In this document: piece after piece, positions 1-64,000 of the stretch | Layout of the letters: every line of letters begins with the position of its first letter | How positions within the stretch are numbered: position 1 is the stretch's first letter | Assembly: GCA_037144045.1 (NCBI GenBank) | Contig: JBAWXN010000002.1 | Location: 54,734 to 118,733, forward strand | Reading direction: 5' to 3' | Length of the DNA stretch: 64,000 nt | From: a bacterium | GTDB lineage: Bacteria > Patescibacteriota > Minisyncoccia > Phycocordibacterales > UBA1006 | The notes under the pieces: generated by a model | What the model saw: the letters and a program-made list of their open reading frames with translations, nothing else | Databases searched by the model: none | What the model was told of the DNA's origin: nothing | Made by a program: the position numbers and the translations under genes

Positions 1-441
1 GTTGGCGAAAAACCAACGGTTGCTTTTTTCGAAGGCCGTGAAGCCGTCGAGCAAGTAATTATGGAAATGCTGTACTGCAAGAAAAAACAGGTTGATTCCA
101 TTGTTCCGAAAGAAAACTTCTTCTGGCAAGTAGGTCGCGATTTTGTAAGTAAATTTGTAAATGAACGTCGACGACGAGGTATTCACACGAAAAACATTTG
201 GCAAGTGGAAGTCGAACCTGAACTTATCCATAAATACTACCCAAGCCCGTCTGAGGTTCGGATTGCCCCTGATTCGATGAAAAAGTTTGATAGCACCGTG
301 TTCCTCTATGATGATAAAACACTCTATGTATCGTCAAAGAAAAATGGCTATGCCATCCTTATGACATCCCAGGAACATCACGATACCATGCGCGCTTGGT
401 TCAATGCTATTTGGGCATCAGCACGTGCACACCAAAAATAA
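1..441 (+). CDS. TrmB-like transcriptional regulator, C-terminal part (5'-truncated at window edge; reading frame open from nt 1)
   Basis: Frame-1 ORF continues upstream of nt 1. The C-terminal region (FLYDDKTLYV...MRAWFNAIWASA) aligns with the C-terminal domains of the TrmB-like paralogs at 31014, 48805 and 52061, sharing the FxxxW/IWxAS tail. Confidence 0.45.
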   Translation, partial: VGEKPTVAFFEGREAVEQVIMEMLYCKKKQVDSIVPKENFFWQVGRDFVSKFVNERRRRGIHTKNIWQVEVEPELIHKYYPSPSEVRIAPDSMKKFDSTVFLYDDKTLYVSSKKNGYAILMTSQEHHDTMRAWFNAIWASARAHQK

Positions 442-461
442 TGCGTGCTATACTTATTTGT

Positions 462-1019
462 ATGAAACACTTTAACCTACAACGCACTATTATCGGTTCC
501 TTGCTCACATTTACCATTCTGGTTAGTCCCGTGTTCGCTGCAGCAGCCGTTGATCAAAACCTTGAACTTAAAAAAGAATTTGCGAAAGATGTTCCAACGA
601 GTTATTCAGACGCTATTAAAAATGGGATGAGTGGTAACATTAGCGCAACTGCATCGGTTACCACACCTATAGCACCTGTGGACGCTCAATTTACTTTTTC
701 ACAATCTGATCAAGATCAAGTACGCGTCGTATATATGGGTCACGCATTATTATTTGGGTTCCTCCCAGTACCCATCGAAATAGAAGCAGCAGTTGATGCA
801 TCAGGACAAGTACGCATTGCATTGCCATGGTACCGGTTTGCATTACGATCAGAAGATTCCGCAACGGTTGAAAATAGTATTTCAACAACCATCCAAGCGC
901 AGACGACTCTTCCTTCACCTGACAATACCTTGTCGCAACACGAACAAGACCTCCTTATGAAGATCTTAAAAGACACGCTTCCGCTACACTTTACCCAAGC
1001 AGGACTTATTAATACGTAA
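462..1019 (+). CDS. hypothetical secreted protein (signal peptide)
   Basis: ORF 396..1019. The internal ATG at 462 gives an N-terminus MKHFNLQRTIIGSLLTFTILVSPVFAAAAV, typical of a signal peptide. No recognisable domain. Confidence 0.35.
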   Translation: MKHFNLQRTIIGSLLTFTILVSPVFAAAAVDQNLELKKEFAKDVPTSYSDAIKNGMSGNISATASVTTPIAPVDAQFTFSQSDQDQVRVVYMGHALLFGFLPVPIEIEAAVDASGQVRIALPWYRFALRSEDSATVENSISTTIQAQTTLPSPDNTLSQHEQDLLMKILKDTLPLHFTQAGLINT

Positions 1020-1033
1020 TACCTATTCTTTAT

Positions 1034-1285
1034 ATGGCAACACCCGGCAGTATGGAATTTAAATTCCCCACCAACGATGCAGGTATGTTCGTTTCTCAAG
1101 AAGAACTTACCAAGCAACAAGACGAGCTCAAAATTCAAGAAATTTCAAAACTCACCAAGGCAGTGCCTCATGTGATCAAAAAAGAAGCTGACGGCGAATG
1201 GACCGTAAGCGGATTCACTATTGAAGACTATCTACGCCTTCATGAAGGTAATGATAATAGTGACATGTGGAAACGTAACAAATAG
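1034..1285 (+). CDS. hypothetical small protein
   Basis: 83-aa ORF followed by a strong bidirectional terminator. No motif recognised. Confidence 0.3.
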   Translation: MATPGSMEFKFPTNDAGMFVSQEELTKQQDELKIQEISKLTKAVPHVIKKEADGEWTVSGFTIEDYLRLHEGNDNSDMWKRNK

Positions 1286-1293
1286 AGATACTA

Positions 1294-1323
1294 AAAGGCC
1301 GGTCGCTGCGCGACCGGCCTTTT
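1294..1323. terminator. Rho-independent bidirectional terminator
   Basis: GGCCGGTCGC-tgc-GCGACCGGCC perfect 10-bp GC stem flanked by an A-run and a T-run, between convergent genes. Confidence 0.55.
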
Positions 1324-1338
1324 AGTTATAACAACTAC

Positions 1339-1971
1339 TTATTCCAATTCCACAATAACATCACTCTGCGCAAATCGCATCTTTGGCATAGCCGCAGCGG
1401 TATCATCTGCAGATCTAAATCCAACCCCTGCAATTACTACCGTGGTTAGGTGTTGTTCTGATAATCCTAGGATTGTATCAAATTGCGCCGGATCAAATCC
1501 CTCCATTGGTGCTGCATCAATTGATTCATGAGCCAATGATGTGAGTAATGTTCCGAGTGCAATATAAGCCTGACGTGCTGCCCATTCAGTTACAGCTGCA
1601 GGCGTCATTCCAGAAACCTTTCCTTTAATCATGTCACCATATCCTTTGAGAACATCTTCTGAAATTCCTTTGACTTCCGCAACGTGTTTAATAAATTGAT
1701 CTACGTACGCACTATCAAGGTTGGTAGGCACTGTAAATACTACGAGTTGTGAAGCGTCAGTAATTTGTGGTTGACCGTATCCAGCGGCGCGCAGTTTTTC
1801 ACGTAGTTCAGTATTACTAATAATAAAAAATTTCCATGGTTGTACCCCGAATGATGATGGTGCCAATCGCAATGATTCTTTTACTAGTTCAAATTGTTCG
1901 TTTGATAATTTTTTACTAGCGTCAAAGTGCTTTGTTGCATAACGCCAGTTAAGAGCTTCGATACTGTTCAT
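1339..1971 (-). CDS. NAD(P)H nitroreductase family protein
   Basis: 210 aa. The N-terminus EALNWRYATKHFD and the dimeric nitroreductase-like organisation resemble NfsB/NfnB-type oxygen-insensitive nitroreductases. Confidence 0.7.
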   Translation of the reverse strand: MNSIEALNWRYATKHFDASKKLSNEQFELVKESLRLAPSSFGVQPWKFFIISNTELREKLRAAGYGQPQITDASQLVVFTVPTNLDSAYVDQFIKHVAEVKGISEDVLKGYGDMIKGKVSGMTPAAVTEWAARQAYIALGTLLTSLAHESIDAAPMEGFDPAQFDTILGLSEQHLTTVVIAGVGFRSADDTAAAMPKMRFAQSDVIVELE

Positions 1972-2062
1972 AATAGATACTATATTTTATATTAATAGAA
2001 TACGAGTATACACCCGTTACTTTACTTTGTAAAGTAGTTATATATTATGCTACACTCTCACT

Positions 2063-2290
2063 ATGAACCTTATTCGCGTCAAAGCTTTTCCTGATGCTAA
2101 AAAAGAACACGTCGAGGAAGTATCCCCAAACGTGCTCCGTATATTTATCCGTGAATCCGCAGAACGCAACATGGCGAATCACGCTGTAATAAAGGCAACT
2201 GCAAAATTCTACAACATTCCCGAGAAGAGACTTATTATCAAAACCGACCACCGCGCGCAAAACAAAACCCTCTTGATTCTTGGCTCATAA
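2063..2290 (+). CDS. DUF167/YggU family protein
   Basis: 75 aa. IRVKAFPDAKKEHVEEV...RLIIKTDHRAQNKTLLILG matches the YggU (UPF0235) pattern. Confidence 0.55.
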   Translation: MNLIRVKAFPDAKKEHVEEVSPNVLRIFIRESAERNMANHAVIKATAKFYNIPEKRLIIKTDHRAQNKTLLILGS

Positions 2291-2332
2291 ATGTCTATAC
2301 TGCCACCATTATCCTTAATTAATACTATTCTT

Positions 2333-2872
2333 ATGAACCTTTGGCACGATATTCCACGAGGAAAAGACATTCCTAACGAATTTAATACCATTATTGAAAT
2401 CCCAAAAGGATCTTTCAATAAATACGAAATCGATAAAGAAACCGGGCTTATCGCTCTCGACCGAGCGAACTATTCTGCGGCCCCTTATCCATTCGATTAT
2501 GGATATGTTCCCCAAACCCTGTGGGGTGATGGTGACCCTCTTGATGTCATTCTCCTTACTACCTATCCATTATTCCCAGGAATCTTGGTAAAGGCGCGAC
2601 CTATCGCAGTTATGGATATGACCGATACTGGTGAATCAGATGCAAAAATTATTGCAGTTCCGGTAGACGATAAACGATTCGATGATGTACATGATCTTGC
2701 CGACTTGAATAAGCACAACCTTAAGGAATTCACCCATTTCTGGGAAACCTATAAAGAACTCAAGAAGGGTGAAAAAGGTACGGTTTCTATTAATGGTATT
2801 TACGACAAGGCAACCGCTATTGCAAATATTAACGAAAGTATTAAGTTATACGACGAAAAATACGGGAAATAA
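2333..2872 (+). CDS. ppa: inorganic pyrophosphatase (family I)
   Basis: EIPKGS..KYEID, DGDPLDVIL and DTGESDAKIIAV are classical soluble PPase motifs. The start was chosen at the internal MNLWHDIP because the ORF 2291..2872 has an atypical N-terminal extension. Confidence 0.85.
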   Translation: MNLWHDIPRGKDIPNEFNTIIEIPKGSFNKYEIDKETGLIALDRANYSAAPYPFDYGYVPQTLWGDGDPLDVILLTTYPLFPGILVKARPIAVMDMTDTGESDAKIIAVPVDDKRFDDVHDLADLNKHNLKEFTHFWETYKELKKGEKGTVSINGIYDKATAIANINESIKLYDEKYGK

Positions 2873-2934
2873 CTATTTTCGGTTATCCACAGAGATCCTG
2901 ACAATCAGGGTCTTTTGTGTTATTATAAGAGTAT

Positions 2935-3243
2935 ATGACATTTAAGACCTTTATTGGTGCAACAACCCTTGCTTTAGCCCTTACCGTTCAAGCAGGATTT
3001 GTATACGCAGCAGAACCTGAAACACTCCCTGTTTCAGAAACTGTTACTGTTGCCACCGAACCAACAACCGAAGTAGCTATCACTGCTTCAAGTACTGACC
3101 CGATCGTACTTGCAACAGAAGAACTTGCTTCTCTCAAACTTCGCGAACAAGACCCAGAAACAGGTTCATTCACCAAGTTCCTCCTTCGATTTAAAATCCG
3201 ACAATTGGAAAACCAGTTGAACATTAAAAAAGCACTGAAATAG
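2935..3243 (+). CDS. small secreted Thr/Glu-rich hypothetical protein
   Basis: Signal peptide MTFKTFIGATTLALALTVQAGFVYA, then a low-complexity region. A terminator overlaps the stop codon. Confidence 0.35.
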   Translation: MTFKTFIGATTLALALTVQAGFVYAAEPETLPVSETVTVATEPTTEVAITASSTDPIVLATEELASLKLREQDPETGSFTKFLLRFKIRQLENQLNIKKALK

Positions 3244-3252
3244 TGCTTTTTT
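3226..3252 (+). terminator. Rho-independent terminator
   Basis: AGCACT-gaaat-AGTGCT followed by TTTTTT. Confidence 0.5.
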
Positions 3253-3278
3253 AATTATTTATGTTACAGTAAAACCCT

Positions 3279-4340
3279 ATGTCACAGCCAACAATCACAA
3301 AACTTGAAAAGTCTCGTGTTGAAATTAAAGCAGTAGTTCCTGCTGCAACATTCGACAGTTATAAGCAAAAAGCCCTTGAATCTATTGGAAAAGTTGCAAA
3401 AATTGATGGATTCCGTCCCGGCCATATTCCAGCGAACGTGGTGGAAAAGCACGTAGGTGATGCTGGCATCCTCGATGAAATGGCGCAAATTGCTATCATG
3501 GACGCTTACCCAACCATTCTTACTGAAAATAAGATCGACGCTATTGGGCGCCCAGAAATTCAAATTACTAAAATTGCCATGGGTAACGATTTGGAATTTA
3601 CTGCGACAACCGCAGTGCTTCCTACTGTTGAACTTGCTGACTACAAAAAAATTGCAAAGGAATCAAATAAGTCAGAAACTGAGGTATCAGTAGACGAAAC
3701 CGAAATAAATGCAGCACTTACTGAATTGCGACAAATGCGCGCGCATAACGAACTCCATGAACTAGGTGTTGAACATCACGATCATGACCATACTAAAATT
3801 TCAGAAGAAAGCCTTCCTGAACTTACTGATGATTTTGTAAAAACACTCGGTAAATTCGAAGGGATCGAAGACTTCAAAACTAAACTTCGTGAAAACCTAT
3901 TGAAAGAAAAACAAGCAAAGGAAGTAGAAAAGAAACGAGTAACCCTTATTGATGGCATCATCGATGGATCAACTATCGATTTACCGGACATACTTGTTGA
4001 TTTCGAACTCGATAAAATGATGCAACAATTCGCTCACGACATTTCTATGATGGGAATGACTATGGATGATTACATGAAGCGCATCGAAAAATCTGAAGCT
4101 GACCTTAAAAAGGACTGGTACGATAACGCAGTAAAACGAGCAAAGATGCAGCTCATTCTCGATGAAATTGCCACTCAAGAAAAACTAGCTCCGACCGATG
4201 AAGAAATTCAAGCAGAAGTTGCAAAGATTATGGATATGTATAAAGACGCAAAAGACATTTCGGAAGACCGAGCTCGCGCGTATGTAATGCAAATCCTCAC
4301 TAACGCAAAAGCGTTTGAATATTTGGAAGGATTGAAGTAA
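3279..4340 (+). CDS. tig: trigger factor (short form, apparently lacking a full PPIase domain)
   Basis: N-terminal ribosome-binding signature KIDGFRPGHIP (GFRxGxxP). 353 aa, so shorter than canonical Tig. Conserved tig-clpP synteny. Confidence 0.75.
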   Translation: MSQPTITKLEKSRVEIKAVVPAATFDSYKQKALESIGKVAKIDGFRPGHIPANVVEKHVGDAGILDEMAQIAIMDAYPTILTENKIDAIGRPEIQITKIAMGNDLEFTATTAVLPTVELADYKKIAKESNKSETEVSVDETEINAALTELRQMRAHNELHELGVEHHDHDHTKISEESLPELTDDFVKTLGKFEGIEDFKTKLRENLLKEKQAKEVEKKRVTLIDGIIDGSTIDLPDILVDFELDKMMQQFAHDISMMGMTMDDYMKRIEKSEADLKKDWYDNAVKRAKMQLILDEIATQEKLAPTDEEIQAEVAKIMDMYKDAKDISEDRARAYVMQILTNAKAFEYLEGLK

Positions 4341-4347
4341 TTCCCAC

Positions 4348-4369
4348 CAAATCCCCTAGGGGATTTTTT
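4348..4369 (+). terminator. Rho-independent terminator after tig
   Basis: AAATCCCCTAGGGGATTTTTT hairpin plus T-run. Member of a recurrent AAAATCCCC/GGGGATTTT hairpin family (also at 35561 and 36741). Confidence 0.55.
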
Positions 4370-4374
4370 GGTAC

Positions 4375-4404
4375 TAAAAAACCCGATGCAATTTGCATCG
4401 GGGG
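4375..4404 (-). terminator. Rho-independent terminator of minus-strand gene 4431..4769
   Basis: CCCGATGCAAATTTGCATCGGG hairpin with a T-run on the minus strand. Confidence 0.5.
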
Positions 4405-4430
4405 CGTCATGAATAAACCAATACACTGTA

Positions 4431-4769
4431 TTACAGTGAAGCTTTCTGCAGCTGTTTAGTGTTTGCCTGCGATCCTATAGCGCGTTGTACATATCCGTAC
4501 TTCGCCTCATCGGATTTTACCATGTCGGCTTTAAACGGCATTTTATGCTCCAGCAGTACCTTTCGTGGTACGCGGGCAGTGATCGTATCGCCACTGTTTG
4601 TTACTACATCACACAGCGGGGTACCGATAGTTCCGGCAGTTATTACATGGTCAGAAACAGTATTATTCTGATGCAGACCAATCACTGTTACCACGTGGTG
4701 CTGAGCACAGCTTTGAAGCATTGCTGCAATAATCATTACCATAAAACCGTTGAAGATTGTTTTTTTCAC
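4431..4769 (-). CDS. small secreted/lipoprotein-like hypothetical protein
   Basis: N-terminal hydrophobic segment ending in LQSC (lipobox-like). 112 aa, no known domain. Confidence 0.35.
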   Translation of the reverse strand: MKKTIFNGFMVMIIAAMLQSCAQHHVVTVIGLHQNNTVSDHVITAGTIGTPLCDVVTNSGDTITARVPRKVLLEHKMPFKADMVKSDEAKYGYVQRAIGSQANTKQLQKASL

Positions 4770-4959
4770 GTTATTCGTTTTTAGTTATTGAATTGTTATA
4801 TAAATATATTAGCATAATAATATAGTTTTGTCAAGTATCTATTATGCCTTTAAGTGAACTACGTTACGTGATATACTCCCCTCGGGATACTGATTTCTAC
4901 AACTGACGAACCAACTGACCCCATACTATTACCTCTTATATTCGAACTATTTTACATTT

Positions 4960-5544
4960 ATGTCATACCTCGTACCAACCGTACTCGAAAAAACATCAAT
5001 GGGTGAACGTGCCTATGATATTTATTCACGTTTATTAAAAGAACGTATTATTTTTATTGGTGGCGCGATTGATGCTGAAATTGCAAACCTGATTATTGCG
5101 CAGCTCATCTTCCTTGAAAACGAAGACAATAAAAAAGACATTACCATCTACATCAATTCACCAGGTGGTTCGGTAACTGCTGGAATGGCAATTATCGACA
5201 CGATGCATTTTGTGAAACCTGACGTTTCAACCGTATGTATTGGAATGGCAGCATCAATGGGTGCTATGATCCTTTCTGCAGGAACCAAAGGAAAACGCTT
5301 TATCCTTCCTAATGCGGAAGTGATGATTCACCAACCCCTTGGTGGAACTGAAGGACAAGCATCGGACATTGCTATCGCTGCTGAACATATTTTGAAGACC
5401 AAGAAAACACTCTACGAAATGCTTGCAAAGAACACTGGAAAAACCCTCGCGCAAATTGAAAAAGATGCCGACCGTGATTATTGGATGTCTTCAAGTGAAT
5501 CCGTTAAGTATGGAATTGTTGATAAAACAATTACGAAGCGATAA
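4960..5544 (+). CDS. clpP: ATP-dependent Clp protease proteolytic subunit
   Basis: Near-canonical ClpP sequence: catalytic region GMAASMGA (Ser), IHQPLGG (His), [15 protein letters not shown]. 194 aa. Confidence 0.95.
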
Positions 5545-5570
5545 AAAAACCAGCCGAGGCTGGTTTTTTT
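5543..5570. terminator. bidirectional Rho-independent terminator
   Basis: AACCAGCC-gag-GCTGGTT flanked by A7 and T7. Confidence 0.55.
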
Positions 5571-5572
5571 AA

Positions 5573-6028
5573 TTAAACGAATTGTTCAGAAGAAACTTCA
5601 AATGGTTTTTTGCTTTTGTTTTTATACCCATTTACAGTTACCTTATTAAAAGTTATTCGTGGTCCAATTTTAAAAACAACACCAACTTCTCTCAAAGACT
5701 CTGGTATTTGCTCTAGAAAATAGTACCTACTCGTCATTTCTTGTTCTCCAATGCCGTAATCGGTGTACCCCCACGGCACTAATGCAACCTTTTCACCTTC
5801 AAGGTATTTAATTACAAAAATCTTACCTGCGTCATCTGCAGTGAACCGATCTGGATTCATTCGAGAATAGCTTTCACGAGAGAGATCCATCGCAGTGCCG
5901 ACCAGAACACCATACACACATAAACCAACTAGTGTACCGGCGAATCTACTCGCTCCGTCAGAGGTTGTGCAAAAAAGCCATACTAGGAATCCAACGTAGA
6001 GCAGCGTAATAAAAGCAACTTTTTTCAT
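5573..6028 (-). CDS. hypothetical membrane protein
   Basis: ORF 5573..6199 overlaps the upstream gene. The internal start MKKVAFITLLYVGFLVWLF (nt 6028) gives a TM-anchored protein of about 151 aa. Confidence 0.3.
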   Translation of the reverse strand: MKKVAFITLLYVGFLVWLFCTTSDGASRFAGTLVGLCVYGVLVGTAMDLSRESYSRMNPDRFTADDAGKIFVIKYLEGEKVALVPWGYTDYGIGEQEMTSRYYFLEQIPESLREVGVVFKIGPRITFNKVTVNGYKNKSKKPFEVSSEQFV

Positions 6029-6107
6029 GACTATGTTTTGCAACCAAGTTACCAAATAGAACTGAAAAAGTAAATAGTTGTTCAAAAATAAAACACTCTT
6101 GGGTGTT

Positions 6108-6602
6108 TTATTTTTGAAGCATTGATTTAACATAATCCACACACGTTTCCAAACTTTCAAAAGTAGGAATTGCATTACGTTCGCAAACAATATCAACATT
6201 ACCCTTCCTCCAAAATCCTTGAGGGCAAATCATGAGACACTTGCCTTCTTTTGCATGTAACCCAAGTTCAAGGAGTGTAACTGGTGATTTAGTATTGGGA
6301 TCAAAGTAGAAAATAATATAATCAGCCATATCCATTCCATTTAATTCCCACTCTACTTGCTTTTTAAATTCTATATTTTCTATTGATTGTATCCATGATG
6401 GATCCCAAGCATCGCGACGAGGATTAAGCAGAGTTACATCAGTATTGCCGAACAATTGCACAACATGGTCTTGCCATTGTTCTGCTACTCCTTCTTCGAT
6501 ACTCCCTGCGAGGAATATTTTAGGCGATGACACCGTAGGAACCAATTCTGGCGCTTTAAACTGAATCATATTACCAGTTTTCTTGGCGAATTGATTCACC
6601 AA
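6108..6602 (-). CDS. nucleoside 2-deoxyribosyltransferase-like (Rcl/DNPH1-fold) protein
   Basis: PKIFLAGSIEEG...LLNPRR...ADYIIFYFD...TLLELGLH fits the flavodoxin-like N-deoxyribosyltransferase/N-glycosidase superfamily. The start may be the internal MIQFKA, avoiding the overlap with prs. Confidence 0.4.
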   Translation of the reverse strand: MVNQFAKKTGNMIQFKAPELVPTVSSPKIFLAGSIEEGVAEQWQDHVVQLFGNTDVTLLNPRRDAWDPSWIQSIENIEFKKQVEWELNGMDMADYIIFYFDPNTKSPVTLLELGLHAKEGKCLMICPQGFWRKGNVDIVCERNAIPTFESLETCVDYVKSMLQK

Positions 6603-7557
6603 GTTTACTGTTAATAATTACTTGAGCAAGCATAGGCGCAAGTGACACTACTTCAAGTTTTTCAAATTTCTTTTCAGGTGCAATGTAAAGACTGTCAGTT
6701 ACAAACACTTTGGTAAATTTAGAATTCTGAAGAATTTCTGGAGCTTCACCATTAAGCAATGCATGTGATGCTGCCATAATTACTTCCTTTGCGCCATGTT
6801 TTTCAATGAGCGCATTCCCCGCTTTTACAGCAGTACTTCCCGTATCAATCATATCATCATACATAAATACCCGTTTACCCGTTACGTCACCGAAAAATTC
6901 CATGTGTTCAATTTCATTAGGTCCAGATCGATATTTAGAAAATGCTGCATTTCCTGTTCCTACTTTTTTTGCAAATGTACGGCCCTCCTTCACAGCGCCT
7001 TCATCCGGACTACAGATCACCCATTCTTCTGGGTTAAGTGTTTCACCTTGTGATTCTAAATATTTTTTCAAGTAATCCCAGAATAATTTTTTCGTTCCAA
7101 TTTTATCTACGGGCACACTCATAAATCCTTCAATGGCGTTGTTATGCAAATGAACACTGGTTAAGTGACTCATTCCTGCAAGTTCGTACATTTTCCCAAG
7201 CAATGATGCATTAATTGACTCGCGACTGTCCGTGGTTTTGTCTTGGCGTTCATAATAATAATACGGAAGCACTACACTAATGCGTGCTGCACCTGATCTG
7301 CGTAATGCGTCGATATAAAACACGAGTCGTAGTACCTCAGTATCAATTGGGTCTTCCATGGTTGAAATCAGCGCAATGTCTTTACCTCGAACCGAAGTTT
7401 CGATAACGGCTTTTTGTTCTCCGTTTTTAAATGTAACTACCGAGCTTTTAATTTCTTCTACTGATTCGTGTTTTTTACGCAACTCATCGATAATTTTTTT
7501 TGGGAGGTCGTGATCGTTTTGAACACCACACACGTAGATAGTTTCTGGTTTGGTCAT
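6571..7557 (-). CDS. prs: ribose-phosphate pyrophosphokinase (PRPP synthetase)
   Basis: PRPP-binding loop VFMYDDMIDTGSTAV, LPYYYYERQDK and N-terminal Prs fold motifs. 328 aa. Confidence 0.9.
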   Translation of the reverse strand: MTKPETIYVCGVQNDHDLPKKIIDELRKKHESVEEIKSSVVTFKNGEQKAVIETSVRGKDIALISTMEDPIDTEVLRLVFYIDALRRSGAARISVVLPYYYYERQDKTTDSRESINASLLGKMYELAGMSHLTSVHLHNNAIEGFMSVPVDKIGTKKLFWDYLKKYLESQGETLNPEEWVICSPDEGAVKEGRTFAKKVGTGNAAFSKYRSGPNEIEHMEFFGDVTGKRVFMYDDMIDTGSTAVKAGNALIEKHGAKEVIMAASHALLNGEAPEILQNSKFTKVFVTDSLYIAPEKKFEKLEVVSLAPMLAQVIINSKLGESIRQENW

Positions 7558-7570
7558 AAATAATTAATAA

Positions 7571-8275
7571 TTACTTGGTTAATAAATAGCGGTCATATAA
7601 ATGAAGCATGGCAAGGGTTGTAGCGCAGTAGCAATACTTGGTAATGTCTTCGAAAGGTACTACACGAACAACAATATGTTCATATTCTTCTTCAAGTCCC
7701 ATCTTAAGTCCATGGTACGTATCCAGAACTTCTTGGGTCACTTCTTTTTCAACCAGGAACGGATAGATAGCTTCGTTGAGGATTCCAGGTGATAAATAAA
7801 ACGGTTTATCAAGGAGTGGAATAACATCATTCGGAGTAAGTCCTAATCGAGTTACCGCATGCGCTTCTTCTTCGAGTTCACGAAGGATCACTGATTCAGG
7901 CGACGTCTGATCGTCAATAAGACCCGCAACTGATTCCGAAATAGTATTTCCTACGGGAACGCGTGGCTGATCTAAGAGGAGCGCATATTTTTTACCTGCA
8001 CAAGTGAGCACGGTAAGTGCAGACACTGCATAATCACGAATCACCACAATCATTCCCGGGAGTTTACCCGCTGGATGAATAATATCTGCCTTAAGTTTTA
8101 TAAAGAGGATGCGTCCGCTTGGAACTCGATCAACCGATTGAATTTCGATTGCCTCGATAATCCATTCTGGATCAAAGGCGTCGAGCCAATTGGTGAACAG
8201 TAATTCTTGAGATATCGTTGCCGCTTCGATCCCTGTAATAGGAATCACCCGATTGTTTTTGGTGATGGTGTGCAT
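7571..8275 (-). CDS. ADP-ribose pyrophosphatase-like Nudix hydrolase (NudF-like)
   Basis: VAGLIDDQTSPESVILRELEEEAH closely resembles the NudF box PAGLIDEGESVEDVARREAIEEAGL. It sits between prs and nadE in the NAD cluster. Confidence 0.55.
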   Translation of the reverse strand: MHTITKNNRVIPITGIEAATISQELLFTNWLDAFDPEWIIEAIEIQSVDRVPSGRILFIKLKADIIHPAGKLPGMIVVIRDYAVSALTVLTCAGKKYALLLDQPRVPVGNTISESVAGLIDDQTSPESVILRELEEEAHAVTRLGLTPNDVIPLLDKPFYLSPGILNEAIYPFLVEKEVTQEVLDTYHGLKMGLEEEYEHIVVRVVPFEDITKYCYCATTLAMLHLYDRYLLTK

Positions 8276-8375
8276 ATGTGATAAAGTTAAAATACCTGAT
8301 AATCATAGCATGCTTGACTCGCGTCGTGCTATTTGCTATGGTAATTAGTGTACTAATAACACTATATCATATCCT

Positions 8376-10319
8376 ATGAAAAATTACAAGTCTCCTTCAA
8401 CCTTTGTTCGTGCTGCAACCATTACCCCTACCCTTACTGTAGGGAACGTTGCCGAAAACACCAAGATCTGCCTTGGCGCTATTAAACAAGCCTACGACGC
8501 CGGTGCACGCATCATCGCTCTGCCTGAACTCGCCCTAACCGGATATACGGCAGCAGACCTGTTTCATACTGACACTCTTAACGCAGCTGTAGAACAAGCG
8601 CTCGTTGATATTGCAGCAGCAACCAAAAAATACGAGGCCACCATCATTATTGGGGCCCCTATCCGAACAGTTCGAGGGATTATCAATGCGGCGGTAGTCT
8701 ACACAGACGGCGAAATTGTAGGGGTAGTGCCTAAAATGCACCTCCCTAACTACAAAGAATTTTATGAGAAACGATGGTTTATTTCTGGATTTGAAACTCC
8801 TGAACCAACTATTTCAATTAATAATGTTGAAGTTCCTTACGGGTCAAACATTTTGTTCACGGATAAAAATAACAAAAAGGTGACTATTGGAATTGAAATT
8901 TGTGAAGACGTATGGATGCCTATACCACCTACTACTGTACACGCACTGAATGGAGCAACTATCTTGATTAACCTTTCGGCGTCAAATGAAATTGTAGGTA
9001 AAGCGGCTTTTCGTAAAGACATGGTAGTAATGCAGTCAGCAAAAACTATCGCCGCGTACATTTACGTGTCATGTGGTGTTCACGAATCTACTACTGATGT
9101 TGTATTTTCTGGACATTCACTCATTGCAGAAAACGGAACACTCATTGCAGAATCACCTCGTTATGCTCGTGAAACCGTAATTACGTACGCCGACATTGAT
9201 ATTGATCACATTGTTACTGATCGCAACCGAACGAATTCATTCGCTGATAATCAAAATGTTGTAGATGTCCCTGCATGGAGCACTATTACGGTTTCTGCAC
9301 CTATTATTAACGGTGTGCCAACCCTTCGTCACGTATCACCTACCCCATTCCTTCCTGCTGACGCAACAAAACGAGCTATCGTTACTGATGATATTTTCAA
9401 TATTCAAGTAGCAGGACTTGCAAAACGACTTCAGAGTATCAATGCTAAAAAAGTAGTCATTGGACTTTCTGGAGGACTTGATTCTACACTTGCCTTCTTG
9501 GTGTGTGTAAAAGTATTTGATTTATTGAAACTTGATCGCAAAGATATTCACGCGATTACCATGCCAGGATTTGGAACAACATCTGGAACTAAAAATAACG
9601 CCTATGATCTAGCAGCTGCAGCTGGTGCAACTCTTGAAGAAATTTCAATTGTTGCAGGAGTGAATCAACACTTCAAAGACATTAAACACGATGACCAAGT
9701 TGAAAACTTTGTGTTTGAAAACAGCCAGGCACGTTATCGAACCATGATCTTGTTTAACAAAGCAAATCAACTAGGTGGTATTGTTGTTGGAACCGGAGAC
9801 CTTTCTGAAATGGCTCTCGGCTGGTGTACCTTCAATGGAGATCATATTTCAAACTACAACGTAAACGGCGGTATTCCAAAAACACTTATTAAATATGTAG
9901 TGCAGCACGTTGCAACAACTGGGGCACCTGATATGCAAAAAGTTCTTACCGACATTTTGGATACCCCTATTTCTCCAGAACTTAAACGAGCTGATAACGA
10001 TAAGATTACTCAGAAAACAGAAGATTTGGTTGGGCCTTACATCCTGCACGACTTCTTCTTGTACCACTTCTTGCGTTGGGGAAGTTCACCGGAAAAAATC
10101 CTTATGCTTGCTGACCTTGCATTCAAGGATTCTGAATTCGACACAGCAACCATTCGTAAATGGTTCAAGGAATTCATGACGCGATTCTTTAAAAATCAAT
10201 GGAAACGTTCAGTTATGGCTGACGGTCCAAAGGTCGGTTCCGTTGCTCTTTCACCTCGTGGTGATTGGCGCATGCCATCTGACGCTGATGTTGCAGAATG
10301 GATAAACAGTGTAGAATAG
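8376..10319 (+). CDS. nadE: glutamine-dependent NAD+ synthetase
   Basis: N-terminal CN-hydrolase domain (PELALTGY, GIEICEDVW with the catalytic Cys) fused to an NAD synthetase domain with the PP-loop GLSGGLDST. 647 aa. Confidence 0.9.
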   Translation: MKNYKSPSTFVRAATITPTLTVGNVAENTKICLGAIKQAYDAGARIIALPELALTGYTAADLFHTDTLNAAVEQALVDIAAATKKYEATIIIGAPIRTVRGIINAAVVYTDGEIVGVVPKMHLPNYKEFYEKRWFISGFETPEPTISINNVEVPYGSNILFTDKNNKKVTIGIEICEDVWMPIPPTTVHALNGATILINLSASNEIVGKAAFRKDMVVMQSAKTIAAYIYVSCGVHESTTDVVFSGHSLIAENGTLIAESPRYARETVITYADIDIDHIVTDRNRTNSFADNQNVVDVPAWSTITVSAPIINGVPTLRHVSPTPFLPADATKRAIVTDDIFNIQVAGLAKRLQSINAKKVVIGLSGGLDSTLAFLVCVKVFDLLKLDRKDIHAITMPGFGTTSGTKNNAYDLAAAAGATLEEISIVAGVNQHFKDIKHDDQVENFVFENSQARYRTMILFNKANQLGGIVVGTGDLSEMALGWCTFNGDHISNYNVNGGIPKTLIKYVVQHVATTGAPDMQKVLTDILDTPISPELKRADNDKITQKTEDLVGPYILHDFFLYHFLRWGSSPEKILMLADLAFKDSEFDTATIRKWFKEFMTRFFKNQWKRSVMADGPKVGSVALSPRGDWRMPSDADVAEWINSVE

Positions 10320-10323
10320 AACT

Positions 10324-10983
10324 ATGCCAGATAAATCATTTCTTAACCCAACGCTTGTGGTAGACATTGTATTATTCACCATTGAGGACGGTGATTTGAA
10401 AGTCCTCTTGATTAATCGTGACGGTGATCCTTTTAAAGGATTTGAAGCACTTCCCGGAGGTTACCTCCTTGCGGGTGAAACAACCAAGACTGCTGCAGAG
10501 CGAGTCCTCAAGGAAAAAGCTGGAGTATCCGATATTTATATCGAACAGCTCTACACGTTTGATGAACTCAATCGTGATCCTCGTGGACCAGTATTTTCAG
10601 TAACCTACCTTGCGCTCGTTCCGCCAGGACTCAATCCTGAAGAACAAGGAACGCAACATCCTAAATGGTTTTCCGTGAAAAAACTTCCTAAGTTAGGATT
10701 TGATCACAAAGCCATTATTGATTACGCTAAGGAACGTCTTCAAGGAAAAATTGAATATACTACTATTGCATTTGGAACCCTCCCTAAACTATTTACCTTA
10801 ACCCAAGTGCAGCAAGTATACGAAGCGATTCTTGAAAAAGAAATTGATAAACGAAATTTCCGTAAGAAGATCGACCAACTTGGCTTCCTTAAAGAAACCA
10901 AGCAAACCCTATCTGGTATGCGCCAGCGCCCTGCGAAGTTGTACACCTTAGGTGCGAAATCTAAAACGATTAAATTGTTTTAA
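10324..10983 (+). CDS. nrtR: NrtR-like Nudix-related transcriptional regulator of NAD metabolism
   Basis: N-terminal Nudix fold with a degenerate box (LPGGYLLAGETTKTAAERVLKEKAGV, Glu replaced by Lys). C-terminal winged helix with NFRKKIDQLGFL...RPAKLYTL, characteristic of NrtR. Embedded among nadE/nadD/pncAB/prs. Confidence 0.6.
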   Translation: MPDKSFLNPTLVVDIVLFTIEDGDLKVLLINRDGDPFKGFEALPGGYLLAGETTKTAAERVLKEKAGVSDIYIEQLYTFDELNRDPRGPVFSVTYLALVPPGLNPEEQGTQHPKWFSVKKLPKLGFDHKAIIDYAKERLQGKIEYTTIAFGTLPKLFTLTQVQQVYEAILEKEIDKRNFRKKIDQLGFLKETKQTLSGMRQRPAKLYTLGAKSKTIKLF

Positions 10984-10984
10984 C

Positions 10985-11020
10985 AAAAAACCCTGTCACT
11001 ATGTGACAGGGTTTCCGTTT
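10985..11020 (+). terminator. Rho-independent terminator
   Basis: ACCCTGTCAC-tat-GTGACAGGGT hairpin followed by a T-rich tract. Confidence 0.5.
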
Positions 11021-11036
11021 TACTAAACGAAAAAAA

Positions 11037-11486
11037 TTAAAGGTTTTGAAGTATCACCAGCGCTTCGTCTTTTGTAATAATTTTATAGTTATTACTGTCT
11101 GAAACCGCAGTATAGTCTTCTTTACCATCTTCAAATCGAACATGGTAGCACAGTCGTAATGTGCCATCATCAAGCTTGAAGAATACTACTGCAATAATTT
11201 CAGCAGGCACATCTCTTCTAAAAGAAAAACTATGTGTGCCAACTAAATATGCTCTTTCGCACTTGGCACGATTTAGATGATCTTCTACTTCTACTTCTGT
11301 TGCAAAAATTGGCTTTAAGCCCGGAAGGAGTTCACCATTATCAGCATAAGCATTGTCACCTAGCCGCTTGGTTTTGTACGGTAAATTATCGAAATGAATC
11401 ATGTCATTTCCGCCAGGGTTGTGATTCATAACAAACACCTCGCCAGGTTTAAGTTCTGGATGATTTTTATTGAATTGCATTCGCAC
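11037..11486 (-). CDS. hypothetical protein (unknown function, inside the NAD cluster)
   Basis: 149-aa ORF between nrtR and nadD. No motif recognised. Confidence 0.35.
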   Translation of the reverse strand: MRMQFNKNHPELKPGEVFVMNHNPGGNDMIHFDNLPYKTKRLGDNAYADNGELLPGLKPIFATEVEVEDHLNRAKCERAYLVGTHSFSFRRDVPAEIIAVVFFKLDDGTLRLCYHVRFEDGKEDYTAVSDSNNYKIITKDEALVILQNL

Positions 11487-11553
11487 ATTTTTAGTTAAAC
11501 AAAGAAATACACTTATTTATAATATCATAAATAAGTGTATTTGTCAATATATC

Positions 11554-12156
11554 TTATCGATACAAGCCTTTTTCCTCGATATAATCATGCACCGCCTGCG
11601 GAATTACTTCTGTGGGTTTTTGATTTCCAGAAATCATGCCCCGTACATCGGTTGCGGATAGTTCTAGAACCCCCGGTAAAAAGGTTGCACGAATACCATG
11701 AGGCACGTCTACAGGAATATTTGAACGATTACGCACAATTAAATCGTGATACGTAACAATTTCATCACCGTATTCCCATGCCAAGATCGATCGCAAGATA
11801 TCATCCCCGGCAATGATTGAAAACGCATAATCAATATGTTTTGCTCGCAATGCACGCAGCGTGTGAAACGTATATGATGGCCGAGGCAGTTCGTCTTCGA
11901 TATCGCACACCTGCATATCCGGATTACTTACCGTTGCACGTCGTACCATTTCAAGGCGGTCTTCGAATGGAGCAAGGCTCCCTAATGGTTTATCAGGATT
12001 ATGTGGCGAAACCACATACCACACCTCGTTCACTAATCCTGCATCAAGGGCCGCTTGCCCAAGTGCAATATGACCGTTGTGAACAGGGTTAAATGAGCCA
12101 AAGAGTAAGCCAACTTTTTTCTTTTCTGCGTATTTCATAGGAATACTATAGCACAA
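11554..12156 (-). CDS. nadD: nicotinate-nucleotide adenylyltransferase
   Basis: FGSFNPVHNGH (HxGH nucleotidyltransferase motif) and the C-terminal LSATDVRGMI (ISSTxIR motif). 200 aa. Confidence 0.85.
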   Translation of the reverse strand: MCYSIPMKYAEKKKVGLLFGSFNPVHNGHIALGQAALDAGLVNEVWYVVSPHNPDKPLGSLAPFEDRLEMVRRATVSNPDMQVCDIEDELPRPSYTFHTLRALRAKHIDYAFSIIAGDDILRSILAWEYGDEIVTYHDLIVRNRSNIPVDVPHGIRATFLPGVLELSATDVRGMISGNQKPTEVIPQAVHDYIEEKGLYR

Positions 12157-12210
12157 GGAGCTACATTGACTTTTTATATAATATGTGATTAATTATAAAA
12201 AAATTTACAA

Positions 12211-13077
12211 ATGAAGAACAAAACAAGCACGTTTTTTGCACTCATCCTGAAATCACCCAAACTTCTGAAACTTTTCAAAATATTAAAATTAATGAAGTTT
12301 GCAAAACCCATGGTGACCATCATTACTATTGCAATTTCAATACTGGCATATTCTATCGTTTATAGTCCATGGATAGCAGTAGGACTCGTGACACTCATTT
12401 TTGTACACGAGATGGGCCACGTCATTGCAATGAACCGACTCGGATTTAAAACAAGTGGACCAGTATTCATACCGTTTCTAGGTGCCGCACTTTTTGCACC
12501 GAGAGACATGACCAGAAAACAAGAAGCCATTCTTGGTATTGGCGGTCCACTACTCGGTAGCCTCTTTGCTTTTCTTGTTGCCGGTATTGCATACCTTACA
12601 CATTCAAAAGAACTCATGATGATCGGTTATCTAGGTATTTTTATAAACCTATTTAATATGGTACCTATTAGTCCCCTTGACAGTGGAAGAGTTACTCAGG
12701 CGGTTGGTAAATTTTTTCCAATTATTGGCTTCTTAATACTTATCGGTGTCACGCTTGCTTTTAAATCTCCGGGGATACTCCTTATTTGGATCTTAGTTCT
12801 TTTTGATTTTACCTTCATGAAGGTTCAGCTACGCTTCTTTTTTGCTCTAATTGTTGAGCTTGCCATGATTTTCATGTTAACTCAAGGAATTGGCATTAGT
12901 GACGATGGTCAATTTTGGTCAGTATTCGCAGACGTAATTATTGGTGGCCTTTACTTATTACTCATTGGAGCAAGTATTGCCTCTGACGCAAAGAAGACGG
13001 AGGAAGTTTTTCTGAAGGCGCAAACCGCGAAGCTCTTACATTTAAAGAAAAACTGTTCTGGTTTTTTACATGGTTAA
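12211..13077 (+). CDS. site-2 protease family (peptidase M50) membrane metalloprotease
   Basis: HEMGH zinc motif in a TM helix. NMVPISPLDSGR matches the second M50 signature (NxxPxxxLDGG). Multiple TM segments. Confidence 0.7.
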   Translation: MKNKTSTFFALILKSPKLLKLFKILKLMKFAKPMVTIITIAISILAYSIVYSPWIAVGLVTLIFVHEMGHVIAMNRLGFKTSGPVFIPFLGAALFAPRDMTRKQEAILGIGGPLLGSLFAFLVAGIAYLTHSKELMMIGYLGIFINLFNMVPISPLDSGRVTQAVGKFFPIIGFLILIGVTLAFKSPGILLIWILVLFDFTFMKVQLRFFFALIVELAMIFMLTQGIGISDDGQFWSVFADVIIGGLYLLLIGASIASDAKKTEEVFLKAQTAKLLHLKKNCSGFLHG

Positions 13078-13259
13078 GTACATCTACAGTTTTACTGGTG
13101 TCATTATTCTATATAAAAAGCTCATTACAAGTTTTTGCACTTACTTAATATATACCTCCCTACAATTTTGCGGGGAGGTTATTTTGTTACTTGACTTTAA
13201 ACGTAATTCATGCTATTGTGTATACGGAAGTTTTTCCAAAACAAAAAATTTAAGAAACA

Positions 13260-13799
13260 ATGAAAGGAGCACTTATCGGATTTGGACTTTTTGCCGTAAT
13301 TGGCTTAGGCCTATTTTTTTACTACATCGGTTTGAAAAACACTGAACAACGCCAACGTAACGCAGTAAATGCACAAACACAGGCAGCGCAGGTTAATTTT
13401 GACGCCATGTGGAAAATCATTAAAGAACAAGCCGGTGTGGCTGATAAGCACAAGGATGCATTTAAGGAAATTTTTATTGGGCAGGCAGAGGCTCGCTATT
13501 CAAAAGACGGGAACCTTATGTTCAAAATGATTACCGAAGACAATCCTGCTTTCACACCCGAACTATATGCAAAATTAATGACTTCTATTGAAGCAAACCG
13601 TAAGGCGTTTGAATTCGAACAGAAAAAATTAATTAGCATGAACCAGGTGCACACCGATTTTGTAACTACATTCCCCGGTAGCATACTTGGCAAAGAAGTA
13701 ATTGAAATTAAATTAGTAACTTCAGCCAGAACAAAAAATGCTTACGAAACCGGTGAAGACAACGAAACATTAATTGACGAGAAGAAACCCACTAAGTAA
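13260..13799 (+). CDS. membrane-anchored hypothetical protein (LemA-like topology, motifs not conserved)
   Basis: Single N-terminal TM followed by a helical soluble domain. It lacks the LemA RRxDLIPNLV motif. Immediately precedes the Cys-rich membrane protein. Confidence 0.35.
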   Translation: MKGALIGFGLFAVIGLGLFFYYIGLKNTEQRQRNAVNAQTQAAQVNFDAMWKIIKEQAGVADKHKDAFKEIFIGQAEARYSKDGNLMFKMITEDNPAFTPELYAKLMTSIEANRKAFEFEQKKLISMNQVHTDFVTTFPGSILGKEVIEIKLVTSARTKNAYETGEDNETLIDEKKPTK

Positions 13800-13802
13800 C
13801 CC

Positions 13803-14939
13803 ATGGTAATATACGGAGCCGTACTTATCTCGATTATTGTTACCGCGCTCCTCTTCCTTTATTTTAGAAAGCAAATCGCGTGGTGGGAATATTTTATTCC
13901 CATCCCGGTTTCTTTACTATTAGTAATTGGAATGAAGGCCATGATTGAACAAACCCAAGTAACCTCTACGGAATACTGGGGCAGCATGGTTGCGCGCGTT
14001 GAATACTACGAAGACTGGGATGAGTGGATCACTCAAACCTGCTACAAAGAGTGCTGCTGTGATAAAGATGGTAAAAACTGTGGTCAAGAGCCATACGACT
14101 GCTCCCACAGAGACTACCATTCAGCCTACTGGCAAATCATTACTACAACAGGAGAAACGATTTCGATAACCGAATCGGAGTACGCCCGTATCAAAGGCAT
14201 ACTTGGCAATGAAACATTCAAAGATCTTGGTCGTGATTATTACACCAAGGACGGAGATGAATACTATTGCACCTGGGATGGGAGTGAAGCAAAAGCAATA
14301 CCTGTTACAACGGTTCACAGTTACGAAAACCGCGTAAAAGCAACCGACCTCAACGTGTTTCACTTTGACAAGGTTGATGATAGTACTAAAGTTCACTACG
14401 AACTGAAAGACTATCCCGGCATGGTAAACAATAACTACACTCAAAATTCATTACTCGGAGATAATTCCCCCGATGCAGTCCAAGCTAATAAAAAGCTTAA
14501 CTACATCAACGGGAAACTCGGACCTAAAAAACAGGTTCGCGTATTCCTCCTTGTTTTCAAAGACCAACCACTTGATGCAGGAATGTACCAAGAATGGTAC
14601 TGGGCCGGAGGAAACAAAAATGAGTTTGTGGTATGCGTTGGCATTGACCGTAACCGTAATGTTACCTGGTGCAAACCTATTAGTTGGACGTACAACGAAA
14701 CACTTAAGGTTGAGACCCGTGATTTTGTTACCCAGCAGAAGCAAGTGAACTTAACCGCTATCGCCAACTACTTGGAATCAGCCATAGATACCAAATTCCA
14801 AAGAAGACATTTCAAGGAGTTTAACTATCTAACGGTTGAACCACCAACGTGGGCCATTGTTCTTACCTACATCATTACTCTATTAGTCAATTTTGGAATC
14901 GGCTACTGGGTAATCAATAACGAATTTGACGAAGAGTAA
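13803..14939 (+). CDS. Cys-rich membrane protein with N- and C-terminal TM helices
   Basis: 378 aa. TM at both ends, a central domain with CYKECCCDKDGKNCG...YDCSH...YYCTWDG, and several N-glycosylation-like NxT/S sites. No known family recognised. Confidence 0.35.
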   Translation: MVIYGAVLISIIVTALLFLYFRKQIAWWEYFIPIPVSLLLVIGMKAMIEQTQVTSTEYWGSMVARVEYYEDWDEWITQTCYKECCCDKDGKNCGQEPYDCSHRDYHSAYWQIITTTGETISITESEYARIKGILGNETFKDLGRDYYTKDGDEYYCTWDGSEAKAIPVTTVHSYENRVKATDLNVFHFDKVDDSTKVHYELKDYPGMVNNNYTQNSLLGDNSPDAVQANKKLNYINGKLGPKKQVRVFLLVFKDQPLDAGMYQEWYWAGGNKNEFVVCVGIDRNRNVTWCKPISWTYNETLKVETRDFVTQQKQVNLTAIANYLESAIDTKFQRRHFKEFNYLTVEPPTWAIVLTYIITLLVNFGIGYWVINNEFDEE

Positions 14940-15009
14940 TCTTCATATCCCTTCTCTTAATTGAGGAGGGATTTTTTTAGGTAAATAAATCCAGTCCATT
15001 TTCTAACTA

Positions 15010-15038
15010 TTGACTTTTATCTATTAATATGTTATATT
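15010..15038 (+). promoter_or_regulatory. sigma70-like promoter upstream of pncA
   Basis: TTGACT-N17-TATATT about 90 nt upstream of the pncA start, in an AT-rich spacer. Confidence 0.35.
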
Positions 15039-15124
15039 AGTATAGATAGAGTATACAAAATATCATGTCTGTGATATATTGTACTTAATACACTAATTAG
15101 TTCATCTTAATAAATTTCATCAAT

Positions 15125-15748
15125 ATGATTGCATTCCTAATTACCATTCTCTTTCTGGTTGCCATAGTATATGTCCTTACCAGAATTATAGCTCTACTAA
15201 ACATCGACATGCAAAATGGTTTCACTCCAGGCGGAGAGCTTGGCGTGAAAGAAGGTGACGTAATTATACCAATAATTAACCGACTCACCTTCTGGTTCAT
15301 CCATATCTTTCGCGCTCTTGTCGTATTTTCTAGAGACTGGCATCCGCGTGTTTCTAAACACTTCAAGGAATTTGGCGGCAATTGGTCAACCCACTGTGTA
15401 ATTAATACACATAGTGCGGAATTCCATAAGGATTTGTTTGTTCCGAAAAATGCCAACATTCTTTCAAAAGGTTTGTACGAAGACGACCAAGCCTACTCGG
15501 CATTCGATAAGAATGCTCGCATCAACGGCATGGACCTAGCCACCTACTTGCGCAAGAAAGGAATAAAGATCCTCTTTGTCACCGGTCTCGCAACAGACTG
15601 GTGTGTGAAGGAAACTGTCCTAGATGCGCGAAAAAATGGATTCTGGGTATTTGTAATCACGAGCGCTATGCGTCCCGTGAATTTGAAACCTGGAGACGAA
15701 GAACGTGCCATCAAGGAAATGAAGGCCGCCGGTGCCATCATTATCTAA
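15125..15748 (+). CDS. pncA: nicotinamidase/pyrazinamidase (isochorismatase family)
   Basis: ALLNIDMQNGF (Asp), FSRDWHP, WSTHCV (catalytic Cys) and GLATDWCV. The N-terminus has an extra 20-aa hydrophobic extension, so the start is uncertain. Confidence 0.8.
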   Translation: MIAFLITILFLVAIVYVLTRIIALLNIDMQNGFTPGGELGVKEGDVIIPIINRLTFWFIHIFRALVVFSRDWHPRVSKHFKEFGGNWSTHCVINTHSAEFHKDLFVPKNANILSKGLYEDDQAYSAFDKNARINGMDLATYLRKKGIKILFVTGLATDWCVKETVLDARKNGFWVFVITSAMRPVNLKPGDEERAIKEMKAAGAIII

Positions 15749-15754
15749 TTTCCA

Positions 15755-15787
15755 AAAACAGCGCCCGGCTAACCCGGGCGTTTTTAT
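15755..15787 (+). terminator. Rho-independent terminator after pncA
   Basis: CGCCCGG-ctaac-CCGGGCG followed by TTTTTATT. Confidence 0.55.
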
Positions 15788-15816
15788 TACTCTAAGTTCG
15801 TGATATATTTAATTTT

Positions 15817-17136
15817 ATGACAACCAATAGAACTACAGAAAACCCAAAAACATTCTCAAGTCTTAATCTCGGACAGCTCGACGATTCGATGTTGAACGGC
15901 CAGATTGTTACTTCACTTCTTGAAGATGACTTTTATAAATTTTCCATGGGACAGGTGCTTTTCGACCATCCAGAATATGGCAATGAAATAATGGTTTGGC
16001 GATTCAAATGCCGAACTAAAATCGCACTTGGTGAATATATTACCGAGGCAGATTTCATGAACGAATACCACCATGTCACGAAACTGCGAGCAACAAAGAC
16101 TGAACTACATTACCTCCGAGGAACCAATGAATACGATGTCCGCATGTTTACTGAAGAGTACCTCGAACACCTTGCAAATCTCCAGGTACCTCCCGCAACA
16201 TTTCATGTAACCCCTGATAATCATATCGAAATTGAAGTCGCAGGACCATGGAGTCATGTGATGCATGCAGAAATGCCCATTTTGAAAATAATCAACACCC
16301 TCTTCTATCGCAGTCAGTTAAAAAATATGTCTCGGATACAACGAGAAGCGATCTATGCAGAAGGAATTAAACGACTCCATGGAACGATACAGCAAATCAA
16401 GGAGCATCCGCATGTTAAATTTTCTGATTTTGGAAACCGTCGCGCATTCGGACCCGTGTGGCATGATTATGTAGTGGCTCGATGTGCGGAAGAATTAGGT
16501 GACCAATTTATTGGGACTTCGAACGTTGCCCTTGCATCTAAATATGATCTGTCACCTATCGGAACCTGTGCTCACGAACTTTCTATGGGAATCACTGCAC
16601 TTATGTTCGACGGCACCGGACAGTCCGTAAAGGATTCACTCAACCGACTCCATGAAATTTGGTGGAATAAGTATGGTCAAGGACTCTCAATTAGTCTTCC
16701 CGATACCTACGGCACGACATTCACCCTTGATCTTATGACGGAACAAATGCTCCGCGACTGGAAAGGATTCCGTATCGATTCCAAAGACCCCATGGTGGCT
16801 ATTCCCGAATTGATCGAAAAATATACCGCTCTAGGTATCGATCCAAAAACAAAAATGGCAATTCCTAGTGACGGGCTCACTGTTGAATCAATGATCGCCA
16901 TCGCTGATACATTCCAAGGACAGATGAAAGTATCGTTTGGTATTGGAACGAATCTTACGAACAATATGGGTCTCAAACAACTCTCTATTGTGGTAAAACC
17001 ATATTCACTCGGAGGAAAATACTGCGTGAAACTTTCCGACAACCTCGAAAAGGCTATGGGAGAACCAGAGACCGTTGCTGCTTACAAGAAAGCACTCGGA
17101 TATCACGAAACCTATGACAAAGAAACTATTGTTTAA
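15817..17136 (+). CDS. pncB: nicotinate phosphoribosyltransferase
   Basis: LLEDDFYKFSM (PncB N-terminus), DFGNRRA and GTSNV motifs. 439 aa. Confidence 0.85.
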   Translation: MTTNRTTENPKTFSSLNLGQLDDSMLNGQIVTSLLEDDFYKFSMGQVLFDHPEYGNEIMVWRFKCRTKIALGEYITEADFMNEYHHVTKLRATKTELHYLRGTNEYDVRMFTEEYLEHLANLQVPPATFHVTPDNHIEIEVAGPWSHVMHAEMPILKIINTLFYRSQLKNMSRIQREAIYAEGIKRLHGTIQQIKEHPHVKFSDFGNRRAFGPVWHDYVVARCAEELGDQFIGTSNVALASKYDLSPIGTCAHELSMGITALMFDGTGQSVKDSLNRLHEIWWNKYGQGLSISLPDTYGTTFTLDLMTEQMLRDWKGFRIDSKDPMVAIPELIEKYTALGIDPKTKMAIPSDGLTVESMIAIADTFQGQMKVSFGIGTNLTNNMGLKQLSIVVKPYSLGGKYCVKLSDNLEKAMGEPETVAAYKKALGYHETYDKETIV

Positions 17137-17264
17137 GTAGTCTAAAAAAGATCCTAAGAAGGGTCTTTTTTGGTTGTTAAAAACAAGTATTGACTTTTCG
17201 TAAAAATATTATACAATAATTTCAACAATTCCCTTTTACGTTCATTCATAAAAAAATTATATCC

Positions 17265-18926
17265 ATGAATTCACCAAACGAACAAACACTGAGAGATGCT
17301 GTTTTTGATAAGCTCTCACAGATATTCGAGTTAATTCCGGACGCGACTCAAGATTTATGGAGTGCAGCCACTCGTGGAGCATTCCCTACTGAAACCCTTG
17401 CTGCCATCTACGATGACCTTGGGCTATTTCTGGATTCATATCCCGAATACCGAAGACTTGTGTTGTACATCCCATTTGAGTTACTACCCTATTGCAATGA
17501 CAACTGCACAGTTATGAGTGCGAAACTCAACCAATCTGCACAAACATTCCTCGTCTCTTACCTCAAGAGATGGAACGAGTTACTACACATCAGTGATGTG
17601 CGTGCTAATTTCATGAACGGAGACGTTCCAGAAGACCACCTCTTAACTGAACCCCTGCATCGCACGACCAAAGCAGCGCAGTTGATTCCCTTGCTCATAC
17701 GTAAGAATATTCTGTCTCGAAAACACGCTCAAACATTGTGGCTCGAGTCTGATGGGTTACTTAATGAGACCCTCACAGAAGTTCTTGGTTATACAAGCGT
17801 GCCCACACCGGACGATCTATTTTCTTCATGCGAAATCATTGAGAATCAATTTATCGTTGATAGTCATAATCTGACTGATGCACGAGCAAACTGGCTACGC
17901 CAGGTGCGCATCCATGCACTTACAGAAAAAAATGCGTTGCAGCTTGTGGAAAAAATCAAATTAGGTAATGGTTCGATAGATGATCTGAAAAAATATCTAT
18001 CGGCTCATAGTAGTCCTACGGTTCACCAAACAGGAATTATAGCTCTTCGTGAATATGCTCAGCATCTCGCAAAGACTGACCTGTTATCGGCTCAGCAGTT
18101 AGCAAGCTCGTTTGCAGAACTATTAACAGCGTTATGGGAGACCGCTTCTCATGAGAACAAGGACCTGATAGGAACTCTCGTATCGCATTTTGCATACTTG
18201 AAAATAATTCCGGAAGATAGTTCTTTGTTGCAACTAACTCAGATCCCTTTCCCGTCATTTGCGCGCTTCTTTATAGAAACAACCCATGAAACGAATCAGC
18301 TTTTGGATGAACTGAAACGATTAACTTTGACTATTGAGACCGATGAAGTATCGCAGTATGTCTATCCAATAATTATTGCGTATGGTTCGCAGATAAAAGG
18401 ATACAGTGGAATTGGTGCAGACATTGATAGTGCTGTACTTATAAAACCGGGCACTGAGGTTTCGAAGCGTGAATATATTCATGAAAGGCTCAGTCAGATT
18501 CTGGTCCATGAAAAAATAAAAGAGTTGCCAACTGAGTTTTGGATTACTGAAAGTAACGGAACCATTGGTATTCGAGATTATAAAAGTTTCTCGCATCCTG
18601 ATAATCAGATTGGTGATTCATTATTTATTCATATCCTGCTTCAATGTCCCTGGATCGGAAACAGTGAACTGATTCAGTTACTCAAACCAGCAGTTCACTC
18701 TATCTATACTCGAAACACGATTCCTACCAATCGAAATCTTTGGGCAGAATCACTCGAACACGATATCATTCAGTATCGACTCCTACACAAAGGCTATGCG
18801 AGACTGTTTCCTAAACAAATTCCGGCCACACTTCCTAATGTTATTGATGTTGAAAGTACGTTCTGGGATTCTGGATTCAGAAGACTTGCAACACTTTTGT
18901 ATATCAAGAAGGTCATAGTTCCGTAA
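17265..18926 (+). CDS. large hypothetical protein with a C-terminal minimal nucleotidyltransferase (MNT/Pol-beta-like) domain
   Basis: 553 aa. Residues about 365-395, IIAYGSQIKGYSGIGADIDSAVLI, form a G[S]-x10-DxD nucleotidyltransferase-fold signature. The helical N-terminal region of about 360 aa has no recognisable family. Confidence 0.45.
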   Translation: MNSPNEQTLRDAVFDKLSQIFELIPDATQDLWSAATRGAFPTETLAAIYDDLGLFLDSYPEYRRLVLYIPFELLPYCNDNCTVMSAKLNQSAQTFLVSYLKRWNELLHISDVRANFMNGDVPEDHLLTEPLHRTTKAAQLIPLLIRKNILSRKHAQTLWLESDGLLNETLTEVLGYTSVPTPDDLFSSCEIIENQFIVDSHNLTDARANWLRQVRIHALTEKNALQLVEKIKLGNGSIDDLKKYLSAHSSPTVHQTGIIALREYAQHLAKTDLLSAQQLASSFAELLTALWETASHENKDLIGTLVSHFAYLKIIPEDSSLLQLTQIPFPSFARFFIETTHETNQLLDELKRLTLTIETDEVSQYVYPIIIAYGSQIKGYSGIGADIDSAVLIKPGTEVSKREYIHERLSQILVHEKIKELPTEFWITESNGTIGIRDYKSFSHPDNQIGDSLFIHILLQCPWIGNSELIQLLKPAVHSIYTRNTIPTNRNLWAESLEHDIIQYRLLHKGYARLFPKQIPATLPNVIDVESTFWDSGFRRLATLLYIKKVIVP

Positions 18927-18943
18927 AAAAAAATCATACAAAG

Positions 18944-18976
18944 AAAAACCCGCACGTAATCGTGCGGGAATTTTTA
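18944..18976. terminator. bidirectional Rho-independent terminator
   Basis: CCCGCACG-taat-CGTGCGGG with flanking A/T runs, between convergent genes. Confidence 0.55.
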
Positions 18977-18996
18977 TTTAATTGGAAAGGATAACC

Positions 18997-20190
18997 TTAT
19001 ACTCTTGTACGAACTTTACCATTACCACCAATTCCTGATAAGCCTTTGTCGAGCTTGTCCCATGGAATGGTCGCACCTAACTGAATCATGGCCGCAATAT
19101 AACGGTATTCTTCATCAGGAACAGTAATTTTAGGGAATTCGATAATTGCCAAGGTGAAGCGAGTAATGTTTCTTTCTAAGCGAACATAATCGGCACCAAC
19201 TGCAATATCAAGCTGCTTCAGCATTTGATCGCGATTGATTGCGCCTACTGCGGCAGGAAGAGATGGATTCTCTAAAACCTCTTTAATGCGCGTAGCGTCA
19301 TAAGCCAAGGCTTTTGCAATCGGAATACCGAGTCCTGCAAACACCTTATTAATGCTTTCATTCACTGCTTCTGCTTCGTCATGCAAGCCGTTAGTTTCTG
19401 GTGGGGTAATCATACCAGACATTAAGCCAGTCTTTCCACCACCTAACTGTCCCATTAATAACATCGCAATATTGGCACTACTACCCGCTCCTGCATTGTA
19501 TGCTTCAAGCCACTGTGAAAGCATTTCGTTGAAGCCACGCAATGAACCCCAAAGATTTGCTTCTAATTTTGCAAGAAATGCTTTTTGGCGAGCATCGCTC
19601 ATGAATGAGCCTTCGATTCCCATAGCGTTCAATACCTCAGCATAACTTCTGGTAACAACCAGCTTTTGAAGCTTAAAGTACTCAGCTCCTACCGGTTCAG
19701 CTTGCTCTTCTGCAAACACTTCCATTTTTTCTTTGATAATCTTTGGGAGTCCAAACAGTCCAAGCTTATTTGCTATTCCTGCTTTTACAGCAGAAAGCAC
19801 TTCAGTCTTTCCTACTTTCAACTCACCACCAACTTTCAGAGAAGCAACAAAGCTTTCATCTTCGGGCACACTTGGCAATACTGCATCATACGCATTTGGA
19901 GTAGCACGTTCCTCTGCAACTACAACCGGCGCACCGCGCAATTTAGCGAGGTTCAACTTAAGTTTCCCTAATGGGATATTAAGCGACCCAAGCGCTTTAA
20001 TTAATTCCTCATCGCTGAAAGCTTCCTTACTGGAAAGCACTTCGAGAGCCGCAGTAGCTGATTTTTCATCCACTGGATCGCCAGTGTGAACTGCAAGCAA
20101 CGCAGAAATTTCATCGAGGTTTTTTTCTACCGCCTCGGCAAAGGGCTGAACTCTGTCGTTCCAACCCTTAAAATAATTTGTTGTACTCAT
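18997..20190 (-). CDS. hypothetical protein (397 aa)
   Basis: No confident family. Contains a Gly-rich stretch NAGAGSSANIAMLLMGQLGGGKTGLMSG. Confidence 0.3.
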   Translation of the reverse strand: MSTTNYFKGWNDRVQPFAEAVEKNLDEISALLAVHTGDPVDEKSATAALEVLSSKEAFSDEELIKALGSLNIPLGKLKLNLAKLRGAPVVVAEERATPNAYDAVLPSVPEDESFVASLKVGGELKVGKTEVLSAVKAGIANKLGLFGLPKIIKEKMEVFAEEQAEPVGAEYFKLQKLVVTRSYAEVLNAMGIEGSFMSDARQKAFLAKLEANLWGSLRGFNEMLSQWLEAYNAGAGSSANIAMLLMGQLGGGKTGLMSGMITPPETNGLHDEAEAVNESINKVFAGLGIPIAKALAYDATRIKEVLENPSLPAAVGAINRDQMLKQLDIAVGADYVRLERNITRFTLAIIEFPKITVPDEEYRYIAAMIQLGATIPWDKLDKGLSGIGGNGKVRTRV

Positions 20191-20342
20191 TACTTTTTCT
20201 TTTTTAGTTTAAAAATACAATTTCTACAATCAAGATATCCCATTTAAAGATATTTGTCAAGCAACCTGTGGATAAGTGTAATTTGTACACTAAAAAACAG
20301 ATTCTTGCGAATCTGTTGATACTATCTCCTAGTATTATGTTG

Positions 20343-21737
20343 TTATAAGAGCATTTTATCATCCTCCGTAGGGCCAAATGATACCATTCTAACCGGAACC
20401 TTGAGCTGCTCCATCAACTGCTGTGCGCAGAGCTCGGCAATTGCACCATCATCAGCGTAATCTAAAAGATTATGACTAACAATGTTTGGCGTGCACTGCT
20501 GTAGCAGTTCCCCGAGCTTTTGTTGACGGCTGAAGCAGTCCTCAGGTTTTCCAGTAAACAATTTCATGTCACCGTGTTCGGTAAAAAACGAAGGATCTGT
20601 AGCATTGGTATAGCTCGTGCATAGTTTCCAATCACCCATTACTTTTACTTGATCAAACCAAGTAATTGCAAGTGCATCGAAAAATTGAGGACCACCGCAG
20701 GCAGCAATCGCATAACGAAGCGCTACAGCATCAAGCGGACCGATACGAATCTTCCCCTGCCAACGATTATCGTCCTTACTACTATCAGGTAGCATATGCG
20801 GAAGCATTTCTGGAGATTCGGTAACGAGAGGGCCTGCACCGTGGCGGACTTGGTATGCACGACTAATGCCAAGCTTTACCATACGTCCATCATACCCACA
20901 TTCATTAATCATCTGGAGTGTATTACTCGGCAAGGTTTTAAGATAGCTGGTATGCGGATGAAAGCCAACATAACGATCAGTAAGAACCCCATGAGAACTT
21001 TCCACAATAACCTTACCTTCCTGTCCTAAAATATCGCGCTTCAGATATTCCAAATCAACTATTTTTACCAGACTTGCGAACTTGTTAAATTCTAGAACAA
21101 TGCGATTTACAAAATCATCGTCATTTAATAGTTCTAATTGCTGACTCGCAATCATCCGGTCAGTATCTGGAAATTTCTGAACTAATTCAACAATAGGTCG
21201 GAGTTCTACACGTTTCATAGTGCGTACTGCCTCCAATCGTGCGCGTAATGTAGATGCATTACAATCTTTCGCATAAATCGCGAGCTCAGGATATTGCTCT
21301 GCATCTTTCAGCGCTTCTCCACCTCCTATTCCTACCGTACCTTTTGGTTTATCGCCTCGCGCTAATTCTTTGAGCTTTGAGGAAATACTATGGAACGGAG
21401 TAATGCAGAGCGCATCCTCATCAACAGTGACAAGGTCATACACATTACTCACTCCTGATTCATATTTCAGAATATTAGCTTCGTGGATAAAGCGATAAGG
21501 TTCAATTACAAACAATTTACTGATGTGGGTTCTGAGTCCTTCAAAGGTCCCACAGCCCATCTGACTAAATACTCCTGATTGACCACGACTTGTTTTAACT
21601 CCGTGACCACCCTGAGCACCTCCAACTTTGATGACGGTATGTGCACCTGGGAAGGTACACAACTTATGTACCACACCTCCCTTGCCTCCATCACCAGGAC
21701 CTAGATCGGTTACTGTATAGAGTGTTTTGTCTTCCAT
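20343..21737 (-). CDS. divergent adenylosuccinate synthetase (PurA/PurZ) family ligase
   Basis: Core PurA blocks are recognisable: LGPGDGGKGG (cf. GDEGKGK; Asp13 kept, Lys18 replaced by Gly), GGAQGGHGV (cf. NAGHT; catalytic His kept), ESSHGVLTD (cf. EGAQGT), RAYQVRHGAGPLVTE (cf. KAYTTRVGGGPFPTE), and IGPLDAVALRYAI (cf. GWLDLVALRYA). 464 aa with insertions. Confidence 0.55.
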   Translation of the reverse strand: MEDKTLYTVTDLGPGDGGKGGVVHKLCTFPGAHTVIKVGGAQGGHGVKTSRGQSGVFSQMGCGTFEGLRTHISKLFVIEPYRFIHEANILKYESGVSNVYDLVTVDEDALCITPFHSISSKLKELARGDKPKGTVGIGGGEALKDAEQYPELAIYAKDCNASTLRARLEAVRTMKRVELRPIVELVQKFPDTDRMIASQQLELLNDDDFVNRIVLEFNKFASLVKIVDLEYLKRDILGQEGKVIVESSHGVLTDRYVGFHPHTSYLKTLPSNTLQMINECGYDGRMVKLGISRAYQVRHGAGPLVTESPEMLPHMLPDSSKDDNRWQGKIRIGPLDAVALRYAIAACGGPQFFDALAITWFDQVKVMGDWKLCTSYTNATDPSFFTEHGDMKLFTGKPEDCFSRQQKLGELLQQCTPNIVSHNLLDYADDGAIAELCAQQLMEQLKVPVRMVSFGPTEDDKMLL

Positions 21738-21782
21738 ATCTCAATAATTTACTGTTGAAAATGTTTTTGAAAAATGTGTGTA

Positions 21783-21812
21783 AAAAAGGGCGGCATGATC
21801 GCCGCCCCTATT
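21783..21812 (-). terminator. Rho-independent terminator of the vWA/kinase-like operon (minus strand)
   Basis: GGGCGGC-atgatc-GCCGCCC stem followed by a T-run when read on the minus strand. Confidence 0.5.
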
Positions 21813-21843
21813 GAATTGTGGAACTAATAACTAAAAGCTGCGT

Positions 21844-22995
21844 TTAGAGCCAAATGTTTGATTCGTTCTTTTTGGCTTTTCGGGTATCTGTGGCGCCCTT
21901 ATCAATTTCTTCCGAAGCATCTGCTACGTCAGAACCAATAGGCCACAAATCGTTTTTATCAGCGAACATATCACCTGCTACGGGCAATTTTGAAAAATTC
22001 TCAAGTGCAGCCTGAGCCCCAATCGGAATTTTAGAAACTGCGCGAACAATGGTTGATGCCACACTACTGGAAAGCTTGGCTTCGTTTACTAAAAACGCTT
22101 CAAGGTTTTGTAAATCAAGCGTACCTTCTGTTAAGCCAATAATTGCTGCCTGCACCTCTGGTAGGTATTTGGTATCCTCCAAAATAATTACTCTATCATT
22201 ACCATAAATCTCTTTCCAGAAATTGGTAACGCTCGAATTAGTACCTATTTGCAACATAAATGCATGGGCTCGGGTTAGTAAATCATTCACCACCTGCTTG
22301 AGCTCTGGTAATTGTTTTTCATTGATGTCGTGTCCGTTTTCACGAACCTTATCGAGCACCTCTTCACCAAAGACTCTTTTAAGGTTGCTTACACTGAATT
22401 TTTTTCTGCTATCCGCATCGGTAGCCATAAAATGATAATGTTTCAATTCATAGCGCTGTAGCTGGGTATGCGTCAGATAAGCCGCACCAAACAATCCATA
22501 GTGTGGATCCTCTGTTCCATCACCGCCCTGCTTTTCAGGAACCATCAGGCGCATTTGCTCTGCAATTTGCTCATCCATTTCAGCCTGAGAACGGCACAGA
22601 ATGTAATTATCTGTCACGTCTCCGAAAATTGCTGTAATCATTTGCACATCATAGCGCGAAAGTGGTGCCAGAGGACCCCTTGCTAACAGGTTATACGTTT
22701 TTGGAAGTGAATGAAACGCAAGGTCCACATTACCTCCCATTGATCCTGTTGTGTCGAGCTCCATTTCAATAAGCATCGCAACACCCCGAACCAAGGTAAA
22801 GCGTTTTCCTTTTGCTTCAAACGGTCCATAAGATCGTCTGATAACACCGTAGCCTTTTGGGTCTACTAATTCATGAAGGCCTTTACCTTCTTTATGGCGT
22901 TGCTCACCTTTACTGGTTGCTGATCCGCCATCTTCTTTTACTTCAGTAGCTACACGTTTGTAAGCTGTTTCTGAAAATGTACTTCTTCCTGACAT
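21844..22995 (-). CDS. vWA (von Willebrand factor A) domain protein
   Basis: MIDAS motif LDTTGSMGGN and the downstream ITAIFGDVTDNY block fit a vWA fold. The start was chosen at the internal MSGRSTF because ORF 21844..23154 overlaps the upstream gene. Confidence 0.5.
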   Translation of the reverse strand: MSGRSTFSETAYKRVATEVKEDGGSATSKGEQRHKEGKGLHELVDPKGYGVIRRSYGPFEAKGKRFTLVRGVAMLIEMELDTTGSMGGNVDLAFHSLPKTYNLLARGPLAPLSRYDVQMITAIFGDVTDNYILCRSQAEMDEQIAEQMRLMVPEKQGGDGTEDPHYGLFGAAYLTHTQLQRYELKHYHFMATDADSRKKFSVSNLKRVFGEEVLDKVRENGHDINEKQLPELKQVVNDLLTRAHAFMLQIGTNSSVTNFWKEIYGNDRVIILEDTKYLPEVQAAIIGLTEGTLDLQNLEAFLVNEAKLSSSVASTIVRAVSKIPIGAQAALENFSKLPVAGDMFADKNDLWPIGSDVADASEEIDKGATDTRKAKKNESNIWL

Positions 22996-23065
22996 TGGTA
23001 CTCTTTTTTTGTTTTGGTTAAAAAATAAATAGTTAAATACAATTAGTGATTCTTGCGATACCTTA

Positions 23066-23926
23066 CTATACAGGATAGGCTGCGAACTTGTGAAACCCAA
23101 GAGGCCAGAGTGACTTGATGAGCTTGTAAAATCGAGTATGTGCTTGTTGTGCATCTGATTCTGCTCCCGCTTTGAATTCTTTCAATAGATCTTCATAGCT
23201 AGAATTAATCATTTGCTCATCCGGCACAAGAGTCCCTGTTTCTAAATCTGCACCTAATACCTCAAGAACCGCATCGGTAACCGCTGCGATTTCCTCGGTA
23301 GTTTCCTGTGGAGAAAGCTTAGTTTCAATAACCGCCTTACTCCAATCGAATACTGCCACATAGTGCTGTTCACGATTGATTAGAATGTTTTCTGTGGTTA
23401 AATTATTAATAACCACATTAATACTCTGAGTGAATACCAACATTTTGAGTAGCTTACCAAGTATCCACGCGCTCGTTCTCGGATCCACACGGACCTGGTC
23501 GCGAGACGTTATGAACGACAAAGGTGCAAGCTCGTTTAATTTTCCCGAAGGGTTAATGTTTGGAAATCCAAGCACGATTACCCTGCGGTTTTCATGCTCG
23601 GTCATAACAAAGGTCTCAACGACCTCAGGAAAACAAAAGTGATAATTCAAAGGTATCTTTTCAGGATACTTTTTCGCAAATTCTGCTTCGATTACATCTG
23701 ATTCGCTACGCATCGTTTTTAAAAGGTACGCCTCACGGTCGAGCACAGGATTGTGCTCAGCCTTTTTGGCTACCTTAAAAATTGCCGTAGTTCCGTCTTC
23801 GAGTACGCATTCGCGTAATCGGTAAATGTCAGTCTCGCCAATTTCTTGCCTGACCTGGTACGTCTTGCCCGCTGGGCTTCTTATTACTATGTCCATTACT
23901 GTTTCTTTTTTAAATTTAGTTATCAA
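23066..23926 (-). CDS. protein-kinase-like fold protein lacking the catalytic HRD Asp (putative pseudokinase)
   Basis: Gly-loop-like EIGETDIYRL, VAIK-like AIFKVAKK, an alphaC Glu, NNLTTENILI in place of HRDLKPENIL, and DWS in place of DFG. About 70 nt upstream of the vWA gene. Confidence 0.4.
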   Translation of the reverse strand: MITKFKKETVMDIVIRSPAGKTYQVRQEIGETDIYRLRECVLEDGTTAIFKVAKKAEHNPVLDREAYLLKTMRSESDVIEAEFAKKYPEKIPLNYHFCFPEVVETFVMTEHENRRVIVLGFPNINPSGKLNELAPLSFITSRDQVRVDPRTSAWILGKLLKMLVFTQSINVVINNLTTENILINREQHYVAVFDWSKAVIETKLSPQETTEEIAAVTDAVLEVLGADLETGTLVPDEQMINSSYEDLLKEFKAGAESDAQQAHTRFYKLIKSLWPLGFHKFAAYPV

Positions 23927-24100
23927 AAAACAAATATGCCGTATATGTTATATCAAATTATTAGGATATGTCAATACTTCTCGATGAACTGTATAATTTG
24001 TTGCATTATGGCTTATTTAGTGTTATTATAACACTAAGAATGATCATGTGCAAGCACCTCCTAGTCCCCCTCCCTTGTAAAAGCATGCTACTATAATTCT

Positions 24101-25048
24101 ATGCAACAATTTAGATTTTTTAAAAAAGTAGATGAATATCGTACCTATATCTACGAAGAAATATTCACCCATCACGAATTTAGAAATAACCTTTTTTATC
24201 GTGGACTTATCGAATTCATTATTGAACACCGCGCCCCTATATTCTTCTCACTAACCAAAGACGAGGAATTCTCACATTTTACCCAATACTTTAACGCAGT
24301 GCTCGATCGAGGGGACTACTACAAAAATGATTTCATAAGAAGCATGTATTTTGCGCATGATTTTGTGCATATGCTTTTTAACAATCCTTTGCGTCCTCGT
24401 GATATGACTTTTGAAAAGTATTGCGAAGTACTCAACGTAAACGAATGGATTGCGTCTAATGAAACTGAAGTTTATACCTATTTTAGAATCGATGGTGCAC
24501 GTCACCACGGATTAGATTATACGATTCTCTATGATCTCCTAAAATACGCTGGGCACTCACAACCTGAAATAAAAAAACTGCTTGAGTTTAGAAAGCACGT
24601 AATTGGTGGTGGCGGTGAAGCAGTTCTTGAACAACACCCAGAAGCCACCATGGTGTTTAATTACTTGAGAAAGTTTAAAGAAAACAACAAAGCCTGGTGT
24701 AAGCTTTGGTATGAAGGCTTCCCTGAAATACCTGCGGCTTATACTGACGAACGCATGTGCCTCCCTGTACTTGAATACGATAAAATACTACGACACTACA
24801 CTCCTGGTATCCACGTGAACAATCAACAAGAGGCCTACGAGTACAACATGTTGCTCAACATTAAAAACCTTGCACTCCTTGCAGGGTTACCAGAAGAGCA
24901 TATTCCAAAAACTTTTGACGATTGCGAAAAAACACTTGAGCAACTCGAAGGAAAAATCATTATGCCTAAAGTCGCCGAGGAATTTCATTATACTTATATC
25001 AAAAATAAGAAGGTGGGAACTCCTGAGAAAAAAGAACTGAATCCATAA
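24101..25048 (+). CDS. hypothetical protein (315 aa)
   Basis: ORF with its own terminator. No family recognised. Confidence 0.35.
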   Translation: MQQFRFFKKVDEYRTYIYEEIFTHHEFRNNLFYRGLIEFIIEHRAPIFFSLTKDEEFSHFTQYFNAVLDRGDYYKNDFIRSMYFAHDFVHMLFNNPLRPRDMTFEKYCEVLNVNEWIASNETEVYTYFRIDGARHHGLDYTILYDLLKYAGHSQPEIKKLLEFRKHVIGGGGEAVLEQHPEATMVFNYLRKFKENNKAWCKLWYEGFPEIPAAYTDERMCLPVLEYDKILRHYTPGIHVNNQQEAYEYNMLLNIKNLALLAGLPEEHIPKTFDDCEKTLEQLEGKIIMPKVAEEFHYTYIKNKKVGTPEKKELNP

Positions 25049-25051
25049 TAA

Positions 25052-25090
25052 AAAATAAAAACCCGCTATCGTGAGCGGGTTGTTTTTTTT
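25052..25090. terminator. bidirectional Rho-independent terminator
   Basis: ACCCGCTATCGTGAGCGGGT hairpin with a T8 run, shared by convergent genes. Confidence 0.55.
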
Positions 25091-25105
25091 AGAGAATGTT
25101 TGTGA

Positions 25106-26461
25106 TCATCCTACTAAAGCTGATTGTTTCTCTGTGCCGTAATACTCTTCATACTTTTCAGTATTGAATGAGTAAGCACCCTGGAAAAATTCAATGACTT
25201 TTTTAGTATCACGTAGTGCATTAGCAGGAGCAATAGAAGCGCCTGGTGAAGGAGCAATATTACCTAAGAAATTTGGTCCGACTACTTGAGTATCACCTAA
25301 TTCTAATGTTCGCTTGATGGTATCTACTAATTGCGGGCGTAAGCCTCTTCCTTTGTGGAAAACTAACTGAGAAGATTGCAAACTTGGAATAATCTTGCGC
25401 GCTGATTGTGTAAATAAATCTTTGCCAATCAGTGGTAACTGAAATGACATATTCTGTGCCATGTACCCTAACATTTCAGGGTCTGCAAGTATTCCCGTGA
25501 GGGTTGCAACGCCGTCCCATGTTGGAACTGAAACACGTAAGAAGTCCATTACTGTTGACCAATCACCGTCTACCAATGTAGGCAACACAATTGCAGTAGG
25601 TCCGAAACGAGTAATGTTTGGATTATGCATTTCAGCATCACCATGCACGGCAGCAAACGGACGCTTAGGGTTTTGTACCGTGTACACCTTTCCGATAAGT
25701 AACGGTACTATCGAATCGTAAAAATTTCCTCCGATAGGTAAAATACCCAAATGTTGTCCCAAGCCTAGCGCTTTTGCAGCGATAAGACTATAGGCACCGG
25801 TTGCAAAGATAACCACATCCGCAGTGTACTGAAAACCTTTTGAATCAGTCAGTAAGTACTTATCACCAATGCGAGTTATCTGGCGTTCCATAATACGCGT
25901 ATTCATATAGCGCAACAATCGGCCAGTACTCACCGCATCATTAACATACCATTGTGCAAGTAATCCAAAATCAATCGTGTAGCCAGGATTAGAAATTGCC
26001 ACTACGTTTTCCTTCGGATTGCGCCCCTTCATTACCATTGGTTCTCTACGTGCAATTTCTGCACCATAAATGAGTTCCATTTCAGGAAAGAAGGGACTAA
26101 ATTCCTCGCTGCGAGTTGATACAATGTCACACTCTTCATCACCTACACCCAACAAAAATTTGGGTCCTTTGCGATACATGTCTGGGTTAACACCAATCAA
26201 CTTTTTAAGGTCAGTAACGGTGATATCCGTATCTGCTTTTACTTTTACCACTTTGTCACGTTTGTAGTGTTCAGTACTGCCATCGTGAATGGTTCCCGAA
26301 TTATTGGTTACTTTACTATTAAGGTTACCTATAGTATCCCCCATTTCAAAGAGTGCAATTGTAGGTATATCGGTAAAACGCACTAACTTGTTTACTAGTG
26401 AACCACCTACTACGCCACCACCTACTACTGCAACGTTTACGTGTCTTTCTATTCTGTTCAT
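25106..26461 (-). CDS. FAD-dependent oxidoreductase of the malate:quinone oxidoreductase / L-2-hydroxyglutarate oxidase family
   Basis: Rossmann VAVVGGGVVGGSL. NSKVTNNSGTIHDGSTEHY resembles the Mqo block [20 protein letters not shown]. 451 aa. Confidence 0.55.
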   Translation of the reverse strand: MNRIERHVNVAVVGGGVVGGSLVNKLVRFTDIPTIALFEMGDTIGNLNSKVTNNSGTIHDGSTEHYKRDKVVKVKADTDITVTDLKKLIGVNPDMYRKGPKFLLGVGDEECDIVSTRSEEFSPFFPEMELIYGAEIARREPMVMKGRNPKENVVAISNPGYTIDFGLLAQWYVNDAVSTGRLLRYMNTRIMERQITRIGDKYLLTDSKGFQYTADVVIFATGAYSLIAAKALGLGQHLGILPIGGNFYDSIVPLLIGKVYTVQNPKRPFAAVHGDAEMHNPNITRFGPTAIVLPTLVDGDWSTVMDFLRVSVPTWDGVATLTGILADPEMLGYMAQNMSFQLPLIGKDLFTQSARKIIPSLQSSQLVFHKGRGLRPQLVDTIKRTLELGDTQVVGPNFLGNIAPSPGASIAPANALRDTKKVIEFFQGAYSFNTEKYEEYYGTEKQSALVG

Positions 26462-26540
26462 TCTTTCTTTTATTTATGTTTGAGTGAGCAATATTTTTGT
26501 CTCTTATATAATAGCACATTTTCAATGAAAAGTCAACCTA

Positions 26541-27647
26541 TTACTTGGTATTTTCAAGCTTGTTTATAACGGTTTCTAAACCATTCCCCTTACAAAGGGC
26601 AGTGGTATCAGCAACGATATTGTTTGTGTACTTATCAAGATTTTCCAAAAATAATTTGAATGTCTCGGAATCTATTGCATCATGCATAACTCCAAAATTA
26701 TTTTCCTCAATAATATGCGCGTTCATTTGTTGCTCGTAAATAGGAAGCGGTATTGCGTAGACGGGTATTTCTAAATACATCGCTTCAGCAATTAATGTAT
26801 GCCCTGCAGTTGTAATAATTCCGTTTACTAACACTAATACTTTCATGAACTCCTCGTCATTATACTTATTCCAATATACGTTTACGGGCAATTGAGTCTG
26901 TGGGATACTCTGGGCAAAAACATGAAACACAACATCAGGGAATTTTTTAAAAACAGAGACGATAGATTCATGAGATTGTTTAATATCTTGATTGCTCGTT
27001 AAATACACAAGAATATTTTTCTGTTTAGAATTAGTACTTCTTTTCAAATGAACAACCGATTCTTTTATGATTGCAGGAACCACTAAAACATTCATACCCT
27101 CCTTTCCTTTTTTAGACACCTTAAAGAATGAACACGCAATACGTTCTACTGCAGTCGGGAAAAATAATTGCAACCTAGCTACCTCATCGGCATAGGTACA
27201 ATTATTAAGTGTTTCGGGAAAATCTCCGATTAAATATTTACTTTGTTGGTCAATGGTTACCAATGGTACGGCGTGTTCATAGGCGATACCTGCGCTGACC
27301 GGTTCGTAGTCACTTACTACAAGATCAGGAATTCCTAGCCAAGCTATCATTTCTATAATCGCCTTATTATTTATTGCGTCAAAATCAATATTATTTTTTT
27401 CAAGTTTTTTTGTCGCTTTAAAATCTATTCCTGTTTTATTTCCCACATAAAAAGGCACAGCAACTTCAAGTACTTTTATATTAATATCACCACCGAATAA
27501 AATATTACTGGTTTGGAAACTGGAACCGTAAGCAAAAATAGCAATTCGATTTGTTTTAGCAAGATGTTGAATAATAGGTAATTGTCGTTGCATGTGACCA
27601 TTTCCTATTCCACATATTCCATAGAGAATCTTTTTTTTGTTATTCAT
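26541..27647 (-). CDS. GT-B fold glycosyltransferase (GT1/MurG-like)
   Basis: N-terminal ICGIGNGHMQR loop. C-terminal TAGHTLIAEAMYLEIPVYAIPL..EQQMNA, the classic GT-B donor-binding region. 4-nt overlap (ATGA) with the upstream gene. Confidence 0.6.
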   Translation of the reverse strand: MNNKKKILYGICGIGNGHMQRQLPIIQHLAKTNRIAIFAYGSSFQTSNILFGGDINIKVLEVAVPFYVGNKTGIDFKATKKLEKNNIDFDAINNKAIIEMIAWLGIPDLVVSDYEPVSAGIAYEHAVPLVTIDQQSKYLIGDFPETLNNCTYADEVARLQLFFPTAVERIACSFFKVSKKGKEGMNVLVVPAIIKESVVHLKRSTNSKQKNILVYLTSNQDIKQSHESIVSVFKKFPDVVFHVFAQSIPQTQLPVNVYWNKYNDEEFMKVLVLVNGIITTAGHTLIAEAMYLEIPVYAIPLPIYEQQMNAHIIEENNFGVMHDAIDSETFKLFLENLDKYTNNIVADTTALCKGNGLETVINKLENTK

Positions 27648-28429
27648 AGTTTTTTTATTTCATCCGTCACAAATTCAAGTGCTCCTTCGATGGTGTATAC
27701 AGGTACTGTGGTTTTTCTCAGGTGTTGCGATAAATAACGCTCCGTTCCTTCTGGCGCTCTACCCACTAGTACATCATCATTATCATCTAACACAACATCA
27801 GCGTTTACCGCATCCATGAAATAGGGATAGAGCATGTGCACTCGTGAATCACCCACTACTTGTTTTAAAATATTTTTATAACTATTCAATTTTACTACAA
27901 CAACCGCATCTATTTCCCCGTAAGCTTCTGATTGATAATCAATAATAATTCTGTCCCAAACTTCTACTCGATTATTACTCATCAAGATATCAGGGATTGA
28001 ATCAGTATTTTTTATACTTACCGCAGTGGTACCTGCATTCATAAATAACTTATCGTTAATAAACGAAACGATTGTTTTATTTCCAGAATCAATTCTTGCT
28101 CCTTGTTCTAATAAATTCAAAGCAACTGTTGTTTTCCCTGAGCCTGAATGACCAATGATAAGTACCCGTTTATGGATCGAAACACATGCACCATGCACAC
28201 AGAACTGTTTTCTTGTGAGTAACTCCCTGCGCAGCAAACCATAGAGTTTTTGTGCGAAACCAGCTACTCCATCATACGTAACTGACAGGTCTATTTTTTC
28301 CGGCACTTGAGAGCTTTTTTTAATTCCGGGAACATAAGCGCTTAACACAAGCTCTTCGTTTTGAGTAATACCCTGTTCATGGATAAGCTCTATTGTTATT
28401 TGATTTTCGACACTATAGTAAGTTTTCAT
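27644..28429 (-). CDS. HprK C-terminal-domain-like P-loop protein (putative small-molecule or protein kinase)
   Basis: VHGACVSIHKRVLIIGHSGSGKTTVALNLLEQGARIDSGNKTIV aligns with the HprK/P C-domain block [43 protein letters not shown]. Translationally coupled to both flanking glycosyltransferases. Confidence 0.55.
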   Translation of the reverse strand: MKTYYSVENQITIELIHEQGITQNEELVLSAYVPGIKKSSQVPEKIDLSVTYDGVAGFAQKLYGLLRRELLTRKQFCVHGACVSIHKRVLIIGHSGSGKTTVALNLLEQGARIDSGNKTIVSFINDKLFMNAGTTAVSIKNTDSIPDILMSNNRVEVWDRIIIDYQSEAYGEIDAVVVVKLNSYKNILKQVVGDSRVHMLYPYFMDAVNADVVLDDNDDVLVGRAPEGTERYLSQHLRKTTVPVYTIEGALEFVTDEIKKL

Positions 28430-29415
28430 AATGATTTAATTGCTTTGTAAACAGCAACGCCTCCGTCACTTCCAAATTCATCTAATAATGTTTTTGTGCC
28501 ACATATTGTCGGCAAGTTTCCTTCTAAACTATTTTCATCGCTTATCGATGCACTTACTAATCCCTTTTGTTTCATAAGTTCTAATTGTTCTTTCTGGCTT
28601 TCATTAGCAGGAGGTAACCACACTGTAGGAATATCGTAACTTGCTGTGTCATAAATATTTCCAAGTCCTGGGGTCATGAATGCCAATTTTGTTCTCTTGA
28701 GCAGTTCCTCCATTTCATCACGCGCATAGCTTTTTACATTGAATTCTGAAAGACGTTCTGCTACCGCACTACTGGTTGCAATAACAACCTTGTCCAATGA
28801 ACCTAATAAGGCTTGGACTGTTTTAATATTCTGGCGCGCATAGTCTTCGACATCATCTAATTTCCAATGCGGATTTTGTAGACCACCCATATTCAGTAAC
28901 ACAACATCTTTATTCTTTGCAGGTTCTTGAACAGAAACGATTGGGGGTACTACTATTGTATTTTTAGAAAATTTATTACGCTCATTCTTAATGCGGTCCG
29001 TTACTCCAATAAAGTTTTGTGCGATATACATATCACATCCTGTAATTACCGGATGAATGTCTTTCCAAAACCAAGTCAGGGGGTCATAAATAATTACCTG
29101 GAGTCCTAATGATTGAGCACGAGCTGCCATTTCAAAATCAAGTGCGGTAATAAATACGTCATATTTCTTTATAATCAAATCAAGCTCAGTAGGTTCATAA
29201 TCAGCACTATCATACACCGCATCGTAAGCGAGCGATCGTTGGAGATCAAGAGTATGACGAGTACCCATATATGCCAGGGTTTCATAGTCATTCCTTAAGT
29301 AAGGAAAGAATGTAGCAATGGCTGCTGCTGGCCCAAATCCAAACGGTTCGGCATTGAGTAAAATTTTACGTGATGTTTTTTTCATATGATTCAATTCCAT
29401 ACATGAGTTTTCCAA
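28426..29415 (-). CDS. GT-B-like glycosyltransferase (divergent)
   Basis: N-terminal Gly-rich NAEPFGFGPAAAIATFF. C-terminal TPGLGNIYDTASYDIPTVWLPPANESQKEQ fits the GT-B C-domain pattern. The start may be an internal Met (29400 or 29385), which reduces the overlap with the PhyH gene. Confidence 0.45.
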   Translation of the reverse strand: MENSCMELNHMKKTSRKILLNAEPFGFGPAAAIATFFPYLRNDYETLAYMGTRHTLDLQRSLAYDAVYDSADYEPTELDLIIKKYDVFITALDFEMAARAQSLGLQVIIYDPLTWFWKDIHPVITGCDMYIAQNFIGVTDRIKNERNKFSKNTIVVPPIVSVQEPAKNKDVVLLNMGGLQNPHWKLDDVEDYARQNIKTVQALLGSLDKVVIATSSAVAERLSEFNVKSYARDEMEELLKRTKLAFMTPGLGNIYDTASYDIPTVWLPPANESQKEQLELMKQKGLVSASISDENSLEGNLPTICGTKTLLDEFGSDGGVAVYKAIKSL

Positions 29416-30502
29416 GTAAGGATAACTGTTCTGGTTTTCTTACTTCTTCTAACATTTTCGGATTAGTATATCTTGGTTTTTTACTCGCATGCATGAGTGC
29501 TTCGCGGTTATTACTTCCTATTCCAGAACGAAACGCTTCGTGACGTGCATTCACTAGTGTATGATCAGTTTCGCAAGCAGGCCCGGCTGCAGTATAGGCA
29601 ACATACCGAATATCTTGAGAAATATTTTCAGTATTTGCATGAGTAGTACGACTATCCCATAATACCAAATCGCCTTTACGTAGTGGAAATGCTTGAAGCT
29701 GTTTATCGATCCAAGAAACACCTGCAAGAGATTCTGGTAGTTCAACATATTCACCCTTGTTCGGTACATGCGGCTTATAATCAAGAAAATGGTTTCGTGA
29801 TCCAATTGCCGCAACGAACGTTCCTCGCTCAACTGGACAATCTACTAGGGCAAGCACGCCTTGAACCGTTCTAAAGTCAGGATGAATCAACGGATTCTGA
29901 TCGACATGTAACGATAGTGCTTTTGATTCTGCATGGTGAGGCAATTTGACTCCTAACCGATCAAAACTAGTCCAAATATCGTATCTATTCCAAATAAGTA
30001 CCTGAGCCAAGTAATGAATTACCGACTGACGAATTTGTGCAAGTATATCATCATGATACAACTCGAAGAATCCTCGAGAGATAAATGGAGTACCTGCATC
30101 ATCAACAGGGATAGCATTCCACGAATCAGCATTATTCAATTCGCAAACACCATTACTCATCAGCTTAACCACTTCATTCATTCTTGCAATAGTTGCATCA
30201 CATTGATGTACACTTATTACATTCTTGATAACTACTACACCAAATTTGCTCCAAGTATCTACTAACGAAGCTTCATCAGCAAGTGGATCGAATGCGATCG
30301 CATATCCATCACGATCAAGAGGATACTTTTCAGCCCGGCGAACAGAAACCAACTTTTTCAAATTTGTAGACGAACTGTTTGTTTTAAGACTTTCTTTAAC
30401 CTCTGAAATAAGTTTGATAACATCAGTATCTGATGACGAATTGGTTTTCGTATTTAATTGTAATTTCGTAGCTAGCTGCTTAATAATTGGTGTAATAATC
30501 AT
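29366..30502 (-). CDS. phytanoyl-CoA dioxygenase (PhyH)-family Fe(II)/2-oxoglutarate oxygenase
   Basis: HVDQNP (HxD) and a distal His in TTHANTEN, in a 378-aa protein with PhyH-like spacing. Confidence 0.6.
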   Translation of the reverse strand: MIITPIIKQLATKLQLNTKTNSSSDTDVIKLISEVKESLKTNSSSTNLKKLVSVRRAEKYPLDRDGYAIAFDPLADEASLVDTWSKFGVVVIKNVISVHQCDATIARMNEVVKLMSNGVCELNNADSWNAIPVDDAGTPFISRGFFELYHDDILAQIRQSVIHYLAQVLIWNRYDIWTSFDRLGVKLPHHAESKALSLHVDQNPLIHPDFRTVQGVLALVDCPVERGTFVAAIGSRNHFLDYKPHVPNKGEYVELPESLAGVSWIDKQLQAFPLRKGDLVLWDSRTTHANTENISQDIRYVAYTAAGPACETDHTLVNARHEAFRSGIGSNNREALMHASKKPRYTNPKMLEEVRKPEQLSLLGKLMYGIESYEKNIT

Positions 30503-30542
30503 AAGGAAAAGAAAACCTGCGCGAGCGCAGGTGCATTAATAA

Positions 30543-30836
30543 TTAACTGTTAGGATGTAGCGCATGCTTCTTTTTGAGACTCATGCGGTATTCACCACTC
30601 GGACGAGTTCCATAAATGCGAATACTCGATGAAAGTTTCACATCAGTTTCCGCACCACAACAAGGACAACAAAACGTAGTGTAATAATCGGTTGAGCCGT
30701 CATAACATTCATGACGTGTTTGGTATAAATCCATTTGAGAGACGAGGAGCACTGCTCCGCATCCAAGATCACCGTTTCCGGATCCTGTGCAAGTAAATTC
30801 CTTACCTGCAGCTCCACCTTCTTGTATAACTTTCAT
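30543..30836 (-). CDS. small Cys-rich protein (97 aa), first gene of the modification cassette
   Basis: Seven Cys including FTCTGSGNGDLGCG and TTFCCPCCGAETD. Could be a zinc-binding protein or a modified-peptide substrate. Confidence 0.3.
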   Translation of the reverse strand: MKVIQEGGAAGKEFTCTGSGNGDLGCGAVLLVSQMDLYQTRHECYDGSTDYYTTFCCPCCGAETDVKLSSSIRIYGTRPSGEYRMSLKKKHALHPNS

Positions 30837-30985
30837 ATGATTGTTTTTTGAATTGAAAAGAATGATACATACCCAGTATATTCAGAAATAAAATTTGTAC
30901 CGAAAAAATACGAGCACTTGTAACAAGCACCAGTGGTTAATCTAGAAACCCTTTATTTTTAATAGTATTTTGCTATACTTACCAT

Positions 30986-31001
30986 GTAACAAATTTGTTA
31001 C
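30986..31001. promoter_or_regulatory. perfect 16-bp palindrome GTAACAAATTTGTTAC, candidate TrmB-type operator
   Basis: Lies 12 bp upstream of the start of the TrmB-like gene at 31014. It sits in the divergent promoter region shared with the Cys-rich/PhyH/GT cassette. A related CTTGTAACAAG lies about 70 bp upstream. Confidence 0.4.
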
Positions 31002-31013
31002 AGATATTACTCT

Positions 31014-31742
31014 ATGAACACGATTACCACCTCCCTTACCCAATTAGGTCTTTCAGTCCACGCTGCTGATATGTATGTATTCCTCCTTGAACGTGGACAA
31101 AAAACCGCAACTGAATTAGTTTCAGGATTACGACTCCATCGCCCGCAAGTCTATCGAGCCCTTGGCGAACTGCACGAATCACAACTTATTGTTCAAACCA
31201 CTTCTGGAAGTCAGAAAAAGTATTACGCTGAACCACCCAAGAAACTCGACCGCCTTGCCAAAGATGTTGCCGATCGCATTACCACTATCATTCCAGAACT
31301 CGAGGAACGCAGCTTACGCAAAAATAACCAACCTTTTGTGAAAATACTTGAAGGATCCAAAGGGATACGAGCCGTGTTCGACGACCTTGTGGAATCATGC
31401 AGCAAAGGCGAGATTTTTTATCGGTACACCTCGGAGCTTGATCTCGATAAAGTGAATAGCTTCCTTCCCAAAGATTATCGGATACGTCGTGACACAAAAA
31501 AACTTGAGCGGTTCGTTATTAGTAATAAATTATCCGGAAGTCAAAAAAAACAACGCCTCGAACGTACCCTAAAATTTATTCCTCAAGATGACCCGTTTAA
31601 TCAAAATATTATTGAACTGATCTATGCAAATAAGGTCGCCATTATTGACCTGAACACTCAGACGAGCCTCCTGATCGAAAATGAAAGTATTGCAGCATTT
31701 CAAAAGGTAATCTTCCGAAATTTGTACAAACGACTCATATAA
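31014..31742 (+). CDS. TrmB-like transcriptional regulator
   Basis: N-terminal wHTH LGLSVHAADMYVFLLERGQKTATELVSGLRLHRPQVYRALGELHESQLI, plus the C-terminal domain shared with the paralogs. Confidence 0.6.
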   Translation: MNTITTSLTQLGLSVHAADMYVFLLERGQKTATELVSGLRLHRPQVYRALGELHESQLIVQTTSGSQKKYYAEPPKKLDRLAKDVADRITTIIPELEERSLRKNNQPFVKILEGSKGIRAVFDDLVESCSKGEIFYRYTSELDLDKVNSFLPKDYRIRRDTKKLERFVISNKLSGSQKKQRLERTLKFIPQDDPFNQNIIELIYANKVAIIDLNTQTSLLIENESIAAFQKVIFRNLYKRLI

Positions 31743-31867
31743 GGTTCCTGTACACCTCGAATATTTTCTGGTATGGTGAAACCAGAGATGTCCCGTTATT
31801 CTTATACGATCCAACCTCTTTATCTCTCTTAACTGACTTTTAAAAAACGGCATAACTGCCCTGACTT

Positions 31868-33391
31868 ATGAAATTTTTAATACTTACCGACATTATTGCG
31901 GTAATCCTTGGGATTATTGCTGGGTACTATGTGCGACAAATAGTGGCACGATTCCAAAAACGCTCTCTTGAAACAAACGTTAAGGAACTCATGCTTCGCG
32001 CCCGAGAAGACGCGACACGAATCACCGAAGACGCCGATCGCCGTGCAGAACATCGTTTACACGAATTGCGTAACCTAGAACGCGAACACGAAATTGAATT
32101 CAAAAAAAATAAAGACTTCCTCGTAAAAAAGGAGAGTCTTTTAGATGCCCGACAAATGGAAATTGATGTAAACTACGAAGACCTGAAGAAGAAGATCGAG
32201 GAAGTACGTGCACTGAAAGACAAAATGAATGAGGCTACCGCACGACAAGAACAAGAACTCGTACGTCTTGCAGGAATGAATCGAGAAGAAGCCCGCGATA
32301 TCATTGTTGCAAGTGCAGAAGAAAAATATAGTGAAGATATTTTGGTACGCCTCCGTAAACTCGAACTTTATGGCGAAGAAAAATATAAAGAGCGCGCTCG
32401 TTCAATACTCGTAACGGCAATTCATCGCCTGGCGAGTTCTACAGCCCATGACGTAACTACTACCGCGGTCGAAATTCCTAACGAGGAAACTAAAGGAAAA
32501 ATCATCGGAAAGGAGGGACGCAATATTAGAACCTTTGAACGCATTACCGGTGTTGAACTCATTATTGATGAGTCACCAGATGAAATTATTATTTCATCAT
32601 TTGATCCGGTGCGACGACAAATTGCTAAGGTTGCCATGGAAGAACTTATTAAGGACGGCCGCATTCAACCAGCAAAAATTGAGGAATTTTTTGAAAAAGC
32701 GAAAGATGATATCAATGAAATCATTAGACGCAAAGGTGAAGACGCGGTACACGAATGTGGTATCTATACCCTTGATCCGCGCATTGTTGCTATTATTGGT
32801 CGCCTACACTTCCGAACCAGTTATGGACAAAACGTATTGCAGCACTCAATTGAAGTGGCTCACCTATGTGAAATGCTTGCAACCGAGTTAGGCGCGGATC
32901 CTATGATTGCAAAAGTTGCAGGACTCGTTCACGACATTGGTAAAGCGCTCGATCATGAAGTTGAAGGAACCCATATCGATATTGGTATGCGCATCCTTGA
33001 AAAATTTGGCGCTGATCCGCGAGTTATCACCGCCATGAAATCACATCACGATGATTGGCCTCATGAAACCATTGAAGCAGTTATTGTACAAGTAGCTGAC
33101 ATGATTTCAGGTTCTCGTCCTGGCGCACGTCGTGATACTCTTGAAAATTACTTGAAGCGACTCCGTGAACTCGAAGCTGTAGTGAACACCTTTACCGGAG
33201 TTCAAAAATCATACGCACTCCAAGCAGGTCGCGAGATCCGAGTCTTTGTACACCCTGATCAAGTAAGTGACCTTGAAGCGAAACGAGCTGCCCGCGCTAT
33301 GGCTGTTCGTATCGAACAAGAGCTACGGTATCCTGGTGAAATCAAAGTAACCGTAATTCGTGAAAACCGTATTATTGAATACGCGCGGTAA
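31868..33391 (+). CDS. rny: ribonuclease Y
   Basis: N-terminal TM, coiled coil, KH domain GKIIGKEGRNIR, HD domain HSIEVAHLCEMLATELG...LVHDIGKA. 507 aa. Confidence 0.9.
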   Translation: MKFLILTDIIAVILGIIAGYYVRQIVARFQKRSLETNVKELMLRAREDATRITEDADRRAEHRLHELRNLEREHEIEFKKNKDFLVKKESLLDARQMEIDVNYEDLKKKIEEVRALKDKMNEATARQEQELVRLAGMNREEARDIIVASAEEKYSEDILVRLRKLELYGEEKYKERARSILVTAIHRLASSTAHDVTTTAVEIPNEETKGKIIGKEGRNIRTFERITGVELIIDESPDEIIISSFDPVRRQIAKVAMEELIKDGRIQPAKIEEFFEKAKDDINEIIRRKGEDAVHECGIYTLDPRIVAIIGRLHFRTSYGQNVLQHSIEVAHLCEMLATELGADPMIAKVAGLVHDIGKALDHEVEGTHIDIGMRILEKFGADPRVITAMKSHHDDWPHETIEAVIVQVADMISGSRPGARRDTLENYLKRLRELEAVVNTFTGVQKSYALQAGREIRVFVHPDQVSDLEAKRAARAMAVRIEQELRYPGEIKVTVIRENRIIEYAR

Positions 33392-33394
33392 ATA

Positions 33395-33433
33395 AAAAAA
33401 ACAAACCCTTTGGTGTTACCAAAGGGTTTTTGT
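33395..33433. terminator. bidirectional Rho-independent terminator
   Basis: AAACCCTTTGG-tgtta-CCAAAGGGTTT with flanking A/T runs. Confidence 0.6.
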
Positions 33434-33756
33434 TAAATATTATTTTTTTCTACAAGCGCCTGTTCATAGTCTGCAAGTGGAGCAATGTCCCATCCTAATT
33501 CTTTAGCAACCGCCTCAGCAGTTTCCTGACTCGTGGGAAGTAGCTCTAATAGTGTTGCAACTACTATTCGTCCATTCTGGAAATGTGCATTTGGAATTGA
33601 TTCAAGCAATATGTTTTTTGAGTGTTCATAGCGACTACTTGTGTCAAACTCCTCACCACCTTCCCATGAAACTATTACTTCAATCTTACCTTTGTAAAAA
33701 ATTACTTTCCTTCGATTAAGAAGGTTAGCGAAACGAAACCAAAATTCAATCTTCAT
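33433..33756 (-). CDS. hypothetical protein (107 aa)
   Basis: ORF only. Confidence 0.3.
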   Translation of the reverse strand: MKIEFWFRFANLLNRRKVIFYKGKIEVIVSWEGGEEFDTSSRYEHSKNILLESIPNAHFQNGRIVVATLLELLPTSQETAEAVAKELGWDIAPLADYEQALVEKNNI

Positions 33757-33774
33757 AGTTATTACTTTAATACA

Positions 33775-33939
33775 TTACATGGCCTTACGTGGGATATGCT
33801 TCATTTGTGATCGTCCCCCTCCTTTAAGTGCTTTGGTGTTTACTGAACGATTCCCTACATTAACACCTTGTCTTTGGGTATCTAAAAATGTACTTCTTTT
33901 CTTAGAGTTATGAGTTCCTTTACGGTTTTTGTTTGGCAT
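33775..33939 (-). CDS. small highly basic protein (possibly ribosomal-protein-like)
   Basis: MPNKNRKGTHNSKKRSTF...GNRSVNTKALKGGGRSQ. Lys/Arg-rich, 54 aa from the internal Met. Loosely L34/L28-like but not assignable. Confidence 0.25.
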   Translation of the reverse strand: MPNKNRKGTHNSKKRSTFLDTQRQGVNVGNRSVNTKALKGGGRSQMKHIPRKAM

Positions 33940-34024
33940 AATATAGTTTTTTATACTATATAACAATTTATAATAAAGTCAAGTATTTTGAGACTTCCCC
34001 TCCCGATGTGTTATACTCATTTAT

Positions 34025-34498
34025 ATGGCAACAGAAACCGAACGCAAGTTCCTCTTGAAAGACAATTCTTGGAACACAGGAATTACAGGGACAGAATATA
34101 AACAAGGATACCTCGTGAGTAGTCCCGAGCGAACTGCACGCATTAGAATTGCAGGGAACAAAGGATACATTACTATTAAAGGTCCAGGTGCTGAAGGTTC
34201 GCTTACACGACCTGAATATGAATACGAAATCCCTCTTGCTGATGCAGAAGAACTATTTAACAACCTCTGTGAACCTGAAAAAATTGAAAAAACGCGATAC
34301 AAAATTCCTTTCGAAAACCATGTTTGGGAAGTAGATGTGTTTCACGGAACCAACGAAGGTCTTATCATGGCAGAAGTAGAGCTCGCAGATGAACACGAAG
34401 AAGTTATTATTCCACCCTGGATTGGTGATGAAGTGTCTGACGATCCTCGCTATTTCAATAGCAAACTCGCAAAAAATCCGTTTACTACTTGGGAATAG
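34025..34498 (+). CDS. CYTH-domain protein (CyaB/thiamine-triphosphatase-like triphosphate tunnel metalloenzyme)
   Basis: N-terminal ETERKFLL (ExExK), with Glu/Lys/Arg ladders across the beta strands typical of CYTH. 157 aa. Confidence 0.75.
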   Translation: MATETERKFLLKDNSWNTGITGTEYKQGYLVSSPERTARIRIAGNKGYITIKGPGAEGSLTRPEYEYEIPLADAEELFNNLCEPEKIEKTRYKIPFENHVWEVDVFHGTNEGLIMAEVELADEHEEVIIPPWIGDEVSDDPRYFNSKLAKNPFTTWE

Positions 34499-34568
34499 GT
34501 CTTTACGAAACAACGATTTAATGTATAATCACATTAAATCTTTTTGTTTCACTTTAATTGCGTAATCC

Positions 34569-35063
34569 ATGAGCACTGCAGCACTAGCACCTGAAAAAAC
34601 AGGTTTTCGTTTCTTTTCCCTTACTGAGTCAGGCCTCATCGAGCCAGGAATTCCAAGCTTTAAACAGCATGATGGCACATTATTAATAAAGCCACGGGGG
34701 AAACGAGGCCGCCAATTTAAAATATTTGCCAACACCACAATAAGCACAACCACTGCGGTCGTAAATAAAAGCGGTACATTCTATATCCAGTCTGGACTCA
34801 TTCAAGAATTCAACGAGGACAATGTGCTTCAAATACGAGATGCGTTGTCTTATTCTTTCGATAAAGTTGCTGTGTACCTTCCTGTTAACTTAGGGCGTAA
34901 ACTATTACTAGAAGAAACCCAAGGGTACGTAAACGAGCTTGCTCATTCATTTCTGATTTTGAAAGACAATACTTCATTTACCGTATGCCTTGGGAGGTCA
35001 TTTTACAAAGTTACCTACCTCAATAAAGAACTGACATGCACTTTAGTTCCTTTTACAGACTAA
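34569..35063 (+). CDS. hypothetical protein (164 aa)
   Basis: ORF only. Confidence 0.3.
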   Translation: MSTAALAPEKTGFRFFSLTESGLIEPGIPSFKQHDGTLLIKPRGKRGRQFKIFANTTISTTTAVVNKSGTFYIQSGLIQEFNEDNVLQIRDALSYSFDKVAVYLPVNLGRKLLLEETQGYVNELAHSFLILKDNTSFTVCLGRSFYKVTYLNKELTCTLVPFTD

Positions 35064-35267
35064 TATTCTCATATTAAATAAAACGCCTGAATCATAAATA
35101 ATGATTCAGGCGTTTTTTGTCAAGTTTCCCTCCGAAAAAACCTTATGGTATAATGATTTCGCTTTTGGTATTCGAAAAAACCAAACAGCTAAGCTTAGCA
35201 TTACAAGTAAGGTAATTTAATTTAAGAACGAAGTATCGGCCGATATCTCGTTCACATCATAATTTCT

Positions 35268-35540
35268 ATGAACAAAGCAGCTCTCGCAGATCTTATCCAC
35301 GCTAAAATTGGTGGAACAAAAACACAATCAGAAGAAGTAGTACAAATGATCATTGATTCAATCATTTCAACTTTGAAAAAAGGAGATGAAGTTTCACTAG
35401 CTGGTCTTGGAATCTTCTCAGTAAAAGACCGAGCAGCCCGAGAAGCTCGAAACCCAAAAACTGGTGAAACAGTTAAGGTTGCCGCTACAAAGGTTCCTAA
35501 GTTCCGAGCTGCTAAAGCTTTGAAAGACGCTGTTAAATAA
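35268..35540 (+). CDS. hup: DNA-binding protein HU
   Basis: MNKAALADLIHAKIGGTKTQSEEVV...GLGIFSVKDRAAREARNPKTGE is near-canonical HU/IHF. 90 aa. Confidence 0.9.
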   Translation: MNKAALADLIHAKIGGTKTQSEEVVQMIIDSIISTLKKGDEVSLAGLGIFSVKDRAAREARNPKTGETVKVAATKVPKFRAAKALKDAVK

Positions 35541-35560
35541 TATCCATTCAGATAAACAAA

Positions 35561-35590
35561 AAATCCCTTTAGGGGATTTTTTGTTTTGTG
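35561..35590 (+). terminator. Rho-independent terminator after hup
   Basis: AAAAATCCCTTTAGGGGATTTTTTG hairpin plus T-run. Confidence 0.55.
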
Positions 35591-35661
35591 TGCGGCGCAA
35601 GGGAATCGAACCCTTATCCACTGCTTGGAAGGCAGTTATTCTACCACTAAACTAGCACCGC
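35591..35661 (-). tRNA. tRNA-Gly (anticodon TCC), CCA not encoded
   Basis: Minus-strand cloverleaf: acceptor GCGGTGC/GCGCCGC, D-arm TAGTTTAGTGGTAGAA, anticodon stem-loop ACTGC-CTTCCAA-GCAGT, T-arm GGGTTCGATTCCC. Confidence 0.8.
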
Positions 35662-35792
35662 ATTATTTTCGTTCGCCGATGAGGCGAGCGCAAGTTTTCC
35701 TATCATAGCAGATTATCTAAAAAACTCAAGTACATCTTTTCCTTATAACTTGATAATGATATACTAATCACGTTAACTAATTAATTTACTTT

Positions 35793-36230
35793 ATGAAACA
35801 TTTAAAACATTTACACAAACCACATTTAGGAATCCTCTTGCTCCGCATTGTTGTGGGTGCAGTATTCGTATATGCAGGATATCAAAAACTTCATGATATG
35901 CCGCAAACCGTTCAATTCTTTGGAATGATTGGATTTTCTCCATTCTGGGCTTGGGTTACCGCACTCACCGAATTCATCGGAGGAATTATGATTATCGTTG
36001 GATATGGAATGCGCATTGCAGGATTCCTCCTTGCAGTTACTATGGTAGTTGCTGCGGTTAAAGTTGCTCCTCAAGCTGGATTTATGGGCGCATTGTCCCC
36101 TATCCTCCTTGCTACAACATCACTTTATTTTGTAACTTCAGGATGCGGAAAATATAGCGCTTGCAGTATGCTTCACGGAAAAAATTGCAATGATTGTAAA
36201 GCTGCTGGTAAATGCGATTGCCAACACTAA
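35793..36230 (+). CDS. DoxX-family membrane protein with a C-terminal Cys-rich tail
   Basis: LLLRIVVGAVFVYAGYQKL plus four TM helices typical of DoxX. C-terminus CGKYSACSMLHGKNCNDCKAAGKCDCQH. Confidence 0.6.
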   Translation: MKHLKHLHKPHLGILLLRIVVGAVFVYAGYQKLHDMPQTVQFFGMIGFSPFWAWVTALTEFIGGIMIIVGYGMRIAGFLLAVTMVVAAVKVAPQAGFMGALSPILLATTSLYFVTSGCGKYSACSMLHGKNCNDCKAAGKCDCQH

Positions 36231-36262
36231 TAAAAAACTCCTCACTATGAGGAGTTTTTTAT
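36231..36262. terminator. bidirectional Rho-independent terminator
   Basis: ACTCCTCA-cta-TGAGGAGT with A6/T6 flanks. Confidence 0.6.
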
Positions 36263-36271
36263 TATAAACAA

Positions 36272-36754
36272 TTATTGAAATACAACAGGTACTGAATACG
36301 ATGCATCAAATTGTGGTTCACCTGAAGGATTATCCTTAGTAAACACGAGCGTACCTGCGCCTTGATAGTTTGTTACCGGAAGGGTTACAGAAAAAGGAAT
36401 TGAATTAGTAGTCATCCAATCCTGTGATGAATGGGCAAGCGCTACCCCAATTTGGTTTCCATTAATGTCTTTCATGAATACTGGAAACGATCCCTCAAAA
36501 AACCAATTCCCTACCACCATTCCTGTAACTGTCATAGGTAGCGTAATAGCTTGTCCAGAAGTTAATGAATCTATAGTAACAGGATTTGTAGTTGACTGAT
36601 TTTGTTGAGGAGTTTCAGGAACTGATGGAATTGTTTCCGTGCGATATTTCCATAACAAGACACTTCCCAAAATAACCACTCCAAGTCCAATAATGATTGC
36701 AATTGATTTTATGTGCTTCATGCATAAAGTATACCATATGAAAAATCCCCTCAC
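36272..36754 (-). CDS. secreted Ig-like (Gmad2-like) hypothetical protein
   Basis: N-terminal TM/signal, then a beta-rich domain. GTG start. Low-confidence family assignment. Confidence 0.3.
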   Translation of the reverse strand: MRGFFIWYTLCMKHIKSIAIIIGLGVVILGSVLLWKYRTETIPSVPETPQQNQSTTNPVTIDSLTSGQAITLPMTVTGMVVGNWFFEGSFPVFMKDINGNQIGVALAHSSQDWMTTNSIPFSVTLPVTNYQGAGTLVFTKDNPSGEPQFDASYSVPVVFQ

Positions 36755-36768
36755 GGGGATTTTTCATA

Positions 36769-36844
36769 TGGTCGGAGTGCAGGGATTCGAACCCTGAGTC
36801 ACCTGCTCCCAAAGCAGGCATGTTAGCCGTTACACCACACTCCG
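36769..36844 (-). tRNA. tRNA-Pro (anticodon TGG), CCA encoded
   Basis: Acceptor CGGAGTG/CACTCCG, D-arm with GG, anticodon stem-loop CCTGC-TTTGGGA-GCAGG, T-arm GGGTTCGAATCCC, 3' ACCA. Confidence 0.8.
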
Positions 36845-36930
36845 TTATTAAGCGACAATGCTCATACTAACACATTCCACCAAAAAGAAAAGCCTCACTT
36901 GCTCGTAATGAGAAGTGAGACTTCATATTA

Positions 36931-37488
36931 TTAGACCGTTAAGGCCTCATGAGGAACTGGCTGCAGCTCCTGTTTTTTCTTTTTTACTACCGGTTGCTTC
37001 TGATAGAAATAACTATCACGTAGCACCACATTTGCTTTGTTTGTGGTATCGAACTGTTCCTTGTGCTTAAAGCACAAGTCGCCGGTCTGATACAGACCAA
37101 TTACTTCACAAATACTTGTAAAGCGCAGTGTCAGGAATGGGTCATTACTAGCCTCTATTTTATTCTTGTACGTGTTAATGAATTTCCACAACTCGTTTAT
37201 CGCTAGGAGCTGTTTCTCAGAGTCTTTGATGTGTTCCATCTTTTCCTCTGTTTTGTAGGCTCTTTCTGGATCAGCGATGTCCTTCACCGTGCCATTTAGC
37301 TTTCCCTTAGTAAGCTGAAATAATACTTTGCCCAGGAATTTCATACGGGAATTCCCTTCCTTGTTTCCTAGTTTCAGTAGGTACTTAGTCTTCTCGGCAA
37401 GTTGTTGTTTAAATTCATCCCAGGTTACCAGGGATTCGCGACCAAGCTGTTGCTTCGATGCCGCTGCAAGTACTGCTGCTGTCTTCAT
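36931..37488 (-). CDS. hypothetical protein (185 aa)
   Basis: ORF only. Lies between tRNA-Pro and tRNA-Arg. Confidence 0.3.
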   Translation of the reverse strand: MKTAAVLAAASKQQLGRESLVTWDEFKQQLAEKTKYLLKLGNKEGNSRMKFLGKVLFQLTKGKLNGTVKDIADPERAYKTEEKMEHIKDSEKQLLAINELWKFINTYKNKIEASNDPFLTLRFTSICEVIGLYQTGDLCFKHKEQFDTTNKANVVLRDSYFYQKQPVVKKKKQELQPVPHEALTV

Positions 37489-37606
37489 ATAAAGTTGTTT
37501 AATGAAAAATGAATATCAATATACCACACGTGAAGTATTTTGCAATAAAATAAGGGGCTCCTTGCGGAACCCCTCTTCACAACCCACTGACCACATATTT
37601 TATTTA

Positions 37607-38164
37607 TTATGCAACCGGGAGACCAACTCTTCTTAAGAGCTCATCTCTACCAGCCTTTGTTTCAGGTTTTGAAACTTCAGGCCTGTTTGCGGTTATATAG
37701 TTGAACGCTGCAATTGATGATTGTTTCTCGCGATGGAAATCATCAATGTTTGCATTTCCTGTAGCGAATTTCGTAAAAATATCGTAAATAAGCCAGAAAA
37801 CGAATTTTTCATACAAATCTCTGTCTTCTTGGTGCGCTATACCTTGCAGCGCATTAAGGCCTTCTGCCCAAGCTTTCGAAACTTTTGTTTTTTGTGTCGA
37901 ATTTGGGCGATTGGTTTTAAAGTTCTCAATCGTCTTTCTTGTTTTTTCCTGGTCGAACAGAAACGTAATCTGTTCACCTTTTTTATTCAACAGGATAGCT
38001 TCTGCTAACCGAACTAAATGTTTGTAGTGCGAACACTTACACTCAGAACCAACAGTATAGATTTTTAATAGCGGTTCTCTTACAACGGCTATTATTTCTA
38101 AAATGGCCGGAGACTGCTGTCCTCCAATATCCGCGAACGGTTCCTTATTCTTTTTTTCCTGCAT
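37607..38164 (-). CDS. hypothetical protein (185 aa)
   Basis: ORF only. Lies between tRNA-Pro and tRNA-Arg. Confidence 0.3.
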   Translation of the reverse strand: MQEKKNKEPFADIGGQQSPAILEIIAVVREPLLKIYTVGSECKCSHYKHLVRLAEAILLNKKGEQITFLFDQEKTRKTIENFKTNRPNSTQKTKVSKAWAEGLNALQGIAHQEDRDLYEKFVFWLIYDIFTKFATGNANIDDFHREKQSSIAAFNYITANRPEVSKPETKAGRDELLRRVGLPVA

Positions 38165-38193
38165 ATGTTAGATTTGAAAGAGAATACCACATA

Positions 38194-38589
38194 TTATATA
38201 TTTGCGCAAGTATCGGTAATATTCCAGATGGTGCTCAATTTTGCAATCCTTGTTTCACGATTAATATGTACCGCTACCGCATCCAGCATATATTTTGTTT
38301 CATGTGAAACCTTTCGTTCAGCTAAATACCATAAAACAGTCTTTTTAATCTTGGCTATTTTGTAGCCAGTTATATTTTCAAAAGGATTATAGCAGGATCC
38401 GTATTTTATAAGTGTTTTAACTTCTATAAAATGGAGTACTGGACCTAAGCGGGCTACTATATCTATTTCACCAATCTTCTTAGTATAATTTCTTTCAACA
38501 ATGATAAAGCCTCGTGAAACGAGATAGTCTACGGTGATTGACTCACCAAGTTCCCCTATTTTCTGTTTCTCAGAACTAAACTGTTTCAT
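38194..38589 (-). CDS. YraN/UPF0102-family endonuclease-like protein
   Basis: GEIDIVARLGPVLHFIEVKT matches the UPF0102 core GEIDLIA...FVEVKTR (PD-(D/E)xK-like). 131 aa. Confidence 0.65.
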   Translation of the reverse strand: MKQFSSEKQKIGELGESITVDYLVSRGFIIVERNYTKKIGEIDIVARLGPVLHFIEVKTLIKYGSCYNPFENITGYKIAKIKKTVLWYLAERKVSHETKYMLDAVAVHINRETRIAKLSTIWNITDTCANI

Positions 38590-38676
38590 ATATCTATAGT
38601 AACAAACGACAATAAATAACTAATCAGTAATTAATAAAAGACACATTATCGTCATTATCGACAAATATATGACGTT

Positions 38677-38742
38677 TTATCCACTATTTACCCTTAGTTA
38701 TTAACACTTACCCCCAAGTTATCCACAGTTTTAGTGGATAAC
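38677..38742. promoter_or_regulatory. cluster of three DnaA-box-like 9-mers in an AT-rich spacer
   Basis: TTATCCACT (38677-38685), a perfect TTATCCACA (38719-38727) and an inverted TTATCCAC(T) (38734-38742, GTGGATAAC on the plus strand). They sit within 66 bp in the AT-rich YraN-to-tRNA-Arg intergenic region. Confidence 0.3.
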
Positions 38743-38766
38743 TGTCGTTAATGTCGATTAGGTTTC

Positions 38767-38812
38767 ATCTATAGAAAAAGACACTCATGGTTGAGTGTCT
38801 TTTTCTATAGAT
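38767..38812. repeat. 46-bp perfect palindrome (21-bp arms, 4-bp spacer); likely bidirectional terminator or recombination site
   Basis: ATCTATAGAAAAAGACACTCA-tggt-TGAGTGTCTTTTTCTATAGAT immediately 3' of tRNA-Arg. Confidence 0.5.
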
Positions 38813-38819
38813 TATTATG

Positions 38820-38891
38820 TGCACCCGCTAGGACTCGAACCTAGAACGACAGTTCCGAAGACTGTAGTGATATCCGTTTCACTACGGGTGC
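38820..38891 (-). tRNA. tRNA-Arg (anticodon TCG), CCA not encoded
   Basis: Acceptor GCACCCG/CGGGTGC, anticodon stem-loop ACAGT-CTTCGGA-ACTGT, T-arm AGGTTCGAGTCCT. Confidence 0.8.
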
Positions 38892-39021
38892 ATATTACGT
38901 TCTCAGGCACTATAAGCGCTTTCGATTGTTGAAACACTATACATGATATCTTACGATAAATCAAATAATACTGAACGTCTTCTTGAGAAAATAAGGCAAA
39001 TAAGGTATAGTATCCCTGCTT

Positions 39022-39095
39022 GCGGCCATGGTTTAGTGGTAGAACACGTCCTTGCCAAGGATGAGATGGGAGTCCGATTCTCCCTGGCCGCACCA
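39022..39095 (+). tRNA. tRNA-Gly (anticodon GCC), CCA encoded
   Basis: Acceptor GCGGCCA/TGGCCGC, D-loop AGTGGTAG, anticodon stem-loop CGTCC-TTGCCAA-GGATG, T-arm GGGAGTCCGATTCTCCC, 3' ACCA. Abuts the cca start. Confidence 0.8.
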
Positions 39096-39097
39096 AC

Positions 39098-40628
39098 GTT
39101 TCACATGAAACACTCTATTAATACTCATTTAATCCCCCAACATGTTTCGCATGTAACAGAATCCCTTAAAGCCGCAGGTTTTGAGGCTTTTGTGGTGGGT
39201 GGATGTGTCCGGGATATTATTATGGGGCGTACACCTAAAGACTGGGACATTACCACAGACGCAGTACCTGAACAGATCATTAGCCTTTTTGAGTCTCAGG
39301 GTAAAAAAGTAGTTTACGAGAATGCTTTTGGGACAGTTGCTCTCATAGAAGAAAACGAACCATTTGATTCAGTTACTCGCCAGATTGAGATTACCCCATT
39401 CCGCAGTGAAACAACCTATTCCGATAATCGACACCCTGATGCTGTTACTTTTTCTAAAACATTGAATGAGGATTTAAAACGACGTGACTTCACTATTAAC
39501 GCACTTGCCTATGACATTGAAAACGACATACTGATCGATAATTATCAAGGTTTAAACGACATTGAAAACGACATACTAAAAACCGTTGGAAATGCTGAAG
39601 AACGGCTTTCTGAGGACGCACTACGTATCCTTCGAGGTATCAGATTTGCCGCACAACTAGGATTTACTGTTTCACATGAAACAATCAATGCTATGTTTCA
39701 CGTGAAACATTTATTGAATAACATATCTCAGGAACGAATTCGGGATGAATTCGTTAAAATGATCGATTCGAACCACCCAATTATTGCACTAGGAATCATG
39801 AAGCAATTGGGTATACTGGAAATGATTATACCTGAATTACTTGAAGGTGATGGCTGTGAACAAGGCGGAGTTCATAAATACGATGTTTTTGAACATTTAT
39901 TGCATGCTTGCCAGCACGCAGCAGATAAAGATTATACGTTCCACGTGAAACTTGCAGCTCTGTTTCATGATATTGGGAAACCAAGAACACGGAGACCTGG
40001 ACAGAAGAAAGCTTGGACCTTCTATGGTCATGAAGTCGTAGGAGCTCGAATGTCGTTAAAGATCATGGAACGGCTCAGGTTTCCTAAGTCAGACGCAGAA
40101 CTTGTTGTGAAACTTGTCCGTTATCATATGTTCTTCAGCGACACTGAACAGATCACACTATCTGCGGTTCGTCGTATGATTGCGAATGTTTCACGTGAAA
40201 ACATTTGGACCTTGATGCAAATTCGAGAATGTGACCGCGTCGGTATGGCAAAACCTGAAGCTCCTTATCGCTTACGTAAGTACCACGCAATGATCGAAGA
40301 GTGCCTTCGTGATCCAATATCTGTTTCACAGCTTAAGATTGATGGCAATTACCTTATGAAGGAGTTACACGTGAAACCAGGTCCTCGTATGGGATGGATG
40401 TTACACGCACTTCTTGAAGAGGTGCTAGAAAACCCTGAAAAGAACACAATTGAGTATCTTTCTGCAAGAATCAACACTTTCCAAGGTTTCACAGATTTAG
40501 AACTTAGAAAATTAGGCGAACAAGGTAAGCAAACTAAAGAAGAATTGGATGATGCTGAAATCACCAAGTTACACGTGAAACATGGGGTTGCAGCTCAATC
40601 AAAGAAGAAGTAATGTTTCACGTGAAAC
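39098..40628. repeat. array of eight near-perfect copies of the 14-bp palindrome GTTTCACGTGAAAC (CACGTG/CATGTG core) within and flanking the cca CDS
   Basis: Copies at 39098-39111 (overlapping the ATG), 39669-39682, 39695-39708, 39938-39951, 40188-40201, 40364-40377, 40568-40581 and 40615-40628 (2 nt after the stop). More copies lie just outside at 38297-38310 and 40812-40825, with half-sites at 39405, 40323 and 40911. The copies sit in two different reading frames. Confidence 0.6.
39105..40613 (+). CDS. cca: CCA-adding tRNA nucleotidyltransferase with C-terminal HD domain
   Basis: GGCVRDIIMGRTPKDWDITT (class II NTase GGxVRD...DxD), RRDFTINALA, and an HD domain ALFHDIGK. ORF 38943..40613 runs through the tRNA-Gly gene, so the start was placed at the first ATG after the tRNA (MKHSINTHL). 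Confidence 0.8.
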   Translation: MKHSINTHLIPQHVSHVTESLKAAGFEAFVVGGCVRDIIMGRTPKDWDITTDAVPEQIISLFESQGKKVVYENAFGTVALIEENEPFDSVTRQIEITPFRSETTYSDNRHPDAVTFSKTLNEDLKRRDFTINALAYDIENDILIDNYQGLNDIENDILKTVGNAEERLSEDALRILRGIRFAAQLGFTVSHETINAMFHVKHLLNNISQERIRDEFVKMIDSNHPIIALGIMKQLGILEMIIPELLEGDGCEQGGVHKYDVFEHLLHACQHAADKDYTFHVKLAALFHDIGKPRTRRPGQKKAWTFYGHEVVGARMSLKIMERLRFPKSDAELVVKLVRYHMFFSDTEQITLSAVRRMIANVSRENIWTLMQIRECDRVGMAKPEAPYRLRKYHAMIEECLRDPISVSQLKIDGNYLMKELHVKPGPRMGWMLHALLEEVLENPEKNTIEYLSARINTFQGFTDLELRKLGEQGKQTKEELDDAEITKLHVKHGVAAQSKKK

Positions 40629-40637
40629 AAAAAGGCC

Positions 40638-42266
40638 TCATTGGGTCTTTTTTGTTTCTATAGCTGCTTTTATGAGACCATCAAACAAAGGATGTGGCTT
40701 GTCTGGTCGGGATAGGAATTCAGGATGACTTTGAGTTCCTACAAAATAGGGATGCATTTCTGGATTTAATTCAATCATTTCTACAAGATAATCTTCGGGA
40801 TTATCTCCAATGTTTCCCGTGAAACGTCCTGAAATAAGCATTCCACGATCTTCTAATTGTTTTACATATTGATTTTGGACTTCTAGGCGGTGTCTGTGAC
40901 GTTCTATGGTCTGTGAAACACCGAATAGCGATGCAATTTTGGTTTCTGGCTGTATATCACACCTGTAATCGCCCAGGCGCATAGTCCCGCCTTTTTGCGT
41001 AATTTTGAGTTGTTCCGGAATGAAGTCGATAATGAAATCTGAATCTGGTGAAGTGTTTTCCATTTCTCGGGATACGGCGCGCGGAATGCCGCAGGCATTC
41101 CGCGCGAACTCAACTACAGCAAGCTGCATTCCTAAACAGATACCAAAATAGGGCACCTTGTGCATACGCACATACTCAATCGCTTTTATTTTGCCTTCCA
41201 TTCCACGCGAACCGAATCCACCGGGAACAATAACAGCATCGTACGTCTTCAATTCAGTAATCAGTGCATCGTCGTCAGCATCTAAAATAGTTACTACGCA
41301 ATCAACATTGTTGGCAGCTGCAGCTATTTTAACCGATTCTATAACGCTCAAATAAGCATCTGATAATTTCGTATACTTAGATACCAATGCAACTTTTACT
41401 TTTATTTCCTTAGGTTTTTGAATATCATGGAAAAACCGAGGAAGCTTAATGTGCAGGTCTCTATCCATAAATTCAGCAAGTACTTCCGATATCTTGGTAT
41501 TTTCAAGTAAATGAATGGGTACCGAATAAATACTCGACATATCAGGGCAGGGGATGACTCGATCTTGATTCAAGTTTCCAAATAGAGCAATTTTTTCAAG
41601 GAGTCCTAGTGGTAAATCACCATGATCGGGCTCATAGCGTGCCGCAATAATATCAGGCTGAATTCCTAAACGAAGCAGTTCTCGTAATGAATTTTGCAGC
41701 GGTTTTGACTTATATTCACCAGAAACCTTAAGGAAGGGTACATATCCCAAGTGAATATGAAGGACTTTACCTGGGTGATCGCGCCGAAATTGACGTAACC
41801 CCTCCAAAAACACTTCTGCTTCCATGTCGCCCGTAGAGCCTCCAATTTCGATAACTTTTACATCACTTTCTGTTCCTGAGTATATTTTCTTAATATAATC
41901 AGTTATATGAGGAATAAGTTGTACCGTATGACCCAAAAAGACCCCTTCACGCTCCTGATCAAGGATTGATTGGTAAATACGTCCAGCACTCATCGTTGAT
42001 CGTTTGGTAAGATGGGTTTGGAGGAAGCGTTCGTAGTGGCCTAAATCAAGGTCTGTTTCCGCGCCGTCCCCAAGTACATATACCTCACCATGTTCGTAAG
42101 GCGACATGGTTCCAGGATCAACATTCAAATAGGGGTCCATTTTTAAAGCTTCGACGCTGATGCCGCTTGATTTAAGAATCAAGCCAATGCTTGCACCAAT
42201 GATGCCCTTCCCGAGTCCAGACACCACTCCGCCAGTAACTACAATGTAGCGTGCGCCGGTATTCAC
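40638..42266 (-). CDS. pyrG: CTP synthase
   Basis: YIVVTGGVVSGLGKG N-terminus, amidoligase domain, and a C-terminal glutamine amidotransferase domain (GICLGMQ). Confidence 0.95.
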   Translation of the reverse strand: MNTGARYIVVTGGVVSGLGKGIIGASIGLILKSSGISVEALKMDPYLNVDPGTMSPYEHGEVYVLGDGAETDLDLGHYERFLQTHLTKRSTMSAGRIYQSILDQEREGVFLGHTVQLIPHITDYIKKIYSGTESDVKVIEIGGSTGDMEAEVFLEGLRQFRRDHPGKVLHIHLGYVPFLKVSGEYKSKPLQNSLRELLRLGIQPDIIAARYEPDHGDLPLGLLEKIALFGNLNQDRVIPCPDMSSIYSVPIHLLENTKISEVLAEFMDRDLHIKLPRFFHDIQKPKEIKVKVALVSKYTKLSDAYLSVIESVKIAAAANNVDCVVTILDADDDALITELKTYDAVIVPGGFGSRGMEGKIKAIEYVRMHKVPYFGICLGMQLAVVEFARNACGIPRAVSREMENTSPDSDFIIDFIPEQLKITQKGGTMRLGDYRCDIQPETKIASLFGVSQTIERHRHRLEVQNQYVKQLEDRGMLISGRFTGNIGDNPEDYLVEMIELNPEMHPYFVGTQSHPEFLSRPDKPHPLFDGLIKAAIETKKTQ

Positions 42267-42344
42267 AAACGTAATTATAACAAATCATTACTAAGAAGCT
42301 AATAAAAAAACTATCCACAAAATTACACCACAAATTTTTAAAAT

Positions 42345-43373
42345 GTGCTATACTCTTTTTTATCTATGAACTTGATTATTCAGGCCGCTATTATTATTAC
42401 TATTACAGGTTTCTTTGGAATGCTCGAAGCTGCACTATTTACAGTTCCTATATCGCGTGCACGCGTTCTCGCTTCACAAAAAAAGAGTGGCGCGGAAGCA
42501 CTGCTCACCCTTAAGCGCTCTATGGCACGACCTATTTTCCTATTGGTTGTTTTCGTTAACGTATCCACAGTACTCGGAAGTATTATCCTTGGTAAAAATG
42601 CTGGGGAAACAGCTGGTGTTTCAGTAGGACTCGTATCAGCACTCATGACTATTGGAATTATTATTTTTGGAGAACTCCTTCCTAAAAGTTTTGGTGACAA
42701 GCACGCTGAAACTATTGCGCGGTTTTTTGCACCATTTTTAATTTTTATTACAAAAATATTTACTCCTATTGTTTGGCTCTATGAAAAGGGAATTACTTTG
42801 TTACTAGGAAGTCATACGACCCCGGTATCAGAAGATGATCTACGCGTTTTATCTGAAACAAGTCACACAGAAGGGGGAATCGAAGCTGATGAAAAAGAAA
42901 TCATCCTTAACACGTTTCGCATGAATGATACTCATGCACGCGACATTATGACCCCTCGCGTTAACATTGAAGCACTTCCTGAACATACCACCCTTCAAGA
43001 AGCGTTGATAATTATCGGCGATAAACCGTTTTCGCGAATGCCGGTGTATAGTAAAAACATAGATGATATTGTTGGTGTTGTAACATCGAAAGACATTTTA
43101 CGTGCATTAGCCCATGATGAACACGCAAACCATGTTTCACAATATATTCGACCCCATACAACCGTAAGCGAAACCATGCGAGCAGACCACTTACTTGGAA
43201 TGTTTCAAAAACAAAAAATGCACTGCGCGATTGTGATTGATGATTTCGGTGGAACTGCTGGGTTTATTACTCTTGAAGACGTACTCGAAGTACTCGTAGG
43301 CGAAATCATGGATGAAACCGACGAAATTGAAGATTTACGTAAACCACAACACCATTCTAACAACCCAGCCTAG
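42345..43373 (+). CDS. CNNM/CorC-HlyC-family transporter (DUF21 plus CBS pair)
   Basis: N-terminal DUF21 membrane domain (GELLPKSFG), two CBS-like motifs (DIMTPRV.., GVVTSKDIL) and a C-terminal acidic tail. It lacks an obvious CorC_HlyC transporter-associated domain. Confidence 0.7.
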   Translation: MLYSFLSMNLIIQAAIIITITGFFGMLEAALFTVPISRARVLASQKKSGAEALLTLKRSMARPIFLLVVFVNVSTVLGSIILGKNAGETAGVSVGLVSALMTIGIIIFGELLPKSFGDKHAETIARFFAPFLIFITKIFTPIVWLYEKGITLLLGSHTTPVSEDDLRVLSETSHTEGGIEADEKEIILNTFRMNDTHARDIMTPRVNIEALPEHTTLQEALIIIGDKPFSRMPVYSKNIDDIVGVVTSKDILRALAHDEHANHVSQYIRPHTTVSETMRADHLLGMFQKQKMHCAIVIDDFGGTAGFITLEDVLEVLVGEIMDETDEIEDLRKPQHHSNNPA

Positions 43374-43460
43374 TGTTGGGTTGTTATTTGCTTTAAATCG
43401 AAAAGTATGGTTTAATACTGACCAACCTATTTTTATTTATGTACTTCTAAAAATTGAACT

Positions 43461-43826
43461 GTGCCAGAACAAACACAAGGAACCATGTTTTTACTCGTTG
43501 AAGGGAAAATTACAAAAGCCAAGGGCGAGGATCGAAAGTTACAAGTAATATTTCGAGAAGATGGTACGAGTCATCCTATTGAAAAAAAGTTATGGCTTGG
43601 TTCTATTACGGTAATAGAACGAGGTGACAAAAAGTTTTTTTCTGAGACTGTTTTTATTAACAACAACAATCAAAAAATTATTCTCGGCACTGCGGAGGGT
43701 GATGTCCACAAAAGAGAATTTCCTCACTTACTAGACGAGGAGAGAAAACAAGGTCTCTTTTCCTTGTATAAAGAACAAGACATTCCTCGCATTTTTATCC
43801 TTAATAAAGCATTACTTTCTGAATAA
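43461..43826 (+). CDS. hypothetical protein (121 aa)
   Basis: ORF followed by a bidirectional terminator. Confidence 0.3.
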   Translation: MPEQTQGTMFLLVEGKITKAKGEDRKLQVIFREDGTSHPIEKKLWLGSITVIERGDKKFFSETVFINNNNQKIILGTAEGDVHKREFPHLLDEERKQGLFSLYKEQDIPRIFILNKALLSE

Positions 43827-43830
43827 ACTA

Positions 43831-43858
43831 ATAAAACCCTACTTCTGTAGGGTTTATT
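43831..43858. terminator. bidirectional Rho-independent terminator
   Basis: ACCCTAC-ttct-GTAGGGT with A/T flanks. Confidence 0.5.
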
Positions 43859-43861
43859 TTA

Positions 43862-44215
43862 TTAGTTCTTATTTTCTAGTGCTGCAGCTGCAGTATATTT
43901 TCTAATAGTATCAGCATTTGTTCCAGCAACTACATTAAGTGAGTCATTCATACTCTTCTGAAACTCTTCAGTTTTTTCAAGAGCTTCTGCCTCTGCAAGG
44001 AGTTCTCTTGCTTTATCAAGCATGCCAAGCTTTCTGAATTCTCGGCTTAATGAAAATAATTCCTCAAGGTTCGCAAGGTGGTCATTACTTAGCGCAAGTG
44101 CTGCGTGCCGTTCCAGCAGTTTTGCTTTTTCAGTTTCAACTTCGGTTTGATTTGGAGCCAACATGTTTTCGTGATTCATGAGATAAGTATACCAGTAATT
44201 ACTTTGATAATTCAA
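43862..44215 (-). CDS. hypothetical coiled-coil protein (117 aa)
   Basis: ORF with heptad-like Ala/Glu/Leu content. Confidence 0.3.
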   Translation of the reverse strand: MNYQSNYWYTYLMNHENMLAPNQTEVETEKAKLLERHAALALSNDHLANLEELFSLSREFRKLGMLDKARELLAEAEALEKTEEFQKSMNDSLNVVAGTNADTIRKYTAAAALENKN

Positions 44216-44993
44216 GCACTACTGGACAATGGTCTGATCCCATTTGTTGAGGGAGTATCGTACATGATTTTACTCGAGTCTTTAATTTTTCAGACACAAA
44301 CCAATAATCAATTCTCCAACCAATGTTCCGGACTCGTGAATTGGCGAAATTACTCCACCAACTATAGTGACCATTGCCTTGGGTAAACATACGAAATGTG
44401 TCAATAAACCCAGTTTTAATCATCTTATCTATTCCTGACCGTTCTTCTGCAGTAAACCCATGTGTACGCTCATTTGATTTGGGATTTGCGAGATCGTCTG
44501 GAGTATGCGCTACATTCAGGTCTCCGCAGAACACTACTGGTTTTTTCTTCTCGAGGAGTTTACAGTGATCAAGGAATGCTGGGTCCCAGTTTTTCTCTCG
44601 CAGTTCAAGGCGTGACAGATCACCTTTTGAATTGGGTGTATATACATTAACCACATAAAAATCTTTGAACTCAGCCGTAATCACACGACCCTCAGTAGTA
44701 GTGTCTCCATAAGAATCTGCAAGACGGTATTTTTTAGCAACGGCATCTGTAAATCCCAACTGGATCGACAATGGTTCAACTTTAGAAAAAATTGCAACGC
44801 CACTATAACCTTTTTTCTGTGCTGAGTGCCAGTATTCATGATAATCAGAGAGGTCAACAGGGGACTCGTGTTGCTGCGCCTTGGTTTCTTGAAAACAAAT
44901 AATGTCTGGTTGTTCTGATTCAATAAAAGGTACCAATAGTCCCTTTTTATGCACTGCACGGATTCCATTTACGTTCCAGGTGATGAGTTTCAT
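44199..44993 (-). CDS. xth: exodeoxyribonuclease III / AP endonuclease
   Basis: MKLITWNVNGIRA...ICFQETK, DSYGDTTTEGR, and a C-terminal SDHCPV, all typical of Xth-family endonucleases. The start was placed at the internal Met; the track ORF begins with TTG at 45023. Confidence 0.85.
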   Translation of the reverse strand: MKLITWNVNGIRAVHKKGLLVPFIESEQPDIICFQETKAQQHESPVDLSDYHEYWHSAQKKGYSGVAIFSKVEPLSIQLGFTDAVAKKYRLADSYGDTTTEGRVITAEFKDFYVVNVYTPNSKGDLSRLELREKNWDPAFLDHCKLLEKKKPVVFCGDLNVAHTPDDLANPKSNERTHGFTAEERSGIDKMIKTGFIDTFRMFTQGNGHYSWWSNFANSRVRNIGWRIDYWFVSEKLKTRVKSCTILPQQMGSDHCPVVLELSK

Positions 44994-45037
44994 GAAAAAG
45001 AGTATACCATACCAAAAATTCAAAAAATAAGTTGTGT

Positions 45038-45068
45038 AAAAAGCCGAACAATAGTTCGGCTTTTAATT
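45038..45068. terminator. bidirectional Rho-independent terminator
   Basis: AGCCGAAC-aata-GTTCGGCT with A5/T4 flanks. Confidence 0.55.
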
Positions 45069-45083
45069 TAATTGTGTTAACTA

Positions 45084-45545
45084 CTAATATTCACACACAG
45101 AAGACATTGCTATGCGAAACGCTGTGTAATCAAGGTCTTCTAATTCGCGCCAGTAACTAAAGTAGCCAAACCTACCCATGAAATGCTTGTCTACTTTTTC
45201 ATCAGGCACACCATCTTTGTTTAGATCTTGAATAATTGAAAAGTTTCCGAAAACACCTGTTTTTATTAGTTTGAATCTACCCCAACTTCTAATAAGATAG
45301 TACTCTGACAGTTCGCCATCACCTTTCCAAATTTCTTTCGAATAAGTTAACGGGATAATGACCCAGACAAAGAAAGCACTGCCAACAATTCCAAGCAATA
45401 TTACTATCTTAAACGAGTCCTCCCCGCAAACAAGCCTAATAAGAGCTGGGGACACTAAGACTACTGCCAATGCGGCTAACCTGAATATAACCTTCCCAGC
45501 CTCTGTAATATCATACCTAAGCCATTTCCATGTATTTTCCATCAT
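45084..45545 (-). CDS. hypothetical membrane protein (153 aa)
   Basis: Two predicted TM helices. No family. Confidence 0.3.
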   Translation of the reverse strand: MMENTWKWLRYDITEAGKVIFRLAALAVVLVSPALIRLVCGEDSFKIVILLGIVGSAFFVWVIIPLTYSKEIWKGDGELSEYYLIRSWGRFKLIKTGVFGNFSIIQDLNKDGVPDEKVDKHFMGRFGYFSYWRELEDLDYTAFRIAMSSVCEY

Positions 45546-45687
45546 TATTTAATTTAATTTTGAAAGAATATCCTTTCTTGTATGTATTAAACCATATTTT
45601 TATAATTTTGTCTAATTATATGTATATTATAGTATATAAGTAAAAGAATTTTTTACTTATTACATATTTATATGGTAGAATACCTAT

Positions 45688-46551
45688 ATGAATATATTAA
45701 AACCTCAGTCCATCGAGGAATACATCGTTTCTCTCCTTCAAAAAAATTCTCGTTCTGGCTCAGAACTTCTTACAGCTATTCAATCCAAACGTCCAGGAAC
45801 CACTAAACAGGCTCTGTATGCATCACTCCGAAAACTAAGATCCGATGAAATCGTAGTGGTGCACAAAATGCGGATATCATTATCCAGTATCTGGGTCACC
45901 AAAATGGCCGAATTCTTTACCCTTGCAAAACACTTCTATACCAAAACCACTACAACCGACGAAGGATTTCTTAACCTTGAAGATGGTGACCGGGTGACGT
46001 ATTCATTTAAAAACCCTAATGTTACTGACATTTTCTGGGGACACGCATTCGATATTCTTGCAGAAATTACTCCCATTACTGAACCAGTGTTTCTATACAA
46101 TCCACATGATTGGTTTATGCTAGCTCGTCCAGAAACGGAGAAATTATTGTTTAAGAAGTTTGCTAAAGCAGGGAAGCAATTATTAATATTAGTAGGAGAT
46201 GCCAAGCCACTTGATAAATATATTATTAAAGAATTCGATGGAACGATTGCTCAGTACCATCCAACGAATGAACTTGTTTTTGATAAACGAAATTATTACG
46301 TAAACATCTTTGATGATTTCATTATCGAAGTCCATCTTGATGAAATCACTACAAAGAAAATTGACGAGTTCTACAACACAGCGAATGACTGGAATCCCGA
46401 AAACGAGGCTGTCTTGAAAAAAATTATCGCAAATGAAGGTAAAAATAAGCTTACTATTTCAAAGAATCGAAAGAAGGCGGAACACTTGAAAAAAATATTC
46501 AGGAAATATTTTTATATTAAATCCTTGAAACAAAATACAACCCATATATAA
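45688..46551 (+). CDS. winged-helix transcriptional regulator with a C-terminal domain of unknown function (TrmB-like architecture, fifth paralog candidate)
   Basis: N-terminal wHTH YIVSLLQKNSRSGSELLTAIQSKRPGTTKQALYASLRKLRSDEIV, followed by a 200-aa domain with weak similarity to the other TrmB-like C-domains. Confidence 0.4.
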   Translation: MNILKPQSIEEYIVSLLQKNSRSGSELLTAIQSKRPGTTKQALYASLRKLRSDEIVVVHKMRISLSSIWVTKMAEFFTLAKHFYTKTTTTDEGFLNLEDGDRVTYSFKNPNVTDIFWGHAFDILAEITPITEPVFLYNPHDWFMLARPETEKLLFKKFAKAGKQLLILVGDAKPLDKYIIKEFDGTIAQYHPTNELVFDKRNYYVNIFDDFIIEVHLDEITTKKIDEFYNTANDWNPENEAVLKKIIANEGKNKLTISKNRKKAEHLKKIFRKYFYIKSLKQNTTHI

Positions 46552-46558
46552 TACATTT

Positions 46559-47011
46559 ATGACACATATTATATTGATTACCCTTATAGGAGCTTTGATA
46601 TCTATTATTATTGGAAGCATCTGGTATTCAGACAAAACCCCGATGGGACAACTACACATGCAAGTACTTGGTTTTGATAAATTATCAAAAGAACAACAGC
46701 AACAGCTTATTGAGGAAGCGAAACCACACATGTGGAAATCATTCCTTGGACAATTTATTCTTTCGGGACTCACTGCATTTTTCATTGCACTAGTAAGCGT
46801 ACAAGGGAGTCAGAACGGTGAAACTATGGGTATGATTGCAGGTTATAGTGTTCTAGCCTGGCTTTGTTTCATGGTTCCAATTATTGGATCAAACATTATT
46901 TGGGGTAACATAGATCGAAAAATTGCATTCAAGAAATTTATTTTTGATATTCTTGCCAATTTAGTAACCATTGGATTAGTACTCGTAATTGCATATTTGT
47001 TTGTAAAATAA
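46559..47011 (+). CDS. hypothetical membrane protein (DUF1761-like)
   Basis: Four hydrophobic segments, 150 aa. Confidence 0.3.
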   Translation: MTHIILITLIGALISIIIGSIWYSDKTPMGQLHMQVLGFDKLSKEQQQQLIEEAKPHMWKSFLGQFILSGLTAFFIALVSVQGSQNGETMGMIAGYSVLAWLCFMVPIIGSNIIWGNIDRKIAFKKFIFDILANLVTIGLVLVIAYLFVK

Positions 47012-47040
47012 TAAAACCGGACAGTACGTCCGGTTTTATA
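47012..47040. terminator. bidirectional Rho-independent terminator
   Basis: CCGGAC-agtac-GTCCGG with A4/T4 flanks. Confidence 0.5.
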
Positions 47041-47698
47041 GTGCTTTGTACAATGAAAATATGAGTGCCAGTTGGTCGCCAGGATCAGTACGAGCATCGA
47101 AGAATTCAACACGTTGATCTACTACTTGTAATCCCACTGAGCCAAAGAGGGTATTAAGCTCGTCTTTCGTAAAAAAGTAATACGAGACACCAAATTTTTC
47201 AAACTGTGAATCAGGTGAAATTTTAGGTCGGAACCCAAGGAACCGCTGTGTTTCTTTTGAAAGAGAAACATTAAGCACGTAGCCACCTGATTTCACGACA
47301 CGCTGTATTTCAGATATATATTGATTCCAATCAATAGGATCAAGGTGCTGGAGTACTCCAATATCAGTAACCGCATCAAACGAATTATCAACAAGGGGAA
47401 TGTCGCGTACGTCACCGTGAACAAATCGCGCACGATCAGCATATCCTTCACGTTTGATTTCGCGATTACCTTTTTGAACCACATCATTAATATATTCAAG
47501 TCCGATAACACGGTTTCCATCAGCAACTAATTTTCCTATCCAAAGCCCACGACCTGCACCTACGTCTAACACCAACGCATCAGGCGCAAGAGGGGGAAGT
47601 ACTTGCAAGGCAATGTGATGATAGGGAATATGAGTCCACACATCAGAACCAGTACGATACGCAATTTCAAAATAATTTTTCTGAGCACTGTAATCCAT
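47036..47698 (-). CDS. class I SAM-dependent methyltransferase
   Basis: Motif I VLDVGAGRG, motif II-like RFVHGDVRDIP, post-I acidic residue. Has a small-molecule (UbiE/Type 11) rather than DNA-MTase character. 220 aa. Confidence 0.7.
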   Translation of the reverse strand: MDYSAQKNYFEIAYRTGSDVWTHIPYHHIALQVLPPLAPDALVLDVGAGRGLWIGKLVADGNRVIGLEYINDVVQKGNREIKREGYADRARFVHGDVRDIPLVDNSFDAVTDIGVLQHLDPIDWNQYISEIQRVVKSGGYVLNVSLSKETQRFLGFRPKISPDSQFEKFGVSYYFFTKDELNTLFGSVGLQVVDQRVEFFDARTDPGDQLALIFSLYKAL

Positions 47699-47751
47699 TA
47701 CTAAAAGTATATCATGAAAAAACCTACCGAGGAGGTAGGTTTATTTATTTA

Positions 47752-48726
47752 TCACTTGTTCTTGTACTCGTTCACCATGCGTACCTCTAGATGAGCAAGT
47801 GGGTGAAGTGGAGTAGGGAGGTTGTCTAATGTGACCCATTTGATTTCATCAAATTTATGCGGCTCACCATTTATGACTTGTTCGCGATCTACTTCAACGA
47901 GGAAAATCATACATAACCAATGTCGCAAACCTCGATCTGATGTACGAAATAAATCATGGTATCCTAGGAAATTTATTTCTTTTGGAGTAACACCATATTC
48001 TTCTCGTAATTCTTTATGAACGGTTTGCACGATCGAATCACCGAATTCAACACGACCACCTCCGAAGTCCCATGCACCATGTTCGTCATTACATTGAATA
48101 CTGCGCTTGTTCATTAAATAATTTCCTTGACCATCATGGCATACATAACAAATAGTAATTGCTGGATAGTCGAGCCCTCTCCGCGACTCAATTTGTTTTC
48201 TTAGTGTGTCATGTTCTCCGAAACATTCGGAAATTACTTTTTTATTTACTTCAAAATTTTCTTCGAAAGAATAATTCGAATTAACTACATAGTTGAAGCA
48301 GGTCGTCCGATCATACACCTCGTTATAAAAATTACAGAAAGATAAGATAGTAGCGACACCTCGTTCCTCGAACAAGGTCATAGGCTTCTCTGATGAGACC
48401 ATATTAATGACAATGTCTCGCCTCGGGTCAAACAAAACACAAAAGTCTCGAGGATTGCGTACGCCATCAAAAATATTTCCCAAATCCTTACTTGAATTAT
48501 TTTTTGCGTGATTAGCAAAAAAATCTGGATCAATTTTTAAAAACTCTTTTGATTGATTGGTTATTCGTTGCGTGTAATCAAATAATGATTCACCTTCATG
48601 CCGTGGAAACTGTTGTTTCAAGTAAGAAGATAGTTGAACCCGCTTATAGTTAAATTGCTCTATAAGAAAATTTCCAAGTGTTGTTTTGCCGGTCCCTGTA
48701 GAACCAATGATAAATACATTTTTCAT
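47752..48726 (-). CDS. fusion protein: N-terminal nicotinamide-riboside-kinase-like P-loop kinase plus C-terminal Nudix hydrolase
   Basis: N-terminus MKNVFIIGSTGTGKTTLGNFL and DPDFF resemble human NRK1 (MKTFIIGISGVTNSGKTTLAKNL; QDDFF). The C-terminus FGGGRVEFGDSIVQTVHKELREEYGV is a canonical Nudix box. Confidence 0.5.
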   Translation of the reverse strand: MKNVFIIGSTGTGKTTLGNFLIEQFNYKRVQLSSYLKQQFPRHEGESLFDYTQRITNQSKEFLKIDPDFFANHAKNNSSKDLGNIFDGVRNPRDFCVLFDPRRDIVINMVSSEKPMTLFEERGVATILSFCNFYNEVYDRTTCFNYVVNSNYSFEENFEVNKKVISECFGEHDTLRKQIESRRGLDYPAITICYVCHDGQGNYLMNKRSIQCNDEHGAWDFGGGRVEFGDSIVQTVHKELREEYGVTPKEINFLGYHDLFRTSDRGLRHWLCMIFLVEVDREQVINGEPHKFDEIKWVTLDNLPTPLHPLAHLEVRMVNEYKNK

Positions 48727-48804
48727 ACGATTTTTTTAGTGAAACTATTTGTTTGTTAAGGAATATTACTTGCACGATAGCAGGGAATAGCTATACTTGT
48801 ATAC

Positions 48805-49620
48805 ATGTCAGACAATATTCGACAACATAAACCCTCCACGAACCCCGAGGACCTGTTATCTAGACTAGGCCTCAGCGATAAAGAATCACATATCTACCTC
48901 GACTTGTTACAAAACGGTCCACGACCTGTCGCAGTTATTGCCAAACGCGCCGGAGTAACGCGCACCAATGGATATGACCTCGTAAAAAACCTCGAGAAGA
49001 AAGGACTCTGTTTTAGCAGTGGAACCACCTATGGTAAAAAAATTCATGCTCATGATCCTGTCGTATTCAAAGAAATTATTGCAGAAAAAAAGCGATCTCT
49101 TGATCACTTAGCAGCAGAACTTAACGACAGTGTTCATGTCTTTAAAAAAACAAAAACGACACCCTACACCAATCATGAGGTCACCTATCTGGAGGGTACA
49201 GAAAATATTAAGAAAATATTTCCCATGATGGCAGCACCTCATGTTTCACAGGTATATGGTGTTGGCTCTGAATTAGAACTCGAAGAATATGTTGGTCGTG
49301 AAACACTTGAGCAATTCCATGAGCAGCGTAAGCGCAATAACACCCACCTTTCAGTCCTCCGAGCAGGACCCCAACGTCTTTCGGGAAATGCGTTTCACGA
49401 TGATGTCGCCTATTTGCGCGAAGTCCGGATTCGCCCTAAAGGTAAGGTTCGACTGAAATCGCAGCTGTATTTATTTGATAACACCATCATTTTCTTAAAC
49501 CTATTCGACAAACCATTCGCAACCATTATTCACAACGAACCCATGTTTATTATGTTTCACTCATGGTACGAATTCATCTGGAATGCTTCTGAAACAGTGG
49601 TTTCACGGAAAAGTAAATAA
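48805..49620 (+). CDS. TrmB-like transcriptional regulator
   Basis: N-terminal wHTH LGLSDKESHIYLDLLQNGPRPVAVIAKRAGVTRTNGYDLVKNLEKKGL. The C-terminal domain ends in the FHSWYEFIWNAS motif shared with the paralogs. The coding sequence carries seven GTTTCAC/GTGAAAC heptamers. Confidence 0.6.
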   Translation: MSDNIRQHKPSTNPEDLLSRLGLSDKESHIYLDLLQNGPRPVAVIAKRAGVTRTNGYDLVKNLEKKGLCFSSGTTYGKKIHAHDPVVFKEIIAEKKRSLDHLAAELNDSVHVFKKTKTTPYTNHEVTYLEGTENIKKIFPMMAAPHVSQVYGVGSELELEEYVGRETLEQFHEQRKRNNTHLSVLRAGPQRLSGNAFHDDVAYLREVRIRPKGKVRLKSQLYLFDNTIIFLNLFDKPFATIIHNEPMFIMFHSWYEFIWNASETVVSRKSK

Positions 49621-49642
49621 CTTCTAAAGTTTTTATAAGCAA

Positions 49643-49677
49643 AAAATAAACCCATCTTGTTACAGATGGGTTTTTGT
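49643..49677. terminator. bidirectional Rho-independent terminator
   Basis: AACCCATCT-tgttacag-ATGGGTTT with A/T flanks. Confidence 0.5.
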
Positions 49678-49690
49678 GAAACGTTTCACA
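49675..49690. promoter_or_regulatory. perfect CRP/FNR-like palindrome TGTGAAACGTTTCACA (swapped-half version of the cca palindrome)
   Basis: TGTGA-N6-TCACA consensus, located between the convergent 3' ends of the TrmB-like gene and the HAD-NadM-Nudix gene. Confidence 0.3.
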
Positions 49691-51190
49691 TTAATTAATG
49701 AGAGCAATAATATCTTGCTCTTCCTCATCAATGAGTTTAGCTAACTGACTTTTAGTTACATAGCGAACTTCAGCGATTTGCGCACCGCGGTAATGAGGAC
49801 TCACGCGCGCAGACTTTTCAATATCCACTTCATAAATCATAGCGCGAGTTTTTATACCCGCCTCACGATGACGCCAATCAGGCACCGCAACATCACCTAA
49901 AAACTTTAACGGTTTTCCACTCAGTTGGGTTTCAAGTTTTGTTGTAACCTTTCTGGTAAGCGCCTCTTCGAAGGTAGTATCCTTTGAAGGTACCATATAC
50001 CCACCAGGGAAACGAAATTTTCTCTCGTCTGACGATGCATACCTAACAATCGCAATTTTACCTTTCGCATTTTTAATGATAGCGCGTACCTGCATAAACA
50101 GCAGCACCTTCGGCTGTCGCAACTGTGCAGCAATAATTCCATGCGCATACGTCACATTAAGTGATTTATGCGACAGTACACGTCTCCGCAAATCAGTGGC
50201 GTTTACATCTGGTATTTCTTCAACACCATACACCGGAAACCTTCCCGTAGGAATGTAATGCTTTCCAAAGCCATCACGACCTTCAATAAGACATACGTCA
50301 TCATTAGCAAGATCTGGTTTCTGAATAAGTGAGGCAATTTGTTTTTCAATTTCAGTAGTCCAAACGCTGTTATAGCGCTGGTTGCGTAATGGAAAAATTT
50401 CATACTGCCTATCGCCATACCCAGCTTCAGTAATTGCTTCTTCAAAAAGTTTTTTGCGAACCCAGAATGGTAACACATTTCTCCCTGAAGGGAACGAGCG
50501 ATCGCACGCTAAAAAAATAATAACCATTTCGCCACGAGCAAACGCTTCATGAACTACTTGCATGTGCCCAACTGTTGGACCATCGGGACTGTGTGTACGC
50601 ATCACTGTCGATGCAACTAAAAATTTCTTTTTAGGACCTGTCAGCAATGGAGTAACCTTGACTGCCTCCAAAAGAAGTGACCAGTGTTTTTTTGGATCAA
50701 AGCCTGCTTTGTCATCCAAAATTAAATTCATGTATGGCTTCTTCGAAAAATCGGCATAGTGAGTATTACCCTGTTCGGGATTTTCGTTTACATAGGTAAA
50801 AATTATTCCTAACTTTTCAAACATTGCCTTGTACTGTTCCACATGATCATCTTTCGATGATGTGTAAATAACAAGCACTATGTCTTTTCGTGCGGAAAGA
50901 GCCTGAAGGGTCGCGAGTGCTCCATCAAAAAAATTTCTAGATATGTCACCACCCGTATAACTGGAACCTAGTACGGTGTCGTGCAAATCTACAAAAATGT
51001 AAATTTTGTCCCATTCGCGTGTACGAGCTTTTACAAACTCAGCAAACCATTTCGCAATAAGGGAATCTTTCATTAATTCTTCTATATTCATTTTTAATCG
51101 TTTTGCGTATTTAACCATTAAAATATGAATAAGTAAAGGGTCTTCATATTTGTAGCATGTCGTGCTATTGTGATCAAAATAAAACAGCAT
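49691..51190 (-). CDS. three-domain protein: HAD-like phosphatase plus NadM-type nicotinamide-nucleotide adenylyltransferase plus degenerate Nudix domain
   Basis: N-terminal HAD-like domain (IYIFVDLHDTVL; LILDDKAGF). The central part matches archaeal-type NMNAT: PTVGHMQVVHEAF (TxGH), NSVWTTEIE (cf. NSIWVSYVE) and NATDLRRRVL (cf. SGTEIRRRML). C-terminus FPGGYMVPSKDTTFEEALTRKVTTKLE is a Nudix box with the catalytic Glu residues lost. Confidence 0.5.
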   Translation of the reverse strand: MLFYFDHNSTTCYKYEDPLLIHILMVKYAKRLKMNIEELMKDSLIAKWFAEFVKARTREWDKIYIFVDLHDTVLGSSYTGGDISRNFFDGALATLQALSARKDIVLVIYTSSKDDHVEQYKAMFEKLGIIFTYVNENPEQGNTHYADFSKKPYMNLILDDKAGFDPKKHWSLLLEAVKVTPLLTGPKKKFLVASTVMRTHSPDGPTVGHMQVVHEAFARGEMVIIFLACDRSFPSGRNVLPFWVRKKLFEEAITEAGYGDRQYEIFPLRNQRYNSVWTTEIEKQIASLIQKPDLANDDVCLIEGRDGFGKHYIPTGRFPVYGVEEIPDVNATDLRRRVLSHKSLNVTYAHGIIAAQLRQPKVLLFMQVRAIIKNAKGKIAIVRYASSDERKFRFPGGYMVPSKDTTFEEALTRKVTTKLETQLSGKPLKFLGDVAVPDWRHREAGIKTRAMIYEVDIEKSARVSPHYRGAQIAEVRYVTKSQLAKLIDEEEQDIIALIN

Positions 51191-51733
51191 ATGAACATTA
51201 AAAAAGCAGTGGTATCGTTCCTTGTTATGAACTTAGGAACATCAGACAGTCCTTGGAATTTATTCTGTGGCTTTGATCCAGAAAAAAACCGTATTGTGTT
51301 TTTCAAAACCCTACGACTTCGATCAATCCCTAACTATTTTTCGCAAGACTCGGTAACTATCACCGTGACTCGTGATAACCAATTTTTTTCTTCGGGAAGT
51401 CCTCAACTTGTGGGACCTAACCATGAAGCGTATCAGCTCGATGGATTGCGAGAAATCTGTGGAGTAAAACATTCAACTGATCAACTAGACGCATTTCATT
51501 TCAATGATGGCGATATCGTTACCGTTGAAAAATCTGACTGGGCTCATGATGAAAACCCTATTGATATCCTTGCCACCCGTAGAACCGTTGGCACACCTCT
51601 TCATCAGGTTTACTCTGTGAATCAACGCACTATCGACCAGTTTAAGAATTTCTTCCAGGATCATCTTAACGTATTAACTACAACAGTGGTTGTGGAAAGT
51701 AATCCGGGACCCAACTACATGAAATATTTCTAA
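51191..51733 (+). CDS. hypothetical protein (possible signal peptide)
   Basis: ORF 51170..51733. The internal start MNIKKAVVSFLVMNLGTS avoids the overlap with the preceding gene. No family. Confidence 0.3.
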   Translation: MNIKKAVVSFLVMNLGTSDSPWNLFCGFDPEKNRIVFFKTLRLRSIPNYFSQDSVTITVTRDNQFFSSGSPQLVGPNHEAYQLDGLREICGVKHSTDQLDAFHFNDGDIVTVEKSDWAHDENPIDILATRRTVGTPLHQVYSVNQRTIDQFKNFFQDHLNVLTTTVVVESNPGPNYMKYF

Positions 51734-51767
51734 TTAAAAAAACGGCTTCGTGCCGTTTTATTTTAAT

Positions 51768-51992
51768 TTAGTTGTAAACATCAACCTTTCCACATTTTTC
51801 ACATTGGTATTTAATCCATGCGGGATCACCGTCTGGTCGAAACGTGCTTTGACTATGGTGCTGCATAGTGTGCAATCCACCTTTGGGGCAGATATCATCT
51901 GCGCTAATAATTGGTGTTTGAGGATTTTGATCCTCTGGATAATCATACTCATGGAAAATAGGATTCCAGGTTCCGTGCTTCTTGTCTGACAT
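51768..51992 (-). CDS. small hypothetical protein with a C-terminal CxxGG...CxxCG zinc-ribbon-like motif
   Basis: CPKGG...CEKCG near the C-terminus. Start placed at the internal MSDKKHG. Confidence 0.25.
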   Translation of the reverse strand: MSDKKHGTWNPIFHEYDYPEDQNPQTPIISADDICPKGGLHTMQHHSQSTFRPDGDPAWIKYQCEKCGKVDVYN

Positions 51993-52060
51993 TTTATTTT
52001 GGTTTAGTGAACAATATAGTTCGTCCCAACTAGTATACCAAATTCTGTTTAGTTGAAACA

Positions 52061-52822
52061 CTACTTATTCCAGAGCTCTTTGAACACTTCACGCATATTG
52101 TGTGCCATTACAGAATCATGAATTTCAACCAGATAACAAGGTTTCTGCGCTGTAACAATAAGAACTATATACGAGCCAATAATCCACTGAGTACCGGTAA
52201 TATTATTTGTTCCTTTCCAGAAACGAATGTTTCTTTGGTTGATTTTTTCACTCTGCATTTGTGACTCAATATCTGAATCATTTGAAAACATTTTAAGGTT
52301 CACTTCTTTAGGTGCGTGTTTCCAAAACCAAACAATCCAATTTTTGTATTTTTCGACAAAGGTATGATCCTGAAAACCCCACCACGTAGGGTCATTTGCC
52401 AGATTACTTTCGATCCACCGAGGTGTTGCATCATGTAAATACTTATCAATATCTTCCTCGGCAACGAATCTGATTTTTGGTATTGAAAAAGTAGTAGATT
52501 GAGATACCAGTTTTAAAGCATCTTTTAATTCATGGAGACCTTCTTCCTTTTCCCTAAACTCTTTTCTGTCGTGCTCCAAAATTTTGTCTATTTCTTCAGG
52601 TTGAGCAGGGAGATAGTATAATGTCTTGCTTCCAAGATCTTCAATAATAAGACCTCGTGCTTTTAGCTCGTTTGCAACGCTATACACTGTAGTCCGATTT
52701 ATACCTGTTTTTCGTGAAATAGTTACTGGTGCAATTTTTCCGCTTTCTAAGATTAATTTATACACCTTTTTTGCTTTTATAGTTAACCCAAGCTTTTCTA
52801 AGATTTTGTCTAAGTTATCCAT
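52061..52822 (-). CDS. TrmB-like transcriptional regulator
   Basis: N-terminal wHTH LGLTIKAKKVYKLILESGKIAPVTISRKTGINRTTVYSVANELKARGLI. C-terminal domain ending HNMREVFKELWNK. Divergent from the ABC transporter operon. Confidence 0.6.
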   Translation of the reverse strand: MDNLDKILEKLGLTIKAKKVYKLILESGKIAPVTISRKTGINRTTVYSVANELKARGLIIEDLGSKTLYYLPAQPEEIDKILEHDRKEFREKEEGLHELKDALKLVSQSTTFSIPKIRFVAEEDIDKYLHDATPRWIESNLANDPTWWGFQDHTFVEKYKNWIVWFWKHAPKEVNLKMFSNDSDIESQMQSEKINQRNIRFWKGTNNITGTQWIIGSYIVLIVTAQKPCYLVEIHDSVMAHNMREVFKELWNK

Positions 52823-52983
52823 ACGACTTTATAGTACCAGTGTTGTCTATTTATTGTCAACACATTTTTTTATTATTCTATTAAAGTGTTAGAAAATAAG
52901 TGTTTTTTTGTTATTATATATTGACATATATTGATATATGTGCTATATATAATAAGTATTATTAATCGGATTTATTAAACATT

Positions 52984-53808
52984 ATGAAAAAATATTCAAT
53001 CATTATTATTGGAATAATTGCAGTAATCGCCCTTATATTAGGCATTACAACATTATCAAGAAACAAATCTATATCTGTAGCAGAACGAGTTGTAAGTAAA
53101 GGAGAAATCCGGATTGGATACATTGTGTATCCACCATTACTCCTTAAGAACCCAGTAACAGGCGAACTTTCAGGCATTTCATACGACCTCGTTGAAGCTG
53201 CAGCAAAAAATCTGGGACTAAAAACTAACTGGGTCGAAGAAGTCGGATGGGGAACTGCAATCGAAGGACTAAAAACAAAGCGTTACGACATTCTAGGAAC
53301 TCAAATGTGGCCAAACTCTGCTCGTGCACGTGAAGCTGCATTTTCATTAGCTCCAATGAATAGTACTATCTATCCCTACGCACGACCTAACGATTATCGC
53401 TTTAATTCTCTTGAAAGTATTAATTCCTCGAATATTACTATCGGGGTTCTCGACGGAGAAATGGCATCATTTATTGCAGAACAAGATTATCCTAACGCTA
53501 AAGTAAACGCGCTTCCTCAACTTTCATCTTATTCTGAAGTTTTTCTTAATATTCTTAACAAGAAATCAGATGTTGCATTTGTCGAACCATCAGTTGCAAA
53601 TGATTTTCTGGAAAAGAATCCCGGCTCTGTTGTACGTATAGGAAACGAGCCCGTTCGTACTCTTGGGAACAGTTTCGCTTTTGCTCGAGGAGAAGATTCT
53701 ATGGTTACTATGTGGAATATTGCTATGCAGGAGCTTATTAACGATGGTACCGTAAAACGAACTCTCGAAAAGTACAATGTTTCTAAAGAATACACTATTA
53801 CTAAATAA
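52984..53808 (+). CDS. ABC transporter substrate-binding protein (family 3, polar amino acid type)
   Basis: Signal/TM anchor, then an SBP_bac_3-like domain (IRIGYIVYPP...SGISYDL...YDILGTQM). Confidence 0.7.
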   Translation: MKKYSIIIIGIIAVIALILGITTLSRNKSISVAERVVSKGEIRIGYIVYPPLLLKNPVTGELSGISYDLVEAAAKNLGLKTNWVEEVGWGTAIEGLKTKRYDILGTQMWPNSARAREAAFSLAPMNSTIYPYARPNDYRFNSLESINSSNITIGVLDGEMASFIAEQDYPNAKVNALPQLSSYSEVFLNILNKKSDVAFVEPSVANDFLEKNPGSVVRIGNEPVRTLGNSFAFARGEDSMVTMWNIAMQELINDGTVKRTLEKYNVSKEYTITK

Positions 53809-53820
53809 TTAATCACCTAC

Positions 53821-54474
53821 ATGTTCCAAGTTCTCATACAATACCACCACCTCTGGCTACATGGGTTTTTCATGACCTTGAAGCTACTAGGCACTATAAT
53901 ACTGATTGGAATTCCTACAGGGATCACTCTCGGAGTAATTGGGGGAAAATTTAGCACAGAACTTGGAGTCATTATCAAGGGCGCAAGATTCGTAACTAAA
54001 GTCATCCCGGTTCTTGTTCTTTTGTTTTGGCTACACTATCCACTACAAGGAATGTTGCACGTTGTAATAAATCCATTTTGGACAACCGTTATTGCACTGG
54101 GCCTTATTAATATGATTGCAACAGCATCCATTATTAGTATTGAACTACAACTAATTCCAAAAGCATACCGAGAAGCAGGAATCACTTTAGGCATGAATTC
54201 ACTGCAAATTGTGAAGTATATTGAACTTCCACTTTTACTCCGTCGAACCCTTCCCCAAATTCTCTTAGGTCAGGCATCCATACTCGAGTACACATTATTC
54301 GCTAGTCTCATTTCTGTACCAGAATTATTTCGTGTCGCGCAAACTATTAACGCTATGGCTTATAAACCTATTGCCATTTATTCACTTCTTGTTATTTTTT
54401 TTCTATTAATCCTAGGACCTCTTCATATATTAATTAACTGGATCAAGGAAAAATATATTGCCGAATATGCTTAA
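53821..54474 (+). CDS. ABC transporter permease (His/Glu/Gln/Arg/opine family)
   Basis: Five TM helices with the EAA-like loop region (EAGITLGMNSLQIVKYIELPL). 217 aa. Confidence 0.7.
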   Translation: MFQVLIQYHHLWLHGFFMTLKLLGTIILIGIPTGITLGVIGGKFSTELGVIIKGARFVTKVIPVLVLLFWLHYPLQGMLHVVINPFWTTVIALGLINMIATASIISIELQLIPKAYREAGITLGMNSLQIVKYIELPLLLRRTLPQILLGQASILEYTLFASLISVPELFRVAQTINAMAYKPIAIYSLLVIFFLLILGPLHILINWIKEKYIAEYA

Positions 54475-55588
54475 CATTACCCACGCTACAAAAAAATATT
54501 CTCGAGGAAATTTAGTTCGAGGCATAACCGACGTTTCTTTAAAAGTAGAGACCGGGGAAATCGTTTGTATTCTCGGCTCAAGCGGTTCAGGTAAAAGCAC
54601 CTTACTTCGGGTTGCTGCCGGACTTGAACCACTTGATAGTGGATCACTTACACAAGATCCCAACATTTTTTCTAGTTATGTTTCACAAGAATACACTCTT
54701 TGGCCCCATCTCACTATTATTGAAAACATGACTCTCGCACCAAAACTTAACACAGCCACATCAATTGAAAATCTTCGCACGGAAGCACTTACCCTGCTCA
54801 AGCGATTTGAATTAGAAGATTATGCCGATACTTATCCCACGCAACTTTCTGGAGGTCAACGTCAACGCGTAGCGCTCTTACGAGCGGTTATTATGAAACC
54901 AAGAATTCTACTCTTGGATGAAATTACATCAGCTCTCGATCCGGAACTTACCAAAAGCGTTCTTGATCTTATTCGAGCACTAGCTAAAGATGGGTACACC
55001 ATGATTATCGTAACGCATCACATGTCATTCGCTTTATCAGTTGCAGATAGAATTATTTTTCTCAAAAACGGCTCTGTCGCAGCTGACCAAACTACTCATG
55101 AATTCTTTTTTAATCAGTCAAACCCAGAGATAAAATCCTTCATTATTGATATAGCAAAAAAAGATGACATGGTTGAAATTTTCAAAGGCGTTGAACAGTT
55201 TCAAGCCTATCATATAGGACTCATCAGAAAACTTCCTGAATGCTCAATTATTCATGTTGCAGGCGCCGTTGGCAATAGTTGGTATATTCCAATGGGTGAC
55301 TTTTATGAAAAATACGAACACCTCCGTCACCAAAAGAAAATAATTTGGAAAATGGTTACTTACGAACAGGGAGTCATTGATAAAAGACTCCTCAAGGAAT
55401 TTCCAGAATATAATCAATACCGACAAATGCCTCGAGCATTGCAGAACCCTGCAAACTATAATGTATTTGGTGACACGGTCATTACGCAAATCTTCGAAAA
55501 CGAACCTACGATTATTCAGATAAGAAGCCAGCATGTTGCGAATGCATACTTAAGGTTTTTTGAAGAACTTTGGGAGCTGTCAAAATAA
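54458..55588 (+). CDS. ABC transporter ATP-binding protein with a C-terminal TrmB-C-domain-like extension
   Basis: Walker A GSSGSGKST, signature LSGGQRQRVAL, Walker B LLLDEITSALD, H-loop. The extra 130-aa C-terminal region is not part of the ABC fold. Its blocks DFYEKYEHLRHQKKIIWKMV and HVANAYLRFFEELWELSK parallel HTFVEKYKNWIVWFWKHAPKEV and MAHNMREVFKELWNK of the adjacent TrmB-like protein. Confidence 0.7.
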   Translation: MPNMLNITHATKKYSRGNLVRGITDVSLKVETGEIVCILGSSGSGKSTLLRVAAGLEPLDSGSLTQDPNIFSSYVSQEYTLWPHLTIIENMTLAPKLNTATSIENLRTEALTLLKRFELEDYADTYPTQLSGGQRQRVALLRAVIMKPRILLLDEITSALDPELTKSVLDLIRALAKDGYTMIIVTHHMSFALSVADRIIFLKNGSVAADQTTHEFFFNQSNPEIKSFIIDIAKKDDMVEIFKGVEQFQAYHIGLIRKLPECSIIHVAGAVGNSWYIPMGDFYEKYEHLRHQKKIIWKMVTYEQGVIDKRLLKEFPEYNQYRQMPRALQNPANYNVFGDTVITQIFENEPTIIQIRSQHVANAYLRFFEELWELSK

Positions 55589-55612
55589 AAAGACTGTTAC
55601 AGTCTTTTTATT
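55588..55612. terminator. bidirectional Rho-independent terminator
   Basis: AGACTG-ttac-AGTCT with A5/T5 flanks. Confidence 0.5.
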
Positions 55613-56504
55613 TTCCATGAAATTTTTTATGAACTTCACGTAATTGTTTATCGGTAACATGGGTATAGACTTGAGTTGTAGCAATATTGGCATGTCCCAG
55701 CATTATCTGCACACTACGCATATCAGCACCATTTGAAAGTAAGTCAGTTGCGAAACTGTGACGCAATACGTGCGGGGTAACCTTTTTATAAATACCTGCC
55801 TTGATTGCGTAGTGTTTCACAATGCGTTGAATAGACCGCGGCGTAAGTCGAGCATCAGAACCTTCATTAAAAGATTCACTTACAAATAATGGATCCGCCA
55901 TATCTTTACGTGATTTAAGGTAATCTCGCAAAACACTTTTAGCGCGATCTGATAGAAACACTACGCGCACCTTGTCTCCTTTTCCTCGAATTGAAAACTC
56001 ATCCTTAGATAAATCAATATCACGATTGAGTGAACATAATTCAGAAAGACGTAGCCCTGTAGAAAAAAAGAGTTCTAAAATAGCTAAATCTCGAGCGTTG
56101 TCACTTGCTGCTGCAAGGAATCGTTTGAGTTCAGCTCCCGAAAGAGGGTCAATGTCTCGCGATCCCGTCTTTGCAAGTTCGATCACATCCGGAGCCACTG
56201 AAGGAATGTTACACTTCTTCATGTATTTCAAGAAAGAGCGTAGTGCAATTAAATAGTAATTCTGCGTTGCCTTTTTCATAGTTCCCTGAGTTTGTCCTTT
56301 TACCTTAACTCCTTTAGAGCGATTCAAGTTAAGGCGAAATTCACGAATCATGGTCTCAGTAATATCAGCAGGGGATTTCACTTTACCAAACTCAAAAAAA
56401 ACATTGAGATAGTGCTCATAATTCCGAACGGTATTAAGTGCTCGCCCTTTTTCAATTTCTACATATTCAAGGAATTGGCGCTTCAGATCGTGAACGTCAT
56501 ACAT
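55608..56504 (-). CDS. tyrosine site-specific recombinase (XerC/XerD family)
   Basis: C-terminal catalytic region LRHSFATDLLSNGADMRSVQIMLGHANIATTQVYTHV (R..HxxR...Y). The start was placed at the internal MYDVHDLKRQFLEY because the track ORF extends to 56633. Confidence 0.8.
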   Translation of the reverse strand: MYDVHDLKRQFLEYVEIEKGRALNTVRNYEHYLNVFFEFGKVKSPADITETMIREFRLNLNRSKGVKVKGQTQGTMKKATQNYYLIALRSFLKYMKKCNIPSVAPDVIELAKTGSRDIDPLSGAELKRFLAAASDNARDLAILELFFSTGLRLSELCSLNRDIDLSKDEFSIRGKGDKVRVVFLSDRAKSVLRDYLKSRKDMADPLFVSESFNEGSDARLTPRSIQRIVKHYAIKAGIYKKVTPHVLRHSFATDLLSNGADMRSVQIMLGHANIATTQVYTHVTDKQLREVHKKFHGK

Positions 56505-56523
56505 ATGTAAGTATTGTACCACG

Positions 56524-56829
56524 TTGACAAAAAGCATAAAAAGGGGATACTTGAACAAATCTTCTATTATGAGCATAAGAACTGCTTTTCTAGCAATTGC
56601 CTGGCTTCTTGGCATTATTATACAATTAGCCATTACCGGGATTATTATTTTTATAGCGTACCACCTTAAAAACTATAGTGCCGTGCACTTTTCGGAGTCC
56701 ACCTCTCACTTCACCTCACTAATTCCGATTGGAATCTGGATCCTTCAGTTATTCTTTTTCTTGCAATGGGCTGGGCTAATACCTAATAAAATAAGGAATT
56801 CCCAGGAAAGACACGAACTATTATCCTAA
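56524..56829 (+). CDS. small membrane protein (101 aa)
   Basis: Three hydrophobic helices, followed by a strong terminator. Confidence 0.3.
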   Translation: MTKSIKRGYLNKSSIMSIRTAFLAIAWLLGIIIQLAITGIIIFIAYHLKNYSAVHFSESTSHFTSLIPIGIWILQLFFFLQWAGLIPNKIRNSQERHELLS

Positions 56830-56833
56830 CCAT

Positions 56834-56872
56834 ACCCCCTGGAACACGTTCTCGCGTTCCAGGGGGATTTTA
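56834..56872 (+). terminator. Rho-independent terminator
   Basis: CCCCCTGGAACACG-ttctcg-CGTTCCAGGGGG 14-bp stem followed by ATTTT. Confidence 0.55.
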
Positions 56873-56911
56873 CTTGCATAAAAACAGAATGTGTGATAAA
56901 GTCATAGCACT

Positions 56912-57175
56912 ATGTTAACGACAGCCAAAAAACAAAAAGTGATGGCGGCATCAGCTCGAAAAGACGGAGATACTGGTTCACCAGAAGTACAAATCGCCCT
57001 TATTTCTGAACAAATCAGTCAATTGACGACTCACTTGCAAACCCACAAGAAAGACAACCATTCTCGCCGAGGATTGGTGATTATGGTAGCGCAACGACGA
57101 AAACTCTTAAATTACCTTAAGAAGTCAGACGTTAAAGCATACGAAAAAACACTTAAACTTGTTGGATTAAAGTAA
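56912..57175 (+). CDS. rpsO: 30S ribosomal protein S15
   Basis: Canonical S15: GSPEVQIALISEQISQLTTHLQTHKKDNHSRRGL..MVAQRRKLLNYL. 87 aa. Confidence 0.9.
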   Translation: MLTTAKKQKVMAASARKDGDTGSPEVQIALISEQISQLTTHLQTHKKDNHSRRGLVIMVAQRRKLLNYLKKSDVKAYEKTLKLVGLK

Positions 57176-57176
57176 T

Positions 57177-57203
57177 AAAAAACACCCTAAGGGTGTTTTT
57201 TAT
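57177..57203 (+). terminator. Rho-independent terminator after rpsO
   Basis: ACACCCT-aa-GGGTGT followed by T6. Confidence 0.6.
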
Positions 57204-57499
57204 TTGACCTGGTTCAGTAAACCAGTATACTACAACAAATAACTCTGTATGTTTTTTATAGATGATGATGAAGATGCCGCATGGGAGCAAGAACGCGAAC
57301 GTAACCGCAAATCAAAAAAATCGAATCGTAACGGATTTGATATGATCCATGCCGCACAACTCCTGAGACAAATACTTAACGAACTTTGTATTCCTGTAAT
57401 GGACCACCAACAACAACGTGCATTTGATAGGCGCAATAAAAATGGAACCAAGTAACCCTTGGTTTTTATTTATGCACAATAATTGATATACTGCACCTA

Positions 57500-59176
57500 A
57501 TGAAAACTGCGTATATTTTCCACGACGCCTTTTGCGATCCATTTTCAGAATGGTATCCATGGATGAAAACAACCCTCGAATCAAAAGGGTATTTAGTTAT
57601 CGTTCCAAAGTTTCCCAGCCCCGCAGGACAATCCTACGAATCTTGGAAAGTAGTTATAAAAAATTATATTAATACATTCGACAGTGACACGATTATCATC
57701 GGACATGGAACTGGTGGCGTATTTGGGTTACGGATCGTACAAGAACTTACTCAAAAGATTCAAGGATTGTTCCTGGTTGCAAGCTATGGCGAGCCGATTG
57801 GTAATATTGGATACGATCGTATTAATAAAACATTTTATGAACCTGCCCTGGATTGGAAAAAAATAAAGGAACACGCGATAACGATTCGCATCTTCGCAGG
57901 TGACCAAGACCCGTTTGTACCTCTTGCTATTACTGAACGACTTGCTGAAGGCCTTGGCGAAAACGTTGAAACCATTCCTGAGGGTGGCCACTTAGGAAAA
58001 GCTGCGGGGTTTACTCAATTAGTACCTGTAGCGTCTCGCATTTTTGAAAGTCTTTCTGAAATTGATAAATCTATTACTGTTGAAAAAAATACTGACGATG
58101 AAATAGCTGTATTAGCACCTATTGCAGTAAACCCGGTCGCACCTCAACAAGAACCTATTTCCCAGGCAGATAAACCTGTTCATAATCCGGAACTCCACGC
58201 TCATACAATGTATCAAGACATGTCACACCTGGTTAATTCCAATAAAGGAACGGTTGCCTCATCACTCCTGACTAAGGCTCGTACCGACAAAGCAGTGGCC
58301 GATGCAGCATCACCCGCATCTGGGAAAAATATTATGTATACCTTGTTTTCAATTTTCCTCATCGGAGCAACACTCGGTATTGTAATATTCCTCGTTCAAA
58401 AATATGCACCCACACCAACTATTCCACCAACTCCTGAAGTGCTCTCATTGATTAAGTCTGAAGAACATAAAAAAATAACTCTCAGTGGCGAACCAGTATT
58501 CCTCCTTGATCAGAAAATTAGGAATGTTTTTGAACAGCCCATGACTGATGGCACGATTAGAGATATTTATTATGTTAATGCAACGGGTCGCGCATCATTT
58601 AGCGATCTGATTACTGCACTTGGTATTACTAACTTACCAGCGGGACTTACTGACGAATTCCCAAGTAGTGAAAACAGTGTTCCAGTGTTCATGCATGGAC
58701 TTTCTACTAAAAACCAAGTTGCACGCCATTTCTTAGTTATTAAGATAAACAATTACGATATAACGTTTGCGTTTATGAAGCAGTGGGAACGAACCATGCT
58801 TAAAGACCTTGGACCGCTCATGAATATTTCATCAGATTTTTTAAAAACACGATTAGGTAAAGACGTGTTTCAAGATGAATTATTACAGAATAAAAACGTT
58901 CGCACGTTGCGCTATCGTAAACCAGTGACAATTAGTTTAGATGATACCTCTACCGCGGTCACATCTACTACTTCGTCAGCATTAGATTCTATAAGTTCAA
59001 CCGTGCAAACTGTTCTTGCTAACAATCCGTTTACGAATCAGTCAGCTCCGTATCAGGAAAAAGATCTCATGATTTCGTACTTTTTCTTGAATGAAAAAAC
59101 GCTCGTAATCACTGATAACCTTGAATTAGTTCCTGAACTCCTCAAGCGTTACGCCAACAGCCAAATATACCAGTAA
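57500..59176 (+). CDS. membrane-anchored protein with an N-terminal YdeN/RBBP9-like alpha/beta-hydrolase domain (nucleophile position GHGTGG)
   Basis: YIFHDAFCDPFSEWYPWMKTTL (HW.PWL pattern). IIIGHGTGGVFG sits where the family has GHSxG, so Thr replaces Ser. Then a TM helix (LFSIFLIGATLGIVIFLV) and a 280-aa extracytoplasmic domain. Confidence 0.45.
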   Translation: MKTAYIFHDAFCDPFSEWYPWMKTTLESKGYLVIVPKFPSPAGQSYESWKVVIKNYINTFDSDTIIIGHGTGGVFGLRIVQELTQKIQGLFLVASYGEPIGNIGYDRINKTFYEPALDWKKIKEHAITIRIFAGDQDPFVPLAITERLAEGLGENVETIPEGGHLGKAAGFTQLVPVASRIFESLSEIDKSITVEKNTDDEIAVLAPIAVNPVAPQQEPISQADKPVHNPELHAHTMYQDMSHLVNSNKGTVASSLLTKARTDKAVADAASPASGKNIMYTLFSIFLIGATLGIVIFLVQKYAPTPTIPPTPEVLSLIKSEEHKKITLSGEPVFLLDQKIRNVFEQPMTDGTIRDIYYVNATGRASFSDLITALGITNLPAGLTDEFPSSENSVPVFMHGLSTKNQVARHFLVIKINNYDITFAFMKQWERTMLKDLGPLMNISSDFLKTRLGKDVFQDELLQNKNVRTLRYRKPVTISLDDTSTAVTSTTSSALDSISSTVQTVLANNPFTNQSAPYQEKDLMISYFFLNEKTLVITDNLELVPELLKRYANSQIYQ

Positions 59177-59180
59177 TCAT

Positions 59181-60191
59181 ATGAAAAAATTTTTAATTTA
59201 TAACCTAATAGTAATGCCACTGGTAGTGCTTGGAGTACTCGGATCAACAGCTGTATTTCCTCTGGCAGTTAATCATGCTAACGCAGAGAACACTGTCAAC
59301 GTACAAAATAATGACTTCTCCACCGGAGTCTCCGACGCCTGCACCGGTAAAGACTGTTACAGTTTGTTCTCTGGATTTGCAACAGCACTTGGAGGTAAGT
59401 TTGATAACATACAGAATGCAGACAGTATTGGAGGATTAGTAAATGCACTCATTGCCTTTGGTATAGGACTTGGGGGAGTACTTGCGGTTGCTATGATCAT
59501 GTATCAAGGATTCTTGTACATGAAAACTGATAATACTAATACTAAGTTAAATACTAAAGGTAAGATTATTAATACCATTGTAGGATTTCTCTTATTACTT
59601 ACGATCTATACCATATTGAAGACAATTAATCCTGATTTGTTGAATTTGATGCCGCGTATTGATTATTCACAACTTGACCCAGGTGAAAACGGAGACGGTA
59701 GACCTCAAGATGCTGTAACAGGCGCTGACACTAATGGAACTCCACCTCCACCAACAACCGTATCAGGATGTAGAGCTGGTATTGTAACCGTTCAAAACAT
59801 CAAGATTTGTAAAAACTTAGCCAAAGGACTCGACGATATGATTACCGCTGCAAAACAAGCAGGATTCACATTAACTGGATACGGATGGCGTAGTTCACAA
59901 AGCCAAATCAACCTTCGTATTAAAAACTGTGGGGGAAACAACAATTACAATATTTATGAAAAACCATCTGGTCAATGTAATCCTGAAACAGCAATACCCG
60001 GAAGGTCGCGTCACGAACAAGGTCTTGCAGTGGACTTCCTCTGCGCAGGGGTACAGATTAATCGATCAGCGTCACCATCGACTACCGGATGCTTTAACTG
60101 GCTCTATAATAACGCTGCTAAATATGGTTTCTACAACCTTAAGAGTAACACTCGAACAGAGGATTGGCACTGGTCAAGCGACGCACATTAA
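59181..60191 (+). CDS. peptidase M15 (VanY/D,D-carboxypeptidase-like LAS metallopeptidase) with an N-terminal pilin-like two-helix membrane region
   Basis: C-terminal SRHEQGLAVDF...TEDWHWS (the HxxxxxxD and ExxH zinc ligands of the M15/LAS fold). The N-terminal 150 aa has a signal/TM plus a second hydrophobic helix, resembling conjugative/VirB2-like pilins. A Pro/Thr-rich linker joins the two. Confidence 0.5.
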   Translation: MKKFLIYNLIVMPLVVLGVLGSTAVFPLAVNHANAENTVNVQNNDFSTGVSDACTGKDCYSLFSGFATALGGKFDNIQNADSIGGLVNALIAFGIGLGGVLAVAMIMYQGFLYMKTDNTNTKLNTKGKIINTIVGFLLLLTIYTILKTINPDLLNLMPRIDYSQLDPGENGDGRPQDAVTGADTNGTPPPPTTVSGCRAGIVTVQNIKICKNLAKGLDDMITAAKQAGFTLTGYGWRSSQSQINLRIKNCGGNNNYNIYEKPSGQCNPETAIPGRSRHEQGLAVDFLCAGVQINRSASPSTTGCFNWLYNNAAKYGFYNLKSNTRTEDWHWSSDAH

Positions 60192-60244
60192 TTAATCAAC
60201 TCTGTCAAATTTCTTTTTAAGCCCATCTATGCTAAGCTGGTTCC

Positions 60245-60604
60245 ATGAAAAAAGAACGCATCAATTACTTTAAAGAAAAACTCACTGCTGAAAAAGCTAT
60301 TCTTGAAGATGAGCTCCAAAGTATTGGTGTAAAAGACGCTAATGGTGACTGGAGTGCTGTTCCAGAAGCACATACAGACGTAGAAGGTGACGAGGGGGAT
60401 CAAGCTGAATTCATTCAAGACTTCGATTCTAAGATTGCTCGCCTTGGATCACTCGAAACAAAATATCATCAAGTAGTAGATGCTCTCGCACGTATCGAAA
60501 ACGAAACCTATGGAATCTGTTTAAAGTCCGGAGCTCCTATCGAGGAAGACCGCCTTGAAGCAAATCCAGCCGCAGAAACCTGTAAGGCAATGATGAATAG
60601 TTAA
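60245..60604 (+). CDS. DksA/TraR-family C4 zinc-finger protein
   Basis: N-terminal coiled coil plus C-terminal CLKSGAPIEEDRLEANPAAETC (the CxxC-x17-CxxC-like DksA/TraR finger). 119 aa. Confidence 0.6.
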   Translation: MKKERINYFKEKLTAEKAILEDELQSIGVKDANGDWSAVPEAHTDVEGDEGDQAEFIQDFDSKIARLGSLETKYHQVVDALARIENETYGICLKSGAPIEEDRLEANPAAETCKAMMNS

Positions 60605-60670
60605 TCGAAAATCCCATTTATATGGGTTTTTCTTTATAAAAAATTTACCTCTTGTTGGTACTATTTACCC

Positions 60671-62209
60671 ATGGCAAAAAACTTTTCACGCATTTATTCA
60701 GCACAACCCTATCACTTGGAAGGACATATCGTGTCAGTGGAAATTGATATCACTAATGGTCTCCATTCGTTTTCTATTGTAGGACTTCCTGATAAAGCCG
60801 TAGAAGAATCGCGCGATCGTGTAGCAAGTGCTATTAAAAATTCTGGATTTACTTCACCAAAACAAGAAAATCATAAAACAGTTGTTTCACTTGCACCTGC
60901 TGAACTCCGTAAGGAAGGCTCATATTTTGATTGTGCTATTGCCGTTGGATATTTACTTGCAGGGCACCATATAGAATTTTCACCTGACAAAAAATTGTTT
61001 ATCGGTGAACTTTCCTTAAACGGTGAACTACAACCAATACATGGAATACTTCCTATTGTCCAAACCGCCAAAAAACATGGTTTCACTGAGCTATTTATTC
61101 CAGAAAAAAATACACTCGAGGCAGCGCTTATTTCTGGTATTACTATTTATCCAGCCAAAAACCTCTCCGAGATTATCAACCACATCGATGAATCATCTGA
61201 TACCAGAATCTATATCCGCCCACAACCTGTTACCCTAATTCCACAACCAGAGCCGCTTGCGGTAAATAATTTTAATACTATCTTCGGTCAAGAAACCGCA
61301 AAGCGAGGACTCGAGATTGCTGCATCAGGAGGACACAACATCATTATGTCAGGACCCCCTGGAACTGGAAAAACTCTGCTGGCTCGTGCGTTTAACGAAC
61401 TCCTTCCACCTCTTCCTATTGAATCCATTCTTGAAGTAACAGGGATCCATAGCGTGGCAGGACTTCTTAATAACCATGTTCGACCCTTGGTTGTACAACC
61501 ACCGTTCAGATCGCCTCATCATACCTCAAGTTATGTTTCGCTCATCGGCGGTGGATCTATTCCACGTCCAGGCGAAGTAACCCTTGCACATCGAGGAGTA
61601 TTATTCCTTGATGAATTTCCTGAATTTGATAAACGGGTTATTGAATCGTTACGACAGCCTATTGAGGATCGTATGGTTACGATTGCACGCGCTCGTGGCA
61701 GTGCTTTATTTCCAGCTCAATTCACCCTTATTGCAGCAATGAATCCATGTCCTTGTGGAAACTTTGGGTCACTTCATAAAATATGTGTTTGCAATCCTCA
61801 TGAAATAGGTCGCTATCGTAAAAAAATATCAGGACCCATTCTTGATCGCATTGATATTTGGCTTGCAGTAGAACATATTGATTATAATAAACTATCTACG
61901 TCGAGTACTATCCCTGAATCCAGTGAAGCAGTAAGAGCGCGCGTAATCAGTGCTCGAAAAACTCAGCAAGAACGATTCAGTAGCTCAGTAAAATTAAACG
62001 CTCACATGAGTAATAAAGATATTCAGTCAATTCACTTAACGCCCGATGTAAGAAAACTCCTTGTTGAAAGTAGTGAACTTTTTAAACTATCACCGCGGTC
62101 ATTTCATCGAATTATTAAAATAGCACGAACTATAGCTGATTTGGACGGGTCCAAAGAATTAACTACTGATCACATACTTGAAGCGTTTCACTATAGGCCG
62201 AGACAATAA
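60671..62209 (+). CDS. comM: YifB/ComM-family Mg-chelatase-like AAA+ ATPase
   Basis: N-terminal Lon-protease-like domain, Walker A GPPGTGKT, Walker B LFLDEFPEF, a Cys cluster CPCGNFG..CVC, and a C-terminal ChlI-like domain. 512 aa. Confidence 0.9.
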   Translation: MAKNFSRIYSAQPYHLEGHIVSVEIDITNGLHSFSIVGLPDKAVEESRDRVASAIKNSGFTSPKQENHKTVVSLAPAELRKEGSYFDCAIAVGYLLAGHHIEFSPDKKLFIGELSLNGELQPIHGILPIVQTAKKHGFTELFIPEKNTLEAALISGITIYPAKNLSEIINHIDESSDTRIYIRPQPVTLIPQPEPLAVNNFNTIFGQETAKRGLEIAASGGHNIIMSGPPGTGKTLLARAFNELLPPLPIESILEVTGIHSVAGLLNNHVRPLVVQPPFRSPHHTSSYVSLIGGGSIPRPGEVTLAHRGVLFLDEFPEFDKRVIESLRQPIEDRMVTIARARGSALFPAQFTLIAAMNPCPCGNFGSLHKICVCNPHEIGRYRKKISGPILDRIDIWLAVEHIDYNKLSTSSTIPESSEAVRARVISARKTQQERFSSSVKLNAHMSNKDIQSIHLTPDVRKLLVESSELFKLSPRSFHRIIKIARTIADLDGSKELTTDHILEAFHYRPRQ

Positions 62210-62218
62210 ATTATGTAA

Positions 62219-62247
62219 TAAAAAACTCTGCACTGCAGAGTTTTTTA
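62219..62247. terminator. bidirectional Rho-independent terminator
   Basis: CTCTGCA-c-TGCAGAG with A6/T6 flanks. Confidence 0.55.
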
Positions 62248-63417
62248 TTAATACAATACCGGGGTAGGGTATACTCCTCGAATCTCGTAGTGGAGATGTG
62301 GACCTGTTGATTTTCCTGTATTTCCAGTATATCCAATTATCTGACCCTGCGAGACACGTTCACCAGAACTTACACTAATCTTACTTTGATGAGCATACAG
62401 CGTTTGTGAACTATTTCCGTGCGTAATAATAGTAAGTCCTCCATACCCTCCATTATAACCATTCGGAGACTTAGTAACAATAACGGTTCCATCCGCCATT
62501 GCTCTAATAGGAGTACCTACTGGAGCACCTACATCGATAGCATTATATCGTGTGTGGAATCCTTGAGTTTTTCGAATTCGACCACCATCGGGTACAACCG
62601 GTTGAATGTAGTAACCTTTTGAAGAAGGAACTCCTGTTTTCTTTACTCCTGAACCTGGAACAATCTTCGTTGTCTTAGTAGGAGTACTTACGGTTACGAT
62701 TTCACCATCGGGAATAATTAATACCTCGCCCTGTCTTAAGATATCACTCGCGACTAAATCGTTATAATCAGTAATATCGGTAACGTCTACCTTATACTTT
62801 TTAGCGATACTTTGAATTGTTTCACCTTTCTGAACTTTATGTTTCACCCCAGTAATAGGAAGGATTACTAGATTTTGTCCACGCTGTAATACATCTTTTT
62901 TACCTAATCCATTTGCCCAACGTACCGTGTTTTCAGAGACTCCGAATTTTGTGGCAACTTTTGCTACCGTGTCGCCTGGTTGAACAATATAAGTACTAAT
63001 AGTATCGGTTACTGGAATATCAACAAGGTCTGCCAAAGTTCCTGATGACCCTATATCGGCGACAATAGCTTCACTATCAGCAATGTGAATATCTGCATCT
63101 GGATCTACCGGCTTAAGATCGGACATCATTCCTACCTCAGAAGACAATAACGGCATATTTTGCGCACTATCAGCACTTACGGTTGATTGAAAACTAGGAT
63201 CACTTTGTGCAAACGCAGACGAAAAGAACCAGGCCTGACTCGTAGCTGGTGTAATCATAAGAACCACTAGTGTAATACTAGCGATGAGAGGTAGACCTAT
63301 AGCTTCCAAGTGTTTTTTAGATGAAAAAAGACTTAGTTTTTTTGAGAAGTGTATTATAAGCCAAGAAAAAGATATCAAAAACGCGAGACCAAAGATTAAA
63401 AAAATAAATGTAAACAC
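62248..63417 (-). CDS. LysM-domain M23 peptidase (cell-wall endopeptidase)
   Basis: N-terminal TM, two LysM repeats (YIVQPGDTVAKVATKFGVS..; HKVQKGETIQSIAKKYKVD..), and a C-terminal M23 domain with HGNSSQTLYAH..GNTGKSTGPHLHYEI. Confidence 0.8.
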   Translation of the reverse strand: MFTFIFLIFGLAFLISFSWLIIHFSKKLSLFSSKKHLEAIGLPLIASITLVVLMITPATSQAWFFSSAFAQSDPSFQSTVSADSAQNMPLLSSEVGMMSDLKPVDPDADIHIADSEAIVADIGSSGTLADLVDIPVTDTISTYIVQPGDTVAKVATKFGVSENTVRWANGLGKKDVLQRGQNLVILPITGVKHKVQKGETIQSIAKKYKVDVTDITDYNDLVASDILRQGEVLIIPDGEIVTVSTPTKTTKIVPGSGVKKTGVPSSKGYYIQPVVPDGGRIRKTQGFHTRYNAIDVGAPVGTPIRAMADGTVIVTKSPNGYNGGYGGLTIITHGNSSQTLYAHQSKISVSSGERVSQGQIIGYTGNTGKSTGPHLHYEIRGVYPTPVLY

Positions 63418-63621
63418 GTTTTTGAAATTACTCGAATATCTGAAATTCGGCCAGGTCTATCGTACTGCTTTCCAACCAGGGCAAAGCCCCATACCTAACC
63501 AGGGTACCAAACTGACCGAATGGGTCAACAGGGAATGGGGATAGCCTATTTTTTGACAAGTTGTAAACAAATGTGTTCTTGTTTGTAGCGTTCTCATCCT
63601 AATTCATTTATAATAATTTCA

Positions 63622-64000
63622 TATGGGCATTAAAGACATTCCTCTTTCAACAACACCCGCTTCTGCACAAGCCATCCCTGTGCCCCCTTCACTTGAATCT
63701 ATTATTCAAACTGCCAAGGGACAAATAAGTAACGACCCGCAATCAGGGAGTATCTTGAAACTGCTTAGTGAAAACGGATTTAAAGAAAAGATTCAAGAAG
63801 GTTACAAAAATGGAAGAACTTACACCATTCTCCATGCAGCACCAAGTCCTGATTTTACTCTTATTGAAAATTGGACAGAAACCACGAAAGACGAAAATGG
63901 TAATAGTGTTTCCAATCCGAGAAAAACATACCAGTTCTTTAAAATTGTCATAGACACTCCACCAGTTCAAGAAACGAGCCAGCCAGCAACCCCGTTAGAG
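63622..64000 (+). CDS. hypothetical protein, 3'-truncated at window edge
   Basis: ATG at 63622 opens a frame that runs to the window end (MGIKDIPLSTTPASAQAIPVPPSLES...). No family. Confidence 0.2.

Follow-up and report, generated by a model that had tools for sequence, protein, structure and literature searches.

Glycosyltransferase, kinase, glycosyltransferase logic is used by several assembly systems, including WaaG/WaaP/WaaQ of the LPS inner core, LpxB/LpxK/WaaA together with LpxO in lipid A, and the FAM20B proteoglycan linker. The folds of WaaP and FAM20B are protein-kinase-like. HprK-related kinases phosphorylate lasso peptides, and PEPCK also carries an acidic Asp-Asp pair after its P-loop, as HprK does. 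Among oxygenases, PhyH-family enzymes act mostly on small molecules, and the Fe/2OG enzymes SnoK and SnoN of nogalamycin biosynthesis have a C-H of a glycoside's sugar as their target. CGA synthase (BlsD/MilC), of blasticidin S and mildiomycin biosynthesis, joins UDP-glucuronate to free cytosine (PMC3715490).

The window, the whole 64-kb stretch of DNA analysed here, contains five minus-strand ORFs that a preliminary description had grouped as one cassette under a divergent TrmB-like regulator. All five ORFs, both ATGA overlaps, the TrmB-like gene and a 16-bp palindrome were confirmed in the sequence, and the PhyH, GT-B and TrmB family calls held, with Pfam scores above cutoffs or, for the middle glycosyltransferase, a structural model. 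The functional unit comprises four genes (26541-30502, minus strand). It begins with a PhyH-family Fe(II)/2-oxoglutarate dioxygenase (30502-29366, 378 aa), followed by GTx, a GT-B glycosyltransferase of a family without a Pfam model (29415/29385-28426, 329/319 aa), a P-loop NTP-binding protein of the PEPCK/HprK fold, presumed to be a phosphotransferase (28429-27644, 261 aa), and GT13, a GT-B glycosyltransferase of the Glyco_trans_1_3 / MJ1255-VC2487 family (27647-26541, 368 aa). The oxygenase and GTx genes overlap by at least 20 nt, and the 4-nt ATGA overlaps lie at 28429-28426 (GTx/P-loop) and 27647-27644 (P-loop/GT13). Because these start/stop overlaps are accompanied by a conserved gene order and by gene fusions, the four genes are taken as one unit, and their translational coupling is supported. 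The fifth, small ORF does not share in it.

To define its occurrence, the cassette was surveyed in 79 species-level genome loci, each holding a GTx relative. All four genes were present in 45 of these, and the gene order of the window was conserved in 36 of the 45. The hosts belong to CPR, DPANN, Melainabacteria, Bdellovibrionota, Chlamydiae and Endozoicomonas. One 1412-aa protein (P0317) contains all four domains in a single polypeptide, in the order PhyH-GTx-Ploop-GT13, and further fusions join GTx-Ploop-GT13, Ploop-GT13, GTx-Ploop, Ploop-GT13-GTx and GT13-GTx. The flanking genes differ at almost every cassette locus, and no viral copies of the cassette were found. A search for a characterised homologue of the cassette, or a paper on it, found none, and all homologues are named hypothetical. 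The four-gene set is thus conserved and uncharacterised and matches no described pathway, as had been noted before.

Comparison with a near-identical relative (L090/L091) shows that the cassette is a segment of approximately 4.0 kb (26537-30570), present in the window and missing there. A blastn alignment of window positions 23001-35000 with L090 gave 83-87% identity in the flanks, where the match stops at 26536 and resumes at 30571; the interval in L090 contains nothing but another copy of the small ORF. The RNase Y sequences of the two organisms are 99.4% identical. The relative retains the small ORF, the TrmB-like gene, the palindrome and a downstream FAD-dependent oxidoreductase (Mqo / DAO / L-2-hydroxyglutarate-oxidase-like by Pfam and NCBIfam matches; 25106-26461, minus strand) at the same place, all without the cassette. 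For this reason the cassette is, as judged by sequence comparison, a roughly 4-kb indel, mobile and accessory. The FAD oxidoreductase, which lies outside the cassette, was not found in the other cassette loci. The G+C content is 0.36-0.39 over 26-30 kb, slightly lower than the rest of the window (roughly 0.36-0.42).

The oxygenase scored 51.9 bits against Pfam PhyH (cutoff 22). Its N-terminus is conserved in orthologues, confirming the start at 30502. Across 25 orthologues, residues H199, D201, H288 and R299 do not vary, and they are read as the iron triad and the 2OG-binding Arg. Among solved proteins, SnoK and SnoN come closest to the oxygenase profile (E 1.4e-7 and 6.5e-3); however, the match spans only ~90 residues of the double-stranded beta-helix core, and the window enzyme is longer by ~80 residues at the N-terminus and ~70 at the C-terminus, extensions that are conserved in its own family. 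The oxygenase gene is missing in L004, L006, L010 and six further loci that keep the other three genes. It is therefore a frequent but dispensable member, and hydroxylation as an obligatory first step, as previously proposed, is not supported.

The P-loop protein had been described as an HprK-type serine kinase. The likeness to HprK extends over only ~40-60 residues around the P-loop, where the label stands, and does not cover the rest of the protein. The score of 24.4 bits is below the family cutoff of 33.3, an invariant Gly-Asn stands where HprK has its catalytic Asp-Asp, and the HprK N-terminal domain is absent. The protein superposed best on PEPCK, over ~90% of its length, and on HprK only through the P-loop half. 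On these grounds, the assignment as HprK was rejected. The scores against HprK-related kinase models (TIGR00679, TIGR04352, TIGR04355), including lasso-peptide kinases, were far below cutoffs, and no ptsH, lasso-peptide or GAK-system genes lie near the cassette. The protein also differs from the ATP, GTP and PPi types of PEPCK, being half their size and ~10% identical in sequence, and no link to oxaloacetate/PEP metabolism is apparent. Lacking the acidic Asp-Asp pair downstream of the P-loop, it is possibly something other than a conventional kinase.

GTx gave no Pfam match. Its model has a GT-B fold, with soluble natural-product glycosyltransferases as the predicted top structural matches. 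The only family model matching it at E <= 0.001 was TIGR04467, the CGA synthase model (E 4e-13 to 3e-15 for GTx and its orthologues); two others matched far more weakly, at E about 0.06. In the L053 fusion, TIGR04467 matches the GTx portion only, and an annotated CGA synthase aligns across 95% of GTx length. Both enzymes are GT-B proteins, but the relation is distant, with 23% identity and 49 bits against a cutoff of 300. CGA-pathway partner genes (CMP hydrolase, radical-SAM decarboxylase, aminomutase) were not found near the cassette; the partners of GTx are instead the P-loop protein, a second glycosyltransferase and the PhyH dioxygenase. Stand-alone GTx paralogues in Streptomyces and Pseudomonas adjoin MerR, MarR or LysR regulators and efflux pumps, a pattern typical of xenobiotic modification that counts against a biosynthetic role.

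GT13 scored 134 bits against Pfam PF13528 (Glyco_trans_1_3; cutoff 25), and matched TIGR00661 at E 3e-30, yet below the cutoff of that model. A profile search of the PDB led to GT1 UDP-glycosyltransferases (YjiC, OleD, plant CGTs/UGTs) via the C-terminal nucleotide-sugar motif. In L006 and L010, an EryCIII/UDPGT-type GT1 takes the place of GTx. Both glycosyltransferases thus resemble GT1 small-molecule UDP-glycosyltransferases. Compared with the GT1 UDP/TDP-glycosyltransferases YjiC, YojK, OleD, CalG1-4 and SpnG, neither reaches the cutoffs of the Pfam UDPGT or macrolide-GT models, and no aglycone-forming genes lie near the cassette.

The unit and its limits, the folds, the catalytic motifs and the separateness from the small ORF are shown by the comparisons above. 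The explanation that we favor, with about an even chance of being correct, treats the cassette as a module of four enzymes, self-contained and horizontally mobile, that would work in the cytoplasm to build or modify a soluble small molecule. The product would most likely be a phosphorylated, sugar-decorated small molecule, made by a diglycoside-phosphate pathway. We infer this chemistry, including the order of steps, the donor sugars and the acceptor, from folds and neighboring genes. The obligatory core would consist of the two GT1-like UDP-sugar glycosyltransferases and the PEPCK/HprK-fold phosphotransferase, with a first sugar added to the acceptor, then phosphate, then a second sugar. The PhyH dioxygenase would be a tailoring enzyme, probably oxidising a C-H of the glycoside and not making the glycosylation site.

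The acceptor is probably a small molecule, given the GT13 profile matches, the GT1 swap in L006 and L010, the superposition on PEPCK, itself a small-molecule enzyme, and the SnoK/SnoN kinship. This had been offered earlier as a fallback, and with both glycosyltransferases being GT1-like it becomes the better-supported option. The module carries along no gene for making a scaffold, so a common metabolite is to be expected as the acceptor. Our leading guess is that it is possibly derived from a nucleobase or nucleotide, based on the kinship of GTx with CGA synthase and on recurrent NUDIX, ITPase-family, LOG and deaminase neighbors. NUDIX proteins are encoded beside the cassette in L006, L050, L052 and L088, and in L010 the P-loop protein carries a fused NUDIX domain; five CPR loci have NTPase_I-T, L002 has LOG, and L007/L017 have a dCMP-deaminase-family protein. 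However, of roughly 55 loci only about a dozen have such neighbors, and these come from differing families, which counts against the guess.

The absence of a conserved scaffold-forming gene could also be explained if the substrate is universal. The module might then modify a macromolecule common to bacteria and eukaryotic hosts (a translation factor, an abundant protein or a nucleic-acid base), as an exported effector set in host-associated lineages. At certain loci of Chlamydiae and gammaproteobacteria (L050, L054, L056, L083), every cassette protein has a signal-peptide-like N-terminus. Secreted enzymes with a host molecule as their target would explain this better than biosynthesis in the cytoplasm would. 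The fusion P0266 carries a double hydrophobic segment at its N-terminus. The hosts are rich in episymbionts, predators and intracellular bacteria. Known cytoplasmic protein-glycosylation enzymes include comparable multi-domain fusions. We nevertheless regard this explanation as unlikely, since an export signal is lacking in most members, among them every listed close relative of the window proteins, and both glycosyltransferases look like GT1 small-molecule enzymes and not like known protein glycosyltransferases. No DNA- or RNA-binding domain was found, the small-molecule preference of PhyH enzymes and the lack of viral copies point the same way, and a module that is accessory between near-identical strains would be unusual for modification of an essential factor.

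A somewhat less probable explanation is that the module builds a glycolipid or lipid-linked envelope precursor, in which a hydroxylated, phosphorylated diglycosyl-lipid would be made with logic like that of LpxB, LpxK, WaaA and LpxO. GT13 weakly matches the Glyco_tran_28_C and murG models, PhyH is named after an acyl-CoA 2-hydroxylase, and many of the host lineages scavenge lipids. However, none of the four window proteins contains a hydrophobic segment, the neighborhoods contain no lipid-carrier, flippase or acyltransferase genes, and no Lpx or Waa family was matched. The soluble enzymes among the top structural matches also speak against it, as does the presence of the module in monoderm-like CPR bacteria, archaea and diderms alike.

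We give an equally small chance to a resistance or detoxification cassette that would hydroxylate, glycosylate and phosphorylate an exogenous toxin or antibiotic and so inactivate it. The closest GT1 enzymes by sequence and structure include the xenobiotic/antibiotic glycosyltransferases YjiC, YojK and OleD, MFS transporters adjoin the module in L007/L017 and L048, and the accessory, horizontally spread distribution, the missing scaffold genes and the setting of the stand-alone GTx paralogues would all be in keeping with it. In contrast, strict co-occurrence, fixed order and the four-domain fusion suggest that a single molecule passes through successive steps, not that the enzymes offer alternative routes of inactivation, for which two glycosyltransferases and a kinase exceed what is needed.

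The small ORF (30836-30543, minus strand) had been proposed as the substrate. Its Cys-rich 97-aa product is, by its sequence, a Cys4 zinc-ribbon protein with phage relatives: C16, C26, C57 and C60 are invariant among the 29 family members, it matches phrog_2834 (E 1.5e-4), and relatives occur in three viral contigs and the phage-like locus L092. It adjoins the TrmB-like gene without the cassette in L090, L091 and L093. No homologue was found in the 89 cassette-related loci fetched, including the closest, L001, where the oxygenase gene begins right at the shared promoter region; by the preliminary description's own terms, such a lack of conservation speaks against the proposal. A predicted terminator-like hairpin on the minus strand (ACCTGCGC-TC-GCGCAGGT followed by TTTCTTTT; 30532-30515), located by a terminator scan and in the sequence, separates the small ORF from the start of the oxygenase gene. 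The hairpin and the comparative data set the small ORF apart, so that it is a neighbor and not a cassette member. In favor of it as the substrate are its position immediately upstream on the same strand, the phosphorylation of HPr and lasso peptides by HprK-related kinases, and the hairpin that commonly follows the precursor gene in RiPP operons. Even so, hydroxylation, glycosylation and phosphorylation of this product, in a RiPP-like or hydroxylysine-glycosylation-like protein modification, is highly improbable, given its cassette-free occurrence, the kinase-like protein's lack of the HprK catalytic Asp-Asp, and the absence of any other small ORF conserved with the cassette across phyla.

The TrmB-family winged-helix regulator (31014-31742, plus strand), divergent from the small ORF, scored 38.7 bits against Pfam TrmB (cutoff 25.6, residues 8-75). 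The protein is 93%, 80% and 45% identical to its counterparts in L090, L001 and L093, respectively. The perfect 16-bp palindrome GTAACAAATTTGTTAC (30986-31001) lies 12 nt before the ATG at 31014 and occurs once in the window, which contains five perfect 16-bp palindromes against ~1.2 expected from shuffles. In L001 it reads GTAACAATATTGTTAC, with the center altered on both sides and the symmetry kept, and both sequences have a TATACT -10-like hexamer 8 nt upstream. The palindrome is a probable operator of the TrmB-like gene's own promoter. Since the TrmB-like gene and the identical palindrome persist in the near-identical relative without the cassette, they are not its dedicated regulator, contrary to the preliminary description; a TrmB neighbor occurs in only three cassette loci. 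Together with the zinc-ribbon ORF, the regulator and the palindrome make up a local unit of their own, beside which the cassette lies in this genome.

Returning to the favored small-molecule pathway, the cassette shows no homology to the Waa, Lpx or FAM20B families and has no membrane or lipid features. Its enzyme classes match those of the LPS inner core, lipid A and proteoglycan linker systems. The lipid A system, through LpxO, likewise adds an Fe/2OG hydroxylase to a GT-B, a kinase and a second GT-B enzyme. In these systems, as in the pathway proposed for the cassette, a phosphate introduced midway would be needed for the next glycosyl step.

The cassette consists of four minus-strand genes, encoding a PhyH-family oxygenase (30502-29366, 378 aa), a first glycosyltransferase, GTx (29415 or 29385 to 28426; 329 aa, or 319 aa with the NCBI start), a P-loop protein (28429-27644, 261 aa) and a last glycosyltransferase, GT13 (27647-26541, 368 aa). 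The window comes from a metagenome-assembled genome (locus tags WCG20_...) whose relatives and gene content resemble those of the Candidate Phyla Radiation (CPR), and its P-loop protein was returned by the homology search as the MAG protein WCG20_01985. The ORF list contains a fifth minus-strand ORF in the same direction, which encodes a 97-aa Cys-rich protein (30836-30543). Two ATGA start/stop overlaps are present in the cassette, and the oxygenase and GTx genes overlap by at least 20 nt. On the plus strand, a TrmB-like gene (31014-31742) is followed by an RNase Y gene (31868-33391). The ORFs, the ATGA overlaps, the TrmB-like gene and the palindrome in front of it, all reported in the preliminary description, are thus real, but the grouping of five genes into one cassette did not hold. 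A terminator-like hairpin with a T-tract on the minus strand (30532-30515), absent from that description, sits after the small-ORF stop codon and before the oxygenase start. A further terminator-like hairpin (AACCCGC...GCGGGTT, 25060-25081), two-way with T-tracts on both strands, sits between the convergent genes at 24101-25048 and 25106-26461. ORFs were called with a simple caller, whose false antisense families from loci of high G+C (components 2 and 7) were set aside.

Examination of the genomic contexts of P-loop protein homologs repeatedly showed the arrangement PhyH-GTx-P-loop-GT13 with differing flanks. A genome scan with the GTx alignment, taking one genome per species, gave 79 loci. 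All four genes were present in 45 of these, 36 of them in the order seen in the window. PhyH alone was missing in 6 loci, and another 6 lacked one or two genes, at least 4 of which run into a contig edge. The remaining 22 contained only a distant GTx paralog, mainly from Streptomyces and Pseudomonas, with the rest in a few other MAGs. The module spans at least 10 bacterial and archaeal lineages, including CPR bacteria (Saccharibacteria, Moranbacteria, Uhrbacteria, Peregrinibacteria, Peribacteria), other bacteria (Melainabacteria/Obscuribacterales, Micavibrio, Bdellovibrionales, Chlamydiae, Endozoicomonas/Kistimonas, Magnetococcales, Planktothrix) and archaea (Nanoarchaeia, Woesearchaeota, a Methanosarcinales MAG).

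A profile search of 1.84 billion representatives returned 206 members of the P-loop family at E <= 1e-30, many of which are fusion proteins. In P0317 (1412 aa), the PhyH, GTx, P-loop and GT13 domains are joined in operon order in a single polypeptide. Several proteins are GTx-P-loop-GT13 fusions, and P-loop-GT13, GTx-P-loop and P-loop-GT13-GTx fusions also occur, as do a GT13-GTx fusion in Endozoicomonas and a variant in which a NUDIX domain is fused to the P-loop protein. The three-domain fusions are found in two different orders; the fusion proteins listed are P0255, P0272, P0280, P0304, P0314 and P0315. The recurrent co-occurrence, gene order and fusions provide strong evidence that the four enzymes work on one substrate. 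The core of the module is formed by the two glycosyltransferases and the P-loop protein, with PhyH as an optional step.

Neither a scaffold-forming gene nor a small ORF was conserved with the module, and no small ORF was common to different phyla. The FAD oxidoreductase flanking the cassette downstream was rejected as a fifth member, since it is present in L090, a near-identical relative of the window lacking the cassette, and absent from other cassette loci. A defense or phage function was dropped, because PADLOC returned only P-loop noise (E >= 6e-4) for the cassette enzymes and PHROGs gave no meaningful match for the four. In Endozoicomonas acroporae, a protein with a eukaryote-like domain pair (F-box-like/WD40) is encoded directly downstream of the cassette (L053, 9404-11305).

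The small ORF, coding for 97 aa, is a genuine gene. Four Cys residues, arranged as in a zinc ribbon, are invariant across the 29 members of its family. It matches a phage protein family, and was found in a phage-like locus and three viral contigs. The preliminary description had considered its product a candidate substrate of the cassette, with a small molecule or lipid as the alternative. In the 89 cassette-related loci compared, no homolog of the small ORF was found, which removes the Cys-rich product from consideration; the small molecule is favored. A RiPP-like operon with its own precursor was likewise rejected, as the 97-aa ORF is not conserved beside the enzymes.

Comparison with the cassette-free relatives L090 and L091 is decisive in separating the cassette from the small ORF and TrmB. 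The RNase Y of this organism is 99.4% identical to that of the window, and the genes of the two loci run in the order RNase Y, TrmB, small ORF, a second small-ORF copy, FAD oxidoreductase and orf315, with no cassette. Nucleotide alignment with L090 places the indel at window positions 26537-30570. The two small-ORF copies are in tandem (L090 5001-5628, L091 4454-5081; 95 and 109 aa) and are ~55% identical to the window copy; the window cassette occupies the exact place of the second copy. L001, the closest cassette-bearing locus, lacks the small ORF. In the more distant relative L093, TrmB is divergent from a gene group ending in the small ORF. TrmB adjoins the cassette in only three loci (the window, L001 and L002). 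Identity between the window and L001 is 80-94% for orf315, TrmB and RNase Y; the FAD oxidoreductase (25106-26461) is only 44% identical to its L001 counterpart (9975-11327) and 77% to that of L090 (5729-7084). From these comparisons, the stretch from TrmB to orf315 looks like a variable region.

The perfect palindrome GTAACAAATTTGTTAC (30986-31001) lies 12 nt before the TrmB ATG and occurs once in the window. An identical palindrome precedes TrmB in L090 and L091. In L001 it reads GTAACAATATTGTTAC, changed on both sides with the symmetry kept, which supports its assignment as a probable real operator at the TrmB promoter. Because the palindrome and TrmB both sit in the cassette-free relatives, they belong to the local chromosome and not to the cassette, and the dedicated TrmB control put forward earlier, and with it a TrmB-regulated sugar operon, was rejected. 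In the window, transcription of the cassette may still start at the shared divergent promoter and read through the predicted hairpin. Inverted repeats also occur just upstream of the more distant TrmB-like genes, in L093 (ATGTATC-N7-GATACAT, ~4200-4235) and in L002 (TTTTGTCGAA-N-TTCGACAAAA, ~11840-11870), each gene having a different repeat of its own.

The window contains five perfect 16-bp palindromes, versus ~1.2 expected from shuffles. One of these, AATCCCCTAGGGGATT, is at 4350-4365. Another, TGTTTCACGTGAAACA, which is the parS (ParB/Spo0J) consensus, is present in 13 copies in the window, versus 0.42 expected. Eleven of these (0-3 mismatches) fall within 2.5 kb (38296-40826), with perfect copies at 39694 and 40614, in and around a gene of the PolyA_pol/CCA-adding-enzyme family (38943-40613). 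A palindrome with swapped halves, TGTGAAACGTTTCACA, is present at 49675.

The P-loop protein had been described as an HprK-type serine-kinase-fold protein, but an HprK identity is rejected. Its resemblance to HprK is confined to the surroundings of the P-loop and falls under all cutoffs (PF07475, 24.4 bits vs 33.3, residues 75-115 only; TIGR00679, 24.9 vs 240), and no match to Hpr_kinase_N was found. When aligned by HMMER with 1jb1 and 1ko7, the P-loop protein has RIDSGN opposite the HprK segment RLIADD, so that the Asp-Asp of the HprK L-[IV]-A-D-D motif corresponds to G116-N117. These two residues are invariant in 27 family members and form part of an invariant S-G-N-K-T motif. No ptsH was seen among the ~20 window ORFs scanned. 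With the curated cutoffs missed and Asp-Asp replaced, an HprK/P identity was rejected. An HprK-related kinase of lasso-peptide or GAK systems was rejected on the basis of low scores (TIGR04355, 23; TIGR04352, 18.6; both vs 200) and because no lasso precursor or maturation genes or GAK partners neighbor the cassette in any locus.

The N-terminal 70 residues of the P-loop protein superpose on the PEPCK N-domain, and the protein has the two-domain PEPCK-like architecture with a P-loop nucleotide domain that defines the PEPCK superfamily fold. The S-G-N-K-T motif occupies the position of the acidic metal-binding motif that follows the P-loop in PEPCK. PF01293 does not match the window protein, and matches 4 of 27 relatives weakly. 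The lack of a PF01293 match and the replacement of the acidic motif led us to reject PEPCK proper. The protein is best described as a P-loop enzyme of the PEPCK/HprK fold that is not HprK, because the catalytic Asp-Asp falls on the invariant G116-N117. Over its whole length it looks like a small-molecule enzyme, and the altered motif indicates that its chemistry may differ from that of a standard kinase.

GTx has no Pfam model. Its sole real family match is to CGA synthase (TIGR04467, E 4e-13, 49.1 bits vs an equivalog cutoff of 300), on which its orthologs score 33-56 bits, and it shares 23% identity with an annotated CGA synthase in an alignment spanning 95% of its length. CGA synthase couples UDP-glucuronate to free cytosine (PMC3715490). 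Since the equivalog cutoff was not reached, GTx was rejected as a CGA synthase, and by sequence it is a distant homolog only. No CGA-pathway partners, for free-pyrimidine supply or CGA processing, were found in the window. GT13 belongs to the Glyco_trans_1_3 (MJ1255/VC2487) family, and its profile picks out YjiC, OleD and plant UGTs at their UDP-binding region. The GT-B fold and GT1-like class are indicated by two Rossmann-like domains and a C-terminal nucleotide-sugar motif. Single-protein sequence searches of the PDB gave noise only for both glycosyltransferases, a GTx profile search of the PDB gave no match, and GTx has no relative among IMG/VR contigs.

The GTx paralogs of Streptomyces and Pseudomonas are stand-alone, or paired with a GT4 enzyme. 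Genes for regulators, hydrolases and efflux pumps lie next to them, and the contexts examined contained no nucleoside-antibiotic cluster. In two loci, GTx is swapped for an EryCIII/UDPGT-type GT1. In Chlamydiae and Kistimonas, GTx carries an extra conserved domain of ~300 aa (L054 7113-8060, L056 5695-6540, P0315 residues ~690-1020), N-terminal in the Chlamydiae loci, with no Pfam or PDB match.

The oxygenase scores 51.9 bits on Pfam PhyH (cutoff 22), and contains the H-x-D...H iron triad and the 2OG-binding Arg of the family; H199, D201, H288 and R299 are invariant in 25 orthologs. These sequence features identify it as a PhyH-family Fe(II)/2OG enzyme.

In Chlamydiae and some gammaproteobacterial cassettes, a hydrophobicity heuristic showed that every enzyme starts with a signal-peptide-like hydrophobic segment (L050 4839-9149, L054 4091-9143, L056 2681-7680, L083 452-4844). 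Such N-termini were also seen in P0230, P0254, P0259, P0272, P0280 and P0292, with a double hydrophobic segment in P0266. They are odd for enzymes predicted to depend on ATP, UDP-sugars or 2OG, and suggest export towards the host cell.

The GT1-like glycosyltransferases, both of which look like soluble enzymes for small molecules, the small-molecule-like P-loop protein, the SnoK/SnoN-like PhyH, and the lack of a scaffold gene or conserved small ORF together indicate that the module is most likely a short pathway that modifies a common metabolite of the cytoplasm. In the proposed sequence, a first sugar would be transferred to the acceptor, followed by phosphorylation, transfer of a second sugar, and an optional oxidation by PhyH. 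This order is modeled on known GT, kinase, GT sequences, which occur in the LPS inner core, lipid A and the proteoglycan linker. The module could instead target a macromolecule, which we consider unlikely, or build a glycolipid, which is quite unlikely; both run counter to the small-molecule character of the enzymes. Inactivation of a xenobiotic appears just as improbable as a glycolipid.

For the favored pathway on a common metabolite, the kinship of GTx with CGA synthase and the recurring nucleotide-processing neighbors give a weak indication that the acceptor is a nucleobase or derives from a nucleotide. Four loci have a NUDIX gene next to the cassette, and in a fifth locus NUDIX and the P-loop protein are fused; NTPase_I-T is a neighbor in five CPR loci, a deaminase is a neighbor in Micavibrio, and a LOG-family nucleotide phosphoribohydrolase adjoins the cassette in L002 only.

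The conserved four-gene unit, together with the finding of no paper on this gene set in the literature searched, bears out the earlier proposal of an undescribed oxygenase, GT, kinase-like, GT pathway. The homologs are all annotated as hypothetical or as "TIGR00661 family", and for genome annotation three tempting misreadings are corrected here: the P-loop protein as HprK, the small ORF as a RiPP precursor, and the locus as a sugar operon under TrmB control. We rate the module as a compact glycoside-forming cassette with three uncharacterized families. At 4 kb, it requires no further dedicated genes, and its expression should be straightforward. A module this compact and self-sufficient opens a direct way to new glycoside chemistry and to assigning these families their first function. 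It is enriched in episymbionts, predators and intracellular bacteria, which, along with the apparently exported Chlamydiae versions, hints at a role in cell-cell interaction. A broader proposal, possible but doubtful, is that the module makes a new class of metabolite, a phosphorylated, oxidized diglycoside on a nucleobase or other universal metabolite, which host-dependent and predatory microbes use toward host cells, with some lineages exporting the enzymes into the host. If so, its users would be CPR, DPANN, Chlamydiae, Bdellovibrionota and Endozoicomonas.

With regard to known systems, membership holds for the PhyH family, the GT-B/GT1-like fold class and the PEPCK/HprK fold class. The module does not belong to HprK/P, the HprK-related kinases, PEPCK proper or CGA synthase, the defining feature having failed in each. 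Three of its four proteins come from families without a characterized member, namely the CGA-synthase-related GT, the mini-PEPCK/HprK-fold P-loop protein and the MJ1255/VC2487 GT. The closest solved relatives of the oxygenase are SnoK and SnoN, which act on the sugar of a glycoside. The product of the module, if the broader proposal is correct, would in effect be a "pyranosyl nucleoside" outside the actinomycete antibiotic pathways.

Follow-up and report, generated by a model that had tools for sequence, protein, structure and literature searches.

A dense cluster of parS-like palindromes within and beside cca in an uncultivated Patescibacteria bacterium, a probable chromosomal partition locus

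In Bacillus subtilis several parS sites lie within genes, including one in spo0J, and the centromere of the F plasmid, sopC, is an array of 43-bp repeats. The chromosomal parS consensus is TGTTNCACGTGAAACA, with half-sites GTTTCAC and GTTCCAC, and ParB of Pseudomonas aeruginosa also occupies these heptamers (PMC7022226). B. subtilis carries 10 parS sites in total, 8 of which lie in the ori domain (PMC7022226), and Myxococcus xanthus has 24 upstream of parAB, about 30 kb from ori (PMC3778016). Intragenic parS sites exist in P. aeruginosa and can be mutated synonymously (PMC4368675). Here we describe a cluster of parS-like palindromes in a 64-kb stretch of DNA, the whole of which was analyzed and is called the window below, from an uncultivated Patescibacteria bacterium. 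The repeated palindrome can be identified as the core of canonical chromosomal parS tGTTNCACGTGAAACa, the ParB/Spo0J loading site, and this motif is the consensus that has been assigned to ParB across bacterial phyla (PMC7022226). We consider it very probable that the ten palindromes found are chromosomal parS sites that together form this bacterium's partition locus; the reading is supported by consensus identity, clustering, selection at the DNA level and conservation at the locus across about 80 related species. Among the papers searched, none combined parS, ParB and Patescibacteria. The features of the locus are as follows.

38194..38589, minus strand: UPF0102 (YraN-family) gene, divergent from cca, a conserved neighbour
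38297..38310, unstranded: parS-like GTTTCATGTGAAAC, 1 mismatch, inside the UPF0102 gene; minus-strand frame VSHET (read from the sequence)
38655..38741, unstranded: four clustered DnaA-box-like 9-mers, a conserved spacer element beside the parS array
38819..38891, minus strand: tRNA-Arg(TCG), in the UPF0102-cca spacer
39022..39095, plus strand: tRNA-Gly(GCC), directly upstream of cca
39098..39111, unstranded: parS-like GTTTCACATGAAAC, 1 mismatch, 2 nt past tRNA-Gly; overlaps the ATG of cca (39105)
39105..40613, plus strand: cca, CCA-adding tRNA nucleotidyltransferase with HD domain (PolyA_pol, PolyA_pol_RNAbd, HD, tRNA_NucTran2_2)
39143..39158, unstranded: degenerate 16-mer TGTTTCGCATGTAACA, 3 mismatches, cca codons ~10-17
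39669..39682, unstranded: parS-like GTTTCACATGAAAC, 1 mismatch, cca frame VSHET
39694..39709, unstranded: putative parS, perfect 16-bp TGTTTCACGTGAAACA, cca frame MFHVKH
39938..39951, unstranded: putative parS GTTCCACGTGAAAC, perfect to GTTNCACGTGAAAC, cca frame FHVKL
40188..40201, unstranded: parS-like GTTTCACGTGAAAA, 1 mismatch, cca frame VSREN
40364..40377, unstranded: putative parS GTTACACGTGAAAC, perfect to GTTNCACGTGAAAC, cca frame LHVKP
40568..40581, unstranded: putative parS GTTACACGTGAAAC, perfect to GTTNCACGTGAAAC, cca frame LHVKH
40614..40629, unstranded: putative parS, perfect 16-bp TGTTTCACGTGAAACA, abutting the cca stop codon
40638..42266, minus strand: pyrG (CTP synthase), convergent with cca, holding site 40812 and the half-site at 40913
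40812..40825, unstranded: parS-like GTTTCCCGTGAAAC, 1 mismatch, third frame, within the 3' portion of minus-strand pyrG

When the window was scanned for GTTTCACGTGAAAC at up to one mismatch, ten copies were recovered, starting at 38297, 39098, 39669, 39695, 39938, 40188, 40364, 40568, 40615 and 40812, as an earlier note on this DNA had reported. All ten lie within 38297-40825 and none occurs in the remaining 61 kb. Dinucleotide-preserving shuffles of the window gave no site in 100 trials (chance expectation zero), and the 10 kb past the right window end (L081) holds no full palindrome. Site counts thus cover 74 kb of this genome, in which the sites are clustered rather than dispersed (10 in 2.5 kb, 0 elsewhere). 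The published consensus core GTTNCACGTGAAAC is matched perfectly at five sites and with one mismatch at the other five, and the 16-mer TGTTTCACGTGAAACA is perfect twice (39694-39709 and 40614-40629). The central CACGTG is mismatched in four of the ten sites, which counts against the parS reading. Additional half-sites, also noted before, are present at 39406, 40323 and 40913, together with five more at 38252, 38514, 38876, 40107 and 40486; beyond these eight in the cluster, the window contains seven at 49.2-49.7 kb. One copy overlaps the cca start codon (39098) and another, as a 14-mer, begins 2 nt after the stop (40615). The count of eight copies inside the cca coding sequence, in contrast, has to be corrected, since only six are complete within 39105-40613, with 38297 falling in UPF0102 and 40812 in pyrG. 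A terminator-like hairpin (40629-40652) directly follows the site at 40614..40629. Intergenic DNA is very scarce in these genomes, and the sites therefore lie inside the neighbouring genes (UPF0102, cca and the end of pyrG).

The cluster at this locus is conserved across about 80 related species. Among 80 related loci from Paceibacteria/Nomurabacteria MAGs, sites occur at the cca locus in 61, at densities (per kb) of 0.68 for cca and 0.66 for the 1.5 kb upstream of it, vs. 0.018 over some 850 kb of flanking DNA. When any base was allowed at positions 4 and 11, densities rose to 1.69 (cca) and 1.32 (upstream) vs. 0.03-0.055 per kb in the flanks, with a median of five sites per locus in cca plus 1.5 kb upstream and at least one in 56 of 58 loci. 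Overall, cca and the 1.5 kb upstream (UPF0102 and the tRNA spacer) are about 40-50 times denser in sites than the flanks, and the UPF0102 gene is the densest host among relatives (1.5 sites per kb). This distribution bears on the proposal that the palindrome is a genome-wide oligonucleotide signal, whether it serves in DNA uptake, is a target (CACGTG) for restriction-modification or methylation, or reflects a k-mer bias. Patescibacteria are often competent, and a CACGTG core is typical of type II palindromes. However, uptake sequences are evenly spread, not packed into 2.5 kb; full sites are absent from the other 61 kb and from L081, they are scarce in the relatives' flanks, and CACGTG itself occurs six times inside the cluster and only five times in the rest of the window. 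The uneven distribution thus excludes the uptake or modification motif raised in the earlier note, and a genome-wide signal of any kind is extremely improbable; conversely, the parS reading would be incompatible with an even genome-wide spread of GTTNCACGTGNAAC.

Comparison of 162 sites in relatives showed T at position -1 in 58% and A at position +14 in 62%, completing the 16-bp palindrome, and no conservation beyond 16 bp. Multiple near-identical short palindromes, such as the 12 copies in about 700 bp at one related locus (L055), could also be remnants of a small REP- or MITE-like mobile or repetitive element that spread into the locus. Against this, similarity ends at 16 bp with unrelated flanks, no transposase is found nearby among window genes and related loci, and copies stand in frame in conserved genes, often at homologous codons of CCA proteins that are only 64-72% identical; we therefore give hardly any weight to such an origin. 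Because orthologous cca genes carry the palindromes, often at homologous codons, the comparison that the earlier note had proposed as a possible refutation does not refute it. Among the orthologues, about 25 distinct codon positions are occupied by sites, indicating turnover.

Selection maintains the sites at the DNA level, independent of coding context. As the earlier note had recognized, the cca sites use two reading frames, encoding VS(R/H)E(T/N) and (F/L)HVK. The restriction to two frames arises because the third reads GT-TTC-ACG-TGA, a stop; the only third-frame site is 40812 in pyrG, where, to judge from its letters, the mismatch abolishes the TGA. Across loci, parS-like sites are found in intergenic DNA, in genes of either orientation and in every permitted frame. 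The claim that the constraint acts on DNA and not on protein is borne out by the codon-shuffling null suggested with it: the window cca holds six sites, vs. a mean of 0.42 and a maximum of three in 3000 synonymous-codon shuffles, and 80 cca orthologues hold 81 sites vs. 5.3 ± 2.0 under synonymous shuffling. Each parS-derived peptide has one encoding; VTHVT is encoded by a single 14-mer in 42 of 43 cases, vs. 47 encodings among 78 occurrences of the control peptide HDIGK. Selection on the DNA site determines which codons are used and, in places, takes precedence over the amino-acid sequence of the host gene. The site at 39938..39951 (FHVKL) stands where PLE(V/I)RL is usual, beside the HD motif, and the change from PLEVRL to PFHVKL replaces conserved residues of the CCA enzyme. 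Many relatives carry a hypervariable in-frame cca insertion made up of the pentapeptides VSRET, VTHVT and VTHET, for each of which a single parS-like 14-mer is the coding sequence, and the degenerate 16-mer at 39143..39158 is homologous to the site most conserved in the family (YVTHVT, GTTACACATGTAACA). As a curiosity, centromere sites have here replaced amino acids in an essential enzyme, and those of relatives have also built in-frame insertions in it; we found no report of a centromere shaping the sequence of an essential enzyme in such a way.

An operator array was the first explanation offered for the palindromes, with cca and its neighbours regulated by a locally encoded transcription factor (of the TrmB, NrtR or CRP type, or an E-box binder). 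The window contains three genes of TrmB type and one of NrtR type, and one site overlaps the cca start codon, but most sites lie deep in coding sequence or at gene 3' ends, away from promoters, and only 9 of 80 relatives have a TrmB homologue no more than 10 kb from cca, vs. 61 of 80 with sites. What survives of the proposal is an array for a palindrome-binding protein; TrmB, NrtR and CRP as binders are unsupported because the motif equals the consensus assigned to ParB, that of the canonical parS centromere site. We regard such an operator array as very unlikely.

A cognate ParB would be expected to have a GERRxRA arginine patch and a helix-turn-helix. Searches by Pfam, regex and tblastn revealed neither a ParB nor a ParA gene, whether in the 64-kb window, in the 10 kb past its right end, or in 81 loci, and for this reason the presence of ParB in this particular genome is something we infer. 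COG1475 (Spo0J/ParB) is a core gene of Parcubacteria, present in 13 of 17 genomes including RAAC4_OD1_1, which has three sites at its cca locus (L038) and in which 166 gene numbers separate parB (G0374) from cca (G0540). Of the 17 genomes, 14 have SMC. COG1192 (ParA) is absent from the core-gene table, whose entries are restricted to genes shared by at least 13 of the 17 genomes, and ParB-only systems are known, e.g., in S. pneumoniae (PMC7022226). In published Parcubacteria genomes with comparable locus tags for both genes, cca lies 23-43 genes from dnaA; at one related locus (L004) dnaA is adjacent. GC skew at the locus in relatives shows an origin-like switch in 6 of 34 and a terminus-like one in 0 of 34. 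These indications of origin proximity come from relatives; in the window, skew is uniformly negative with no switch and dnaA is absent from -39 kb to +35 kb of the locus.

A ParB-family or other palindrome-binding protein might instead act outside segregation, as a Noc- or KorB-like silencer of tRNA-Gly, cca and UPF0102, or as a factor on the DnaA-box element. COG1475 includes ParB-like proteins without a segregation role, parB is unlinked to the cluster, and the array straddles the conserved DnaA-box spacer. The Noc site, however, is ATTTCCCGGGAAAT, and the sequence here is that of segregation-type parS, which differs from it at specificity positions; moreover, SMC belongs to the core genes of the lineage, and in relatives the locus tends to lie near the origin. 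In P. aeruginosa, parS-bound ParB can repress adjacent promoters (PMC7022226). Silencing would nevertheless be compatible with centromere function, and on this evidence an exclusively non-segregational role seems unlikely.

By analogy with ParABS biology, we infer for the parS sites that they would be bound by ParB and would serve in segregation and SMC loading. ParB dimers would recognize each 16-bp inverted repeat via their helix-turn-helix domain, and the parS-bound ParB/Spo0J CTPase would bind CTP, close as a clamp and slide away onto the adjoining DNA. Within 2.5 kb, ten such loading sites could nucleate one dense ParB complex, which would mark the origin-proximal region for segregation and SMC loading. 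The array flanks a conserved DnaA box with 9-mer repeats, including a perfect DnaA-box-like 9-mer, TTATCCACA, at 38719 and its inverted partner at 38733, and the locus may therefore be an origin-and-centromere control module. More broadly, it is conceivable, if somewhat doubtful, that the Paceibacteria centromere has long been housed in UPF0102 and cca, with selection for ParB sites written into their proteins, and that the locus is a compact control module of this kind, unlinked from dnaA and parB.

In comparison with described systems, the locus shares with B. subtilis parS/Spo0J (TGTTNCACGTGAAACA) the same 16-bp inverted repeat, in which any base is tolerated at position 5 (here T, C or A). 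In B. subtilis the sites are scattered across the ~20% of a 4-Mb chromosome nearest the origin, whereas here ten fall in 2.5 kb and parB is not nearby. The dense, many-copy array at one locus resembles that of M. xanthus, but the latter is directly upstream of parAB, whereas the present sites lie in and between UPF0102, tRNA genes, cca and pyrG, with parB unlinked. Intragenic parS sites and half-sites like those in the window occur in P. aeruginosa, which differs in having four origin-proximal sites (parS1-4) rather than ten in one gene neighbourhood, and in which reshaping of host proteins by parS is not reported. Plasmid centromere arrays, e.g., sopC of F, reach a comparable density of ParB-family sites, as in the related locus with 12 sites in about 700 bp. 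These, however, are regular, tandem, plasmid-specific repeats in non-coding DNA, whereas the sites described here are irregularly spaced, follow the chromosomal consensus and are mostly in coding sequence. The locus thus represents an element of a known kind, found in a new host, with parS packed unusually densely in and around cca of an uncultivated Patescibacteria bacterium.

The ten positions at which an earlier note had placed near-perfect copies of a 14-bp palindrome (38297, 39098, 39669, 39695, 39938, 40188, 40364, 40568, 40615, and 40812) proved to be exactly the set of matches to GTTTCACGTGAAAC with at most one mismatch, with no further match across the 64-kb window and none in any of 100 dinucleotide-preserving shuffles. 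The features among which the sites lie are as follows.

38194-38589, minus strand, UPF0102 (YraN-family) gene
230 bp, spacer after the UPF0102 gene
38819-38891, minus strand, tRNA-Arg
39022-39095, plus strand, tRNA-Gly
39105-40613, plus strand, cca
40638-42266, minus strand, pyrG (CTP synthase)

Six sites lie fully within cca, not eight as first described, while one spans its ATG, one abuts its stop codon, one is in the UPF0102 gene and one is in the 3′ part of pyrG; the description otherwise holds. The 16-bp form TGTTTCACGTGAAACA occurs in perfect copies at 39694-39709 and 40614-40629 and as a degenerate copy with three mismatches at 39143. Against a background of about 0.4 half-sites (GTTTCAC or GTGAAAC) per kb, eight extra ones fall within 38252-40919. 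Elsewhere in the window, seven half-sites are packed into ~450 bp (49243-49689), within the 3′ half of a TrmB-like gene (48805-49620) and immediately past its end, including an everted pair, GTGAAAC-GTTTCAC (49676-49689), and a 16-mer with three mismatches at 49290; they could be the remains of parS sites that have decayed, or a zone of half-site binding. An Rfam search returned only the four tRNAs, leaving no RNA-family explanation, and an RNA hairpin was rejected as well, with a palindrome stem of only ~5 bp and sites in genes of both orientations.

Judged by its sequence, the 16-mer TGTTTCACGTGAAACA is parS in its canonical chromosomal form. According to a review of chromosomal ParB, most bacterial chromosomes carry parS as the highly conserved palindrome TGTTNCACGTGAAACA, with GTTTCACGTGAAAC given for M. 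smegmatis and TGTTTCACGTGAAACA for H. neptunium, and GTTTCAC and GTTCCAC are half-parS; the review also cites heterologous ChIP-seq in E. coli of 17 ParBs (PMC7022226). Against the parS consensus with its N, half of the ten window sites match perfectly and the other five with one mismatch, those at 39098 and 39669 being CATG-centre variants. For comparison, each GTDB species was represented by one genome in a scan that yielded 80 related loci whose CCA proteins are 53-72% identical, all from Patescibacteria MAGs labelled Paceibacteria, Nomurabacteria, Parcubacteria or, loosely, "Saccharibacteria"; the loci were picked by cca homology, and site counts cover these loci rather than the remainder of their genomes. 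Among 162 sites in the relatives, T precedes the 14-mer in 58% and A follows it in 62%, which completes the 16-bp palindrome, and conservation ends there, ruling out a longer repeat element. Descent of the copies from a REP or MITE-like element is likewise excluded by these unconserved flanks and by the occurrence of copies in frame at homologous positions.

Orthologous cca genes, which the earlier note had proposed to compare, carry the palindromes too. With at most one mismatch, the motif has a density of 0.68 per kb within cca, 0.66 per kb over the 1.5 kb upstream of it, and only 0.018 per kb downstream of cca and in ~850 kb of farther flanks; with N at two symmetric variable positions the values are 1.69 (cca) and 1.32 (upstream) vs. 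0.03-0.055 per kb. This distribution, together with that in the 64-kb window, excludes an uptake or modification motif. With the N-tolerant motif, loci have a median of 5 sites, and at least one site is present in 56 of the 58 loci with enough upstream sequence. The window, with ten sites, tops the range alongside its closest relatives (L006, L002, L001, and L005), with which it shares sites at homologous codons; family-wide, sites fall in ~25 different alignment columns, indicating turnover around a fixed locus. Gene order is also kept (RNase Y, HU, UPF0102 on the minus strand, tRNAs, cca on the plus strand, ExoIII on the minus strand), and the densest host of sites is UPF0102, at 1.5 per kb. 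In one relative (L055), 12 parS-like sites occupy ~700 bp (5919-6625), a plasmid-like density, mostly intergenic and beside or within UPF0102. There, other genes spanning ~3.4 kb lie between UPF0102 and cca, and the array remains with UPF0102 and its spacer, which makes the UPF0102-cca junction, rather than cca itself, the anchor. An operator array for a local transcription factor is unlikely, since most sites are intragenic and only 9 of the 80 relatives have TrmB-like genes near cca. Separately, genes of NAD and nucleotide salvage form a run with their regulator at 6108-17136 in the window, unrelated to the palindromes, which comprises nucleoside deoxyribosyltransferase-like, PRPP synthetase, NUDIX, and NAD synthetase genes, an NrtR-like regulator (10324-10983), and cytidylyltransferase-like (possibly NadD), isochorismatase (possibly PncA), and NAPRTase (PncB) genes.

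Selection acts on the DNA, as the earlier note had argued. In 3000 synonymous-codon shuffles of the window's cca with the protein kept, the number of sites averaged 0.42 and never exceeded 3, vs. 6 observed, and the same procedure on the 80 orthologous genes gave an expectation of 5.3 ± 2.0 sites vs. 81 observed. Depending on frame, the 14-mer encodes V-S-R-E-T or F-H-V-K; the third frame (GT-TTC-ACG-TGA) contains a stop, which explains why only two frames are used. The sole window site in the third frame, at 40812 in pyrG, has its mismatch where it abolishes the stop (TGA to GGA on the coding strand). Some sites make use of peptide motifs already present in the family, such as (I/V)SHET, LHxKHG, and ELxxKPG, while others displace the usual residues, with PFHVKLA in place of PLE(V/I)RLA beside the HD motif and AMFHVKHL in place of AIxxNxxL. 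The imprint extends to a hypervariable in-frame insertion past the FGTV motif (alignment columns 155-232), which is absent from the window and present in the CCA enzyme of many relatives (L009, L011, L012, L017, L021, L024, L025, L028, L030, L037, L050, and others). It consists of repeated pentapeptides (e.g., VSRET, VTHVT, VTHET, VSYET, and VTRVT), each almost always encoded by one parS-like 14-mer; VTHVT, for example, is written as GTTACACATGTAAC in 42 of 43 cases. By comparison, the control peptide HDIGK has 47 encodings over 78 occurrences, and the commonest encoding of recurrent pentapeptides (n = 190) has a median share of 8%. The insertion is protein sequence written by selection for DNA sites. 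The locus as a whole is a clean natural case, from genomes that are very compact, in which selection for a DNA-binding site beats the constraint of protein coding.

No ParB or ParA gene was found in the window, in the 10 kb past its right end, or in any fetched related locus, by a Pfam scan of ~70 ORFs in the window, regular expressions for GERRxRA and KGGxGKT in the window and 80 loci, and tblastn with Spo0J and Soj sequences. The lone GERRRRA match, in relative L070, was dismissed as a junk ORF, and the rightward extension (L081, reached via ComM) is devoid of parAB, dnaA, and parS. At the level of the lineage, a Parcubacteria pan-genome study counts COG1475 (Spo0J/ParB) among the core genes, with 13 of 17 genomes carrying it, RAAC4_OD1_1 included, and likewise smc, carried by 14 of 17 (PMC4508563, supplementary Table 1). 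RAAC4_OD1_1 is represented among our loci by contig AWSN01000001.1 (L038), with three sites at its cca, and its parB, cca, and dnaA are genes G0374, G0540, and G0576 (PMC4508563). In the literature searched, which took in Parcubacteria and Saccharibacteria as well as Patescibacteria (CPR) at large, no paper was found that joins parS, ParB, and this phylum. We rejected as meaningful the position of pyrG, a CTP synthase gene that holds one site, beside loading sites for a CTPase clamp; the adjacency is probably a coincidence, since pyrG adjoins cca only in the window and L008.

Several observations bear on the origin of replication. In genomes where both locus tags are comparable, cca is 23-43 genes from dnaA (PMC4508563). 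In a single relative (L004), dnaA (7425-8795, minus strand) is found immediately upstream of the block formed by UPF0102, the parS sites, and cca; two parS sites are in its UPF0102-tRNA-Arg spacer, between UPF0102 and the DnaA box, and the skew minimum is near the far (3′) end of dnaA. Orientation-corrected GC skew of 34 relatives switches sign across the locus in an origin-like manner in six and a terminus-like manner in none, being negative on both sides in seven and positive on both in four; six origin switches far exceed the expectation for random locations (20-kb windows, ~1-Mb genomes). The cumulative skew minimum of the 21-kb locus is 170-540 bp upstream of cca in ~11 of 36 relatives, and not in the window. 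In the window, skew is about -0.07 on both sides, equally negative even when corrected for orientation, indicating an origin outside the window, probably to the right, in agreement with the order clpP < cca < dnaA in RAAC4_OD1_1.

The spacer between UPF0102 and tRNA-Arg holds four DnaA-box-like 9-mers in 90 bp (38655-38741), including a perfect TTATCCACA and an inverted partner 5 bp off. Homologous spacers occur in L002, L004, L005, L006, L011, L039, and L064, the most widely shared 8-mer of the -900 to -150 region is TTATCCAC(A) (46 of 67 loci), and DnaA boxes are 5-fold enriched upstream of cca. As oriC of the window's own genome the spacer is unsupported, given the equally negative skew on both sides, although some relatives do switch there; one possibility is an element that is tied to the origin or regulated by DnaA and forms a pair with the centromere. 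Between it and tRNA-Arg lies a perfect hairpin with a 20-bp stem (ATCTATAGAAAAAGACACTC...GAGTGTCTTTTTCTATAGAT, 38767-38812), probably a bidirectional terminator. A second clustered motif, AAACGACAT / ATGTCGTTT, occurs at 39521-39574 inside cca and in the spacers of L005 (-574 to -275), L007, L002, and L006. In relatives, 9-10 exact copies in both orientations surround a conserved DnaA box (10 in L005, nine in L007, and six in the spacer of L002), an arrangement that looks iteron-like; the window has only three perfect copies, all in one 55-bp stretch of cca, and these may simply reflect the conserved peptide DIENDI. In the same part of cca, an exact 20-bp direct repeat, gacattgaaaacgacatact (39513-39532 and 39558-39577, 45 bp apart), is an in-frame duplication that encodes DIENDIL twice.

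In the most probable mechanism, ParB dimers would load on each parS, bind CTP, close, and slide, such that ten loading sites in 2.5 kb would build one dense partition complex on the origin-proximal region, which would recruit SMC, and ParA if the organism has one. In genomes this compact, sites would persist only inside genes or along their margins, using the two frames that are free of a stop. A less probable alternative is that a ParB-family binder serves a role other than segregation, such as silencing or origin control, which would be compatible with segregation. Taken as parS, the sites open a first concrete way into chromosome segregation of Patescibacteria (CPR), and in hundreds of MAGs the locus is a ready marker of the region predicted to be bound by ParB and probably close to the origin. 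Precedents exist both for parS sites inside genes, in P. aeruginosa (PMC4368675), and for dense arrays, in M. xanthus, with 24 sites (PMC3778016), and S. coelicolor, with 21 (PMC7022226); hence, the kind of element is not new. No new mechanism is revealed. What is less ordinary here is the density of sites and their seat in the gene of an essential enzyme, the lack of linkage to parB, and the imprint left on the protein.

Follow-up and report, generated by a model that had tools for sequence, protein, structure and literature searches.

The question raised by this locus is whether two genes encoding unusual domain fusions, one on either side of a TrmB-like regulator, constitute a second NAD route in the 64,000-nucleotide stretch of DNA analysed here (the window). 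So the initial annotation had proposed, a nicotinamide riboside (NR) kinase fused to a Nudix hydrolase supplying NMN to a protein made of a HAD-like domain, a NadM-type NMN adenylyltransferase (NMNAT) and a dead Nudix domain. The two coding sequences, i.e., 47752-48726(-) and 49691-51073(-), and the TrmB gene are real genes of a MAG (Table 1); the domain calls for the 49691-51073(-) product stood up to scrutiny whereas the riboside kinase reading of the other did not. With a probability of about 0.55, the former would belong to the bifunctional NadM-Nudix lineage as a derived form, which has acquired a HAD domain and lost the Nudix glutamates. Judged from its sequence, it appears to be a variant of a known NadM-Nudix enzyme, and one that points to an accessory enzyme of NAD reconstitution not yet described.

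Table 1. Features of the locus, with coordinates in the window.
Feature	Coordinates	Strand	Remarks
Class I SAM-dependent methyltransferase	47036..47698	-	Pfam Methyltransf_25/11
MutT/NUDX1-like Nudix hydrolase domain, catalytic residues intact	47752..48174	-	residues about 185-324; Pfam NUDIX 3.5e-19
Orphan P-loop NMP-kinase-like domain	48202..48726	-	residues 1-175; GSTGTGKT, IFDGVRNPRD; generic P-loop matches only
TrmB-family HTH regulator, 271 aa	48805..49620	+	divergent from P-loop-Nudix gene; uncharacterised C-terminal domain; Pfam TrmB 2.5e-11
Bidirectional terminator-like hairpin	49648..49673	.	between convergent TrmB and HAD-NadM-Nudix genes; terminator scan and sequence
Degenerate Nudix-fold domain	49691..50113	-	residues about 321-460 plus stop
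NadM-type (archaeal-type) nucleotidyltransferase domain	50114..50638	-	residues about 146-320
Capless HAD-like phosphohydrolase domain	50639..51073	-	residues 1-145 of 460-aa protein
Probable 5' leader and promoter region, non-coding	51074..51190	-	NCBI 460-aa model, homologue N-termini, overlap with divergent 180-aa gene

Since a convergent TrmB gene and the hairpin at 49648-49673 lie between them, the two fusion genes belong to separate transcription units. Nor is their linkage conserved: the P-loop gene is missing from L002, which keeps the three-domain gene, and in L018, L019, L020 and L021, all four of which also keep the three-domain gene, the whole TrmB/P-loop/Nudix cassette is either missing or in decay. 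The regulator is as initially annotated, its winged-helix domain scoring 43.7 bits against a Pfam TrmB threshold of 25.6; the NCBIfam TrmB/TrmBL1 models reached 20-24 bits for cut-offs of 600-650, covered the HTH only and gave no match to a sugar-binding C-terminal domain. The TrmB gene is kept in L001, L002, L004, L005 and L102, and truncated in L019. In the divergent genomes L018, L020 and L021, the methyltransferase gene is the neighbour retained, directly downstream of the three-domain gene; the adjacency is probably a matter of synteny and not of a demonstrated link in function.

The 47752-48726(-) product is a composite. Its Nudix half is canonical, as had been proposed, with 69.6 bits for Pfam NUDIX (threshold 21.1), an intact REx2EE within the box GRVEFGDSIVQTVHKELREEYGV and PDB matches to 4dyw (1.8e-8) and 4kyx (2.3e-8), while its similarity to NadM-associated Nudix domains is generic (11 bits or less). 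The P-loop half, searched as a profile against the PDB at E<=10, retrieved adenylate and shikimate kinases but no NRK or NadR chain, these weak best matches being of the very kind of unrelated P-loop kinase that the initial annotation had named as contrary to its NRK reading. Pfam AAA_28 matched residues 4-31 only (E 0.0046, below cut-off), and an AF2 model built from 3 sequences (pLDDT 54.9) gave meaningless Foldseek matches (E>1). The "DPDFF" segment sits about 50 residues past the P-loop lysine, whereas the catalytic Asp motif of NRK and uridine kinases is placed just after strand 2. In relatives, the P-loop part stands alone (P0023 and P0024, 176 aa each, adjoining a Nudix gene) and so does the Nudix part (157-183-aa orthologues in L002, L004 and L005); according to the junction alignment, L004 and L005 have the two as separate neighbours, whereas the window, L001 and L003 have them fused. 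The gene is a recent lineage-specific fusion of two adjacent genes. It belongs to a dispensable TrmB-linked cassette, and its product most likely serves general nucleotide housekeeping rather than the phosphorylation of nicotinamide riboside.

As for the proposed route, in which the P-loop kinase would convert NR to NMN, NAD+ would come from the NadM domain and, speculatively, proofreading from the HAD and Nudix domains, it is improbable on balance. Within 3.4 kb there are indeed a kinase, a domain resembling NMNATs and hydrolase folds related to NAD, several related contigs (L001, L004, L005 and L102) retain this synteny, the route would provide the NMN for which no other source is apparent, and the logic of NRK plus NMNAT exists in NadR and in phage NARP3 (PMC13464706), where Bas30_86, like NadR, is an NMNAT fused to a ribosylnicotinamide kinase. 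Compared with NadR and Bas30_86, however, the P-loop domain has no detectable similarity to the NadR or NRK kinase, belongs to another polypeptide and transcription unit and has a MutT-like Nudix domain as its fusion partner; its "DPDFF" is misplaced relative to the NRK motif, five contigs have the three-domain gene without it and no PnuC was noticed among the annotated genes. It could still be an NR kinase diverged beyond recognition. The initial annotation was right that a separate nadD/nadE path lies at 8-17 kb of the window, namely PncA-PncB-NadD-NadE/NrtR; the gene at 10324-10983 encodes NrtR and the real nadD is 11554-12156(-). No NrtR-type operator was found upstream of the 47752 or 49691 genes.

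The 49691-51073(-) product, 460 aa in the NCBI gene model (possible starts are M25, M34 and M40, at 51118, 51091 and 51073, respectively), was correctly described as a non-canonical HAD, a NadM-type NMNAT and a dead Nudix domain. The architecture is very rare, an exhaustive profile search of 1.84e9 proteins recovering as three-domain representatives only P0002, P0025 and P0026, all full-length, and one fragment, and the earlier statement that no such three-domain protein is known to have been characterised stands. NT-Nudix proteins of about 300-340 aa match its C-terminal two thirds (E about 1e-28 to 1e-32). The best-conserved domain is the HAD (59-79%, versus 35-70% for the Nudix part), and the HAD and NT catalytic motifs are invariant in alignment A1. 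An AF2 model of the whole protein was only moderately confident (pLDDT 75.8, pTM 0.48), so the domain packing is not readable.

The central domain matches the fold of solved NadM structures and has intact adenylyltransferase motifs, i.e., R-T-H-S-P-D-G-P-T-V-G-H, N-A-T-D-L-R and the N..W nicotinamide-site motif. The ATP-binding (H/T)xGH following R-[FI]-Q reads RTHSPDGPTVGH in the window, the family form being RIQSP.GPHxGH, which is 4 residues longer than GRFQPxHxGH through an insertion; the C-terminal SxTxxR is present as NATDLR, aligning with NATEFR of Francisella NadM, and both R[FI]Q...(H/T)xGH and [SN][AG]TxxR are retained in three-domain members and two-domain relatives alike (16 and 17 compared). 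The nicotinamide-site motif, P-x-x-D/N-x-x-x-N-x-x-W, is present as FPLRNQRYNSVW, aligning with IPVQDIECNALW of the M. thermautotrophicum NMNAT (1m8f); its Asn and Trp are the nicotinamide-site residues, and W238 is invariant in alignment A1. The curated NMNAT thresholds are not reached (PRK05379, 33.1 bits versus 397; NCBIfam TIGR01527, 14.9 versus 181), and with scores so far below the cut-offs a specificity for NMN, NaMN or another nucleotide can be read from motifs and relatives only. On that footing, the domain likely catalyses NMN + ATP -> NAD+ + PPi, and would recycle NMN beside the separate PncA-PncB-NadD-NadE route. In this lineage, neither NAMPT nor Prs nor PnuC was noticed as a neighbour of the three-domain gene.

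The known bifunctional NMN adenylyltransferase/ADP-ribose pyrophosphatases include Synechocystis slr0787 (PDB 2QJO), Francisella NadM (PDB 2QJT/2R5W) and NatV of phage KVP40 (NARP2). Unlike these, the 49691 product has an extra N-terminal HAD domain and a destroyed Nudix box, falls far below the family cut-offs and has no adjacent nadV or prs. The box, GGYMVPSKDTTFEEALTRKVTTKLE, does not match the canonical GX5EX7REUXEEXGU with its catalytic Glu: RK..TK replaces RE..EE, and RK..xK is found in 16/16 members of the three-domain clade as against RE..EE in 17/17 two-domain relatives, while a DWRHRE motif is conserved. With all metal-binding glutamates lost, the domain is predicted to be no longer a pyrophosphatase; it may instead serve as an ADP-ribose/NAD-binding or scaffolding module. 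Nudix folds that bind ADP-ribose as a signal without catalysis are known in NrtR and in the NUDT9H domain of TRPM2, but are attached there to a DNA-binding domain and a channel, respectively, rather than to enzymes as is this putative ligand-binding domain. With this clade-wide turn of a NadM Nudix domain to a glutamate-free fold, one more enzyme domain has been put to a new use, probably the sensing of a ligand.

In the N-terminal domain, HAD motif I is D29-L-H31-D-T33, followed by T71-S-S (II), K111/K112 (III) and D120-D121 (IV), motifs II to IV being invariant in alignment A1 (T71-S72-S73, K111/K112, D120-D121). Motif I departs from the canonical DxDx(T/V): it retains the nucleophilic Asp as well as the Thr, the Asp+2 is His (DLHDT), and D-[ILV]-H-x-T, hereafter DxHxT, occurs in 75 of the 77 HAD family members. 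The replacement of the general acid/base Asp by His could mean a chemistry other than that of a phosphatase. No Pfam family covers these proteins and no Pfam HAD model matched; the domain hits phrog_1238 at 1.4e-9. The nearest solved relative is BT0820 (PDB 2OBB, E 6.7e-11 with the family profile), which shares the small capless core and the DD of motif IV but has a canonical DFDGT motif I; the corresponding NCBIfam model, NF046079, gave 16.5 bits for a cut-off of 165. The substrate of BT0820 is not known and a literature search found no paper on it.

The large, undescribed DxHxT HAD family regularly accompanies genes that rebuild NAD, in phages as well as in bacteria. In phage annotations, its members are mislabelled "phosphoheptose isomerase." Among 80 viral HAD loci (IMG/VR), 62 have NAMPT, Prs, NadM-Nudix or NADAR no more than 6 kb away and on the same strand (48, 45, 37 and 20 loci, respectively); by comparison, NARP1 or NARP2 is present in only about 5.4% of phages (bioRxiv 10.1101/2024.02.11.579819). 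The crAss-like phage cr126_1 has the order NAMPT-HAD-Prs, and a Cytophagales operon that of NadM-Nudix/NAMPT/Prs/HAD. Independent fusions join the HAD to a NadM-type NT (P0028; PDB 1f9a, 4.8e-9) and to a NadD-type NT (P0089; PDB 2h29, 4.4e-10), and others to Nudix (P0058) or HD (P0123). From the neighbourhoods and the NadM- and NadD-type fusions, it follows that the family is functionally tied to NAD synthesis; a HAD family lacking a Pfam model is thereby linked to NAD+-rebuilding enzymes by neighbourhood and at least four independent fusions, the window protein being one of several Rosetta-stone cases making the link explicit. The matter bears on an active front of phage-bacterium conflict, namely NAD+ depletion and reconstitution (NARP1, NARP2, NARP3; aRES countered by Adpp). 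Phage NAD+ reconstitution modules comprise Nampt and Nmnat in NARP2, and Adps, Namat and Adpp in NARP1-AP, Adpp, a Macro-domain ADPR-1''-P phosphatase, being a direct precedent for an accessory phosphatase in an NAD-rebuilding operon. The putative enzyme considered here differs in having a HAD rather than a Macro fold, and the window gene differs from the phage modules in being chromosomal, bacterial and devoid of NAMPT/Prs partners.

Capless HADs normally act on bulky substrates, small ones usually requiring a cap. For this reason, our favoured, tentative guess is a phosphomonoester on a bulky ADP-ribose/NAD-type nucleotide, e.g., ADPR-1''-P, 2'-P-ADPR or NADP+. The HAD gained by a NadM-Nudix protein at its N-terminus would thus take a phosphate off some metabolite of the NAD pathway; possibly, the DxHxT HAD is an undescribed NAD+ salvage or reconstitution enzyme, found in many phages beside Nampt, NadM-Nudix, Prs and NADAR, e.g., a phosphatase returning such compounds to the pathway, here welded to NadM, with the Nudix turned into a non-catalytic ADP-ribose/NAD-binding module presenting substrate to, or regulating, the HAD site. 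The main alternative, rather doubtful, is an inorganic pyrophosphatase pulling forward the PPi-releasing adenylyltransferase step and, in phage modules, the NAMPT step: (Na)MN + ATP -> (Na)AD + PPi is the only feature common to the NadM- and NadD-type fusion partners, NAMPT, the commonest neighbour, also releases PPi, a HAD-fold pyrophosphatase exists (BT2127), and a good leaving group would tolerate the missing Asp+2 general acid. Yet so small a substrate would sit poorly with a capless HAD, cells and hosts already have dedicated pyrophosphatases, and the P0058 (Nudix alone) and P0123 (HD) fusions are left unexplained.

Two further explanations appear unlikely. Yeast HAD-family 5'-nucleotidases, namely Isn1 and Sdt1, dephosphorylate NMN and NaMN, and the domain might likewise be an NMN/NaMN 5'-nucleotidase or other futile-cycle brake on NAD overproduction, analogous to the Nudix half of NadM-Nudix; with the Nudix brake lost in the three-domain clade another might be needed, and NARP2 reportedly makes NAD+ in excess, with some toxicity (bioRxiv 10.1101/2024.02.11.579819). 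Such a brake would nonetheless be counter-productive in phage modules meant for rapid NAD+ rebuilding, and PDB profile and Pfam searches revealed no similarity to known nucleotidase HAD families. Alternatively, and with little probability, the three-domain protein could be non-biosynthetic, i.e., a fast-evolving accessory or conflict protein such as an NAD/ADPR sensor or a factor against host defence, taken over from the NAD module of a phage. Its gene evolves 2-4x faster than flanking genes in every genome pair (61% versus 84-96%; 52% versus 78-80%), an unusual pace for core biosynthesis, the nearest relatives of the protein, both two-domain and HAD, abound in viral contigs, its Nudix domain is dead and an integrase gene lies nearby in syntenic loci. 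Against this stand the invariant HAD and NT catalytic motifs, a chromosomal position that is stable even between divergent genomes, beside housekeeping genes that are conserved as well (rpsO, pyrG, CCA enzyme), and the fact that no defence genes were identified beside it.

The stretch 47752-51190 holds three real genes, encoding a P-loop-Nudix protein, a TrmB-type HTH protein and a three-domain protein, and homologues of all three are found in the same order in other assemblies. For the three-domain gene, the long open reading frame (ORF) with a mechanical start at 51190 probably begins at the wrong place, since the NCBI model (locus tags WCG20_ in the source MAG) starts at M40 (51073), homologues start within a few residues of M40, and the extra 39 codons overlap the divergent gene upstream. 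The 180-aa product of this upstream gene occurs in all syntenic loci, with 84-91% identity in close genomes, falling to 33-38% in more distant ones, and has no match in Pfam, NCBIfam or PHROG.

Coordinates of the NAD-related genes, palindromes and neighbouring features in the window
Feature	Coordinates	Strand	Remark
Palindrome TTAGTGTAnTAAnnACAnTA	8345-8364		before nadE
NadE	8376-10319		
NrtR	10324-10983		Nudix + NrtR winged helix; directly after nadE
NadD	11554-12156	-	TIGR00482, 125 bits, above cut-off
Palindrome TTAGTGTAnTAAnnACAnTA	15077-15096		before pncA
PncA	15125-15748		
PncB	15817-17136		
Palindrome TTAGTGTAnTAAnnACAnTA	20273-20293		upstream of 18997-20190(-)
Palindrome TTAGTGTAnTAAnnACAnTA	24017-24037		between 23066-23926(-) and 24101-25048(+)
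SAM methyltransferase	47036-47698		
P-loop-Nudix protein	47752-48726	-	324 aa
TrmB-type HTH protein	48805-49620	+	271 aa
Terminator-like hairpin	49648-49673		bidirectional
Three-domain protein	49691-51073	-	460 aa (NCBI model, start M40); long ORF with mechanical start 51190
Conserved 180-aa protein	51191-51733	+	divergent from three-domain gene

The three-domain product had been read in the initial annotation as a non-canonical HAD domain, a NadM-type NMN adenylyltransferase (NMNAT) and a dead Nudix domain, and this reading is right. The HAD domain (residues 1-145) possesses motifs II-IV (TSS, KK and DD) and a motif I of the form D-L-H-D-T, i.e., the nucleophile Asp is kept and the general acid/base at Asp+2 is replaced by His. 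The motifs of the nucleotidyltransferase (NT) domain (residues ~146-320) are intact, including R-x-x...(H/T)xGH and NATxxR, and its N..W segment can be aligned to the site for nicotinamide in archaeal NMNAT. In the Nudix-fold domain (residues ~321-460), the box is dead and reads ...RKVTTKLE; the change from RE..EE to RK..xK is found in 16/16 members of the three-domain clade, while RE..EE is kept in 17/17 of the closest two-domain relatives. The metal-binding glutamates have thus been lost clade-wide; the loss is fixed and no sequencing accident. Among solved structures, the AF2 model (pLDDT 75.8) is matched best in Foldseek by the bifunctional NadM-Nudix enzymes from Francisella and Synechocystis, with E-values of 1e-12 to 1e-14 over ~350-370 columns.

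Proteins of this architecture are rare. Fifteen relatives were retrieved by word-indexed search, and a profile searched exhaustively against 1.84 billion cluster representatives gave only three full-length three-domain representatives and one fragment among the matches listed. The 150 matches listed for the same profile include well over 100 stand-alone HAD proteins, and the profile also matches NT-Nudix proteins of ~300-340 aa (E ~1e-28 to 1e-32). These two groups are much larger, and the protein is thus of the NadM-Nudix type with an additional HAD module, a variant not seen before of the known NadM-Nudix kind. In every pair of genomes, the three-domain gene diverges two to four times faster than the genes around it, with an identity of 61% to the related locus L001 (flanking genes 84-96%), 60% to L004 (74-94%), 72% to L102 (85-91%), 52% to L019 (78-80%, except for the upstream 180-aa gene at 33%) and 42% to L020 (67-73%), which points to gene-specific fast evolution or allele replacement. 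Within the protein, the HAD domain evolves slowest and the Nudix domain fastest.

The HAD domain belongs to what is called here the DxHxT HAD family, after its hallmark His at Asp+2 (75/77 members scored). The family has no Pfam model; against the capless HAD structure 2OBB (BT0820), a profile of 33 members gives an E-value of 6.7e-11. PHROGs places it in phrog_1238, "phosphoheptose isomerase", a label which looks like a misnomer; phage annotations name the HAD gene accordingly or as hypothetical. Its members are linked to genes for NMNAT, NAMPT and Prs. In a scan of GTDB genomes (a set without the lineage of the window), HAD or NadM homologues came from Bacteroidota and Ignavibacteria only: in Cytophagales (Ohtaekwangia koreensis and MAGs), a stand-alone homologue of 143-144 aa lies in an operon NadM-Nudix/NAMPT/Prs/HAD, and contigs of Ignavibacteriaceae and Paludibacter carry one between NadM-Nudix and NAMPT. 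Among viruses, the gene order in the crAss-like phage cr126_1 is NAMPT-HAD-Prs, and 62 of the best 80 IMG/VR loci have NAMPT (48), Prs (45), NadM-Nudix (37) or NADAR (20) on the same strand within 6 kb of the HAD gene; only ~5% of phages have any NAD reconstitution pathway (bioRxiv 10.1101/2024.02.11.579819). A one-strand module NadM-Nudix, NAMPT, (NADAR), HAD(DxHxT), Prs recurs in viral (L022-L101) and Bacteroidota or Ignavibacteria loci (L010, L012-L015, L017).

Independent fusions, here restricted to those verified individually from the 150 listed representatives, bring the HAD domain together with other partners as well. In protein P0028, the NadM-type NT comes first and the HAD second; in P0089, the HAD precedes a NadD-type NaMN adenylyltransferase of a non-orthologous family (PDB 2h29, 4.4e-10); P0058 joins it to an active Nudix domain and P0123 to an HD domain. 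That the HAD is fused in either order, and to adenylyltransferases of two different families, speaks strongly for a substrate that belongs to the adenylyltransferases' own pathway. The central domain of the three-domain protein would adenylylate NMN (or NaMN) to NAD+ (or NaAD), and the HAD domain would take a phosphate off a pathway metabolite. Because the HAD domain is capless, a bulky nucleotide phosphomonoester, i.e., ADPR-1''-P, 2'-P-ADPR or NADP+, is favoured as the putative substrate over the alternatives, PPi and NMN. The glutamate-free Nudix domain may bind an ADP-ribose-type ligand, or merely act as a scaffold, by analogy with NrtR and the NUDT9H domain of TRPM2. A precedent for a phosphatase added to an NAD-rebuilding operon is Adpp, which has a Macro fold, whereas the fold here is HAD. 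No description of such a partner was found in the literature on BT0820, on a HAD partner of nadV/nadM or on "phosphoheptose isomerase" with NAMPT in phages, and the family is mentioned neither in the NrtR regulon paper nor in the viral NAD-ADPr survey, nor in the studies of the phage pathways NARP1/2 and NARP3 or of aRES/Adpp. The wider lead, a putative HAD partner of NAD reconstitution modules that had not been described before, makes the finding moderately interesting.

In the P-loop-Nudix protein, residues 1-175 form a P-loop domain, which is followed by a MutT/NUDX1-like Nudix domain with intact catalytic residues. The N-terminal half of the protein had been taken for a nicotinamide riboside kinase (NRK), an identity for which searches of Pfam, NCBIfam and PDB profiles give no support: Pfam AAA_28 matches below threshold and over the Walker A segment alone, the NCBIfam matches are to the shikimate-kinase P-loop, and the family profile against PDB (E<=10) recovers adenylate kinase 9, shikimate kinases and other P-loop proteins, with no Nrk1 or NadR chain. 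The segments VQLSSYLKQ and IFDGVRNPRD are presumably closer to the NMP-kinase segments hLSxGdhhR and hhDGxPR. Homologues are too few for a good structure prediction (AF2 on a 3-sequence alignment, pLDDT 54.9; Foldseek against PDB, E>1 only); tblastn of the domain against 50,697 phage records gave nothing below E 0.3, and word-indexed searches found seven relatives with the whole 324-aa protein and three with the N-terminal domain, an orphan family for which phylogenetic placement is impossible. The idea that the Nudix domain represents the ADPR pyrophosphatase half "lost" from NadM-Nudix was rejected, the phmmer similarity being generic (<=11 bits). The P-loop (176 aa) and Nudix (166-183 aa) proteins are encoded by separate adjoining genes in the related loci L004 and L005 and are joined directly after ...ECFGE in the window, L001 and L003, so that the fusion is young; L002 has the Nudix gene without the P-loop gene. 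The two domains are probably a nucleotide-housekeeping pair.

The three-domain and P-loop-Nudix genes do not form the one locus that had been proposed. The hairpin lies at the end of the three-domain gene and faces the TrmB gene at its 3' end, and a separate, divergent promoter region serves the P-loop-Nudix gene together with TrmB. In the more distant loci L018, L020 and L021, the SAM methyltransferase gene directly follows the three-domain gene, and L019 retains a decayed copy of the cassette, namely a 153-aa ORF (6216-6677) that covers the TrmB-like regulator over its C-terminal half alone, the P-loop and Nudix genes being gone. TrmB/P-loop/Nudix is therefore a dispensable unit between two syntenic genes and, since synteny is broad (rpsO, integrase, pyrG, CCA enzyme), adjacency within the clade carries little functional weight. 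The observations of the initial annotation largely stand, but its pathway interpretation does so in part only.

A complete Preiss-Handler salvage set lies at 8-17 kb of the window, where 10324-10983 is not nadD but the NrtR regulator, the genuine NadD being encoded at 11554-12156(-). The 20-bp palindrome TTAGTGTAnTAAnnACAnTA (11 matches observed against 1.4 expected) is probably the NrtR operator. No such palindrome was found upstream of the three-domain or P-loop-Nudix gene, and a 3-mismatch match at 51666, inside an ORF, was judged to be chance; the three-domain enzyme thus falls outside the apparent NrtR regulon, in agreement with its suggested independence from the nadD/nadE path. The genes beside the two extra boxes have no Pfam match and may be NAD regulon members not previously recognised. 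An adenylosuccinate-synthetase-like protein (20343-21737(-); weak 112-bit Pfam match) adjoins one NrtR-like box, amid several genes without family assignment.

Within 7 kb, there are two TrmB-type HTH proteins (the one tabulated and 52061-52822) and one possible HTH protein (45688-46551), all of 250-290 aa. The first two have the HTH region alone in common (29% identity, E 4e-8), and the third has no significant similarity to either and no Pfam match. Elsewhere, tRNA-Gly(GCC) (39022-39095) falls within the mechanical ORF 38943-40613(+), the true start of which must therefore be 3' of the tRNA.
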